From Takakia lepidozioides (lineage: Eukaryota > Plantae > Bryophyta), in NCBI GenBank assembly GCA_030704615.1, contig CM060732.1, positions 15,004,001-15,068,000 on the forward strand: 64,000 nucleotides of DNA, given 5' to 3'. This document shows positions 1-64,000 of the stretch, piece by piece. The notes beneath the pieces were generated by a model, which saw nothing but the letters and a program-made list of their open reading frames with translations, was not told the DNA's origin and made no database searches. The position numbers and the translations under genes are program-made. Numbering within the stretch: the first letter of the stretch is position 1; every line of letters begins with the position of its first letter.

Positions 1-837
1 TGGGCAAAATTCACTCACTCACACCACCTCCGTTATATACCGGCCGATCACCATTACTCCAGACAAGGTGGACTTAACTACTCATCCCTCAGTCTTCTTG
101 ATGGTTTATACTTCAAGACACAAAATGACATCCCCTCATACCTCAATAGTCATGTACACATTAATAGTTTATGCAACTCAGACCATTATCCCGTCTCAGT
201 CACCATCCCAGCATCCATCATCCCCTTTCGACCTATCCCACCCATACATGTTCCACCGCCGCAATCTAGAATCTTATCCCCACTTCCCCACAATAACATA
301 ATCGCCTTTCTAAAACACTTCCAGCCAACATCCTTACACCTCATGCTAAGACTCTCCGATATACTCTCCGTAGCAAACCTCAAGCAGTCCCCTGACAAAG
401 CATGGAACGACGCCGAGACCATACTCACAACCTCAATGCAAGAAATGACCAAAAGTGTGATTGCCACCTGCTCTGCCCCCCCTGAAATCCCACAAACTGC
501 ACGCTCAAAACAAAATGGTGGCTACCTTACCCGTACTAAAAAACGTATATGGACATCACATCTTAACACATACCACACGATCAGGCGTGCCCTCGCTATT
601 ATACCCACCACTACCCCCATTCACCAGGGAACAACAGGACATCGGACCCACGTATCACTTGCCTAAATACCTTAACAACGTGTCAAGTACTCATGTCACC
701 ACCTGCCAATCTTCAAAATATCAAAATGGACAGCTGCTCTCTCCAAAGTTGGCAGAGATGCCAAAAAAGCCGCTTACAATATTACCAAACAAAAAGCCGT
801 CAACAATCACAAAAAATTCGTCTCCTCTTTTAACCAA

Positions 838-2770
838 TTGCTACGCGACCACCCCAAAAAAGCTCACAAAGCCATCTTTAACCCTGCCCTCAACCCACCC
901 ATTGACTGTCTCAAACACAGACACAGCCACTTGCTAACCAATCCAGCGGACATCAACCAAGAAATATGGTCACAAGCATCCTCAACATACACACCTGCAG
1001 TTCCAAACTGCTTACATTCCCGTCTCTACTCTGCCAATTGCATGTGTAAAGCTAAACACTATCCGTGGCATGATATAGATGGCTTCTCGATTGACAATAG
1101 AGGATCCCCAATGGATCGCATCATAGACCTATTCACAATTGATCTTTACGAATCATGTCTAAAAAAACTATCAAAATCTAAAGCCCCGGGCCCCGATCTT
1201 ATACCCAATGCTATACTTCAAGTTTTAAACCCTCAACTTCACTACCTCCTTTTTAAATTCTTTCAACTCTGTTACAAACTAAAACGAATCCCACACTCCT
1301 GGAAACACAACCGGACCATTCTACTCTTCAAAAAATGTGATCCTACAGATCTCAGTAATTACAGACCCATAGCACTGGCCAACACCATATACAAGCTATT
1401 CACCAGTACGCTCACCACAATGCTATCAAGATATGGCGAGCAACACCAAATTCTCAGTGACCCCCAAGAAGGATTCCGAGCTACACGTAGTACAACACGA
1501 CAAATACAATATGTTCTCTCCGCACTTGAAGATGCTAAACTTACAAAGCAAGACATCTATCTTCTATATATCGATTTTAAAAATGCCTTCGGCTCCCTAG
1601 ACCATGCTAGATTACTTGCTATCATGCTTGATCTTGGGTACCCCACCGATGTCGTCCAACTAATAGGAAACATCTACACAAACAGCACTACTGAATACTT
1701 TTGCACATATTATGGCTCCACCCCGCCTATCCCCATCCTTCCAAACTATCCAGGGTGACACCTTAAGCCCCTACCTATTCATTATCTTCCTAGAACCCCT
1801 ACTTCGATGGTTAGCTCGAGGCAAGCTTGGCTATCACTACAAAACCTTCTCAAGTGACATCTCAGCTGCAGCATATGTAGACGACCTAGCCATCCTGGCA
1901 CATAAACCACAACACCTCAACCGACAAGTTAATAAACTACTCAGATTCAACCTATGGTCAAGCATGGAACTCAGCTTACACAAGTGCGCCATCACAGCCG
2001 CCACACATCATAGTCGTCTCACCAAAACTGCCATAGCCTCACATTGTAAACTCTATGTACACTACCAAAACACACCCTTCCCCTTCCTAGGACCAGACGA
2101 GCCATACACTTACTTAGGCATACAACTCGTTCCCTCCCTTACTTGGCATATCCAAAAAGAATCTACATCATCCAAACTCACTACCAAAAGTATTGCTCTG
2201 CTCAAATCCCCAATTGTCATTCGACCAAAACTATCAATCATTCAATCAGTACTACAAACACAAATTCAATACTCGTTCCACGCCGCACCCTTCTCCTTAT
2301 CAGACATCAAAAAACTTGATAAAAGTATTATCCAGCTAACAAAATGTGTATGTGGTCTACCAACTAGCACCCCCAATGCCCTCACACAGTTTACGGACCA
2401 CTACGGCATTGGTTCGAGCCCATTAATCATCTCATATGCTCGCACATTAGGCACCCAATTAAAAGAAGCACTCAACGATCATAGGCGTCTAGGTATCATT
2501 TATCAGGGACTTCTCAAATACCTTGCATCTAAATACAATGGCCTATACTCATTATCATCCCTGCACCCACAAACCTGCCTACACTCCCCCACTGCACGCA
2601 CACTACTTATCCTGCGCCAAATGAAAATTAGCATACAAACTGATCTGCCTGACTATCCTAACACCTCATCACCCTTAGAACGCGCATGGCTTACAAGCCC
2701 TTCTCTACCACAATTTGACATTTCTTATCCCAAACAAACGGTCCCCATCCTCACATATTTCAAAGAATGA
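838..2770 (+). pseudogene. LINE reverse transcriptase domain (frameshift at ~1735)
   Basis: KAPGPDLIP, NYRPIALANTIYKLF, QEGFR, YIDFKNAF, QGDTLSPYLF, YVDD, YTYLGI. Confidence 0.95.
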
Positions 2771-3226
2771 CACATCACCACCCTCACCCAACTTACTACC
2801 GCCACTGGCCATAGACTTTTAAAACCTAGCGAATTCACTCTTAGATTCTCCCAAGCCACGACCAAAACCAATCGCTACCTACATCATCTTCGTACCATCT
2901 TCTGCCATCCCTCGACTGCCTGCACTCTACAATGTGACCTCCCATGCCTCTACTATCCGCATACGGCTCAAGACCTGCTCCCCCAGTACCGTTCTACCCC
3001 TACTACCTCCATCTACCAAACACTCAAAACGACATATGCCACCAATACCCAAACAGACATAGAATCTGATTTCCCCTCTCAAGTAACTACCACACAACAC
3101 CCTGAACCTATCCGCCACTTGCATACGCCATCCAACCCCTCACCTACTATACAAGGATCTCACACCCCCCTAACCACCGCACCATCCCCCCCATCTTCAC
3201 CACAATACGACGACAATAACAATGCT

Positions 3227-3428
3227 CACATCATTGAAGCTATACTAGGAGTTAAAACCCAAACGTCCATTGATGCCTTTGGAGCCACCTGCATTGATAC
3301 ATATTATCACTGTCAATGGGCTGGGTACTCTTCCGCAGACAACACATGGCAGATAGTAGACGACCTCTTCGGCCTACACGACGATTGCGACCCCGAACAC
3401 AATCTTGCCCTCCTCTCCACCTTCCATA
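3227..3428 (+). pseudogene. Chromodomain within LINE ORF2
   Basis: HIIEAILGVK...YYHCQWAGYSSADNTWQIVDDL matches the chromo pattern (Y)xVExIL...YLVKWxGY...NTWEPxxNL. Confidence 0.75.
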
Positions 3429-3828
3429 AACAAACCAACACCAACTATCTAACACACATGCACCAACAACACACCACTCCCGCCCAACCTACAGATAACA
3501 AATATATACACCAACCACTCTATGCCCCCAACGGTCACATCTGCATACCTGAATGTAATCCTGACAAAGATGTCAAGCATGACTAACCTCTAATCCACAT
3601 GGGCCCCCGCCTTTCCAACATTTATGCTCAACATGGCCGCTTCATTGGCCTCATCCCCAATACAAGACTAACGTGGCTCTGGGAGAAATACTCTACTACT
3701 ACCTCATCCCCACAAAGACTTTGCTACCGAATTATATTGGCTGGTTGATCGCTACCTCAAAGACACCCCCCCCAAGAAACCGCGGTCCCTCACTAAATTG
3801 GAAACAACATGTGCGCACCATACTATAA

Positions 3829-4275
3829 CCCAAAGATATTCTCTCCTTACTTATCAACACATTCCAACTTACTCACTTATATTACTCCAACCCATTGACA
3901 TGCCCTATGGCATTGCCTACATTCTCTAGCCCCACACCACAGAGACTGTATCTTTGGAGCCACTGGTACTGCCACCCAACACACCTGGGAAGGCCGGGGC
4001 CTTGCCCACCCTCCACCTGGTTCTCCTTCTCACGAAGCTCTTCAATGGGCAAAACTTGTTGCGCACTCCTCTCCTACTGCATCCACACTCCTCATCCTCA
4101 CACAACAAAACACTCCTTATATTTCTCACCCTCTTCTACAACTCCCAGAAGGGGTCAATCTACTCGCCACAATTGACCCAAACCAACTTAAGTATATTCA
4201 CACCCCTCCTCTTCCCAAATATCTCAAATGGAAGGAACCCACCCTAACCCTGATTCTACACATCCAAAACCCCCA
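3829..4275 (+). pseudogene. PCIF1/CAPAM-like N6-adenine methyltransferase-fold domain within LINE ORF2 (frameshift at ~3940)
   Basis: Manual translation: PKDILSLLINTFQLTHLYYSNPLTC...FSSPTP/RDCIFGATG...WEGRGLAHPPP...SSPTASTLLIL...TLILHIQNP; collinear with recalled PCIF1 motifs FASPLNC, DxxFGSxG, ANPPF, FLQN. Confidence 0.65.
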
Positions 4276-4454
4276 GCATACAGTCATACCGCCATCTTTC
4301 TTTTCTAAGCTCGAACAATTGCTCACCATCACTCATAAACTAAAAGCCACCATCCATTATCCAACCATTATCTCCCACACCGATACACCCACCACATTGT
4401 CCCAGATCAAAACCAACAAAGCTTGGAACATTGCAACACCACGCCCTTCCCAGG

Positions 4455-4918
4455 TCATGCCAACAACAACCACCATGGCTACTACCATGCATATGTACCC
4501 GATCACCATGCTCGTGCCCCGCTCGACTTTGCCCGGACATACTCCTCGTCCAAGGTCTACCTATCAACACTTTACCCCCCACCTCACCATCCCCACAACT
4601 CACCATCCATTTCATTGAATTCACATTTTGCCATGATCGTTATCCAAACGATTCAATCTTAGAAAAACGCAAAAATATGCCCTGCTTATCCTTGCACTCC
4701 GAAGGCGTGGCTGGAAAACCGGCCTGTTAACTGTCATCACAGCCGGCACTCGAGGTGACATTCATAACGCCAGTATCATGGACATACACGATAACTTCCA
4801 AATTCCCATTCTTCCCATCCACAAATGTTTCAAAGAAATCCATCTCACGGCACTCCGTTCACTCGCAGCTATTATCACCAACAAATGCCAACTGGAATCC
4901 GGCACTTCAAACGCACCT
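4455..4918 (+). pseudogene. Restriction-like endonuclease (RLE) of the LINE
   Basis: PWLLPCICTRSPCSCPARLCPDILLVQG...FIEFTFCHDRY...EKR then (frameshift) KKYALLILALRRRGWK...ITAGTRG. Confidence 0.8.
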
Positions 4919-5277
4919 TAGGTCCCCCAGGATACCCCTGGGTACCTAGGAATACCCTCACCCCCTCTATTCTTAGCGGTCACCTGGTGTCCCCCTGGAC
5001 ACTTTTTTGTTATAGGGCCCACCCCTGAAAGGGGGCAGTAGCCGCAAGGTGAAGTGGCTCTTAGTTATGTCGGCCTCGGCCGGAGTCTTCCCTCTCTCTG
5101 GATGGAAATCAGAGTGCTGTCCTAATTCTGGGTTTGGGTGGTGGAGCTTCTCCAAAGCTTGAAGATGGAAGTGAATACGAATTTTACTGAGCTTGATGAG
5201 AGGGGCAGCCCTGTGCACAAGTTTGTTCAACATCTTAAATTTGGACATGTTTGTTTGTTTCTCGTGGTGTGGCTTTG

Positions 5278-5778
5278 GATGGAGCCCTTGATGAACTTAC
5301 ATGAATATTGTCAAAAGCTAGCATTAACCCACCAAGATCCAATCCCACGGTGGATGCTTGAAAGTTCATATAGTGAATGTAAGGGTATTTGGGTATGTTG
5401 ATATTGATTGATGCGGCTTGTGAAAATTGAACATTGAAATGCAGATCCGCCATTTTTCTTCCAGAAAAAAAACAAAACACGGGATCTCTGCATGTAACAC
5501 AGTGGGGATGACCCCACCCATTTTTTGTGATGGAGCCCTTGATGAACTTACATGAATATTGTCAAAAGCTAGCGTTAACCCACCAAGATCCAATCCCACG
5601 GTGGACGCTTGAAAGTTCATATAGTGAATGTAAGGGTATTTGGGTATGTTGATATTGATTGATGCGGCTTGTGAAAATTGAACATTGAAATGCAGATCTG
5701 CCATTTTTCTTCCAGAAAAAAAACAAAACACGGGATCTCTGCATATAACACAGTGGGGATGACCCACCCATTTTTTTA
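5278..5778. repeat. Tandem duplication, 2 x ~251 bp
   Basis: ATGGAGCCCTTGATGAAC... at 5279 and 5530; near-identical units. Confidence 0.95.
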
Positions 5779-5857
5779 TGAAAAATTGAACGTAGTTCTC
5801 AGAATTCATCGCTAGTAGTGTGGAGCAACGTGAAGCCCTAGTATGATATGTATAACA

Positions 5858-6031
5858 AAAACAAGTTATAGCCCAGTGGTAATGGGCACATACCACCTTG
5901 GAAGTGGTTGTGGGTTCAATCCACCCTTGGTGTCACAAAGCTGTCCACCTTCCTAGCGGAAGACAGTAATCCTTTGGGGTGAAGAAACACCATAATTTAC
6001 GCTTCCTTTGGGAGGTGTCAAATATTATATT
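5858..6031 (+). mobile_element. tRNA-derived SINE, copy 1
   Basis: A box TAGCCCAGTGG, B box GGGTTCAATCC, structured tail, AT-rich end, TSD TGTATAACA (5849-5857 / 6032-6040). Confidence 0.85.
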
Positions 6032-6237
6032 TGTATAACATATTAGCCCAGTTTGAAAACAACATAAAATCATTTGGATGGGGAACGGTTTGTTCGTCGT
6101 GCAAACAAAATTATCGCGAATATAGGCCCATGAGCGCTCCAACACAGCTGGGTGCAGAACACACATGCTTTGAATCCATTGTTTAGAGAGACGTCATCGT
6201 TTTCCTTTGCACAGGAACAAGGGCAAGAAAATGTCGT

Positions 6238-6868
6238 TGAAGTTCCGAAATGCGTTCCTTTATGTAAGATTCCACGATTCAAGTACTTTGGGAACTTGAG
6301 AGACATCGTTGGGCAAGAGAGTAAGCTTCCTTGTGTCTAATCTGCAAAACACTGTGCGAGAGTGAGAAATATCCAACATTAGGAGGGGAAAGGAGGAGAG
6401 AGATTGTTTGTAAATGTATCACAATCCCCATCACTAAACTGCCCTGTAATTGAGACGCAAACAATGTTGAGTTATACATGACGAGGCAGCAGTACACCAC
6501 AAATGACAAACGTGGGCGAAGCTGACGACGCAATCGCGCCAGATATCGGTGAGGTTGTGTCAGAGCTCCAACGATCGCGTCGTCAGCTTCGCCCACGCTT
6601 GCCATCTGTGTTGTGTTGTTGCCTCGTCGTGTATAGCTCAACATTGTTTGCGTATCAATTACATGGTAGTTTAGTGATGGGATTGTGATACATTTACAGA
6701 CGAAATCCCTCCTCCATTCCCCTCCTAATATTGGATATTTCTCACTCTCGCATTGTGTCTTGCACACCAGATACAAAAAAACACACTCTTTCGCCCAACG
6801 CAGTCTCTCAAGTTCCCCAAGTACTTGGATTGCGGAATCTTACATAGGGCAATGCCTTTCGTAACTTC
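6238..6868. repeat. Fold-back inverted repeat (~290-bp arms, ~35-bp loop); MITE-like or hairpin locus
   Basis: 6238-6536 is the diverged reverse complement of 6571-6868. Confidence 0.85.
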
Positions 6869-7321
6869 GTTCAATCTCGATTCTCATATTTGGTCAGCGC
6901 TTGTATGTACGTATGTTAAATACACCCGCAAAGTTTGCAATGATCAAAATTCATGTCGATGGGAAACGACTCGTTCAAACCATTTCAACAACTTATTTAG
7001 TGTAAGGTGTTCGATGGTGTTGTTGTTCCTCTAGCTGATTTCTATAGGAACCTTTTTGGTATTCCCATGCCAACAACAACGTCCTGTGATACTGCCATAC
7101 TCTGCATTCCGTGTCAGCCACCACCAACATGATACCATCAGCTGCATGCCATCTGAGAACCAAATCTTCAATTCATTCTATCCCAGCCCCGTCTGACTCC
7201 CAAGAAACACCTCAAGCCGCTCGCTCATGGCCCATAAATGAAATGGAGTTCATTTGTCCCCCTTCTCAAGGACCTGATTTTTGGGCTGTCGCTCCCAGGT
7301 TTTTATTTTTATTTCTAAACA

Positions 7322-8212
7322 AAGCGACCGCTGATATTCGGTGGTCACTTCTATTTAAAAAAAAAAACAAATACTTTCGACCTCGGATATTTGGCGGTCG
7401 CTTCTACTTATAAAACATTATTTGCGACCGCCGATGTTCGGCGGTCGCTTGTATTTTAAAAAAAAACTAAATACTTGCGACCGCCAATATTCGGCGGTTG
7501 CCTCTATTTACTAATAATAATAATAATAAGACAACCGCCTAATATCGGCAGTCGTTTGTATTTAAAAAAAACTAAATACTTGCGACCGCCGAATATCGGC
7601 GGTCGCCTCTATTTAAAAAATAGACAAACACTTGTGACCGTCGAATATCGGCGGTTGCTTGTATTTTTTAAGAAAACCTATATACTTGTGACCGTCGATA
7701 TTCGGCGGTCGCCTCTATTTTTTTTTAAATAAATAAATAAAAATAAAATATTGACAAATACTTGCGACCGCCGAATATCGGCCGTCGCTTGTATTTTTAA
7801 AGAACAATTAAATAGTTACGACCACTGATATTCGGCAATCGCTTTTAGTTTTTTTTAAACATAAGTACTTGCGACCGTCGAATTTCAGCGGTCTCAGCTA
7901 TTTAATTAAATTACTAAATACATGCGACCGCCAAATTTTTGGTGGTCGCTCATATTTAAATAATTTAATTTATACAAGCGACCGACGAATTTCGGCGGGC
8001 GCTTGTATTTTACAAAAACGTAAATACAAGCGACCACCGAATTCGGCAGTCACTTGAATTTGTTTTAAATAAAGTACATGCGACTACCAAATTTCGGCGG
8101 TCGCTTAAATTTCGTATTAAAACAATTATATGCGACCGTTGAAATCCGGCGGTCGCTTATATTATAAAACTGAAACAAATTCAAGCGATCGCCAAAATTT
8201 GGAGATCACTTT
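7322..8212. repeat. Array of ~17 palindromes GCGACCGCCGAATATTCGGCGGTCGC separated by AT-rich spacers (period ~53 bp); probably DNA-transposon subterminal repeats
   Basis: Counted directly; spacers are A/T-rich and resemble each other. Confidence 0.85.
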
Positions 8213-8831
8213 TATCTCTGAAATAATGATATTTATAAAATAATTAAAATACATCTCCACGTGTGCTGTAGACCATGGCTGCCATGTCGTTATAAATGGT
8301 AGAAGTAGATTGTAAAAGTTGAAAGTAAAACAAAATTACTTGGCGCAACGTCCGGTTTGGACGCGACGTGACGCTGACGTGTCAGCACCACGTCACGTCC
8401 AGATTCACATCTAAGACGTCCTACCACGACGAATTCGCCCCGCTGACAGACAAATTCGTCACTTTGCTAGCTCATGTGCCCGTCAACAACCATAGCGAGG
8501 AAAGAGAGCATGAACTCTGTGTGAGATGAAAGACATAGTCAGGGACTTAGTCATTCTTGAGAGCTCATGCTATGCTCGCATTCCTGATCACACGATTTGG
8601 AAATATCCGACGACGGAGATTAAATCACATAGTGTGTTGTGTCTCATTGATTGTGCATTACGGATATGACCACGTCCTCAGGACGACGGCTACACAAAAG
8701 AGAAGTTGGACAACATCTTATGAGTGCATTCTCTCTCTCGCCCCCAAGCCTCCCATATGTTGGGGGGAATTGCCTCCCCTCCTCGCTCGTCTCTATGTGC
8801 TCACTACCGGCTCCTTGTGTGTGTGTTGCAG

Positions 8832-9256
8832 ATGATTGGGAGCGTGCGCGCAGCTGACGGGTAAGTCCCCAAACCACCCACCATTCGTTTTTTTTTTTGG
8901 GTCAATTGGTTTTTGTTTCTGCCCATGCTGTGTCTGTGCATGCGGTGACCCTGCCCTCGCTCCCTGTGTTCTGTAGGTGATTGGGAGTGCGCAGAGGAAG
9001 GAGCGTGCGCACAGCTTCCGGGTAAGTTCCCAAGCTACCCCTCGTTCGTTTTTTTTTTGGCTAATTGGCCTCTGTTTCTGCCCTGTTGTGTTTGTGTGTG
9101 CGTTGATCCTGCCCCCGTTCCCTGTGAGTTCTGTAGGTGATCAGAAGCGCGTGCAGTAGTGGGTAAGTTCCCAAACCCCCCCCCCCCCCTCGTTTTGTTT
9201 CTTGGCCCAAATTGACTGTGTGCTGACCCGCGCCCGTTCACTTATGTGTGCTGCAG
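8832..9256 (+). other. Tandemly duplicated micro-exon/intron cassette (3 paralogous GT-AG introns)
   Basis: GTAAGT at 8861, 9022, 9163; acceptors CTGTAG 8976, CTGTAG 9136, CTGCAG 9256; exons of 29, 45 and 26 nt. Confidence 0.5.
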
Positions 9257-10106
9257 GTGTGGAGCAAGCATTCAACTTGCCCCCGCAACCTTTCATTGGA
9301 CTCAAAATCCCCGGTGACCTCCCCGACTCCTGTGTGTGAAGCTGCGGCTCGGGAGCGCCCACCTGCGTAGTCCTTCCACGGGCCGGATAAGTCACTTTTC
9401 ATTTCAAATTTGCTGGGGAATTCTCTAGCAAATGCGCCCTTGCCATCTCCCTCCCCTATCTATTTGCCTCTATTATCTATCTGCCTACAACTTGCTCACA
9501 ACCGAATGTGCTCATGCTCCAAGCTTGCTCACTAGCTCGTGGCATTCGTCTATCAGGGAGCAACTCCTCATTCACCCGAGGACGTAGCTACGGCGTGAGC
9601 CTAGCCACGTGAGCCCAGGAGCTCGGCTCACGCTTTGCCCTCTAAGCATGAGCCTAGGCTCACCCTTGCTAAGCGTGAGCCCAGGGTTTAGAGGAGAGAG
9701 AAGCAAGTCCTATAACCGAGGACAGGGTGGGGCCTATTACCGTGGAAGTGTATATTTTGGAAAAAGAGGTGAACACGGCAAAACTTCCAAACACGGCAAA
9801 CACGGCAATAATGAGTCCCCTTTAAAAGCACGACGATCCCAATTCCCCTAGCCCTACTTCGTCAACCCCAATCACTCCCACCCCAAGCACTTCACGCAGC
9901 TAGTCCTACCCTCCACCAACTCCAAGTGCTCCACCTTGAAGACGAGCCCCAAGCCGCGATCCCAACCTGGCCCCACTCTCACCAAGCTTCTTTAGTCACT
10001 GTTCCTCCAAGTAGATAACCAACATGTAACCCAGTGGTAATGGGCACATACCACGTTGAATGTGGTTGTGGGTTCAAACCACGGTGTGGTGTGTCAGAAA
10101 GGTGTC

Positions 10107-10758
10107 TGTCAAGGACGAGAACATGACTGAACACAAACAAGATATTAGACTAGAGGTACAAGACTAGACAAGATGTCAAGGTCGGCGTGGCCGAATACAT
10201 GGTGGGTAAACATGAATCAAGATGATCTTTATAACAATGGACAAGAGTACAAGATACTGGAACTCGACTCGAATACTGGAATGCTGGAAACTGGACTGGG
10301 ATACCAGATACTAGAAACTGGACTAGAGTACTGGAAGCTGGATTGGAGTACTGGGACTGGGAACAAGAGTAGCTTGAACTTGTGTTGCCGAGACTGAAGA
10401 GTGTCCAGTCTCGCCTCCTATATATACTGGCTACTAAGAAGCTTCCCTAAGAAACTTCTCCTATGGAGGTTTCTTGCTGGAGAAGTTTCCAAGATTAAAC
10501 AAAGGTTTCTTGATGGAGAAGCTTCCTTAAGCAAATGGAGGTATCTTGATGGAGAAGTTTCTTCCAAATGAAGCTTCCTGATCAGTTTCCCAAGTTACTC
10601 TTGGTAATTTGGTAAACTCCCGATAACTTGGTAAGTAATGGTAAATCATGGTAGATCATGGTAAATCATAGTCAGTCATGCTAACTTCCGGTAATATGAT
10701 AACTTGATAGCTTCTGGTATTTACTCCTGGTAAGTTCCTGTGGGCTATGTCCGTGACA
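10107..10758 (-). repeat. 3' LTR of the chromovirus (652 bp)
   Basis: Direct repeat of 15488-16100 with a ~39-bp extra segment. Confidence 0.95.
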
Positions 10759-10912
10759 TCACCCCCTCCTCTAGTGCCGAGTTCCTCGAGGAGCGGTAAA
10801 ATCTTGGACTTGCTTAGAGTTGGAGAACCTCCCTCCTTAGTGTGTATCAGATACACTGAATGTGGAGTCTTCACCTTGAAGCTAACTTGGCTGACATCAT
10901 TGTTGTGATGTT

Positions 10913-13900
10913 TTATTGACGTGTAGTTCGGGGCTTAGCTGGATATCGTTGATGAAACTCTTGGACTTTGTCAGATGCATTGACAAGGTTGGATGAAGGT
11001 TCCCACGTTCGTTTGCTGATGTCGTAGCCTTTCCAATGTACAAAATACTCAAGACGTTTATACTTGATGCGAGAGCCTAGGACTTCGTCGACTTCATACT
11101 CGATTTCCTGATTGACTTCGATTGGTGGAGGTGATACGGAGACTCTCCCTGGAATATTCGATGGATGATACAACTCCAATAATGAAACATGAAAGACTGG
11201 ATGGATGCGCATACTTCGTGGGAGTTCAAGCCGAAAACTGACCGGATTTATTTGTCGAATAATTTTGAATGGTCCCAGGCGTTGATAATCCAACTTCCTT
11301 GATGGTCGCGAGGTTTGTATGTCCCGTCGAAGAAGCCACACACGATCTCCGACCTTGAACTGGGGTTGGAGTTGGCGATGTTGATCTGCACACTCTTTGT
11401 ATTGTTTTTGAGCTTCTGCGAGGTGGAATGTAAGCTCTTTGTGAATCGTAGCAAGATGAGTAGCAAGGTTTTCTGCAGCAGGGCTTCCAACAGTCTTCAT
11501 GTGGAAAGGGTTTGCTCGAGGATGATGACCATAATTGGAGAAAAATGGAGTTTGCTTGGTCGAAGAATGTATAGTGTTGTTGTATGCAAACTCAACCAAT
11601 GACAGAAGGTCCGTCCAATTATCTTGGTGATAATTTATCGTACAACGAAGATACTGCTCCAAAATCTGGTTTACGCGTTCGGTTTGACCATAAGTCTGTG
11701 GATGATTAGCTGTAGAGAGATTGATCTTAGTATCCAATATGTGAAATAATCCCCTCCAGAAATTTGATATGAACTGTGGTCCTCGATCAGATACGATGTC
11801 TTTCAAGAGTCCATGAATGCGGTAGATATTATTAAGAAAGAGTCTTGCAGTTTCCTCGCCGGTAACCGTCTTATTACATGGAATGAAATGTGTCATCTTT
11901 ATAAAACGATCTACAATAACAAGGATTAAATCGGTGGTCTTGGAAATTGGAAGGTCCGTAATAAAGTCCATAGACACGGACGACCATGGACCATTGGGAA
12001 TGGGTAATGGTTGAAGAAGGCCGTAAGGTCGATGTCGTGGTCCCTTCGCTCTAGCACACGTGTCGCAAGATTTTATAAATTCTTTCACGAGTTTCCACAT
12101 TTGCTGCCACCAATAGTCCATGTATATCAATTCCATTGTTTTGTTGAAGCCGAAATGTCCTGCAGCCGGAAGATCATGACATATTTGAAGAATTCGTAGT
12201 CGTGTAGGTCCTGGAGGTACATAGAGAAGTCCCTTGAAATAAAGTAAGTCATCTTTGAATTCGAAGTCGTTTGTAATATGTGGATTGTCTCGAGGTCGAT
12301 TTAGTTGACTTCGTAGTGTCGTAACAAATTGGTCGCTCTTCAGTGCTTTCTAAATCTCTTTTATGATCTCTGCATTGTCATAGGTGGACATAGATGACAT
12401 ATTCAATTGGAGATTTGCTGGTTTCAAGATGATGGATTTTTGTTGGTCAAAAGTTGCATCCCTTTCTTTTGGCGCAAGATACGATCGTCGAGAAAGAGCA
12501 TCTGGTTTTCCTTGAAGATGTCCGGGACGGTAGGTAATAACAAAATCAAACCTTGCTAGCGAAATACTCCATCTCACTTGACGTCAATTCAAAACACGAG
12601 CACTCATAAAATACTCGAGGTTTTTGTGATCGGTATAGACAGTGACCCGATGTTTAGCTCCCTCCAATAGATGACGCCACTCCTCAAAAGCATCGATAAT
12701 CGCTAGAAATTCTTTGTCATGGATTTCATAATTGATCTCCGTAGCGAAAAATTTGCGAGAACGAAAACCAACAGGGTGGAGTCAGCTATCTGTACCGTAT
12801 TGAGAGAGTACCGCGCCAAGTGCAAAGTCCGATGCATCTGCTTCCAAAAAGAATGGTTTAGATGGGTCTGCATGTACCAGTATTGGAGCCGTTGTAAATG
12901 CCTGCTTCAGCCTTTCAAATGCTTGGTCAGCCTTCTCGTCCCATACAAATTTGTCCTTCCCTGTGAGTCGTGTCAATGGTGCAACAATTTTGGAGTAGTC
13001 CTTGATGAATATTCTATAGAAATTTGCAAATCCCAGAAAACATTGTACATCTCGGACCGAAGTTGGTTTAATCCACTCGATGACGGTTTGTATTTTCTTC
13101 TGATCCATAAAGACGCCTTTGTCGGAAATAATGTAGCCCAAAAATTCGATCTCAAATTGATAGAAAAGATATTTTTTCAACTTGGCATATAGTCTTCTTT
13201 CTCTTAATTTATCAAGGACAAGGCGTACATGGCGGCCATGTTCTTCTTCATTTTGTGAAAATATCAAAATGTCGTCCAAATAGATGACTACAAAGTCATC
13301 TAAAAATTCTCGAAAGATGTCATTCATCATATGTTGAAAAATTGCTGGAGCATTTGTAAGATCGAAGCATAACACTGTATTCAAAATGTCCATACCTTGT
13401 TCGAAAAGCTGTTTTCCATTCGTCTCGTTCTTTTATCCGTACAAGGTTTTAAGCTCCTCTCAAGTCAATTTTGGTGAAAATCTTTGCTTGTCCCAGTTGG
13501 TCGAGAAGCCCAGAAATCAGCGGCAACGGATAACGATTCTTAATTATGACTTTGTTGAGACCGCGATAGTCCACACACATGCGTAATGATCCGTTTTTTT
13601 TTTTCACAAACAAGATAGGCGCCCCTGCAGGTGATTTTGAATGTCGGATGAAGTTCTTCGACAAATTTTCATCAATGTTCTCACGTAATGCAGCCAACTC
13701 TGTCTAGGATAAGTTATAGATTGGGCCGAATGGTGGTTGGGCTCCTTCTTGTAACTCAATTGCACAGTCATAAGGTCGATGTTCTGGCAATATGTCTGCA
13801 TTTTTCTTCTCGAAGACATCCTTGAAATCTTAATATTGAGTGGGTAATGTCGAAGTACCTTTGTCTGTTGTGGTCTTGATCGGAGTCGCATAAAGTGCAA

Positions 13901-14290
13901 ATGCCACATCTTTTTTGGTAGCTCTCATGAAAGCTCTAGCTCCAAGGAACAGAGGTTGAATACCTTTGATATTTCTACATTTTTGTCTTGCAGAAATTTT
14001 TCGCGATCGCCAGTCGATGTCAGGATTGTGAAGTACGAACCAGGGAAGTCCAAGAATCACAAGATTCATTGGAGACTGGATGATGTTGAAAACAATATGT
14101 GATGCTTGATCTTCAAGCTTCACTTCAAGTGATCGAGTTTCATGGTCAACATTTCCTGATGCTAACGGTCGTCCATCGATGACTTCAACGGGGGCCGAGA
14201 GTTTCTTCTTTACGAGCGTTAAATTGTGTTGCTTCGCAAAGTTTTTGTCAATAAAACATGCTGAAGCCCCTGAGTCCAAAAGTGCTTCTA
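10913..14290 (-). pseudogene. Chromovirus pol: protease, RT, RNase H, integrase, chromodomain
   Basis: [42 protein letters not shown]...SDRG...TERVNQ, LGPF, YEVDEVL...WKGY...TWEP; multiple stops. Confidence 0.95.
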
Positions 14291-14437
14291 CAGAGATATC
14301 TCAATTTTGCATTCTGATTTTTACCGGAACTGTGAAGCAAGGTGCAGGGTCTGGAGGTAGAAAGAGACATTTTTTTGGTGAGGAATTTGTGGTGTCCAGC
14401 CGCATGGTCCCTACTGTGACTGGACATCTTCGTTTTC

Positions 14438-15449
14438 CTACCTCATCGTATCAAACACTTGAGTTGCGCCCCGAGCTTTGAATCTTCTCTTGTTGGGGCA
14501 GTTTAATGCTATATGATCTTCTTCTCCGCAATAGAGGCATAACCCATTCAAGCGCCGTCTTTGTTTTTCTTGTGGCGTCAATGGCTTGAATCGGACAACA
14601 TCAAACTGCATAAGATCACTACCGGATGTCTGATGGATCGTTGTGTTTGGTGCCGTAGTAGCAGCGGCATGATGCGTCGTCGACCATCCAGATCGCTTCT
14701 CTTGACGTCTTTCGAACAAACGATTATCGCATGCAATGACTTGGGTGATGAATTCGCTCAGTGTGCTCAAGTTTGGCATTGTTAGCAACAAATCTTTTAC
14801 ATCCTCCTTTAGCCCACATCGAAACTGACTAATGAGGCTCTTCTCATGCCAGTCGAGGTCGCACGTAAGTTGTCAAAATTCGGCAACATAACCGGAAGCA
14901 TGACGTGCTCATTGTCGAAAATTTCGCATCTTTGTCTCTGCAACTCTCTCCGTATTATTTTCTCCAAACGTTGCAGTGAACTCGGACATTATGCTTCAAG
15001 ATTGAATAGTAAATGCGATTTTTTTTTCTAATAGCGGTGCAAACCAAGATAGGGCAGTGCTTGATAGAAGGGTGCCAATGAATCCCACTTGAATACCTTC
15101 ATCGGGGTAGCGTTGTGGATGTAGTCGTAGGAACAGTCGTATTTGTTGAACAAACCGCGAAATCTTGATCTTGTCCCATCAAATTTCTTGGGCATGCTGA
15201 TCTTTGGTTCTCTCGTAATCTGTTGAAGAGGAACTGTTGCAGTAGGAGCTGTTGCAGTAGAGACTCGTATGGTTGAAGATCCATTGTTCGACTCCTTTCA
15301 CTCTGAAATTTGTTGTTGCAAATTATGGAGAATGTTGCCAAGATCTTGAGACTGATCGCTTGTAATTGGGCGGTAGAGGTACGAAGTTCTTGCATCTGGA
15401 GCTGAAGACTCTGCAATGTGGCGACCATTTCCACAAATGTGCCTTCCAT
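14438..15449 (-). pseudogene. Chromovirus gag with CCHC knuckle
   Basis: CLYCGEEDHIALNC; frameshifted. Confidence 0.85.
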
Positions 15450-15470
15450 CTTAACTAACTAAGGAACAAA

Positions 15471-15487
15471 CTTCAGTCTCGCCAAAC
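15471..15487 (-). promoter_or_regulatory. Self-priming (Tf1-type) primer binding site
   Basis: Minus-strand GTTTGGCGAGACTGAAG next to the 5' LTR is complementary to an LTR segment ~20-25 nt downstream of TATATATA. Confidence 0.7.
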
Positions 15488-16100
15488 TGTCAAGGACGAG
15501 AACATGACTAAACACAAACAAGAGATCAGACTAGAGGTACAAGACTAGACAAGAAGTCAAGGTCGACGTGACCGAATACATGGTGGATAAACATGAATCA
15601 AGATGATCTTTATAACAATGGACAAGAGTACAAGATACTGGAACTTGACTCGAATACTGGAATGCTGGAAACTGGACTGGGGTACCAGATACTGGAAACT
15701 GGACTAGAGTACTGGAAGCTGGATTGGAGTACTGGGATTGGGAACAAGAGTAGCTTGAACTTGTGTTGGCGAGACTAAAGAGTGTCCAGTCTCGCCTCCT
15801 ATATATACTGGCTATTAAGAAGTTTCCCTAATAAGCTTCCCCTATGGAGGTTTCTTGCTGGAGAAGTTTCCAAGATTAAACAAAGGTTTTTTGATGGAGA
15901 AGCTTCCTTAAACAAATGAGGTATCTTGATGGAGAAGTTTCCTCCAAATGAAGCTTCCTGAGCAGTTTCCCAAGTTACTCTTGATAATTTGGTAAACTCC
16001 CGGTAACTTGATAAGCAATGGTAAATCATGATAAATCATAGTAACTTGATAATTTTTGGTATTTACTCCTAGTAAGTTCATTTGGGCTATGTCCGTGACA
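15488..16100 (-). repeat. 5' LTR of the chromovirus (613 bp)
   Basis: TGTCAAGG...GTGACA, followed by the TSD GTGTC. Confidence 0.95.
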
Positions 16101-16342
16101 GTGTCCACCTTTCAGCTGGAAGGCAGTAGCCCTTGTGGTGAAGAGACACCATAAGTTACGCTCCCTTCGGAAGGCGTCATATATATATATATATATATAT
16201 ATTCCTATAAGTATACTCCTGTAGCAGCCATACCCACTAGTGAGTTGTTTTTCAACCCATCGACAATAGTAGAACTATCTAGAAAGTAGAATTCTATAGA
16301 AAGTCAACTAGTGAACTAGGGAAGATGGCTATACCAACTCTG

Positions 16343-17074
16343 GCCCGCGAGTAGCGGGTTTAAGGGGTTCTGGACCTAGCTGGCGGGCCCGGGTCCGGTT
16401 CCGAGTTCATTTTAAAAATGAACCCGGGTCAGGGTCCGAGTTTTTGGTGATGGCACGGGTCCAGATCCGGATAGGTAACCCGGACCCTAACCGGGGTTTT
16501 TCTTAGGGATTTTGAAAAGGGGTAGGAGTGGCTATATATATTGGGTGTAGGGTAGTGCAAGTGGCCCACTCTAGGTAATTTTCCTCGAATTGGTAGGCTA
16601 CATGTATTTCCAGCTTTGCCATATTTTGCGAATTAAATGGATGTTGATGAGCAATAGAAGGTGAAGTACATAAATAGTTGAAGCCATAGGACGAATGGAA
16701 CTCTTTCTATGTGAAAACCATAGGCTAATTGGTACAAATGAGGTGTATAGTTCTCCCAAGACATGCGACGAGCATCTCCTTGGGAAACGGAGGAGGCCCC
16801 ACAATCCTAAACCCACTCTCATCTTGCCCGTCAGATCATCCTGCATGGGGCCCGCCATGGCCATATCTGTGTGCCCCCGTGGGTCCACAGGCAAGGACCT
16901 CTTTGAGACCCCCCAGTTTTTGGCGAAAACTGCCTTATTTGGACCTCTTTTCCCTTTGTTTCATTCGCCAAGGGGATTTTTAGGCGGCCAAATGGCGAAA
17001 AATCGCCAATAAAAAAAACGCTGACCCTAACCCGCTGGATACCCGGGGTCAAAACCCGGACCCGCACAACACTG
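16343..17074. mobile_element. hAT-like non-autonomous remnant
   Basis: ACCCG/CGGGT subterminal repeats at both ends; right end ...CACAACACTG (CAGTGTT-type TIR); left TIR not seen. Confidence 0.45.
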
Positions 17075-17109
17075 TCGTCGATGTCAAGTTCCCCCCCCCC
17101 CCCCGGGGA

Positions 17110-17388
17110 TGAGCGGGCGTCAGGCACATGGGATTTATTATTATTTTTTATTATTATTTTTTCCCGACATTTGGGAAGATGTCGTCGATGATCATCGTGA
17201 AATCATGATCATGTAGAAATCGAGTGTGTTGACGCACTCACTTTTCCGCGGGGAGGGGGAACAAAAAAAAACAAGGAAAAAAAATGTCTCCCCCCACCCC
17301 CAGCGGAGAACTGAGTGCGTCAACGCACTCAATTTCTTCATGATCACGATTTCACAATGATCATCGACGACATCTACCCAAATGCCGG

Positions 17389-17429
<41 letters not shown>

Positions 17430-17482
17430 TTAATTTTTTTTAGTTTTGTTTTTTGAATTCTCATGTGTCTGACGCCCGCTTA
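17110..17482. mobile_element. Fold-back MITE-like element
   Basis: AGCGGGCGTCAGGCACATG / CATGTGTCTGACGCCCGCT termini; ~140-bp inverted arms. Confidence 0.7.
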
Positions 17483-17893
17483 ATTCCCAGCCCTATTTCC
17501 CTCCACGAACATGGCAGTTCGCCAAGGGTTAGGGTTAGGGTTTGGGGTTACGATTTGCAGTGTTTCCCCAGTTTGCCGTGTTTGCCGTGTTTCCGCGGTA
17601 ATGACGTTAGCTTAATTCCCAACCTGTTTCCCTGCACGAACATGGCAGTTCGCTAAGGGTTAGGGTTAGGGTTTGCCGTGTTTGCCGTGTTTCCGCGGTA
17701 ATGACGTTAGCTTAATTCCCAGCCTGTTTCCCTGCACGAACATGGCAGTTCGCTAAGGGTTAGGGTTAGGGTTTGCCGTGTTTGCCGTGTTTCCGCGGTA
17801 ATGACGTTAGCTTAATTCCCAGCCTGTTTCCCTGCACGAACATGGCAGTTCGCTAAGGGTTAGGGTTAGGGTTTGCCGTGTTTCCGCGGTAAT
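17480..17893. repeat. 100-bp tandem repeat (4 units), each with AAGGGTTAGGGTTAGGGTTT
   Basis: CTTAATTCCC recurs at 17611, 17711 and 17811; telomere-like/telo-box motif in each unit. Confidence 0.9.
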
Positions 17894-20800
17894 GGGTGCT
17901 CATCCGCGGAAATACACCCTACATCTTCCCCCATTCTCGTGCCACGTGGACTGGGCTCACGTCAGGCTCTTAGGCTCACAATCTCCTGGCTCGCGTGGCT
18001 AGGCTCACATTCTAGCATTCCTCTTCACCCAATTATGGGCTTCTTTGCAATTATTCGATTTAGTTATTTAGTTAGTTTTTGTTTTATTTCTTATTTTCTA
18101 TTTTTCATTCTCTCTTTTTTCTCTTTTTTTTCTTTTTCTTTGAGAAAGGGGAGGAAGCCCTTGTGAGCTTTATCATTTATTATCTTCTCTATTTCTAGTT
18201 TTACTTCTAGTTTGTTGTTTGTAGTATTTATTCTAATGACTCTGTAGGGGTTTTATCCAAAATGGTCTTGATTTGGGGTGGTGTGAATTTAGAGTCCATT
18301 AATGTCAATGTAGATGTCTTCATATATATATATTTTTTAAACTTGATATGTTGTAGTGGTTAAGTTTAGGGTTGTTTAATGTTAATGTTGATGTGTTGTA
18401 GTACTCAATATTTAGACATTAGAATACTATTAGATTCTATTAAACTCTTAAGTACATTGTAGTGAATTTGCATTTTAGATATGGCCAAGGATGCGGACAA
18501 GACACTTGGAAAGACGAGAAAAAGACCTGAAGCCAATCTTTATCGTGCTTCAGCAAGGAAGAAAGGTTTGACTACACCCCGAACTAATAATGTCTTGTGT
18601 TCTTCTACATCCAATCCCAATGGTGATAGGGTCCCCCCCCAAGGGCCTAGTGTTGATGCCCCCATCTTCCAGGAGGATCTTCCACCCCATGTTTCTCTTG
18701 AGGCCTGTAGTAGTGCTGCTAATGAGTCGGAAATTGGGCCTACACCACCCACGTCTCCTCCGACAAACACATTTATAGGTGTTAGGATAATTGAAGAGGG
18801 TCCTAGCTGGATGGGCCAACATAATATTTCGGATGGTCCTTCTCCAAGCAGTGATGTTAAGAGAATCATGGCACGCAAATGGGCAAACCTGACTATGGCA
18901 CAAGAGAGAGGGAGGGTGGGGAAAGAGAGGGTGGAGAGGGGTCTCGGAGGTGGAGAGGTCTAGTGCATAATGCGAGTTAGTTTCCCCGAAGGGTAGACTG
19001 GTAGCAACCAATAAAGCGTGGACTCTTAGTTATCCATCAGTTCCATATCCTCCCCACAATACTCCCAATCTGCAGCTCAACACATTACTGCAACAAATCC
19101 AGTCTCTCACCACCAAGAACTACTCTTCCTCACTCCATCTCTTCACCTCACCAGTTCACCGCCTCTAGTTCTATTCATATCTCCGAAAAACAAGAAGAAG
19201 GCCAAATCTCTGTAGAATCCTGTCTTAAGTCCCCTGTCCCACTTGCCCGTGCAATTATTGCATCTGTCCCTCCTAAAGTTGATATCTTCAACAATTCCTA
19301 GCTGCAGAGCTGATACTGCCGCCATTACAGAGAATTGAATGAGCTACAAGCTATGGAAGAGTGATTAGCAGCCAAAAACTAAAGCATGCAGGCCTAGTGT
19401 CTGCTCCAAAATACATGGCATCAGCAGATCGATATGCACACCCGTGGTGCTGCACTCAACCCCGCCGCTCCTCATCAAACCCGCAGATTTAGGGCAAACA
19501 GATGATGATTGAATGAATGTCTTTCATCCACCGCACTAAAATTCATCCGACGCATTCATTCGTTGAACGTGAATTCATCCCCAAAGGACTTAGCCCCAAA
19601 CCAAAGACCCAAAAATTCACCACAATATTCACACTACATATGTGATGTGGCTCCTTTTTTTTTAAGTGACAGGGTCCCCGATGTCCATTTTCTCAGTGGA
19701 TGGTCCTCCCAGGGCTTGAGATCCATCATGTTTCTCACTCAAGTTCCTCCTGACCTATCCTTGATGGCACATCTGCTCATCCTTCCTTGGCCTTGAGCTC
19801 AGGATCAGGTTATGGTATTTTTCCTTTTTTAGCATCAAGTACCATGGATAGGGCAGCAGGCAAGTCAGTTACTTCCAGCTTATGTGTCAGTGCCTGCAGA
19901 TAATCCTTGTCCCTTGATTGGTGTGTCCCTCCAGCATGTTCATGTATGTAAAAGTGTGTGTTCTTGCAGTGCATGGACAGATGATGTTTCATCAGTGACA
20001 GGTATATGTTTTCATCCCATTCATTTGCGTCTAGAGCCATAACTCCATTTTCCAGTGCTTTAGCGACCCAAGCAACCACCTCATTAAATTGTGGTGTGAT
20101 CTGCTCATGCTGTATGCCATGATGTGTACATGTCTCTGCAAATTCTCCTCCCCACTCTGCTTCATTGCTGGAACGTATTACGCCAGGGCAGCCATATCGC
20201 ACAATGATCACCTCTTCCAAACAGCGCTTGGTGAACGTGGGTTTTTGATCTGCCAATGGACTGGTTTCTACCTTCCCCGAGTAGGGGTCAATGGCCACTA
20301 ACAGGAATCGGTTTCCATTTTTTGTCTCTCGAAACGGACCAGCAATGTCGACAATCACATGATGGAACAAGCTCTCAAGACATCTGCTGTGCGGTTGCAA
20401 GTGGTCTAAGTGGCCTGATCCCTCGCGACCCTTCTTGTGGTCTTCTGGTGTAATTTTATGCAAGGGCTGGCTGCTATGACAATCCCTTCTACTTCCATCA
20501 TGATAAGCACAATGTACTACCCTCTTGTTGTCTTGGTTTTCCTGCCTGTTGACAATATTGTGATGCCTCCACGTCTCACTGTCAGGCATGTCTGCTGGTA
20601 TAGCCAGGGGTGACTTAGAGACAGGATCGATGATAGCCAGGCTTGGCTGACTGTTTGGTTCCTCAGGAACCAAGCCATCCCTTCCACACGATTTATGATG
20701 TAGTTCAATCTCATTTCCTCGATCTGTACTTTCCTTGGGCCTGGTCTGCTTCCTGCGTGTCGCATCCATCCATGATTCAAAAATTCGCAACATGGCCAAA

Positions 20801-20933
20801 TAGTGGCAATGAGCATGCGTTGCGGAGGCGACCCTTGCTATGATTGCAGTGCTTGCACAATCGGCGATTTTCCACCACTTCATTCCGAACTCGTGGCGGC
20901 TGATTAACTCGATGATCATTATCGCCTGCTGTC

Positions 20934-22141
20934 TGTTGGAAGTCAATTCTAACATTCATCAAGTCATATGATGAATCTTGAAGGGACACAACTGTTAGAC
21001 AAAGAGTTGTGATCTGTGTGAGTTAGACCTATTGGGCTGTATCAATAGTCACAACTGTTCATATGTCTTAAAGTGAGCACACGCTCACTATTGTAACATC
21101 TTCTTATCAATTATAAGTCACTCTTTCTCTCTCCATCAATTTTACATGGTATCAGAGCTAGTGCTCAACCGATCCATAGAGATCTAATGAGAGTCGACTT
21201 AAGATTGTCATGCTAGTATTGTAATACTAGTAGATATGATAGTCAAATAACTATCAAAGAAGAGCTATCTTCATGATCTAAAACATGTTAATATTGATAT
21301 GTTCATATTAGTATGTTAATGTTGATCTTTGCTTCAATATGGTTACCATATGCACCTAAGTATGGTGAACAAATTATTCCTAGGCAAAGAAGCCAATGAT
21401 GGAATATTCATGGTGAAAAAATTGCAGAGAAGTCAGGGAGACAATTGAGTCTAATGGCCATTTCAAACATTTTAAAATGTTATTCAAGCATGTAACAATT
21501 TAGATTGTTAATGATGCTTGGAGTTCCAACAAACTTGTTTAAGAACCTTCATAGAGTTATGTCATGCGGCATTAACTTAAAGAAGAGATCTAAGGTGTCA
21601 TCCCAAAAGCATCACTATTGGTGCATTATTTGAACTTCAAATGAGCAATTTCTCCAACGAGAACTTCTATTTGAAAATCAAGCTATCTCTGACTAATTGA
21701 TAGCAAGCTGGTCACAATTACGACTTCCACTTTGATGTGAACAAAGTCTCAGTTCGCCACGGGAAAGGGAGCACATGTGAGAGGACGTTGGCCAACGCCA
21801 ACAACTCTATAGATCTTATTTAATCAAAGATTAAAATTATGTGAATATGCTTTAATAGCATTGTTGGACAAAAACAGGACCTTCAGAATTTAGACTCTTG
21901 AATGTTTTCATTGAGGGAGGGTGTTGGAAGTCAATTCTAACATTCATCAAGTCATATGATGAATCTTGAAGGGACACAACTGTTAGACAAAGAGTGACCT
22001 ATGATCTGTGTGAGTTAGACCTATTGGATGTATCAATAGTCACAACTGTTCATATGTCTTAAAGTGAGCACACGCTCACTATTGTAACATCTTCTTCATT
22101 ATCAATTACAAGTCACTCTCTCTCTCTCCATAAATTTTACA
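20934..22141 (+). mobile_element. TRIM / non-autonomous LTR element, 1.2 kb
   Basis: LTRs 20934-21146 and 21922-22141 (TG..CA); PBS TGGTATCAGAGC (tRNA-iMet type); PPT GAGGGAGGG; TSD CTGTC. Confidence 0.95.
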
Positions 22142-23181
22142 CTGTCCCCTTTGTGTAGAGCCTGGGGTCATCACCAGTGACACCCCTTCACTGCCAATAT
22201 TGTCTTCATGGTGGCTGCTGTCACTGATTGCACTTGTTGACGCGGTGTCAATGTTTCCTGCAGCACCAGGCTGCATAGTGGTTCCTTTTTCAGCACTTGG
22301 GCTCACCACATCCTCTGTTCCCTGCTCATGTTGCAGAGTAGATACCATGTTGACAGTGGGCAAGACACTGCCCCACATCGCCCCACCTTCTTGCTTAGCT
22401 ACCCTTGGATGCCCATCATAAAAACTGGACAGGGCATGTTCCCCCACAGTGTTGGGCATTGCTGCGCGGAGTGGACTTGGTGCATGTTGCACTCCTTCAT
22501 AATCAAACTCTCCTACCAGGTTATGGTTCTCACACAACATTTCCTCACATCCACTCATACCACTCTCATTTTGCACCATCTCATGGTCAGAAAAGCTCAC
22601 TCTTTTACCTTCAATTTGGGCATTGCCCACAGGGGTGCCCGACTTCTTCATGATCCCTTTTAAGATAACTCCTATCTCAAGATGCCTCTCCCCCAGGTTA
22701 GTTTCTAGGAATTCAAATGAGAAGACCTCCAGAGTGTTGCTGCCCGTATGGTGCTTAGACCAAAGCCACCAGAAAGGATCCAGATCTGTCAGTACATAAA
22801 AATGTTGCCCCACCAACTGCCTTCTAAAATGCCAAAATGCCCACACACAATGTGATATTCTTCTTTCTTAAATGCAAGACTACCAGGGTCTAGTTCATAT
22901 GACACCTCACGGCATGCCCTTATTACCTCTCTCCCTTTCCACTGACCTACACAAAGCAGCACTGTTAATCTCCAATTCCTCGGTCTCTTCAGCTGGACCC
23001 ACATGGTACCTACTCAAGGCATCAACATTAGAGTGTTTTGATCCAGCCCTATGGACAATCTTGAAATCAAAGTCCTGAAGCATCATAATCCATCTTCCAC
23101 GCCTACCATAGGCATCACTAACTGTAGCCAGCCATTCCAAAGGCTTATGATCAGTTCTGATAATGAAGGGAGTACCATAAA

Positions 23182-23296
23182 AGGTGGACGCGTTGCCAAA
23201 GCAAGCGTAACTTATGGTGTCACTTGACCTAGAAGGGCTACTGCTTCCAGTAGGAAGGTGGACACCTTTGTAACAACCAACAGGGTGGTTTGAACC
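23182..23296 (-). mobile_element. SINE copy 3 (5'-truncated at the B box)
   Basis: Reverse complement matches the 59041-59159 part of copy 4; TSD CCATAAA; interrupts the Gypsy RNase H. Confidence 0.85.
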
Positions 23297-23751
23297 CATA
23301 AAGGTACTGCCGGAAGTGAACTATTCCCCACACAAGAGCGTAGCACTCACCCTCCATGGGGTGGTACTTTTGCTGGGCATCAGATAATACCTTACTCGCA
23401 TACGCAACCACATGTTCACGCCGCTGATTTTTCTGGGATAGAATTGCCCCTACCCCTTTTCATGACCAGTCAACATCTAGAATAAACGATTTATTGAAAT
23501 CTGGCCTAGCCAAGACAGGGGCAGTCATCAATTTCAAACGCAGTGCCTCAAAGGCATTTTGTGCCTCAACAGACCACTTGAAGGGTACATCCTTCGTGGT
23601 CAGGTTGAACAAAGGCACACATATCATAGCAAATCCTTGAATATAAATACGGTAGTAACCAAACATACCAACAAAGACCCTCATCCCCGTGGGGTTCTTG
23701 GGTATGGGAAAAGTTTGAATCGAGGCTATTTTATTTGGATCAAACACCATT

Positions 23752-26700
23752 TTAAGTAAATATGGACAAAATGATGAAATCTGGACATTTGATAAATAAT
23801 TGTAAATAATTAATAAATATGGAAAATACTATATTCAGTATTAACAATGCATTAAAGCTTACAATTTTGGATTTTCCAGGATTGGTCCGAAAAGTAGCAT
23901 CGTCCTTTGCAAAATAAATGACAAACAAGACACCTATGTTGAATTTGAGGAGATCGCTTGTGAGTATATTCCTGGCGGGGAGATCTCCCGTGCACTTGAT
24001 AGATAACTTCTCGCAACCCACGCGAAACGAATCATTCGATCACTACATGATGGTTTAGGGGAGAGAAGATGAGAGGAGTTTTCCCGTGAAAACGTAACAA
24101 ATGCATGTCAATATCATATAAGAAACAAGGTAAGAGCTTTAAAACCAGAATGGGTCGTGACTCAAAATTATTGGTAGAAACATTGAAATAATTATTGAAA
24201 CTTAAGGGATAGAAAAATCTTTGTCACATTGAGGACATGAAATAACAAACGAAATGCATTGAACCGTCAAATACAAGGTCAGATACAATGTCAAGTACAA
24301 TGTCAGCTTGCTGCTGGTGCTCCCAGACCTCCCCCCACCAAGGGAGATCTCCCGTGCTCCATACGAAAAGCGTCGAGCCGTCAAATTAAAAGAAAGTAAG
24401 ATCTAGAAACATTCACATGAACTGGTCATCCAGAAATTAAAACTGTCCGGTAAAACAACAGTTATTTGTCACCCTCCGAATACCAAATAAGAATCCAGTA
24501 AATGCCGAATAGACGTCGAGACATAGCAGGGGAGACCTCCCGTGCTACAACTGAAACCAATAGCACAATCGCGAAAATACAATTTAGAATGTCGGCGTCA
24601 TAAGGCGCCACTGTTAAAATCGGAATAGTGAACGACATTCTGCTAGAGAAGATATAAAGGTTTTGGACCAGACAAAATCCTCATCGTCTTCAGAAAATGA
24701 AACATTTGCGAGTCCTTACTATATTCTTTAATGAGCTCTAAGACAAATATAGTAATCATGATCGGAAATAGTCAAGTCACTGTAGCACGGGACATCTCCC
24801 AAGCACTATGTGTAAGGGAGAAAACCATCAACCACCATAGGAGATCGGCCGTCCGACATACGAAATGCGTGGAACCGTCAAACGGAAACAAAGTAAAATG
24901 TGCAACCATTCACATCCACTGGTCATTCAAAAATTCAAAATTTTGGAGATCAGAACAAAAGCTATTTGTCCGCAGACCAAATAAGAATCCAATAAGTAAT
25001 ATTAAAAAAAACAACGAGACATACCACGGGAGACCTCCCGTGTTACACCTGAAATCAATAACAACATCGCGAGGATACAATTTACAACGTCAAATTAAGA
25101 AGGGGCCACCGTTGAAATAGATATATAAAAGGACACTCCGCTAGGGAAGAAAATACGATTTTCGGACCCCGACAAATCCTTATCAGATAACGAACCAAAT
25201 TGGGACTCATAACTATATTATTCAAAGAACGCTATGGTGAATGAGAATATTAATCATGTTAGTCTGCAATAGTCAAGTCTCTGTAGCACGGGAGATCTCC
25301 CATGCTATGCGCGTAAAGGAAAATACAATCAACCAGAACTAAACTTTATTGAGATGCCGGCAGTCAGGGTTCAAATCGCTAGAGATATAGATGTTAAGAA
25401 ATTGAAAGGTTGAAATGGTCGACACAGAGAATTCAAGGTCAACTTCTGATTGTCAAAGGAGCTCCCACAAAAACCTGGCAATCACCAGTAAGATCAATAT
25501 GAACACATATTGTCGTCAAATTAGCACGGGAGATTTCCCGTGCACCTTTCTACACTGTGCTTAATCAAACTCACATTGATCGTTTGCAGCATATAGATTT
25601 GCTTTTGCTTTAACTGCTTCGGCCTTTCCAATACGTCTAGAGCTCCACTTGGAGGTGTTTTTCCGAGGACGCATTGTCCACACCACACTGTTCGTATGTA
25701 TCCACTTTGGTGGATCAAATTCACTGAACTCCCAAGCTTTGTCCCAATAGTTTCTATACCTGTCCACGTCCTCTGCTGCACCACCTTTAGGTCTCCACCA
25801 CTCCAGAAAGACTTGCCGATATCTCTCATCTGAATGGTCACGAACAACATCTGAAATTGCTACACCCATCCAAACTGGATATGTCTCTGTGTCTGGTGGT
25901 CGTACAAGTACGAAGTTTTCAATTTCAATATCTTTGAATGGGTTCATTGGCTCTTTAGGTCTCTGACTCTTTGGCCCACAATAGGGATCCAGCTGGTTGC
26001 GATCTTCCTCCTCTGACTCCTCCTGACTCTCATATTCAACCCTAATCCAAACTCTCCGTCAAGAGTGATAAAAAAAGCAAGCATCCAACGATTTTTGTTC
26101 TCTCTTGAAGAATTGTCCATTTGCAGGTATAGTCGACGGTTTAATGGCTTGGCTCGAACAGGGCCTTGGGATACCCTAGGCTTCAGTGCTTTCTCACATC
26201 GAGACTTTCCCCTCATTAGAGTTTCAAAAAAGGAGTTCTGCATTGGATGATCAAAAATTTCTTTTGACTCTCGACATGTGGGCTTCTCAAGAGCGCGAAG
26301 ACAACGAACCAAGGAGCTAATTGTCAAGTTAGGATCACTTGGCCAGAACTCGTTGGTGAACTGAGCATAAGCACCGTCACCATGGCCATGAGTCACCATA
26401 CCTGTTAGGGATATAGGTAGATGACCCAGACCAGATTTCATCTTGTTTGTTACGAGGAGCCGGGGCAAGGCAGTCTTTGAGTGATCCATCTTATCGTGTA
26501 TAATACACAGAAACTCCTCACCCATCATCGTTGATTCATTCCGCCAACTATGATAAAGCCTGCGACATGACTCTTGATGCTTCAAATGTCTCTCAAATTT
26601 CTTTTTGTGCTTTCTCTGCTCCTCAGTTCCGCTGACTGACTTCTGGATAAGATCTTTGAACATCTCACAATCTGTGCATTTCGGGAATTTTTTCACCAGG

Positions 26701-29700
26701 TTTCCGAACTTCAACATTCCCGAAAACTTTCGTTCAATTTCGGCTTATTCCAGACTTCGACAATGCCTTCAAGCCCATTCGTTTGTTTGCCTGATCCAAT
26801 TGTCAACAATGTATAGAGTTGGTAACGTATTTATGACGGGACAATTCCCGTGGACATTAACATTGAAATCGAACATCCAATATCTAAAACCAACAGATAT
26901 GAAATTTGATAGATGCAAAAATAACGATAGAAACAAACATTTGTTCGTAAAGAGATGGACTAACTTCTCTCGGAATGATCCATCAATGGTCTGTCGGTTT
27001 ATATGCTCACAATTTGATATCGACTATTAGCACGCAGAGATAATGATGATGGGAGGTCTCCCGTGACATCCCCTCCCTTGAAAGTAGAAATATTGTTAGA
27101 GGCAGATCCTGATTGGGTTGGAAAGCAGTATCCTACCTCATTGGACTATCGGTTCTGCTTCTTCCAATTCATCTCCACCGGCAGCAACTTCAGAATATCT
27201 TGCCTTCCTTCTCCGATACCTCTCATTTTATGAGACATGAGGTCACTGTTTCTTGAAATCAGCGATAACAAATTTGCCTCGGCCTGCAGGGTTACTGCTC
27301 GGGGTTTCTTCATTCCTCTGTTTCCATGCATTGATGAGATGTATCCATCCTTACTCTTCCTCTTGTATCCATGGTACGTTGACCTTCCGATTCTATGGAT
27401 TGTCCACCACGCCTTCTCACAGACCTCAACTGCTTCCATTGTAAGGTAGGCAAGACGACCACAACCTGGAAGTCGGTGTAGTCGTCGGGGGATGTCAAAC
27501 CCTAAAAAGAAGATGCCAAGAACTTACTCCGGGCAGCCTTAGTTTCTCCCAACTGAAGTGTTGACAACAGTTTCGAGCACAACAGCTCACATAGCTTACT
27601 GCTTGAATTGACTCCGAATTTAAGAGTCGGATCAATTTCGTCCCCCTGGAGTTCTCATATCCCTTTCGAACTCATTTCAAACATTTATATTGCGATTTCT
27701 TAACTCCTTCGAGGTGGTCATCCTTCGTGTCTGACTCGTGCTCTTCATAAAACTTTGTGAGCAACTCTGATAGTTTGCGGCCGTCTCGAAGTTTTGTATG
27801 TGTAAGCCGCCATTTCGTAATTGTCATTAACATATCCTAAGCTGAGCCAGAGACAGCTGTAACGATTACACCGACATGTTCCTCCCCAAGGTTTTCAGAG
27901 AGAATAACTTCGTCAGGAAGATAGGCCTCAATCCGGCCTTCAGCGATGACGTCCATCTCATCATTGAGAAGATTGCACATCTGATTACGCCAAGTATCTC
28001 TCACCCTCCATTCGCACACATTTATGAACTTGACTAACTTTCTAGACAACGGGTGTCCCCAGGGCTTCTCCAAGAGTTTCCTCGTTTGGATGTGAAAATG
28101 GTAAGCTAATGGACTCCATTGCATGTGTCATGGTTTTCAAGATGACGCTCACTAGACTACTAGAGAAACGCTTGCCATGACAAAATCCCTCTCCCGATAT
28201 ATTCAGACAGGTACCTTCAGCAACAACCTTAGGAACTCTTGAGCCGGCGAGGTGGAGTAGACTCACGACTTCTCCGACTGACAACTCTCCTATGGAGGAA
28301 ACCATCTTCGACCGCGGGAGATCTCCCGTGCTATACTGCTATGTGTATCCAAACAAATTTGTTTCAACTACAGTAGGACAATCTGCCGCATGACGGGAGA
28401 CCTCCCGTGCGATGGACAACACCTAAACATGGCATCTGACATCCTGATTTCCCAATACATGAATTGTAAGACTTGTCTCTCCACAAATTGAAGGGAGACC
28501 TCCCGTTCCCTTGGCAAAGACCCTAAGCCCATGTTGCCTTGAAACACCAGAAATGAGCCCACAAAGAAAAACAGATGCCGAAAACAAATGCAAACATAAC
28601 TGACGAAGTCTGTTAAGTATGACAGGAGATCTCCCGTTCTCTTCGCCTCAGCCATAACACAGGCATGCACTGACGATTGGGCCCAGGAAGATTAAAGAGA
28701 ATGCAGATTACAAATACAAACTAAAAGGGGGGAGAATGTTAAGGATGACGGGAGATCTCCCGTTCTCTTCTCTTCAACCCTAAAACTGAATCGAAACAAA
28801 ACACCAGGTATGGGCCAGTGGAGAATCACATCTGCTGAATACAATGACACAACACAGCAAGGTTCAATTCCAAAACTTGACAATCCCTCTTGACTCCACG
28901 AAGACATGAAGCGGAGGATGTCTGAGGTGAGTCTGTAAAAACTACTGAAAAGAGAGAGAGAGTTTGAGAGGACTTGGACAGAGAGTAGATAGACCATCCT
29001 CCCACCCCTCCCGAAAACCTGCACTCCCCATTTTGGCAGGGCTTCGCCGAGACAGGATGAAATGAGAGGGAAAATGTTGCCCTTATATAGACCCCCATTT
29101 GCATGCGGGGGCATGAGGCTAACCACCCATACACGAGGCTTGTACAACAAGGGGAATCGTTTCATTAATTACTTGTCATAATGACTGGGACAGGGGGCCT
29201 CCCGTACCCGGCAGTATGACATCTGCATGGCCGCCACGTGGATGGATATCATCTATGGTGTACCTGCACGACGACATCAATGTAATCGGAACCGCCCGAT
29301 GGGATCCCAAATCTAATCTGAGCCGTCGGATTCGATGGATGTCGTATGACCTCCCATGACCATGATGACGCTGCGCCGCGCCACAAGAGCTCTCCCCACG
29401 CAACATTCATTGAAGGGTAAGATTAGTCGTAGCGTACCGTAGCGCTGCCGCCGCATTATGGCCACGTGGAGCACGGGCATTGAATGTGTGAAGATTCCGG
29501 GCGTACTGTGGCATTGGCGGCCTCCTGTACTCTGACGTTCCAGCACATGCGTAACCTGCCTGCTCTCCACGTGCTGGAATACTAACTATGGATATGCCAT
29601 CACATGCATGCTCAAATACATCGTTGAATCAAGACCGTCCATTACAGATGGAGGGCATAGAACCTTCCATGTTCATGAGTTGAATGCGCCGTTTCACGGT

Positions 29701-29730
29701 CGAGCCCTTGTAGAGCGAAAAGAGGGACTC
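23752..29730 (-). mobile_element. Defective DNA transposon with a Sola-like (DUF7869-type) DDE transposase; ends not defined
   Basis: Transposase motifs (next entry); ~500-bp tandem units at 24330-25330; recurrent CACGGGAGATCTCCCGTG palindrome. Confidence 0.6.
25561..28305 (-). pseudogene. Sola-like transposase with two N-terminal TNP1/SH3-like repeats, a probable intron (~26790-27135) and an internal deletion at ~26065
   Basis: CTDCE...HLKHQESCR...IIHDKMDHSKTALP...LYLQMDNSSRENKNRWML; VVAEG/VIAEG repeats. Confidence 0.65.
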
Positions 29731-30860
29731 ACACAAAGTACCCTATGTTATCCTTAAACTATCAGAGTGACCTTTTGTCATTCCACACCTCTGCTGCAGC
29801 GGAAGTAGAAAACACAGGTGCAGATGGAACTTCAAATGTTGAAATCAGCTTGTCTTGGGGTGATTGCATATGCGAGTAGCATCCCTGAGCACAAAACAAC
29901 AATGCAGGAAGGGTGAAGCTCTTGGAGTGGAGCCACTTACTAATATTGGCATGGTGATTCAGTCATCAGAGATCCAGCCAAGGTTGTGAGTGCTAGAATG
30001 GTCAGGCAACAGAACCTCACAATCACTCACCCTCAATCCCTTTTTATTAAGGGCTGGCTTGGACTCTGGCCTTCACCTGCAGTAATGGTTTTTCTATAAT
30101 CTTCATCAGGCTAGTCAATGCCGCATACCATCCCTAAGCCAGGGCACATGAAGACCACCTTAATGGACAGATTAATGAATGTGGAACAGAGAAACTCTTC
30201 CTGACCTTACAAGCAAAGTCGAGAAACTAAGTATGCACTGCCCAAATGATTCTACACCAGAAAATGCACAGTTGGATCAGGATTTCTAGTTAGCATAAGG
30301 TTCAGTTTCAAAATGCAGACTCGATGCATTGGGTTTGTAACAAGAGGGAATCAGAGGCAACTATCCTAAACCCTTGTTTACATCAATTACATCAGCAGCC
30401 AGGGAGGTCACCAGTCGGATAGGGTAGATGAGGTAACATCTATACACTAAGTTCCCAAGACCCTTCATCCCGCTGCTATCCACGCTGAAGCATAGCAGAT
30501 TTCCAATCAGTGATACGAGGAACACTTATTGTAATGTATGCATCCTGGATGAGAGAGAGAGGGAGACCTAAGATTAAATGCACAACATGAATGGGTTAGT
30601 TAGTTTTGTTATCAATGCCGCAACTACATGTTGTTACCCAACATGCCACCTATATGCATGAAAAGAGGTGCATAACTACTGGAATTGAAACCCCATCCGA
30701 CACCTAAACCCTACGAGAGTTGCTTCTCTGCAGCAGAACGTGAACCCACTCTGAGCATTACAAATTACCCCAAACACTGTCCGTCACTTTATTCAGACCA
30801 GCAATCACTAGAGAACAACATCATTTAGACAGTTCCACCACCATGTCTACTTCCACATCC

Positions 30861-31404
30861 CTGGTATCAGTTCCAGCTCTACCCTTCTACTCAGCCTCCT
30901 CCATTCTTCCTCATTCTCACCTCCGCAACCAGGAAAAGAAAAAAAGCCCCTCCATCTTCGCCCGCCCGGCCTATATCCATCCCTTTCCTCGTCTCCAGCC
31001 ATCCACCACCAGCCGCATCGCCTGACAATGTTGAAGCTCCAGTTTCCAAATAAAGCTCGTACACCCCACTACCCCAGCCGAAAATGCCCATCCTCCCATC
31101 TACTGAGAATCCCAAACCATTTAACAGATTGGCTTGCATCAAATCGTAAGTTGGTTGTTTGTCCGCACCTCCATTACAACACTGCTTACATCAGCTACCC
31201 TACGGCTTGCAGCGCACCTTCCCGACACTATAGAGATCAACAATGAATGTACCCGCCATTCATTGTTGAGGGATCGCTAACTTCATCCCTGGGCTTTAGC
31301 AGAAATTCACACACACAATGATTCACCAATCTTACCTTTGGGAATTAGCTTAAAAATGTCAAGCTTCAAACCAAAAATAAATTGAACCACGATTTCGCCC
31401 TACA
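30861..31404 (-). repeat. LTR-like segment; inverted copy at 35415-35982
   Basis: Starts TGTAGGGCG after a purine tract (minus strand AAAAGGGGAG); ~560-bp inverted match. Confidence 0.8.
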
Positions 31405-32750
31405 TATGTAGAGCGTCTCCCCTTTTCAAGTGCCAGCGTCCCAGTTGGCAATGGGTTGCTCCTCCATCTTTTCCTTGCGATTATACAACTTGAGATCTCT
31501 TCTACTTCTGATCCAAATTTTACCAGATCCATCCTTCAACTGGCAGCTACGTTCCGCCTCTTTGCCTTTGTCTTGATCCTGGTGATCCTTGTATCCCAGG
31601 AAAGAGTAAGGTCCTCACAGCCCAACACAGCGTGACACAGCCTATCACAGCCCATCACAGTGTCACACAGCCTATCACAGCCCATCACAGTGTCACACAG
31701 CCTATCACAGCCCACCACAGTGCCACACAGCCTGTCACAGCCCAACACAGCTGCCAAAATGCTGCGCACCATCTTCGTTCTGTTATGCCAGAAGTAACGC
31801 CTGCAAACCTCTTGCTGCGTTCTCTTTTCACCAAAATGCCCCATCAGCTCATGCACCTCCATGATGATTGATCTACGAGATTGTGCCGGTGGTACAAGTC
31901 TACCCTCATAGTAAACCTTTCCTATAACAATACTTGTTGGCCCTCCTTACAGCTCTTCTATTTTCTGCAGGAGTCAAATAGTCATGAGCCTCACCCAAAG
32001 TTAAGATATGCATGGCTTGGACATCCTCTAAAATGTCTGGTTTCATTTCCTCACGTTGTTTCTGTTGCCATCCTGCCTGTTCATCCATCCGTTCTGGTAT
32101 ACCTCCTTGATCTACCATCCTGAGCAGCTCTTCCTGTTCCTTGCGAGTGGGATTCACCTATACCCCCGAGCTCCCCACATGGTTCCATGGTGACGTGGAG
32201 CATGGGCTGCGCAAGTCACCCTTATCACCATCATCTTGACTCCCATCTTCCTGCCCTTGCATTCCTGCTGATTTGGATTCCCTTGAGCTGGAGATCGGAC
32301 TGTAGCCGGATGTGCTTGTACCAAGTTGTAGGTTGACATGCTCAGCTTCAAGCTCTTTTACCGTGTTTGCCTGCTCACAACGTCTGCCGTAGAAGATGAT
32401 GCTTTCAAATAGTCAGGACTGCTGCTCCTTTGTTTCTCCTTTCCAGGCCGTTGTTGCTGCCCTACGAGAGACTGCCTTCCCTGCCTTGTCTGCACCACAT
32501 TGATGGTTGGCAGCTCTTCCATCCACTGAACCTTGCGCTTCCCTATGTCATCCTTTGCCGTTGGTGGTCCTGCTCCGCAGCTGGTGATTCAGCACACTGT
32601 CTTGTTTGCTGGATGTGCCTGTACCTTTCACTCCCAAATGGCAATTCCCCAAAGAATCATGTATACTATCTACACTTTCAACTTTCATGCTTTCATCCTC
32701 ATAGCCTTGGGTGCCCACAGAGGGTGCGGATGTTGCATGAGCAGTGAGCG
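31405..32750 (-). pseudogene. Gypsy pol remnant (integrase HHCC region)
   Basis: EVHELMGHFGEKRTQQEVCRRYFW; truncated at the minisatellite. Confidence 0.7.
31614..31752. repeat. 30-bp minisatellite (~4.5 copies)
   Basis: CACAGCCTATCACAGCCCATCACAGTGTCA units; encodes (GCDRLCDTVM)n on the minus strand. Confidence 0.9.
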
Positions 32751-32899
32751 GGATTAAGCATGAGCATGAGCATGAGCAGAACATATTTTATGGATTTTTT
32801 GCCAAATTTATCCCTTGTGGAGGTAATTTTGGACTGCTTTTCCGATAAAAAAAATGCCAAGTTCTCCATCATCATTGGCTTCGACCTTAGGTTCGGATC

Positions 32900-33187
32900 A
32901 GAAAATATAGATTCGGCAGTTACCGAACCTGAGTAGTCGGTGCCGATTATAGCACAACAGTGCTATGAGAGTTGGGTAGTCGGTGCTGATTATAACATAC
33001 TAATGCTCGGACGGATGGAAAGCGGCTACCGCAGAAATAGGACCGTTTTCTATTACCGTGGTCCGGCCGAGCCGGCCGACCTTGTGGCCGACTATAGTCG
33101 GTGTCGGAAAATATTAAAAAATAAAAAATAAAAAATAAAACTATTAAAAAAACTATAGTCGGTGCCGACTATACTTTCGCTCATCTA
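32900..33187. mobile_element. hAT-like terminal remnant
   Basis: Repeated TAGTCGGTGCCGACTATA motifs ending in ...GCTCATCTA. Confidence 0.4.
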
Positions 33188-33221
33188 CCTAGTTGATAAT
33201 TTTGTAAAGGTTGTTCTCTAA

Positions 33222-33744
33222 GGCCCCCACCGCACCAGCTTGCTATCGCCTGCTACACTCCTACTAACTACTGCTACATAGAAAATTGCAGCCGCACTGA
33301 CATGTTTAAAATGTTTTAGCCATAACTATAGTTATCTATCATAAGAACTTCCTTCCTACTTTAGAGCGAATCTAGCACTACCCCCCCCCTAGTGCTAAAT
33401 CTAAACAGGCGCGCCGTTTTTGGGCAGCTGCCCGCGCCATTCTCTGCCATCGCCATTCCCATTCGCCATTTAAAGCCTCGAGTAATGTGCAGCATTGTGC
33501 TCCTGGCTCGTGATCTTGTCTCGTCATTGCTCCTTTGGCTATGGCGAAAAGGAAGGAGGCGCGAGAAAATGGCGAGAGGAAGTCGGGCAGGGGCAGACGA
33601 ACGCATGTTTAAAACTAACAATATGCACTTAAAACATGTTAAGCTAAAATGTTGGTGCGGCAGGGATATTGTTAGTTGGAGCAACTGTTATGAAAACGGG
33701 CATGCTAACCGTTAGCAGGTGAACAGCCCGGTGCAGCGGGGGCC
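33222..33744. mobile_element. PIF/Harbinger (Tourist-like) MITE
   Basis: TIRs GGCCCCCACCGCACC / GGTGCAGCGGGGGCC; TAA TSD on both sides. Confidence 0.9.
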
Positions 33745-33999
33745 TAAGATGTTCTTCCCCCCTACTTCGTATTCTGTATTACACTCTGTGGCGACTATAA
33801 CACCTAAGATTGGGGCACGGATATAGACATTCTATCCCCTATTTCTGTTGTCTCTTACCAAGTTTAAAATAATGCAGTTTATGTACATCGACATCCACAC
33901 AGGGGACTTCCAGGAGGTCCGTTTTTTGTTTTCAGGGTGGTTCGGTGTAGGTTTGGGGGAGGTTCGGAAAAGTCCGCTCATGCTCATGAGCTCACCACT

Positions 34000-35077
34000 C
34001 ACCGCTCATGCATTTGCAATCCCCCCCACAGAGGCCCCTGGCTCCTCTCTTGAAAACTTGATCCTATACTTCCTTTCAAGCTCCTTCACTCCTTTCTTAG
34101 CATCCACAAACTCAAATGAGAATCCTTCTAGGCTGTTAGTACCAGAATGATGCCCTGAGAAGATCCACCAGTAGGGGTCTAAGTCAGATTCTACAAAGAA
34201 GTGCCTTCCCATGAGAATATCCTTGAAATGCCACAATGCCCATACACAAACGTAGTATTCCTCCCTTTTGAATGCTAGACTTTTGGAATCAATCATGTGT
34301 GATGTTGCTCTATAAGCCTGGGACACGCAGTTTCTCCCATTCTCACTATATTGATATAATGTGGCTTGAGCGACCCCACTGTTGCTGATGATTCTAAGGA
34401 GAAAATCCCCTGCCTCTCCTTTATGCAATTCCATGCTCTGGGTGATTCCTGTGGCATTGACTTCCAGCTCTTCAGACTCTTCAGCAGGTCCGACAGGATA
34501 CCTACTCAAAGCATCCACATTGGAATGCTTCGAACCAGCCCTATGTATTATCTTAAAATCAAAGTCCTGTAATATCATAATCCATCTCCCATGCATCCCA
34601 GAGGCGTTGACACTTACCGTGGCCAGCCATTCAAGCGGCTTGTGGTCTGTTCTGATGATGAACGGAGTGCCATATAAATATTGCCAAAAATGAATCACAC
34701 CCCAAACTAGAGCATAACACTCACCTTCCATTGGGTGATATTTCTGTTGCGCCTCCGACAGGACCTTGCTTACATATGCAACCACCCTTTCATTGCGATT
34801 GTACTTCTGAGACAGAACGGCCCCGACTCCTCGAATGGACCAATCTACATCCTGAATAAATGGCCTCGAAAAGTCAGGCTTAGCAAGAACAGAGCTGTAC
34901 TCAACTTTAACCGCAAAGTTTCAAAAGCATTTTGAGCCCGATGAGTCCACTTGAAGGTTACATCCTTCTTAGTTAATTCAAACAAAGGCACACAGATAAG
35001 AGCAAACCCTTCAATGTAGATCCTGTAGTACCCACTCATGCCCACAAACACCCTTACCCCAGTAGGATTTTTGGGAA
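34000..35077 (-). pseudogene. Gypsy RT-RNase H fragment plus second degenerate RNase H; relative of 22600-23750
   Basis: VAYVSKVLSEAQQKYHPMEGECYALVWG...TDHKPLEWL; EEYYVCVWALWHFKDILMGRHFFVESDLDP. Confidence 0.85.
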
Positions 35078-35414
35078 CACCCCGTTAATATAAACACCAA
35101 ATAACAACCAACAGAGCGGTCTTTCAAAACCGAACTTCTCCTATCTCTTCCTCCCTCTCAAGCTCTCAAAACTGGTGGCTCTAAGTTTCAGCAGGGCTTT
35201 GCCGTCATGAAAGTGTGAGAGGAAGAATGAACCAGGGAGCCTCCCCTTTTATACCCGGGGAGGCAGACCAGTGCGATACCTCGCCATGGGTATGCGATGG
35301 CAGGGATGCCCAGTGCATGTCCCAAGAACTGCCACGCGCCCGCCATGCGCGAGATTCAAGCGGCGGCGGCCGCAGGGCTAGCAAACCTAACCAATCATAA
35401 TTATTAGGGGAGGG

Positions 35415-35982
35415 TGTAGGGCGAAATCGTGGTTCAATTTATTTTTGGTTTGAAACTTGATATTCTTAAGCTAATTCCCAAAGGTAAGATTTTTGAGGTG
35501 AATCATTGTGTGTGTGAATACTGCCAAAGCCCAGGGATGAAGTTAGCGATCCCTCAACGATGAATGGCGGGTACATTCATTGTTGATCCCTATAGTGTCG
35601 GGAAGGTGCACTGCAAGCCGTAGGGTAGCTGATGTAAGCGGTGTTGTAATGGAGGTGCGGACAAACATCCAACTCGCGACTTGATGCAAGCCAATCTGTT
35701 CAATGGTTTGGGATTCTCAGTAGATGGGAGGATGGGCGTTTTTGGCTGGGGTAGTGGGGTGTTTATTGTACGAGCTTTATTTGGAAACTAGAGCTTCAAC
35801 ATGGTGATAAGGATTGTCAGGCGATGCGGCTGGTGGTGGATGGCTGGAGACGAGGAAAGGGATGGATATAGGCCGGGCGGGCGAAGATGGAGGGGCTTTT
35901 TTTCTTTTCCTGGTTGCGGAGGTGAGAATGAGGAAGAATGGAGGAGGATGAGTGGAAGGGTAGAGCTGGAACTGAGGACCAG
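35415..35982 (+). repeat. LTR-like segment, inverted copy of 30861-31404
   Basis: Direct sequence comparison. Confidence 0.8.
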
Positions 35983-36245
35983 TATGACGGGACAAACTGC
36001 ATCACCACAAGAAATTGTAGCGGAGAGGGATGCCCTCACGTTGGTGCTTAAGACTCTCAATCCACTCCACTCACAGGCTGCAACTGAAGCGGCAATTCGC
36101 GACATCATGGGCAAAGACAACCTGGAGCACATTCACTTCGGCAAATTAGCCACAACCGAGAAAGTCAAGCATACATGCCTTGCTCTCATCACCTGCAAGA
36201 ACCCAAGTGTGTACACCCTGTGGTGCAATCGGCCCCATATACCCT
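35983..36245 (+). pseudogene. LINE ORF1 fragment (RRM-like middle part)
   Basis: TLVLKTLNPLHSQAATEAAIRDIMGKDNLEHIHF...CNRPHI; reading appears to continue at 41993 on the minus strand. Confidence 0.55.
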
Positions 36246-36695
36246 GTAATTGCCGACTCCTTGTCAAAAACTTCAAAGGTATAATCCACAGGGTAGTCTG
36301 GCAGACATCGCCACCGCGTATTAACGGAATCAAACGCCCACCACTTCCGTGCACTTATGAGAGGTTGTTCATCGTATGCAGGCCCAGCCAGCATGTAAAC
36401 CCATTCCTCCTTGATCTCTTCGTCATTGACAATCGATAAGGCATTCTGCCATTTCTCACACACACCTTTCAACGGCAAATACTATGAGCGAGGTACCCTT
36501 GTGATGCACTCCAATGCCACATGGTCTGTCGACCTCGGAATCAAGGAGCTGTCATTCGATTGGTCCTCCGGCTCTGCCATTGCTAGAATTCCATTTTATT
36601 TATGATTTCTTACTATGGTTTCGTACTAAACTTCATAAAATATATACTAATGTACATGTGATATTCTAAATTATGATCCGAAAAATTGATCGACA
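36246..36695 (-). pseudogene. Duplicated 5' part of the F-box/kelch pseudogene
   Basis: Reverse complement of ~57836-58286. Confidence 0.85.
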
Positions 36696-36699
36696 CACA

Positions 36700-37530
36700 G
36701 CCCATCCAAGGGGGGTCACAAGCAAACCGATGCCATACAAGCAGCTACCATACCCCTATATACACGTACGCTCATGCGCATGCTTCCCACAACACCCAAT
36801 GCACTGGCAGATACGTAGGCAATCAATCTCCGCACCAAACAAACTTCAAGCGAATTTGACAGTGACATGGGCAGTAGTCCCTCAGACTCTAAGAAGTCCC
36901 GGGGACCCGCTGAGTCCGGCCCTCTACAAGTCAGGGACACATCAAGCTCCTACACCACCCCTCAAATATGGATGGGAACCCGACACTGGAACAAATCGCG
37001 GAAGATTCCAATGCCCCCTTTGTCACCAAGGAGCGATCGGGCCTCGAGCTCCAAAGTTTGGGCCTCTGCCATGCAGAAATCTATGATATGCAACACTGCC
37101 TCAATTCCTACCCAAGGGTGCCTCAACTTTTCTTCCCAGCAACAAGACCGGATGGGCGGGAGGGCCAGTTGTACCCATTTACGCAGTTGCCCAAGGGCAC
37201 ACAAGTGAATCCGGTGTCTGGGATACCGCTATCCCCTCCACACATCATGATACGATTCGACAAAGACTTCAATATGCCCAACGAGCAGGCCCTTTACAGA
37301 GCACGGAAGCGATTCGAATCAATGAACATCCTTCTCGGGAAGATCTTATACTCACCCCTCACTGCGTACACGAAGCACGGAAGCAAGAATTGGTCTGGGC
37401 TAAAGGTCGAGCTACTGCACCCACACACAGATGGGTTGGCTCTCTTACGAGGCGACATGCCCTTTATATTGGAAATGGCCTCCGGTGTGCCAAGAAGGGG
37501 AATCTCCCCGCCTCACCAGATCACCTATCA
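36700..37530 (+). pseudogene. LINE ORF1 N-terminal fragment
   Basis: YPRVPQLFFPAT...YPFTQLP...WSGLKVELLHPHTDGLALLRGDMPFILEM resembles bryophyte LINE ORF1 (from recall). Confidence 0.5.
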
Positions 37531-40000
37531 AGTCTTGGAGCGGAATGATTGTAGGATATGCGCAACATGGGTGCGGATGGTGGCTTTGGAGACCTATGAG
37601 CAAATAGTGTGGGAAGGGGTGAAGCCCAACCACATCACCTCTATTTGTGTCTATAATGCGTGTGCAAGCCTAGCAGCCCTGGAAAAGGGCAGAGAGGTCC
37701 ATGGTGACATCATCAAAGCGAGAATTGAACCAGATATTGTTCCGAACAATACCCTCATGGACATGTATGCCAATTGTGGGTGCATCGAGGATGCAAAGGG
37801 AGTGTTGGACAATATGACTGAAGGAGATGTGGTGTCTTGTAACGCCATGATCGCAGGGTATGCACAGCTTGGGCGCGGGATCGAGGCTCGGCCATGCGAT
37901 GCATACTGAATTCTGTAAGTTAGCTCATTGGCTTCTGAAAGAGGATCAAGAGAGGGAGTCCATAATGCCTCTTCTGGCTCTTCTGAGCATGTGAAGATGC
38001 TTTGTGAGGTAGGCAGACTGAAAGAGGCTCTACAGACTTTAAACCAAGGAGCATTTCAGCAGATTCAGATATGTATGTGGTACAATGCTTTGGATGAGCG
38101 AATGATGCACGAAGGGGTGAAGCCGAACCACATCACGATTGTGGTTGTGTTTGCAATGCGTGTGCAAGCCTGGGAGCCCTGGAAAAGGGGAAAGAGGTCC
38201 ATGGTGACATCTTCAAAGCTAGAAGTGTACCAGATGTCATTGGTGTCATGGAACGTGATGCTTGCAGGGTATGCACATCAAGTATGGAGGCTTCGAGACC
38301 TATGATCACATGATGGGGGAAGGGGTGAAGCCCGACCACATCACGTTTGTGTGCATTTGCAATGCTTGTGCAAGCCTGGTAGCGCTGGAAAAGGGCAAAG
38401 AGGTGCACGGAGACATCATCAAAGCTGGAATTGTACCAAACATCATTCTGAACACTGCCCTGGCAACTTTGGAAGGGGGCAAAGAGGTCCATGGCGACAT
38501 CGTCAGAGCTGGAATTGTAGCAAATGTCATTCTGAACACTGCCCTAGTGGACATGTATGCAAAATGTGGGTGCATCGAGGATGCAAAGGGAGTGTTCGAC
38601 ACTATGGATGAACGAGATGTGGTGTTGTGGAGTGTGATGCTTGCAGGTATGCAAAGCAGGGACAAGGGATGGAGGCTTCGGAGACCTATGAGCAAATGAT
38701 GGGGAAGCACATCATGTTTGTGTGCATTTTCAATTCTTGTGCAAGCCTGGCAGCCCTAGAGAAGGGCAAAGAGGTGCATGGGGATATCATCAAAGCTGGA
38801 ATTGTACCAAATGTCATTCTGAACATTGCCCTGGCAGCTCTGGAAAAGGGGAAAGAGGTCCATGGTGACATCTTCAGAGCTGGAATTGTACCAGATTTCA
38901 TTCTGAACAATACCCTGGTGGACATGTATGGGGATATCGTCAAAGCTGGAATTGTACCAAACGTTATTCTGAACACTGCCCTGACGGCAAAGAGGTCCAT
39001 GGCGACATCGTCAGAGCTGGAATTGTAGCTATGTCATTCTGAACATTGCCCTAGTGGACATGTATGCAAAATGTGGGTGCATCGAGGATGCAGAGGGAGT
39101 GTTCAACACAATGGTTGAACGAGATGTGGTGTCGTGGAGTGCGATGCTTGCAGGGTATGCACAACAGGGACGGAGGATGGAGGCTTTGGAGACCTATGAG
39201 CAAATGATGGGGGAAGGGGCCACATCATGTTTGTGTGCATTGCAATGCTTGTGCAAGCCTGGCAGCCCTGGAGAAGGGCAAAGAGGTGCATGGGGATATC
39301 ATCAAAGCTGGAACTGTACCTAATGTCATTCTAAACACTGCCCTGGCAGCTCTGGAGAAGCGGAAAGATTGCATGGCGACATCTTCAGAGCTGGAATTGT
39401 CCCAAATGTCATTCTGAACAATACCCTACTGGACAGGTATGCAAAATGTGGGTGCATCGAGGATGCAAAGGGAATGTTCAACACAATGGCTGAACGAGAT
39501 GTGGTGTCGTGGAGTGCGATGCTTGCAGGGTATGCACAGCAGGGACGTGGGATGGAGGCTTTGGAGACCTATGAGCAAATGATGGGGGAAGGGTTTAGCC
39601 CGGCCACATCATGTTTGTGTGCATTGCAGGCCTGGCAGCCCTAGAGAAGGGCAAAGAGGTGCATGGGGATATCATCAAAGCTGGAATTGTACCTAATATC
39701 ATTCTAAACACTGCCCTGACAGCTCTGGAAAAGGGGAAGGAGGTCCATGGTGACATCTTCAGAGCTGGAATTGTACCATATGTCACTCTGAACAATACCC
39801 TACTGGACATGTATGCAAAATGTGGGTGCATCGAGGATGCAAAAGGAGTGATCAACACAATGGTGTGCCTGAACGAGATGTGGTGTCGTGGAGTGCGATG
39901 CTTGCAGGGTATGTAGAGCAGCCCGACGTGGGATGGAGGCTTTGGAGACCTATCAGCAAATGATGGGGAAAGGGTTCAGCCCGGCCACATCATGTTTGTA
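37531..40000 (+). pseudogene. PLS-class pentatricopeptide-repeat pseudogene with internal tandem amplification; no E/DYW domain seen
   Basis: P (DVVSWSAMLAGYAQQG...), L (HITFVCICNACASLAALEKGKEVH...) and S (NVILNTALVDMYAKCGCIEDA...) motifs; many frameshifts. Confidence 0.92.
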
Positions 40001-40059
40001 TTCTTGGTGTTCTCTTGGGAGGTGGTTTATAATGTTGACAATGGTGAGAGGGCCTTGGG

Positions 40060-41993
40060 TTAGGGTGGATGTCACCACAACGTAGTAGGAAAAGTTTGTC
40101 GTTTATACTTTTATAGGTTTTAAGGTGGGACGGGGGGTGGTGGAAGGAGTGTTTAGATGCTAGAGGTTTTTGGTGATATCTGCCATGCGGGCAGTGGGTT
40201 ATGAGGTGGGTCTTGAAGGGACGAGGGGTGGGGGTATGAGGAAGGTAGCTATCATGTGGGTATGTGGGTATGTGGGTATGGGGGGGGCGATATAGGTGGA
40301 AGGGTGCCAGACGTAGGTGGAGCTGGTTGCATGGGTGTGTGCGGGGGTTTTGACTGTGATTTGATTATTATACATTCCTTTTGGAATGTATTTTTGGTGG
40401 GTGGCGGGTGTGGGTATTGGGTGGGGAAGAGGAAAAGTTTTTGGCCTTATCCGTAGGTGGGTGGGGGTGTGCATGGTTGTGATTGGGGGTATTATTACTG
40501 GGGTGGAGTGGTTGGTATACGGGGATAGAGTATGAATTTGGTATCGTAGCTTAAGTGGCCTGGAGCGTATGTGTATGTGTATTTTGCTGGCTGATCAAGC
40601 ATGCGGAGGAGAGTTTGAATTTTGAGTAGTTTTATTACTGCATGTGACATATTGAAATAACCAAGAATTGTGTGCGCGATACCATAGGCCTGGTATATTG
40701 TCGTGGTAATACCTGCAAGGGTAAATAGTATGGAAATTCGTAGTGTAGGCCTGGGTTGAAGTTGGCACGAATTTTAGGGGTGGAGGGCGGGATGTAGGGT
40801 ATGGAGGTGAGTTACGTAGATACGAGTGTTTGGATGAAGTTTGGGTGTCATGAACGTTGGTGGGATGAGATGACGGTTGCGGCTTCTGTTACCGGGAGTT
40901 TTTTTGAAGAGAGACATGTGGCGTTTTAGGTTTTGTGACATATGGCGAGTAAGGGTTGGGTGCTGCAGTGACGGGGCGTGTTGTGCAAAGGTGGGGGGGA
41001 CTTATATTTGCGCTCTGATCGTTTAGCTGTGCGAGTGTTGTAAGCCATATGCTGGGGGCACGGGTAGAACAGTGTACGTAGAGTTCAGGGGGGCGCTGCT
41101 GGAGCTTAGCATGAAGTGAATGCTGAGAGTACTTTGGAGTATGAAGAAGTTGAAGATGTATGTAAGTTTTTGGTGTCTTGAAGGTAGAGCTGTCGTATTG
41201 CATAGAAGTAGCCTGGGGTACATAATCGATATTGTCAACTATGAGAGAGATGAGTGAGTCGACAAAATAGAGGGCTACACAGTATGATGCGGTATGGCAT
41301 ATCTTTTGGAGTGTACGTATGTTGTGCTTCCTACCTCTGAACTTACACATTATGCAGGCTAGGATTCATGGGAGAGAGGCCTGACGTTTGTGCGTTGGTA
41401 GCAGGTGGGGATTGTGCCGATGCTGGAGCAGTCCCGGGTGGTGTCTGGGCCCTCTCTGCACTGGTGAAGTCGAGACGAGAGGGATGAGTAGTGGTGGGTA
41501 GTTCGATCAGTGTCGGCAGCTTGTAGGTGCCGGGTGGTGGCTTTGCTGTGGTGATGGCGCTCTGTCCAGCAGGTGAATTCGCCAACCCTGGGGGTGGGGG
41601 CAGCGTCTCCAGGATCTTGCTTGCATGCTCGTAAAAACTTGCCAGGTTGGCCCCCAAGTTCTTGGCAATAGAGTCCTGGAACGAAATCAGGTAGGTGTGG
41701 TGCGTATCTTGCTGCGTGGCCAGGGTGAGCGCAACCCTAGACTCCATAGCTCCAAGGTCATTCTTCATTTCGTTTTTGATCGAGATTGCATGGGCTGCCA
41801 ATTTTTTGTCGATTTCGGACATCATTGCATCGTGCCCTTGCTTGGAGCTGGTGCCTGTCTTGATGTTGAGGGACTGCACAGTGTCCGCTAAAGCTTGATT
41901 AATATTGGCTACCCACAGCCTCGGCTGCGGGGGGTGTGGCCCCGTTCAGACTGTTCGTGTGGGGTTCGAATGTGACATACTTGTCAATAACAG
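40060..41993 (-). mobile_element. LINE fragment: ORF1 C-terminus (coiled coil) and start of ORF2
   Basis: VIDKYVTFEPHTNSLNG...IKNEMKNDLGAMESRV; A/C-rich minus strand like the LINE at 1-5099. Confidence 0.55.
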
Positions 41994-42093
41994 CTTTTGG
42001 TTTGTGGACAGTACTCTAGAGGCTACATGGTATGATCTAGAAATCAACGAATAGTCTTCAGGGCCAAGAATGATTCAGCAAATACAGGAAAAT
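41994..42093 (+). pseudogene. Duplicated kelch fragment
   Basis: Direct repeat (with deletions) of ~58293-58430. Confidence 0.8.
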
Positions 42094-45088
42094 ATGCCTA
42101 TATTGCTGGAGGATCTCACTAGCATACGACTCTCAAGACAAAGCCACAACTCGCTACTTCACGCATGGGAACCTGAAGCACAAGGGTAAATATGGACCAC
42201 TGGATGTTAGCCGATCCAGGGTGGCGATCAATCTCTCCAACCGGATGAATGTCCATGGATGAGGATAATCATTCATGTGAATTTAAACGAATCATGTACC
42301 CATATACCAACTTAAGTTGGTCATGTACCCATGGATGAAAATCAGGAGATGGATGACAAATCGAGGGATGGAAGGTGGATGAACAGAAGATGGACGGATG
42401 AATTTTGAGGATGGAAGATGGATGAAAAGTTGGCAGATGGATAAATTTTCAGGGATGAAAAAAAGATTTTATGGATGGATGAAATTGGAAGCTTCCATTC
42501 TTTGCTTGGCCAACAAGTTTCACCATTATTTTGATGACTATTTCTTAATTTTCTTATTGGCCCAAAAAGACTATAATCCAGTATCCAGTATCCAGAATCA
42601 GATCGATAGAGCACCTGTACCAGAGTGAGAGAGCATGGAATAGAGAGCACGATGTAGACCGGGAGAGGGCAGAAGTTAGAGAGCACAATATGGCGTCTAG
42701 CAGTTACGATGGTGGATAGAGAGGAGAGCAATCAGCCGAGAGAGGGGTTTTGATCGGCAGCTCCTGCACCGTCAGCACTCTGATGTGTATTAAGAACTGA
42801 GACCTTTTAGTGGATTGTTGTTTGGAATCCATTGTTTGTTGTAATTCAGACCTGGTTTTCGAATGGAGAGCACCGTGTTGGAAGCGAGATAAGTTCATGG
42901 TGTTTTCTTTTAGGTGACTCGTAGGCTGACTAGAAGCACAGTAACCGTCACTTATACCTTAACCTTATTATTATCGTTGTCCTTACATGTTGCAGAATTA
43001 TGGAGACCCTCTCTTGAATGTCTGTTTTAAGTCATAGTTGAATTGGTATACTAATATGGACACGTTCACCAATGCTAACTCCCAAGACTTATGGTCTATA
43101 AAGGGGGTGTAGAAGTACCTGATTGACTGATTTGTTCATAGACTTGAGGATTTATTCTTTTTTTTTTAAGGTAATGTTATAAGTTTTGGTTTTGCAAAAT
43201 CAATCTGATTTATAAAATTTTCCTTGCTATATTTTCAGGCTAGATCTTGTTGAGAACCAAAGACTGAAGAAAATACTCTAAGAAGAACTTAGCCAGATCA
43301 GGGCCAGGGATCATAAGATATGAATTTTTTAAAGTGGTTTTTTTAAAACTGGAGCAACAAAAGTTTATGGTGCAGAATTATTTTTGGCTGATACGATTTG
43401 ATCTGGTTACTTCTGTGAGTAAGATATTTGAGTGGGGTCTTCTTTGGGTCATAGGATTAGGATTACTACCACACTAGAATCTTATAATTCTAGTAATGAT
43501 TACTTAGATTAGGAGATATTAATTTTTAAAGCAGGCAGTACACGCTAACAAAATTTGGGCCTGAGTCATATCCAAGATCATTGATTCTGCAGAGCCTCGT
43601 CCAGAAGCATGTTAGGAAGTCCATTGACTTGAGAGTCGTGAAAAAACCGTGTCCACATCATTGGGAGTTGACAGAGGGCGAGTGGTCTGAAAAATTTATT
43701 ATTGTGCAAGTCGCTAAGTCTTGTGGTTAATGGCCTGTCACGGCAACAAGCTGAACTCCCGTGAGACAATCACATGGTAGAATGATAGGTGTGTCAAAGG
43801 CAAGAGCAACAGCCAATGTGATACCCGCTCCCAATGATGTGGACACGGTTTTCTTACGGCTCTCAAGTCAATGGACTTCCTAACATGCTTCTGGACGAGG
43901 CTCTGCAGAATCAGTGATCTTGGATATGACTCAGGCCCAAATTCTGTTAGCGTGTACTGCCTGCTTTAAAAATTAATATCTCCTAATCTAGGCAATCATT
44001 ACTAGAATTATAAGATTCTAGTGTGGTAGTAATCCTAATCCTATGACCCAAAGAAGACCCCACTCAAAAATCTTACTCACAGAAGTAACCAGATCAAATC
44101 GTATCAGCCAAAAATAATTCTGCACCATAAACTTTTGTTGCTCCAGTTTAAAAAAAAAATCATATCTTATGATCCCTGGCCCTGATCTGGCTAACATTAG
44201 ATTCTTTTTAGAGTATTTTCTTGAGCCTTTGGTTCTCAACAAGATCTAGCTTGAAAATATAGCAAGGAATTTTTTCTAAATCAGATTTATTTTGCAAAAC
44301 CAAAATTTATAACATTACCTTAAAAAAAAAAAAAAAATCCTCAAGTCTATGAACAAATCAGTCAATCAGGTACTTCTACACCCCCTTTATAGACATAAGT
44401 CTTGGAGTTAGCATTGGTGAACGTGTCCATATTAGTATACCAATTCAACTATGACTTAAAACAGACATTCAAGATAGGGTCTCCATAATTCTGCAACATG
44501 TAAGGACAACGATAATAATAAGGTTAAGGTATAAGTGACGGTTATTGTGCTTCTGGTCAGCCTACGAGTCACCTAAAAGAAAACACCATGAACTGATTTC
44601 GCTTCCAACACGGTGCTCTCCATTCGAAAATCAGGTCTGAATTACAACAAGCAATGAATTCCAAACAACAATCCACTAAAAGTTCTCAGTTCTTAATACA
44701 CATCAGAGTGCTGGTGGTGCAGGAGCTGCCGATCAGAACCCCTCTCTCGGCTGATCGCTCTTCTCTCTATCCACCATCATAACTGCTAGACGCCATATTG
44801 TGCTCTTTAACTTCTGCCCTCTCCCGGTCTACATCGTGCTCTCTATCCCATGCTCTCTCACTCTGGTACAGGTGCTCTATCGATCTGATTCTGGATACTG
44901 GATACTGGATTATAGTCTTTTTGGGCCAATAAGAAAACTAGGAAATAATCATTAAAATAATGGTGAAATTTGTTGGCCAAGCAAAGAATGTAAGCTTCCA
45001 ATTTCATCCATCCATAAAATCTTTTTTCATCCCTGAAAATTCATCCATCCGCCAACTTTTCATCCATCTTCCATCCTCAAAATTCATC

Positions 45089-45455
45089 TGTCATGGTTTT
45101 AGTCATGGTTAACTAGAATTACCTACTTCTTGTTAACTAGGACATTTTGGATATTTATATTTGTATTTTGTGTGTTGGGACTTCATTTGGTCTCACATGC
45201 CAAGTAAGGTGTCAAACCTCACTTGGGACATGGGGATGGATTTTCCCCTTGTGAGTGTTGAGGAGGGCTCTTCTTCTTGTAGTTGAGCCTCCATGAGCCT
45301 CTCCCACCTCCATAGCTCTAGGTATTGAGAGGGAGTGTGGTGAGGGCTTTGTAGGGTGGATTCCTTTAGCAAAGGTGCCCTTGGCTTGACTTAGTTTATG
45401 TGATTGAGTGGATTCATGAGTGGAGTGTTTCCATTGTGTGTTCACTTCCATTATC
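45089..45455 (+). repeat. Repeat A1 (367 bp); A2 at 55670-56036
   Basis: Near-identical direct repeat. Confidence 0.95.
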
Positions 45456-46947
45456 ACTACAAGAAGATCACATTATGTTTGTGAGTGCGGAGTGTAAGGA
45501 TTAGTTTTAGCACTTGTGTTGGTGTACACCAAGGAATGAGAGAGCTAGGAAAGCTCAAGTATCTCACAAGGCTTGCAAGGTGTTGCAAGGAGGTGTGTTT
45601 TGCATTGCATCAAAGAGGTGGAGAGCTCAAGGAGAGAGCTCTTGAGTTACAAGACTTTGCAGAGGTGGAGAGCTTAAGGAGAGAGCTCTTGTATTATAAA
45701 GCTTGCATGGTTTTGCAAGGTAAGTGCTTGTATGTGCACTAAGGGTTTGAGAGCTTGGAAAAGAGCTCTTGCATCACAAGAGAAACGTCTTGTGTGTGGA
45801 GAAGATAAACACTAGGGTTTCAAGAGCAAGCTCTAGTACTTGTTCATGGTGTGAAAGAGAAGCCAAAGAGCGGCACATGCTTGGGTTGGAAACACCATAG
45901 AAGGAGTACAACAAGGGTAGCTTGAGGAGCATTGAGTAGCTCAAGATAAGCTAAGAAGTGGTTGTTCAATCCATGGTGAAATGAAGCCAAATGGGGTTTC
46001 ATTTGGTTGACAAACAAGCAAGCGAAGGCGGCGCTAGAAGGGAGTGTTTTTGCTAGTTCTATGAGTTCTTGGATTGCTCTTGGTGAAGCAAGTGATTGAC
46101 CAAGCAAGTGGCGCATGTGTGGAGCATGCTTTCCAAGTGTGGCTTCCAATTCAAGCTTGAGGAGAGCTAGAAGGTGAAGTGAGCAAGTTCATTCATTGTG
46201 TATGAGGTGGTGCATGTTGTGGAAGAAAAGCCAAGGAGCTACAGAGGCTAGGGCTTGAAGACAACAAAAGCAACCACTTGGAGAGCATCAAGAAGCTCAA
46301 GATGACTCCAAAGAGAAGCATGTGGGTGAGAATTCTATCCATGATGATGTGAAACCAAGCCTAGAGTATTGAAGAGCTTGGAGCACATGTGGGAGATCAT
46401 TGGAGGTGGTCTTGATGAAGAAAGGAGATTGTGGCTCACGACATGCATAGCAACTTCAACCATACATTAGCATGTGACAAGACAAAGAAGGGGAAGGTGA
46501 AGCTCATGTATTCATTCCTTTTTTGCTTATGTTTTGTGGTGGATGGTTGATCAAGCAAGTGATGCTTATGTGGAACATGCTCTTTAGGGCTTGTGACTTC
46601 AAGTTTGAGAAGATGAGCTCTTGAATAGAGGTGTGGATACACATTATGATGAATGAAGACAACACCTAGGTCAAGAGGTGGAAGTGTGTGTGACTAGCCC
46701 ATGCAAGGGAAAGCACATGGAAGATGACATACAAAATTCAAATTCAAGCAAGGCTTGGCGCTTGTCATTGGGCACATTAGCGTGCTATGAGTTCCAAGGA
46801 GATCAAGAGGAACTTGTCAATTTGGGATGAATGCATTGCAAAGTAAGATAATGCAATCTTGCATGCATGTTAGGGGGGAACATACCATGAAGAAGGTGTT
46901 TCTTACTATACTCTACAAACCCTAGTCTCCATACTCTTCAAGAAGCT

Positions 46948-47120
46948 GAGTATGGGCTCCCTCTGCCCATCATACACTTTTAATAACAGAGTATGGAACC
47001 CCTCTGCCCAACATACACTTTTGTGAACAAAGTATGGACCCCCTCTGCCCAACATACGTTTTTGTGAACAGTGTATGGGCTCCCTCGCCCCACCATACAC
47101 TTTTGTGAACAGTGTATGGA
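46948..47120. repeat. 41-bp tandem repeat (~4 copies) in the 5' leader
   Basis: GTATGG...CATAC hairpin-like units at 46948, 46989, 47030, 47071. Confidence 0.85.
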
Positions 47121-47960
47121 TACAAGTGGAGAGACTTTGCATACCATACGTTTTCATTAAAAGTGTATGACATCTAGGGTGTATCTAGAGGAGTATTGCC
47201 TTTGGAGGATCTTTGGGGGGTCCCTTTGAGGAGTTTTTGTAAGACACTTGAAGAGCTCTTGAAGGGGTGTTTGGAGGACTGTTTGGAGGACTAATTTAGG
47301 GTCCTTAGAGGCTAATATTTGGCAAGAGCCTTAGTGAGATTATTTGAGAGACCTTGGAAGGTAGTTCTGTTTGTTGGTCATGAGCAAGAGCGTTTAGAGA
47401 TAGGGGGAGACTAGTGGGATGAGAGCATTCTGGGATTAGGAATTGTTTTAGTCTCTCTTCCCCGTAGTCTTCCACCCTCTATGTAGGCCAAAACCTTTCC
47501 GTAGGTGGAGGCAAGAGTCAGTCCGGGTTTGGGCTGGGGTATCCTTGCATGAGCGACACAGTTGTGGAGTGTTTTTTTTTGTGTGGGGGAGTTATTGTCT
47601 TGATTTTCTTGTGTTTGGATCCCCCCCACACCTGCATGCTTGACTGTGCGCCATGTCAGTTTTGTGTGGGCGCTTGTTTTCATAGGATGTTGGTCCGGAT
47701 TTGATCACCAACCAATCCTAGAGCATGCTGTCGGTGGTGAGGCTGGGGTGATGACCAGTCAGACCACCATTGTTTCTTTTATGGTGAGGCTGGGTTGATG
47801 ACCAGCAAACCGTATGAGTGCTTGCGGTGGATGCAGGTGCAGGTTTATGTTACGAACCTAGTAGTCTAAGCCATAAGCCGCAACAGGTTCTCTACCCGGT
47901 TACTTTGTGGAAACGGGGATTAGAGACAGGTTTACAACAGGTGTGGTTGTGAGTTTTCAT

Positions 47961-50500
47961 CATGGAGGTGCCACTAGTTGCTGAGGAGAGTGTCGGTACG
48001 AGCACCAGCGATACTAGTGGATATACAAGACGAGGTGTGCGCGGTTTAGGCCACCTTCACCTTCAGTGTCTTCTGAGGAAGGTTCAGACTCAGAGTTAGG
48101 AGGATTCTCGCCGAGGGTGCAAACCATTTCCGTGCCATTGTTGTGGGATACGATGGAGGAAATGTATGGAGCTACCAAGGGGCCGTGTCGGTACTCTGGA
48201 GTTGTGGGCACCATCGAGCTTGATGATTTCATACAAGAGTTTGATAGTTGGTGTGATTTGCAGCAGATGCGCAATCCACAACTGTTTACGCCTTTTATGA
48301 CGTGGAAGGTGCTGTTTCAGCACCTTGAGGGGCCACCCATGGATGACTACCATGAGTTTAGGCGGGGACATGAGGTGGAGATTGAGGAATGGCGGGTGTA
48401 TTGATCACCTGACTATGTTTCCATCACTAGAGGCACAAAGGCAGTGGTGACACCGGCAGCTTCTGCAAGCAGCAATGGGACGTCAAGTGGAACAGGAGCT
48501 GGGAAGTCCACCCAAGCTCCTGCTGCAGCACCAACACCTGTGCCTGCCTTTAACCCAGTTGTGGAGTACTTCGAGGAGTTGAAGAGAAACTACCAAGGGA
48601 TAAGGACAGAGAAGTTGCGGAGCTTGCAAGAGTTCCAACGAAGGTCTACTGAGAGTTTGAGGGAAGCTTACACTCGCATGAGGCGCTTGATAAACGTAAC
48701 CCAAGGGGTTACAGAAGCTAATCAGGCAGTCCAGTTCTGGTATGGGATCCTGGACAAGGAGCTGAGGAGAAGGGTGCGGGATGCAACTCTCCTATAAGTG
48801 GACCAACCCACCTTAGTTTTTTCTGGCAGAGCGGATAGAGCTCAATATGGTGGAGGAGCGAGTGGTCATGGTGGGGTTTGGTCAGGAGACACAACGAAGT
48901 GGGGCTCCTAGCCAACAACAACCACTACCCCAACGTGCTCAAGGCAACAAGGGGGCTCAGGCAAAGCCCAGGGAAGGGCCGATAGGATCTCAATCGCAGA
49001 GGTCACTTCCTTCATTCTCAGGCCAACAACAGTCGGGTGTGACATGCTGGGATTGTGGAGGACCCCATGTTAAGAGAGATTGCCCGGAAAGAGGCAAAGG
49101 GCCGGCACAGGCATAGCCTACACAACTACAATGTGGGCATTGTGGCAAGTATGGGCATGAAGAGGCCTATTGTTATTTCTCAGCCAATGTGAAAGACTAT
49201 GGAAGCCTTGTCAGCCGACTTGCTTCCCCTCTTTGTGGATCAAAATCCACATCCGCTCATCTTGGCTCAGGAGCACACGTTGCTGCTCGAGTGACAGCAG
49301 CTGCAGAGTCCACATGCAATGGTCCTGCAAGTGTGGCTCCACACATGAAGCCCATACCAATCTGGTCCTCCCTAGGCATAGGAGGTTGTGCAGGTGGGGC
49401 TTGAACCTCAAGCCTTGGAGCTGGCGCAACATGAGTAGTGGCCATGGCAGCAAGATATTGCTCTAGCTGGGCAAGTTTATCCACCATGCCTTGGTCATGA
49501 CCTTGACCCTGACCCTGTGCTCCTTGGTTTTGATTACGTCCTCCAGCCCGACCTCTGCCTCCTCTACCTCTCTGGACTACATTGCCTCGTCCTCGGCCAC
49601 CATTGTTCCCTTGGAACTGACCTGGCCATAGCTCAGGATACCAACTATGCCATCGATGGCACCTGCTCGCCCAAGTGTGTCAGAAATAGAGCCACGAGTG
49701 TCATTGGGGAGAGTTGGTGTGGCTCGGGAAATGCCAGTGGGTGGTGCAGCAAAGCAAGGTGCAGCCAGTACATTGTTGGGGGCGGCTACGGCAATTTGCC
49801 AAGCTCCATTGTTTTTTGCCACGACAATTGCAATGTCGGGGATGCGGCCAGCTGCAATGTTTAGACTGGCAGCTAGGTTGGGAGTTAGGCGCGCGCATCA
49901 AAGCGAGTAACTATGACTTATCAGCACTATCTGCGGGGATAGCGGATCAGGTGCAGTGCATGGATGCCCTAGATTCAAGGGTGAAGACAGCCACAGCTGC
50001 GCCATGGCAAGCGGCAGCTGCAAGGTTGCAAGAGTTGCCAGCTAGACCAGCCATTGAGCGTAGTATGATGATTCCTAGGGTAGTCCTGGTGGACAATCAG
50101 AATGGTGTGTTTCAGTTGGGTGGCCCGGCCGGGAGGAGGTATAGGCCACTGCTGGTCTTGTTGGACTCGGGAGCACAGCCATTGATGTTGGGGAGAGCAG
50201 CAATTGTAGGCTTGGGCCTTACAGAGGCGGATTTGGAGCCTTGTCCTTTCCAAATTCAAACATCTTTGGGCGGTTTAGAGAAGACACGAGGGATTACACG
50301 CCATGAGCTCTTCATTCGATTGCAGCCAGATCATCCTACAGATGGCTCTATCATGAGAGCTAAAGCCATTGTTACAGACGCGATGTCTTATGATGTGTTT
50401 GTTGGTGGGGTTGTGTTATACCCGATGGGCTTTACTTTGGACTTTTGGGAGGAAACGACATCCTACAGGCCGGAATGGCAGTCAGGGGATGGTCGGCGTG
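47961..50500 (+). pseudogene. gag (two CCHC knuckles) and aspartic protease; 49178-49580 is inverted
   Basis: CWDCGGPHVKRDC, CGHCGKYGHEEAYC, LLDSGAQP. Confidence 0.85.
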
Positions 50501-50874
50501 CACTGCTTCCAATGCGGTTTATTGGGAATGTAGCGGTGGATCATAGGAACATGATGCCCACATTGGCTTCATTCTCAGGGGTGGTGGCTTGGGGTGGTGA
50601 GCTCTTGGAGGGCAATAGCCATGCAGACGATAGGCCACCACCTGATGAGGACAAACAATTGGTATACAAGGCTGATTTGCTTCCTCATGTGTCTGTTCAT
50701 ATTCCACTGTGGGGTACAGTTAGGAATTTGCATCGAATAGCAGGCGAGTGTGTGCACCAAGCATGGCAGGAGGCTTATCCATTGGTGAGTGAGGGGAGTT
50801 CAGTGACATCACCTGGACCTAGTCAGTTAGCTCCTTTGGATACAGTGCCCATTACCTGGCAACCACCTGACTCA

Positions 50875-51840
50875 GGAATTTGTTTGCTAGACCTGTTTGG
50901 AGGCATGAGCACTGGGCTTGCAGGAGTGTTGCAAGCTGGGATTAAAGTACGCAAGTACTTGTATGTGGAGAAGGATGAGATAGCTCGGGTATTTCTATGC
51001 GCCACATCGCCTTGCTCACACACTGGTATCCTGAGTTGTTGCCTCTCTCAGCAATTCAATAATATCAAAAGACCTTGCCAGCAGACATTACCTTGCTGGG
51101 GGCGGATGATTTGGACCGACATGGTGCCATTGACTTGGTGATAGCTGGATGGCCTTGCCAATGACACTCTCCCGCAGGTCATGGGAACGGCTTGCATGAT
51201 GCACGATCGCATTTGTTTTGGGAGATGTTGAGAATGTTGCGTGACTTGCAGACGAGGCAAGTGCAACCTCTAGCCTATATCTTGGAGAATGTTCCTTTTA
51301 TAGGGGACTCTCGGGCCAGGGTTTGGGCCAGTGTGCATCAGGTGCGGTCTTGGATTGGAGCGGCGGTGTTATTGGATGCAGTAGCGGTGGGATCACGAGC
51401 GCATCGACCTTGATTGTGGTGGACCAATCTTGCACCACCAGAGCTGCTCAAGAGAGCATACGATTCCATTCAACGGCCACCCAATCTCACAGTTGAGGGC
51501 ATTTTGGACCATGGGAGGCAACCACAGAGGGTGCGACATGATGACCATCCACCTCTAGCAGTGGTAAATCGAGTGGGGCAGCCACGTGTGGCCTTGCCTA
51601 CGCTCATGAGCTTTCCCTCGTCTCATGTTTTTTGAGACAATGGTCCTGGGTTGATTTGGGACAGTGTGCTACAGCAATTGGTGGAGCCCAATACAGATGA
51701 GCGAGAGCGGGCAATGGGATTTGCCACGGGCACCACAGCTGTGCCAGCTCTGTCAGAGGCATCACGCCGACATGTGTTGGGTCAAGCAATGGATCTAAAT
51801 TGCTTGACATGGGTCATTGGCTTGTGCATGGCTGAGCAAC
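50875..51840 (+). pseudogene. C5-cytosine DNA methyltransferase domain (DNMT3/DRM-like, unpermuted) inside pol
   Basis: Motif I LDLFGGMSTG, II YVEKD, IV LVIAGWPCQ, VI YILENV, VIII AHRP(R)LWWTNL, IX ERERAMGF, X RRHVLGQAM. Confidence 0.92.
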
Positions 51841-52357
51841 GGAGGTTGGAGATAGTGGTGGCTACTTCTGCACTCCCATTTGGTATTGTATCCCCTCTGC
51901 CAACCGGGACGGTTGAGGTAGTGAGTGGGGGCGAGCACAGGATCATGGGGTGCAAACACCCATGGCAGATGTGGGATGAGATGTGGAAAGAGAGAGTCAT
52001 TGGATCTCTCAAGCAGCAATATGAGGAGTGGGGAGAGCCATACACTGAGGATCAATTGGAGGCCAAGGTGGCCAATATTTTTGAAGAGGTTGAGAATGTT
52101 TCTTCCCAAGAGGATGTTCTCAAGGTGGTTATGGCAGAGCAAGTGGAGGCTAGCCACAGTCAGATTGGGCGGACAAGGCCTAAGAGGTTGCTATCTAGCA
52201 ACCAAAGGATTCGTCTCCTACCTCCAAGCCTGATGTACCCAAGGTTGCAGTCACTGAGGACAATTGGGAACCAGATATTGGACCTACAGTCACCGGAGGA
52301 GAGAGACAGAGGATCCAACGATTTCTAAGGGCTTATAGAAATTGCTTTGCCTTTAGT

Positions 52358-55325
52358 TTGAAGGATTTGGGGAGTTTGAAGGGTCAGGAGATTCGTATTG
52401 ATTTGGCAAGTGACACGCCAATCTTTCGAAGGCCCTACCGGTATAGTGACATGGAGAGGTCATTGATCCAGTCACGGACTATGGAGTTGTTCGAAGCTGG
52501 ATTGGTGGAGTTGTCAGGCGGCGAGTATGCCTCGGCAACAGTGATGCCAGCTAAGAAGGATATCTATGGCAATTGGACAGAAAGAAGGATGTGTGGGGAC
52601 TATCGTCCTGTGAACCGTCAGACTAAGTCCAATAGATATGCCATGCCAACTCCAGAGGAAATATTTGATGCCATTGGGCATGCGAAGGTGTTTAGCACAT
52701 TGGACTTGCGATCCGGTTTCCACCAGTTGCCAATCAAAGAGGCTGACAAGCAAAAGACGGCATTCTGGGGGATTGACCAACATGGGAAGGATTGCTTGTA
52801 CCAATGGCACTTCCTACCGTTTGGGGTGAAGAATGCTCCTGTAGAGTTTCAGAGGGTTATGGATAGGATTCTTGCGGGGCTAAACTTTGCCCGGTGTTAC
52901 ATTGATGACATCATCGTTTTTAGTGCTACGGTTGAGGAGCATGAGAGACACCTTCAGGTGGTGTTTGAGCGCTTGAGAGCGCATGGGTTGAAATTGCACC
53001 CTGGGAAGTGCAAGTTCTTCCACAATCAGATTGAGTATCTGGGCCACATGATATACCCTGGAGGATTGGGTGTTCAAAAGACGAAGGTGGAGGCCATTGC
53101 ACGCATTCCACGCCCCATAAATGTTAGCAGAGTTCGTACTTTCATGGGGTTGGCAAACTACTATCGACGGTTTGTCAAGGGATTTAGCAGCATTGCAAAG
53201 GCTCTTACTAAGTTGACCAAGGTGGGTCAGGAGTGGCAGTGGGAGGAGGATCAGGAGGAAGCCTTTGAGGAACTCAAGGCTTGATTGACTTCTGTACCTA
53301 TTCTGAAGCGGCCTATTCGGGGGCGGCCTTTCCAGCTACATACGGATTGGAGTATGCTGGGGATTGGAGCAGTGCTCACATAGATGGATGATGAGGGAAG
53401 AGAGTTCGTAGTGGCATATGCTAGCCGCTCAAACATTGATGCCAAGGTGAAGTATAGTTCCTATGAAGGGGAGTGTTTAGCTGCGGTATGGGCAGTGGCA
53501 CATTTCAGATACTACCTCTATGGCAATCTCTTCACCCTTGTCACGGATCACGAACCATTGAAGTGGTTGATGGAGTCAGACAAGCTTATGGGGAAGCTTG
53601 CACAGTGGGCACTTATGCTTCAAGAATACGACTTTCAAGTGGTGCATCGAGCCGGTATTGTCAATCGGGATGCAGATGGATTGAGTCGTAATCCATGCAC
53701 GAGCGAGCATGATGATACTGGAGCTCGGTGGCATGGTGAGACGGATAAGGAGATGGTGCCAGGATGGCATGCATCTGCCTTTTTGTGCATCCTAGCAATG
53801 GGAGCTCAAGCTGGTCCATCCCATAGCATTGGTCATGTAGATGGTGTGCATGACAATCCAGAGATCAGTGAGGAGCTTGGTGGTGCTAAGGATGTGCATG
53901 AAGATGCAGCAGTGTTGGCCTACCTTCGTACTAGAGAGACAACAGCCAGTGTGACTGCTAAGGAGAGAGATTGGATCTTACAACGAGCCAAGAGGTTCAA
54001 GTGGGAGGGGACTCACATACTCTGAGTATGGGAGGATGGACGAATGAGGATTGTGCCTCATCCAACACAACGAGTGCGATTGGTACGCCATGCCCATGAG
54101 GAGTTGGGACATTTTGGGGTGCGGCGCACTCATAGTTTGCTGCAAGGACAGTATTGGTGGCGGGGCATGCACACGGATGTGCAACAGTTAGTGGCAAGGT
54201 GCATGGTGTGTGATAGAGTGCGAGCTTCTTTCAATGCACCTACTCCACAATTGCATCCTTTATCCATTATGGGTTTGGGCTATCGTTGGAGTCTTGATTT
54301 TGCAAGCCCATTGCCACTAACGATTCGCCATAACAAGTATGTGTTGGTGATGGTGGAACATTTCTCCAAGTGGATTGAACTGGTGGCATTGCCTAACAAT
54401 GCAAGTGAGGGGGCTGCATTTGCATTCTTAGATCGAGTGCTTAGTCAATTTGGTGCTCCAGCCGAGGTACTCACGGACCAGGGGAGAGAGTTCTTGGTGT
54501 AAGCAAGCCTTGATAGATCACCGCACTACTTCTCGGGATCATCCTGAGGCTGATGGCCTGGCAGAGAGGGTTGTACAAACAGTCAAGCGAGGTTTGCGCA
54601 AGTATGGTTTGCAGAAGGGACACTTAGGAGATTGGGACCTTCAGCTACCTTGGTTGGCCATGGGCTACAGGTTTAACAAACAAGCATCACTTGCCTCGCT
54701 CTCGCCTTATTTCCTTCTCTTTGGCCGAAAGCCAGATTTGTCTGCATCTATTCACAGGGAGACTGCAATAGTTCTCAACCTTGATGATCCGGACGTGTGG
54801 ACACAAGCATGTGCCCAGCGGGCAGAGTTGTTCAAAAGAGTCATGCATATGGCTTTTGAGAACCTTGCTATTGCCCAACATCGAGACACATTGAGGTACG
54901 CCACTATACGTGGAGGGGGATATCGGCCAGGTATTCGGCGTTTCCACCTTGGGGACTATGTGTATCTGCAACAGACAGCGCCTACGACTTTGGATGTCAC
55001 AGCAGGGCGTGTGATTCTAAAGGTCCGGGAGGTGTTGCCTTCAGGAGTGTTGATTCTGGAGGGTCGAGATGGCATGGTATGGAAGGACCATGTGCGCAAT
55101 TGTGCGCCATGTCACCTTCCACATGCGGATGGGATGATAGATCCCAACCTTGCAGTGGTATTTGCAGGGTTGCGTTGCATGCTATGTGGGCATGCTGGTG
55201 GTGCCACGACCATGTTGGTGTGTGACAAATGCTCAAGGGGGTGGCACATGGGATGCTTGACACCGCCACTTGAGGAGGTTCCTAGTGGGGAATGGTTGTG
55301 TCCACGATGCCTTGGACATAGGTAG
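52358..55325 (+). pseudogene. RT, RNase H, DDE integrase and C-terminal PHD finger (55176-55310)
   Basis: CGDYRPVN, LDLRSGFHQ, YIDD, HTDWS, HEELGHFG...CMVC, WSLDF...TDQGREF...LAER, CMLC...CDKC...HMGC...WLCPRC. Confidence 0.95.
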
Positions 55326-55579
55326 TGGGCATGACAGTGGTGGAATTGACAAGTGATCCAAGGTCTAGCTGATGGGAGCTCAACGCCATGGATACTTAAG
55401 TGAATATCATGGATTGCAGGAAGGCGAGTAGCGATGGGGCTACTTTTGCACCCGGCCTCTTGATCTATTGACTTTAGATACTGGGACATGTGCGATTGAA
55501 GACCAAGCGATGATTTTATTGAGATGGATACTTGTCAGCTATCCGGTGTTAGAAGGACCTAATCACCAGCTAGGGGGGC

Positions 55580-56124
55580 GATTGTGGCATAGCTTTCTAG
55601 GATTGTGTGCTTAGAATGTATGGTGGACAGCAATGTATGTTGTGGTGCGATGCTTAGGTACACGACAGCTGTCATGGTTTTAGTCATGATTAACTAGAAT
55701 TACCTATTTCTAGTTAACTAGGACATTTTGGATATTTATATTTGTATTTTGTGTGTTGGGACTTCATTTGGTCTCACATGCCAAGTGAGGTGTCAAACCT
55801 CACTTGGGACATGGGGATGGGTTTTCCCCTTGTGAGTGTTGAGGAGGGCTCATCTTTTTGTAGTTGAGCCTCCATGAGCCTCTCCCACCTCCATAGCTCT
55901 AGGTATTGAGAGGGAGTGTGGTGAGGGCTTTGTAGGGTGGATTCCTTTAGCAAAGGTGCCCTTGGCTTGACTTAGTTTATGTGATTGAGTGGATTCATGA
56001 GTAGAGTGTTGCCATTGTGTGTTCACTTCCATTATCGATTGTGGCATAGCTTTCTAGGATTGTGTGCTTAGAATGTATGGTGGACAGCGATGTATGTTGT
56101 GGCACGATGCTTAGGTGCACGACA
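55580..56124 (+). repeat. 3' block B1 (55580-55667) - GC - A2 (55670-56036) - B2 (56037-56124), preceded by PPT-like AGGGGGG
   Basis: B1 and B2 are 88 bp with 4 mismatches. Confidence 0.95.
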
Positions 56125-56396
56125 CATCCCTCCATCTTCTGTTCATCCACCTTACATCCCTCGATTTGTCATCCATCTCCTGATTTTCATCCATGGGTAC
56201 ATGACCAACTTAAGTTGGTACATGAAGTTGGGTACATGATTCGTTTAAATTCACATGAATGATTATCCTCATCCATGGACATTCATCCGGTTGGAGAGAT
56301 TGATCGCCACCCTCGATCGGCTAACATCCAACGGTCCATATTTACCCTTGTGCTTAAGTTAAATTCCACGTCTGTGCTTTTTCGAGTTCGGGGAGA

Positions 56397-56995
56397 GGTT
56401 CCCGTGCTTGAAGTAGCGAGTTGTAGCGTTGTCTTGAGAGTCGTCTGCTGGTGAGATCCTCCAGCAATATTAGGCATCCCTCTCATGGATTTCGCAGAGT
56501 TCATGGTGAAGTACAGTCCAAAGCCCTGCGGGTGTCTGTGCTTGGTCATCATAACGAGATCGCGTTCTAGCAGAGAGAGGTTGCTTCAGTTGGGGGCCGA
56601 GGGAGCTGATGGTAAGCGCGGTCGTGCCATCCTTCATATTATGGAGCAGGGCAGCTCGGTAGGCGGAGGAGGGACCGATATCGGGTTTGGGAGTGACATA
56701 TTTCATAGAATTAGGCAAAGCGTAGCTTAGAAGAATCACAAGAGAGAGGAAGTATAAGGCGTGATAACGACTATCCTTATCATGGCAACAACGCTACACA
56801 ACAACGCAACAAACACGGAGCATGCCCATGGCGGCTGCCACACCTAAAACTAGAAACAGGCTAAAACAGCGGTGACGCTAAGAGAAGGCTCTAAAAAACA
56901 AATAGAAAGATAAGAAAAAGTCGGAACCCTAGAGGACTAGTCATGACTAAAAGTAGCGAAAAAACAAGCGGGAGGGCGGAGCTCCGCCCCTCTCA
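56397..56995 (-). mobile_element. Possible LINE 5' end / ORF1 start
   Basis: GGCGGAGCTCCGCC palindrome followed by a T-rich leader and a low-complexity ORF; weak. Confidence 0.35.
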
Positions 56996-57457
56996 GCACT
57001 CACGACCTCAAGGGAAGTTAAGCCAAAAATATTTGGAACCAACCTATAAGGTGACGACACTAGACCCATTTTCTGTCCTTGTATTTCCTGCCTTCTCCTG
57101 TAGTATGACTTGCCCCTGCGAGTCATGTTTTAGATATAGATGGTGCGTCTTTTATTTCCGGTGTAGGGTCCTCCGAATCTCAAAGATATTCAATCCTTTT
57201 CATTGCTATTTGCTCCGGCCGGGTTGAGCCGAGATCCTCTCTTAGAAAATAGAATTGCTATTCAAGCCGATGTCCTTTTTAGAAATAGCTAGAGTATGGT
57301 CCTCTGAGGTGCAGAATGTATCCAATCCTTTCCCGCTGATGTACGAGCATAGGCTCAAAGTATTTCTAGGACCGTAGTGGAATTAAAAACCAATCTGACA
57401 AATATCATATTTTCTTCCATCATCTAGGGGATTCAAACCCAGTCCGGTGGGGGAGAA

Positions 57458-57666
57458 TGGATGGTTTTGAAATGTTTTTATCTGGAACTCAAACTCTCTC
57501 CGAAGAGGGAGAGAGGATGGTTTTACAAATTTATTATCTAGATTTCAGCTGAGGGAACTCAAACTCTCTCCGAAGAGGGAGAGGGGATGGTTTTACAAAT
57601 TTAATATCTGAATTTCTGCTCAGGGAACTCAAACTCTCTCTAAAGAGGGCGAGTGGATGGTTTTGA
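57458..57666. repeat. ~60-70-bp tandem repeat (3 copies)
   Basis: GGAACTCAAACTCTCTCCGAAGAGGGAGAG...GGATGGTTTT units. Confidence 0.85.
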
Positions 57667-57949
57667 GACTTGGTGATCTGTTTTTTTTTCTTTGATAAAG
57701 AAGTCACACCAAAACAATGTACATTTGTACAGCCAACAAGTAGTGCCACTGTTAGATTTTCAGCTTAAAGTGTACAACCAAAGATTCTAGGTTCTTTCAC
57801 ACTCGGGATGAGTGTTCCCCATTGGTCGCCATATATGTCGATCAATTTTTCGGATCATAATTTAGAATAGCAATGTACATTAGTATATATTTTATGAAGT
57901 TTAGTACAAAATCATAGTAAGAAATCATAAATAAAATGGAATTCTAGCA

Positions 57950-58680
57950 ATGGCAGAGCCGGAGGACCAATCGAATGACAGCTCCTTGATTCCGAGATCG
58001 ACAGACCATGTGGCATTGGAGTGCATCACGCGGGTACCTCGCTCATAGTATTTGCCGTTGAAAGGTGTGTGTGAGAAATGGCAGAATGCCTTATCGATTG
58101 TCGATGACGAAGAGATCAAGGAGGAATGGGTTTACATGCTGGCTGGGCTTGCATACAATGAACAACCTCTCATAAGTGCACGGAAGTGGTGGGCGTTTGA
58201 TTCCGTTAATACGCGGTGGCGATGTCTGCCAGACTACCCTTTGGATTATACCTTTGAAGTTTCTGACAAGGAGTCGGCAATTACACGAACTCAGCCTTTG
58301 GTTTGTGGACAGTACTCTAGAGGCTTCATGGTATGGAGGTATGATCTAGAAATCAACGAATAGTCTTCAGCGCCAAGAATGATTCAGGATCGATGTCTTT
58401 TTAGATCAGCAAATACAGGAAAATTTAATGCCATTATTGCATGAAGTGGTTTCTTGGGGTATTCAAACTTGAAAGAGCTGTAAGAAGGGAATGTGGGAAT
58501 GTCTTTGGAGGGTCTCCTCTGCATGATATTCATCCTTGTGTTCCCTGCCTGTCTAGAATATCTGGACGAATTTTTTTTCATTACTGGAGTGTGAAAGGGT
58601 AGGATCAACATGGAACCCCCAGGCTTCCTTTCATCCAGTGTGCAAGGAATGTTCATAAGACCATATATGCCCGCCAAAAA
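57950..58680 (+). pseudogene. F-box/kelch-repeat protein pseudogene (SKIP11-like)
   Basis: SLIP..TDHVALECITRVP (F-box), EEWVYML, WWAFDSVNTRWRCLP, SDKESA, RCLF.SA; in-frame stops and a deletion. Confidence 0.8.
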
Positions 58681-58986
58681 AGACCACGACTCTGCCGAGT
58701 AAGAGACCTAACTATGTATCCCACTCCATTCGGGGAGTTTGGGAAGGTCGGAAAACCGGACACGGTGGGAACAGCCAATCGTGTGAGATCGCGGGAGGCT
58801 TGGAGAGGAAGGAAGTGGCTGGCTTGGAGAGTAAGGAAGTGGCTCGATTGGATGTAGACACCTGTACCCCTAGGCTAACATAGAAGTAGGAGGGTGGGCC
58901 CTCCTTCTACTTCTGGAGCTTTCCAGAAACGTGGCCCCCCCCTTCTAGAAGGCTCCACCACCGCCTTAAGAGAGTATATAAAGAGG

Positions 58987-59174
58987 TAAACAACCAACAT
59001 GTAGCCCAGTGGTAAGGGCATATACCCTCTTACGGTTGTGGGTTCAAACCACCCTGTTGGTTGTTACAAAAGTGTCCACCTTCCTACCGGAAGGCAGTAG
59101 CCCTTCTGGGTCAAGTGACACCATAAGTTACGCTTGCTTCGGCAACGCGTCCACCTTTTAAAAAAAAAAAAAAA
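58987..59174 (+). mobile_element. SINE copy 4
   Basis: A box, B box, structured tail, TTTT plus poly(A), TSD TATAAAGAGG. Confidence 0.9.
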
Positions 59175-59385
59175 GTATAAAGAGGGCAAGGGGTACACAT
59201 TTTACAAGGTTTCTTCTGCCTCCCTTTGGTGTGCTCTACAAGAAGGGCTCTCTTAGAAAATTAAAATTTGGAACCTGAACCATCTTCAATTAAGTAGAAG
59301 TGCTACTATCTACGAAACCGACTAAAACGACTAACCCACTAGTGATTACTGACTACAACTGTTAGTAACTTCAAAAGTGCACTTA

Positions 59386-62100
59386 GGCCCTAGCCGCACC
59401 AGCTTGCTATCGCCTGCTACGTATAGGGTAATGCCCTGAGTGGAGGGCATTACCCAGCGTAAAGAAATGCCAATTTAAAAATTAATAAAAATTAATAGCC
59501 AGTGCATTCTGCATTCCGGAATGCACTCGAGGGAGCTGATGGGGTGCATTCCGCTAGGTGGAATGCGCACCCCGATGAATTCTGCTTTTTAACTGCACGA
59601 TATATACAAACTATTTTTTGTGGCAATGCTTTACGCTAGTGTTGACAACTGCTATCCAGTGATTTCCGGCTGCACTGCCCTCCTCTAGGAATTTTAGTGC
59701 TAATTAATGTTATCTTCCCCTTTCTGGTTTAAGGCGAATTTAACGCCCCCCCCCCCCCCCCCCGCCCCCCCAATTCAATATATGAATCGAGACGTTTGTT
59801 TTGTTTTGTTTTGTTTTGTTTTGTAGCGTCCTTGAATCTCCCAAATCGCGGGGCCCCAGCCCCGGTACTTGGTGCCGTTGGAAAGCCCTCGATGAAGAGG
59901 GGTGCACCGGCTTGGTCTCTTGATTTTTGGATCCGCGGTGTGGGAGATGTGGAATTTCAAGTACTTTGGGTCGCTGGAAATTCGGGAAAATAGCAAAGTG
60001 GGCTTTCCTGGAGCAGTGATTGGCCCTTCACGTGGCAGATGTGGAATTTCAAGTACTTTTGGTCATTGGAAATTTGCGAAAAAATAGCAAAGTGGATATA
60101 TCAATATATGATGCCTCGACAGGGGAGATTGCAAAAATAGCAAAGTGGGCTTTGGGATCGCACTTGGACTTAGATGGCATTGGACACTGGAGGTCGCACT
60201 TGGGCCTCAACATGGTAGAAACACTTGGATACATAGGAGATTGCATTTGGGCAAGTAGATTTCAATTCTTTCCACATGGGCCAATGGCACGAGCTACCCT
60301 AGATCTCCCAAATTGCGGGGTCTCCAGATACATAGGGGATTGCACTTGGACTTAGATGACACTGGACGCTTGGGCCAACGGCATAGGCTACCCTAGAGGT
60401 TGTACTTGGGCCTCAACATAGGAGATGCTCTTGGATACATAGGGGATTGCACTTGGATTTAGATGACACTAGACACTTGGACCAACGGCACAGGCTATCC
60501 TAGAGGTCACACATGGGCCTCGTGCATAGGAGATTGCACTAGGGCTTAGATGACACTGGACACTTGGACACTTGGGCCAACGGCACAGGCTACCCTAGTC
60601 AATATATGAAGGAAGCCAGTTTGTTTTGTTTACGTTGAGATGTCCCAAACCGCAAGGCCCCAGCCCTGGTGACGAGGAGGGGTGCACGGGCTTGGTCTCA
60701 TGATTTTTGGACCTGCGGTGTGGGAGATGTGGAATTCCAAGTACTTTTGGTCGCTGGAAATTCACAAAAAATAGCAAAAATGGCAAAGTGGGCATTCTTG
60801 GACTATGGTTGGAGCCTCAACGGGAGAGATATCAAGGGAAAGGTCTCCGGTTCAAATCTGGTCGTAGGCTCTGTGAAAAAAAACTTAGATGACATTGGAC
60901 ACTTGGGCCAACGGCAAAGGCTACCCTAGAGGTTGCATTTGGGCCTCGACATAGGAGACGCACTTTGATACATAGGGGATTGCACTTGGACTTAGATGAC
61001 ACTGGACACTTGGCATAGGCTACCCTAGTCAATATATGAAGCGAGACGTTTGTTTTGTTTTGTTTTGTTTGTTTTGTCACGTTGAGATGTCCCAAACGGC
61101 AAGGCCCTAGCACTGGTGCTTGGTACCGTTGGAAAGCCCTCGACGAGGAGGGGTGCATGGGCTTGGTCTCATGATTTTTGGACCTGCAGTGTGGGAGATG
61201 TGGAATTTCAAGTACTTTGGGTTGCTGGAAATTCACGAAAATAACAAAGGGGGCATTCTTGGGACAATGGTTGGAGCCTCGACATGAGAGATATCAAGGG
61301 AAAGGTCTCTGGTTCAAATCTGGTCGTAGGCTCTATGGAGAAAAAATGATGAGATATGGCTAAAACGAATTTCAAGTACTTTTGGTTGCTGGACAATGAT
61401 TGGAGCCTCAACATGAGAGATATCAAGGGGAAGGTCTTTTGTTCAAATCAGGTCGTAGGTCCCGTGGAAAAAAATGATTAGATATGGCTTGCTTCATATA
61501 TTGATGCACTTGGACTTAGATGACATTGGACACTTGGGCATGTTTTCGCGCTTGCTTGTCTTCCACTACACGAGCATACTTGAGCCTTGCGCTCTTGAAC
61601 TCTTGCCCATCATGAGCATCTCCCACTGGGCACCGCAGACACCAGCCCAACATGGCATTGTTGCACTGCACCCCAATCCCTCGGATTTAGTGCTACGTAC
61701 ATGGTAGATTGGCAGAGCAACGTCAGAAGCTATCCTCAGTGCTCGGCTTTCCTTGCAGGCAGCCGCCTCTTCAACAAACACCCAACACAGATCTCTCTCT
61801 AAATTGCTCCCACATTCTCCAGGGACCAATTCCTCCTCAACAGCTTGTCTTGCATGCATTATCTGTTTCAGCCAAAGTCATCAATCCTACAAATCAACAC
61901 ACGACCTTATGCTTCGGCTATGGTGTGGAGGAAGGAGGCTAGCTAGGGACGAGTGTTTACAACTAACATTATGTTCTAACATGTGTTAACCTAAAATTTG
62001 TTGCGGCTGGGGTACTTTTAGCTGGAGCGACAGTTAGGAAAGCAGGCCGGTTAAGCCATTAGCAGGCATGCTACACTAGCAGCCTGGTGCGGCCGGGGCC
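59386..62100. mobile_element. PIF/Harbinger non-autonomous element (same TIR family as 33222-33744) with nested insertions
   Basis: GGCCCTAGCCGCACCAGCTTGCTA ... TAGCAGCCTGGTGCGGCCGGGGCC; flanks TTA / TAA. Confidence 0.75.
59775..61540 (+). mobile_element. Head-to-tail array of non-autonomous Helitron-like units
   Basis: 5' TCAATATATGAA at 59775, 60599, 61029; 3' hairpin CTTGGGCCAACGGCACAGG plus CTACCCTAG; CTAG|TC junctions. Confidence 0.7.
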
Positions 62101-63014
62101 TAATAATGTTATCCCTATCATGGCCAACATGTCTTAGACCGGCGGAAGGAGATCTTGCATGAAACCTATTGCAAAGTGTTGTAAATGGTAATCTCCATAA
62201 GCCTCAACTTTGGGGAAACTTTGCAGTACTCCAGGTCTTCCAAGCTTCGATAGCCTTTGTGAGCACACCCCACATTCAAGATGTCAACCATAATACTTCA
62301 CAAATGCTTGAGGTTGCAAACTTAGTGAGGGTGACGAGTAAGAACACTGCACATGCTAACGTATATGATGTCCTGTTCGCATAGGTTTTGCACTGAGGTA
62401 TACTATGAATGCTCTGGATGGACTCTCCTCCATGTCTTGGTACTTGCAACCCATCCACATTCATTCCAGCAGTCCATCGCATCACTTGTACATCCCTCAC
62501 AAGGTCAAATCACGGGAACACTGTTCCAAAGCTACTATGCACGGAGTTTCAACATAGACATGATCTACCACTGGAGTCTGATTAGAAGTGCTGTGGTGTG
62601 TCGGATTGAGTGTTGGAGGTGTTCATCTTGATTGGTGGTCTGAATTGTGCAGGACAGACTACACTAGAGATCAGCTCATAAGTGAGCTGGCAAATGGAAC
62701 CAAGGTGTTGTTCTGGATGGGCCGACAATCCCGCTGCTCCACATTGCTTTAAGCACCAATGGCCTCCTGTCTCTATCAGGCTGCATCCTCAGGGCTCTGC
62801 AGCCGTGCCCCGAAGGAGTGCAGTTCGGACTTGGAAGCCAACCGAGTGTGCCCAACTGAGCGTGCCTGTAGCCCCCCACCCATTGCGATGCCAATGGGAG
62901 ACAATTTTCTAGGTTGGGGGATGCCAAAACGCATCAAAATTGAATAATGGTCTCATACAAAAGGAAGCCAATGCTATGGACAGCGACCCATCGTCACAAA
63001 AGTAGAGGGCACAC

Positions 63015-63356
63015 CTCAGCACAAAAAATAAGAGGCGATAGAGCTGATGCTGCGGTAAGCATCCATTTCTCAGTGAAACATGATTCCTCTTCTACGAGCT
63101 CTAGTCCTACATCTTGCTTGCCTTCCGACTCCTCCTCATCGGTGTGCAGCGTTCTCAACGAGGCAGATAGTTTACCGGGGATCAATTCTTCAAAGTGCAA
63201 CCCAGATGATGGGCGGTAATGCAATGGATGATTTCTGACGAGGCCCCTAAGCGACAGCAAGGAGGAGCAGTTATGTGAAGAACTTGCAGCTGCAGCACGG
63301 GACAACGTACTTCTGCATCCCAGCGCAGCTGTTGCCTGTAAAGCCAATACGGCCAT
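63015..63356 (-). CDS. Possible first coding exon of an organelle-targeted protein
   Basis: MAVLALQATAALGCRSTLSRAAAASSS is transit-peptide-like; ends at GAG|GT; no downstream exon identified. Confidence 0.3.
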
Positions 63357-64000
63357 CTTGAGCACTTCTGCAATGCGGGGCAGTGCAGAGGTGTTTTGCA
63401 GGCTTCTGTGAGAGATCTAGAAACGAGCTATGGCGATGGAAAGCGTGGCTGGGCCGGGCCCAACACCATCATCCAGGCACTGGTCCTGGACAATACCATG
63501 ATACCTGCATCTCCATCGTCTTTCCAATCAGTACAGGAGCACACTCTACCTCTTCCACGCGTGGCGTCATTGCATTTGCAGCCGCGAAAGCCTATAGATC
63601 ATCATGTGCCAAATGTCCTTTGTGGAGTCTAGGTACTCGCAAAGAACGTGGGGACCCAGCTCGAGCCTCACAAACCTTGAGGCAAAGGAACCCACGAGAC
63701 CCAGTTACCGCAATTTTCTTGTAGTCTGCAGAGGGTGGGTAACCCCATACTATAATGCCGCTTGTAATGGCTATTTCCAATTTTGTTGTAGGATCCCCTG
63801 TATTCTAAAGAGGGCCCCAGTTCGGAGATGGAAACTTATCTGGCAGGGAAAGACAAAGCTGTGGTGGATTAAGAGGAACAAGGGGGAATTGGGTGTGGCA
63901 CATAAGCAGATCCTAGTGCTGGAACCACAAGCAACCATATTTTTCACCTGCTTTCTGTAGTTGAGGTTCAATCTTAGAGAAGTGCACTTGTAAGTTACCT

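Follow-up and report, generated by a model that had tools for sequence, protein, structure and literature searches.

Positions 1 to about 5000 on the + strand of the window, by which we mean the whole 64,000-nt stretch of the Takakia lepidozioides genome that was analysed (GCA_030704615.1, contig CM060732.1, 15,004,001-15,068,000), hold a single decayed copy of a LINE. The copy comprises the tail of an APE-type endonuclease, a reverse transcriptase (RT), a chromodomain, a PCIF1/CAPAM-like domain and an RLE-like core, and its features are arranged as follows:

1..240, + strand: putative C-terminal tail of an APE-type endonuclease (frame 1, LLDG...NSDHYPVSV), a motif-level assignment only
838..2770, + strand: reverse transcriptase (Pfam RVT_1, E 6e-13 and 7.3e-13 on two ORF halves)
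3227..3430, + strand: chromodomain (Pfam Chromo, E 4.8e-4, 20.4 bits)
3584..3586, + strand: premature stop, found in the window copy alone, that separates the chromodomain from the PCIF1-like domain
3599..3714, + strand: PCIF1-like segment 1, frame 2 (N-terminal beta-hairpin and helix; RLTWLW at 3665-3682; aligned with relatives in alignment A4)
3717..3827, + strand: PCIF1-like segment 2, frame 3 (DFATELYWLVDRY; helix and basic linker)
3829..3930, + strand: PCIF1-like segment 3, frame 1 (THLYYSNPLTC block at 3871-3903)
3935..4290, + strand: PCIF1-like segment 4, frame 2 (RDCIFGATG at 3941-3967; HPPP at 4007-4018; ends the Rossmann fold)
4291..4468, + strand: Pro/Thr-rich linker, which leads into RNase H in intact relatives (deletion junction between 4468 and 4469)
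4470..4921, + strand: putative RLE-like nuclease core, frame 3 then frame 2, a motif-level call (shift between 4669 and 4670; stop at 4919-4921)
4922..5000, + strand: 3' untranslated end of the element, at a GC skew boundary

The SDH signature of the APE-type tail lies at 178-195, with the last ~80 residues of the domain inside the window and the remainder upstream of it; the tail gave zero Pfam matches even at E 10. The RT is interrupted by a frameshift near 1712-1758, carries YVDD at 1874-1885 and runs to a stop at 2768-2770. GC skew of the + strand ranges from -0.2 to -0.74 over 1-5000 and is positive from about 5000. In intact relatives a single ORF encodes the RT, the chromodomain, the CAPAM/PCIF1-like domain, RNase H, a CCHC knuckle and the RLE-like nuclease, and the same domain order was found in in-frame ORFs of diverged relatives from several metagenomes.

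A preliminary description of this stretch had stated that the ORF track misses the PCIF1-like domain, and this is the case: the domain is split over frames 2, 3, 1 and 2 in turn, with three breaks at ~3714, ~3827 and ~3930, and is preceded by the stop at 3584-3586. The five peptide blocks quoted in that description are all present, with PKDILSLLINTFQLTHLYYSNPLTC read in frame 1 at 3829-3903, RDCIFGATG in frame 2, HPPP as listed above, and SSPTASTLLIL and TLILHIQNP in frame 2, ending at 4275. Overall, the window copy has a stop in the module and another after the RT, at least five frameshifts, and a deletion that removed RNase H and the zinc knuckle. These defects are missing from other copies of the element in public runs. 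Position 3584 has a different letter in every contig of other copies in 4 of 4 public runs, 20 additional bases follow 3714 in other copies, one base fewer is found at 3827 in some of them, and one base fewer is likewise found at 3930. Contigs of other copies part from the window sequence exactly between 4468 and 4469, and the RNase H and CCHC regions of the relative P0005 (residues about 137-544) have no counterpart in the window copy, which is a dead pseudogene and inert now. For the analyses reported here the reading frame was bridged with X at the breaks only. Among public runs, no RNA runs containing the stretch were found; the public runs did contain hundreds of contig pieces of this LINE family, 90-99% alike. 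The family looks both abundant and young in the Takakia genome, and the number and similarity of these pieces indicate that intact copies should exist in this genome.

Downstream of the PCIF1-like domain, Pfam RNase_H was matched in the relatives P0005, P0006 and L002 at E 1.7e-14 to 3.2e-15. The RLE-like core of the window aligns by tblastn with P0005 and P0006 at 39-52% identity (E to 1.6e-26), and contains a Cys-rich CxCx4CxC motif, CPDILL at 4530-4550, IEFTFC at 4614-4631, QKY at 4670-4687 and TAGTRG at 4739-4756. Alignment A5 contains CPD, IEFT, K-x2-KY and TAG-x-RG, together with a C-x2-C...H...C knuckle that occurs in the relatives only. The core had no match in Pfam, in PDB sequences (searched with a single protein and with a profile) or in Atlas features. 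An N-terminal APE-type signature, an RT, an RNase H (in the relatives), and a C-terminal CCHC with a PD-(D/E)xK-like nuclease is the arrangement seen in Dualen/RandI elements (PMC4640811, PMC3636483). The LINE would therefore be placed in Dualen/RandI by architecture only, with its putative APE and RLE nucleases recognised at motif level. In the papers searched we found no description of this family, or of a chromodomain or PCIF1-like domain in Dualen elements, and nothing relevant that links PCIF1 to non-LTR, Dualen or RandI elements.

The chromodomain is recognisable in the window by HIIEAIL (3227-3247), CQWAGY (3311-3328) and NTWQIV (3341-3358). Its score of 20.4 bits is below the cut-off of 25.1 for Pfam PF00385, while the chromodomain of the relative P0002, at 36.6-38.6 bits, is above it. 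An AlphaFold model of the chromodomain-to-methyltransferase region of the intact relative L005 (pLDDT 79.3) was compared with known structures; its residues 4-83 match H3K9me3-bound chromodomains (Rhino 4quf, Oxpecker 7vrf) at Z 6.8-6.9 and rmsd 2.3-2.4, with Rhino at Z 6.9 and rmsd 2.3. HP1-type chromodomains hold methyl-lysine in a cage of three aromatic residues. As judged by eye on alignment A4, the cage Trp and Tyr are kept in the window (CQWAGY) and in P0002 (CHWQGY), the window and L005 both have His at the first of the cage positions, and the third cage aromatic is missing in the L005/L010 subfamily.

A search with the 238-aa frame-2 piece (3902-4615) recovered 34 true relatives among 1.8 billion representatives, with a best real E of 8.8e-18, and the window pieces join the PCIF1-like family at E 6.5e-13 to 8.8e-18. 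The top match of this search, P0001, was rejected as spurious, being a 1982-aa PKD/Ig-repeat protein that matched in 11 low-complexity stretches. All relatives are metagenome-derived; a word-indexed homologue search gave 11 proteins, and the search for related loci was run with the 8-sequence alignment A3. In alignment A2, which has 35 rows (33 relatives and two window pieces), 16 rows matched Pfam PF12237 at E<=0.01 (best 1.1e-12), and in separate scans of relatives P0028 (47.3 bits), L002 (42.1), P0019 (41) and P0036 (39.4) exceeded the 31.1-bit cut-off of that family. Although named 'PCIF1_WW', PF12237 is really a CAPAM-like methyltransferase (PMC7641849). Searched against the PDB, the family profile placed zebrafish PCIF1 first (E 0.012) and human PCIF1 third, and in the profile alignment the THLYYSNPLTC block pairs with 'TFECFASPLNC' of zebrafish PCIF1. 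The window's own pieces had no Pfam match to the PCIF1 family (E<=1) and only a chance interferon-lambda match in the PDB (phmmer, E<=10), and P0019 found nothing in the PDB by phmmer. With no direct Pfam or PDB match from the window pieces, the link to PCIF1 is transitive, through the relatives.

Structural comparisons agreed with the profile matches. Foldseek searches with the L005 model returned six PCIF1 entries at E 5e-9 to 2e-7, ahead of a next match at 4e-4. Against PCIF1/CAPAM crystal structures (6IRV/6IRW/6IRX-6IS0) the model gave Z 16.8-17.8 over 203-220 residues with rmsd 3.3-4.2, the alignment starting at residue 120 of the model and residue 415 of human PCIF1; the next-best fold scored Z 8.1. 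For a model of P0006:1-235 (pLDDT 70.8), the top 6 Foldseek matches were again all PCIF1 (Z 9.1-10.4). Both models are predicted structures of relatives, and not of the broken window copy. The ESM Atlas agrees by shape, and also by language-model features (29 of 30 matches). Short PF12237 proteins that stand alone also occur in giant viruses and haptophytes. That the resemblance to PCIF1 might be a chance or compositional artefact, or a host-gene fragment captured in the window copy alone, would fit the absence of Pfam and PDB matches from the window pieces, the odd composition of the family (Thr/Pro/His/Asn-rich, from a G-poor strand) and the spurious low-complexity match to P0001. We regard this as very improbable, since several relatives score above the curated Pfam cut-off, PCIF1 supplies the top six structures (Z 17.8 vs 8.1), and the domain occupies the same in-frame position in diverged metagenome elements and is present in many copies in public runs. 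The window domain is a true homologue of the methyltransferase domain only of PCIF1 (human residues ~415-652), and the profile and fold matches of the relatives, with PCIF1 entries top-ranked by Foldseek for the predicted structures, bear out the earlier proposal of a LINE in which a chromodomain and a PCIF1/CAPAM-like fold lie between the RT and an RLE-like domain.

The PCIF1-like segment is constrained in other members of the family. Unsaturated pairs among L003, L004 and L005 (dS 0.18-0.47) gave dN/dS of 0.10-0.14 for the domain, and the identical pairs gave 0.26-0.34 for the adjacent linker; purifying selection on the PCIF1-like domain is as strong as that on RNase H. The catalytic motif itself is lost. 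The [DN]PP[FYW] tetrad is absent from 49 of 49 family sequences and is replaced by [H/F/I]-P-x-[D/N]. At the first position, 37 of the 49 sequences have His, 6 Phe, 2 Ile and 4 other residues, none of them Asp or Asn; at the fourth, Asp (18), Asn (13) and Thr (8) are most frequent, and an aromatic residue is found in 0 of the 46 sequences in which this position is occupied. Constraint on the motif is evident (His 76%, Pro 80%, Asp/Asn 67%), though the sequences are mostly <50% identical. Phe occupies the first position in one intact subfamily and Ile in P0005, and the fourth position is Asp or Asn in most intact ORFs. In the window copy, HPPP is the motif-IV equivalent and occupies the place of the PCIF1 NPPF, as had been suggested at the outset.

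Outside the motif, the family keeps the two N-terminal blocks of PCIF1, SPL[T/N]C and D-x-x-FGS-x-G, and has two near-invariant Trp residues (48/49 and 38/43). The first of these precedes the motif by seven residues. The second lies at +35 from motif position 1 in 38 of 43 family sequences and is matched by gap-free spacing to W588 of human PCIF1; the window copy has Thr (4112-4114) at this position. In human PCIF1 the step from N553 to W588 is likewise +35, the sequence between the two being checked against the residue numbers of PMC13290413 only. W588 of human PCIF1 contacts m7G (PMC13290413), and the cap-stacking Trp has been used as a criterion for active PCIF1 (bioRxiv 10.64898/2026.10.22.757692). 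The PCIF1 helical domain, by which the cap and the target adenosine are oriented, is absent, the relatives having a disordered linker and the chromodomain N-terminal of the matched region, and Pfam scans of the window pieces and the relatives found no match to a WW domain, which in PCIF1 binds the Pol II CTD. The N-terminal chromodomain thus stands in place of the WW and cap-orienting helical domains of PCIF1.

A motif replaced in so non-random a manner could represent an unconventional rather than a dead active site. The domain would then be an active methyltransferase with a swapped loop, [H/F]-P-x-[D/N], that marks the RNA or cDNA of the element or its target DNA, with the chromodomain as the reader to this writer. 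Consistent with such an enzyme are the strong purifying selection that the domain is under, the constrained motif positions with Asp or Asn fourth in most intact ORFs, and the retention of the two conserved N-terminal blocks, as well as the weak activity of PCIF1 on uncapped RNA and DNA described in two reports (PMC8931429, PMC9178792). Nevertheless, every N6-adenine methyltransferase in a structural review has [DN]PP[FYW], and METTL5 and METTL16 lose their activity when its first or last residue is mutated (PMC8287941); moreover, the Phe of one intact subfamily and the Ile of P0005 cannot hydrogen-bond the N6 amine. We therefore consider an active enzyme unlikely. Of the reader-plus-writer module put forward in the preliminary description, the reader is likely and the writer unlikely, there being no Asp or Asn first and no aromatic residue fourth in the motif, and no helical or WW domain. 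The fallback offered there, a catalytically dead binding module, is to be preferred given the purifying selection on the domain in the relatives.

Low dN/dS is also obtainable from selection on fold stability alone, and the fold might be a purely structural spacer or oligomerisation scaffold, kept for its shape and binding neither cofactor nor nucleic acid. The loss of the catalytic motif would fit this role, as would its location, since the distance from the RT/chromodomain part to RNase H might be important. We find such a scaffold doubtful, in that the most conserved residues are the loop blocks of PCIF1 and the two near-invariant Trp rather than generic core hydrophobics, a pattern that suggests a pocket or ligand surface. 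On balance, the PCIF1-like domain is probably a non-catalytic binding module paired with the chromodomain in this LINE, with the window copy itself dead.

As a non-catalytic binding module, the pseudo-methyltransferase would act within the LINE ribonucleoprotein much as METTL14 serves METTL3. Its ligand would probably be a nucleotide or an RNA and might be the template RNA at its capped 5' end, an idea suggested by the Trp kept at the cap-contacting spacing and by the retained N-terminal blocks of PCIF1. By analogy with chromoviruses, the chromodomain would anchor the complex on methylated histone tails, thereby biasing the site of integration. Binding is predicted, and a point against it is that the helical domain that helps to form the PCIF1 cap pocket is missing. 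A repurposed PCIF1-type module that serves either as a cap or 5'-end clamp for the template RNA, or as a swapped-loop active enzyme that, coupled to the chromodomain, recognises histone marks and deposits adenine methylation on the RNA, cDNA or target site of the element, is in our estimate an improbable reading.

METTL14 is the catalytically dead partner of METTL3, with a degenerate EPPL motif and the role of an RNA-binding scaffold. Like METTL14, the LINE domain has lost the catalytic tetrad and kept the methyltransferase fold, and probably works likewise in binding and positioning a substrate. The two differ in clade, METTL14 being of the MT-A70 type, and in partners: METTL14 pairs with an active paralogue as a heterodimer, and the LINE shows no evident active partner. 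With PCIF1/CAPAM, the cap-specific mRNA m6Am methyltransferase (PDB 6IRV-6IS0), it shares a class I Rossmann domain with an N-terminal hairpin and helices, SPL[N/T]C, D-x-x-FGS-x-G and a Trp at the W588 spacing, whereas it is without NPPF or a helical or WW domain, lies inside a retrotransposon polyprotein and is probably no enzyme. DCD- and eTudor-CAPAM-like fusions of haptophytes and choanoflagellates (PMC7641849) similarly have an N-terminal 'reader' in place of the helical domain, but those are cellular, predicted active RNA methyltransferases with readers of modified bases, while the reader of the LINE is of histone type and its host is a transposon. The DAM-LTR/DIRS elements (bioRxiv 10.64898/2026.05.21.726589) are retroelements that join an adenine-methyltransferase fold and chromodomains; theirs is a prokaryotic Dam-type fold with preserved catalytic pockets, whereas the LINE fold found here is of PCIF1 type and has lost its motif, and the paper describing them names neither PCIF1 nor Dualen.

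The usual toolkit of LINEs is small and fixed, consisting of a nuclease, an RT and sometimes an RNase H. The present lineage has gained a chromodomain and a fold derived from PCIF1, two modules of chromatin or epitranscriptome type, and selection has maintained them. As far as our literature search found, this would be the first reported PCIF1-type domain in a transposon, and the chromodomain occurs here outside LTR elements. As a probable natural pseudo-enzyme derivative of PCIF1, the domain would separate, by its kept and lost residues, the parts of the fold concerned with binding from those concerned with catalysis, and it raises the idea that a LINE may recognise either its template, by the capped 5' end, or its target, by the marked chromatin there. 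A role of the latter kind, steering integration to marked chromatin, is presumed for the chromodomain that chromoviruses (Ty3/gypsy LTR elements) encode at their C-terminus; unlike these, the LINE lacks an integrase and carries its chromodomain internally, ahead of a methyltransferase fold, with His as the first cage residue. A chromovirus copy is also present elsewhere in the same 64-kb window, at 10106-16044.

Three-frame translation of positions 1-5100 showed that the + strand holds a single LINE, long and decayed, and every peptide block quoted in the preliminary description of this DNA was present at its place. The recognizable parts of this copy are as follows.

1-240, + strand: APE-type tail, SDHYPV signature at 178-195
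838-2770, + strand: reverse transcriptase (RT; Pfam RVT_1, E 6e-13 and 7e-13 for its two halves), YVDD at 1874-1885, frameshift near 1712-1758, stop at 2768-2770
from 3227, + strand: chromodomain (Pfam Chromo, E 4.8e-4, under the gathering score)
3599-4290, + strand: PCIF1-like segment in frames 2, 3, 1, 2, aligned with relatives
4291-4468, + strand: Pro/Thr-rich linker, by translation
4470-4921, + strand: Cys-rich nuclease core of PD...E...K type, at motif level

GC skew on the + strand ranged from -0.2 to -0.74 until ~5000 and was positive beyond, and we therefore placed the 3' end of the LINE at ~5000. The LINE's sense strand is rich in A and contains extremely little G (skew down to -0.74); since metagenome relatives show the same resulting Thr/Pro/His/Asn/Gln-rich protein composition, this bias is a family trait and not decay of the window copy. 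No second copy of the LINE was found within the 64-kb window. Immediately 3' of the element, a 251-bp unit is tandemly duplicated at 5278-5779 (96% alike).

The window's own pieces of the PCIF1-like domain matched nothing in Pfam or PDB sequences, and its link to PCIF1/CAPAM, the cap-specific mRNA m6Am methyltransferase, is transitive via relatives but strong. A HMMER search of 1.84 billion representatives with the 238-aa frame-2 piece returned 35 proteins, one of which, database protein P0001, matched only in low-complexity sequence and was rejected as spurious. Within an alignment of 33 relatives and two window pieces, 16 of the 35 rows matched Pfam PF12237 at E<=0.01 (best 1.1e-12), and the curated 31.1-bit cut-off was exceeded by database proteins P0028 (47.3), P0019 (41) and P0036 (39.4) and by metagenome locus L002 (42.1). 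PF12237 carries the name "PCIF1_WW" but describes the CAPAM-like methyltransferase, not a WW domain (PMC7641849). Against PDB sequences the family profile matched zebrafish PCIF1 best (E 0.012) and human PCIF1 third, with THSYYSSPLTC aligned to TFECFASPLNC and RD-x-IFGS-x-G to D-G-FFGSRG in the zebrafish match.

The modeling and Foldseek comparison that had been proposed for this segment was run on relatives. For residues 1-235 of database protein P0006 (AlphaFold2, pLDDT 70.8), the top six matches were six PCIF1/CAPAM entries (Z 9.1-10.4). The model of metagenome locus L005, from the chromodomain through the fold end, was better (pLDDT 79.3) and gave E 5e-9 to 2e-7 for the six entries vs. 4e-4 for the next, with Z 16.8-17.8 over 203-220 residues (rmsd 3.3-4.2, human residues 415-652); the next fold was ErmE (Z 8.1). 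Searched by shape, the ESM Atlas returned chordate and arthropod PCIF1 clusters (TM 0.54), while by language-model features 29 of the 30 nearest clusters carried PF12237, in many cases as short stand-alone proteins from giant viruses and from haptophytes. Taken together, the profiles and models give the proposed PCIF1 homology of the LINE domain all the support that can be had short of experiment.

Alignment with relatives tiled the four frame pieces of the window copy onto a single continuous domain, in agreement with the frameshifts originally suspected, with breaks at ~3714, 3827 and 3930 and an in-frame stop at 3584-3586. Contigs from four public runs of three studies (X1, X2, X5, and X6; same organism label and plant metagenome), mostly other family copies, were compared over 3100-4920 and comprised hundreds of pieces 90-99% alike, suggesting an abundant family with young copies. 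Every contig differs from the window at position 3584; after 3714 the contigs have twenty additional bases, at 3930 and, in some copies, at 3827 they are one base shorter, and they part from the window between 4468 and 4469 and between 4669 and 4670. Because the contigs differ at exactly these places, the defects are not assembly noise but genuine lesions of the window copy alone, and the usual family form is open across them. Residues ~137-544 of database protein P0005 have no counterpart in the window copy, the junction falling between 4468 and 4469, indicating deletion of RNase H and the CCHC knuckle. No public run recorded as RNA contained the 3100-4920 stretch. The window copy is dead.

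Relatives in several metagenomes have intact ORFs with one common order: the RT C-terminus is followed by a chromodomain, then a long helix and a disordered linker that ends in ECNPDKD; after the PCIF1-like domain come a Pro-rich linker, RNase H (Pfam E about 1e-14), a CCHC knuckle and the nuclease core. The chromodomain, correctly placed ahead of the PCIF1-like domain from the outset, is confirmed at the family level by profile and predicted structure: that of database protein P0002 scored 36.6-38.6 bits in Pfam, and residues 4-83 of the L005 model matched the Rhino and Oxpecker chromodomains with H3K9me3 (Z 6.8-6.9, rmsd 2.3-2.4). Dualen/RandI elements combine an APE-type tail with RNase H and, at the C-terminus, a CCHC and a PD-(D/E)xK-like nuclease (PMC4640811, PMC3636483). 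By layout the LINE is a candidate member of this group, with RNase H and CCHC taken from relatives and APE and RLE assigned by motif only, as neither matched in Pfam, PDB or the Atlas. Among the papers searched, none linked PCIF1 to non-LTR, Dualen or RandI elements, and none linked chromodomains to RandI elements; a recent preprint on retrotransposons with adenine methyltransferases describes Dam-type enzymes in LTR/DIRS elements without mention of PCIF1 or Dualen.

The catalytic tetrad [DN]PP[FYW] (NPPF, N553-F556, in human PCIF1) was examined in 51 sequences aligned to the family HMM (41 true database relatives, nine metagenome loci and the window), with X placed at internal stops in two loci and at each break in the window read-through. 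At the N553 position we found H in 37, F in six, I in two and other residues in four of 49 sequences, never D or N; P followed in 39/49, the third position was P, T or H, and the F556 position was most often D (18), N (13) or T (8) and never aromatic. Intact ORFs carry HPHN, FPTD, HITN, HPSD, IPPH, HPPD and HPPN. [DN]PP[FWY] is present in every m6A/m6Am RNA methyltransferase of known structure, and METTL5 and METTL16 lose their activity when the first or last residue of the motif is mutated (PMC8287941); a recent screen for active PCIF1-like enzymes dropped candidates without the cap-stacking Trp or without this motif (bioRxiv 10.64898/2026.10.22.757692). The family lacks the WW domain of PCIF1 as well as its helical domain, which orients the cap and target adenosine; the structural match begins at human residue 415, with the chromodomain upstream of it.

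Conservation is highest in the two PCIF1-shared blocks, in a helix AIHWAR-x-AA, and at one Trp on either side of the motif. The first lies seven residues upstream (48/49). The second, 35 residues past the first motif position (38/43; Thr in the window copy, 4112-4114), may be the equivalent of human W588, judging from gap-free spacing over the human sequence between N553 and W588. W588 contacts the m7G cap and lies 35 residues from N553 (PMC13290413). In codon alignments of metagenome loci, dN/dS of the PCIF1-like domain was 0.10-0.14 for the three unsaturated pairs among L003, L004 and L005 (dS 0.18-0.47), 0.26-0.34 for the adjacent linker in the same pairs, and 0.23-0.52 for RNase H at larger, saturated distances. 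This check, also proposed earlier, places the domain under selection, and its state is therefore not mere decay.

The family thus pairs a PCIF1-derived fold, under selection and devoid of the catalytic tetrad, with a chromodomain within a LINE polyprotein. Since tetrad, helical domain and WW domain are absent, the "writer" half of the original reader-plus-writer interpretation is not supported, while the chromodomain and the fold stand, as do the observations beneath them; the fallback of a dead binding module is favored. The loop positions are constrained and not random, as would also be expected of an unconventional "swapped" active site, which we consider improbable. METTL14 is a methyltransferase fold used for binding, and the LINE domain is probably likewise a pseudo-methyltransferase serving binding. 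Candidate ligands are SAM, the capped 5' end of the template RNA, and some other nucleotide. Through its chromodomain the complex would be held at marked nucleosomes, in the manner presumed for chromoviruses. The layout has precedent in haptophytes and choanoflagellates, where an N-terminal reader (DCD, eTudor) replaces the helical domain of CAPAM-like proteins (PMC7641849).

Elsewhere in the window, a Ty3/gypsy chromovirus-type LTR retrotransposon occupies 10106-16044 (- strand; LTR-like repeats 10106-10664 and 15487-16044, 93-96% alike), with an integrase-SH3-chromodomain ORF (10916-12136, Chromo E 2.9e-14) and an RT/RNase H ORF (12785-13393), so that two unrelated retroelement classes in the window carry chromodomains. 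Direct repeats of 300 nt at 45085-45384 and 55666-55965 (97% alike, 10.6 kb apart) enclose RVT_1 (52358-53281, E 1.7e-33) and PHD finger (54450-55322, E 2.8e-11) ORFs, and 45085-55965 may therefore represent a further retroelement with a histone-reader domain. Inverted repeats, one nested in the other (arms 6239-6428/6679-6868, 83%; 6427-6536/6572-6681, 88%) jointly form a ~630-bp near-perfect, MITE- or foldback-like palindrome at 6239-6868. Directly downstream of a PPR-repeat ORF (36968-37906) lies an array of ~370-500-bp repeats with 84-bp sub-repeats (37579-39967, families D1-D3), and a DUF7869 ORF (Pfam E 2.7e-15) is present at 25947-26717 on the - strand.
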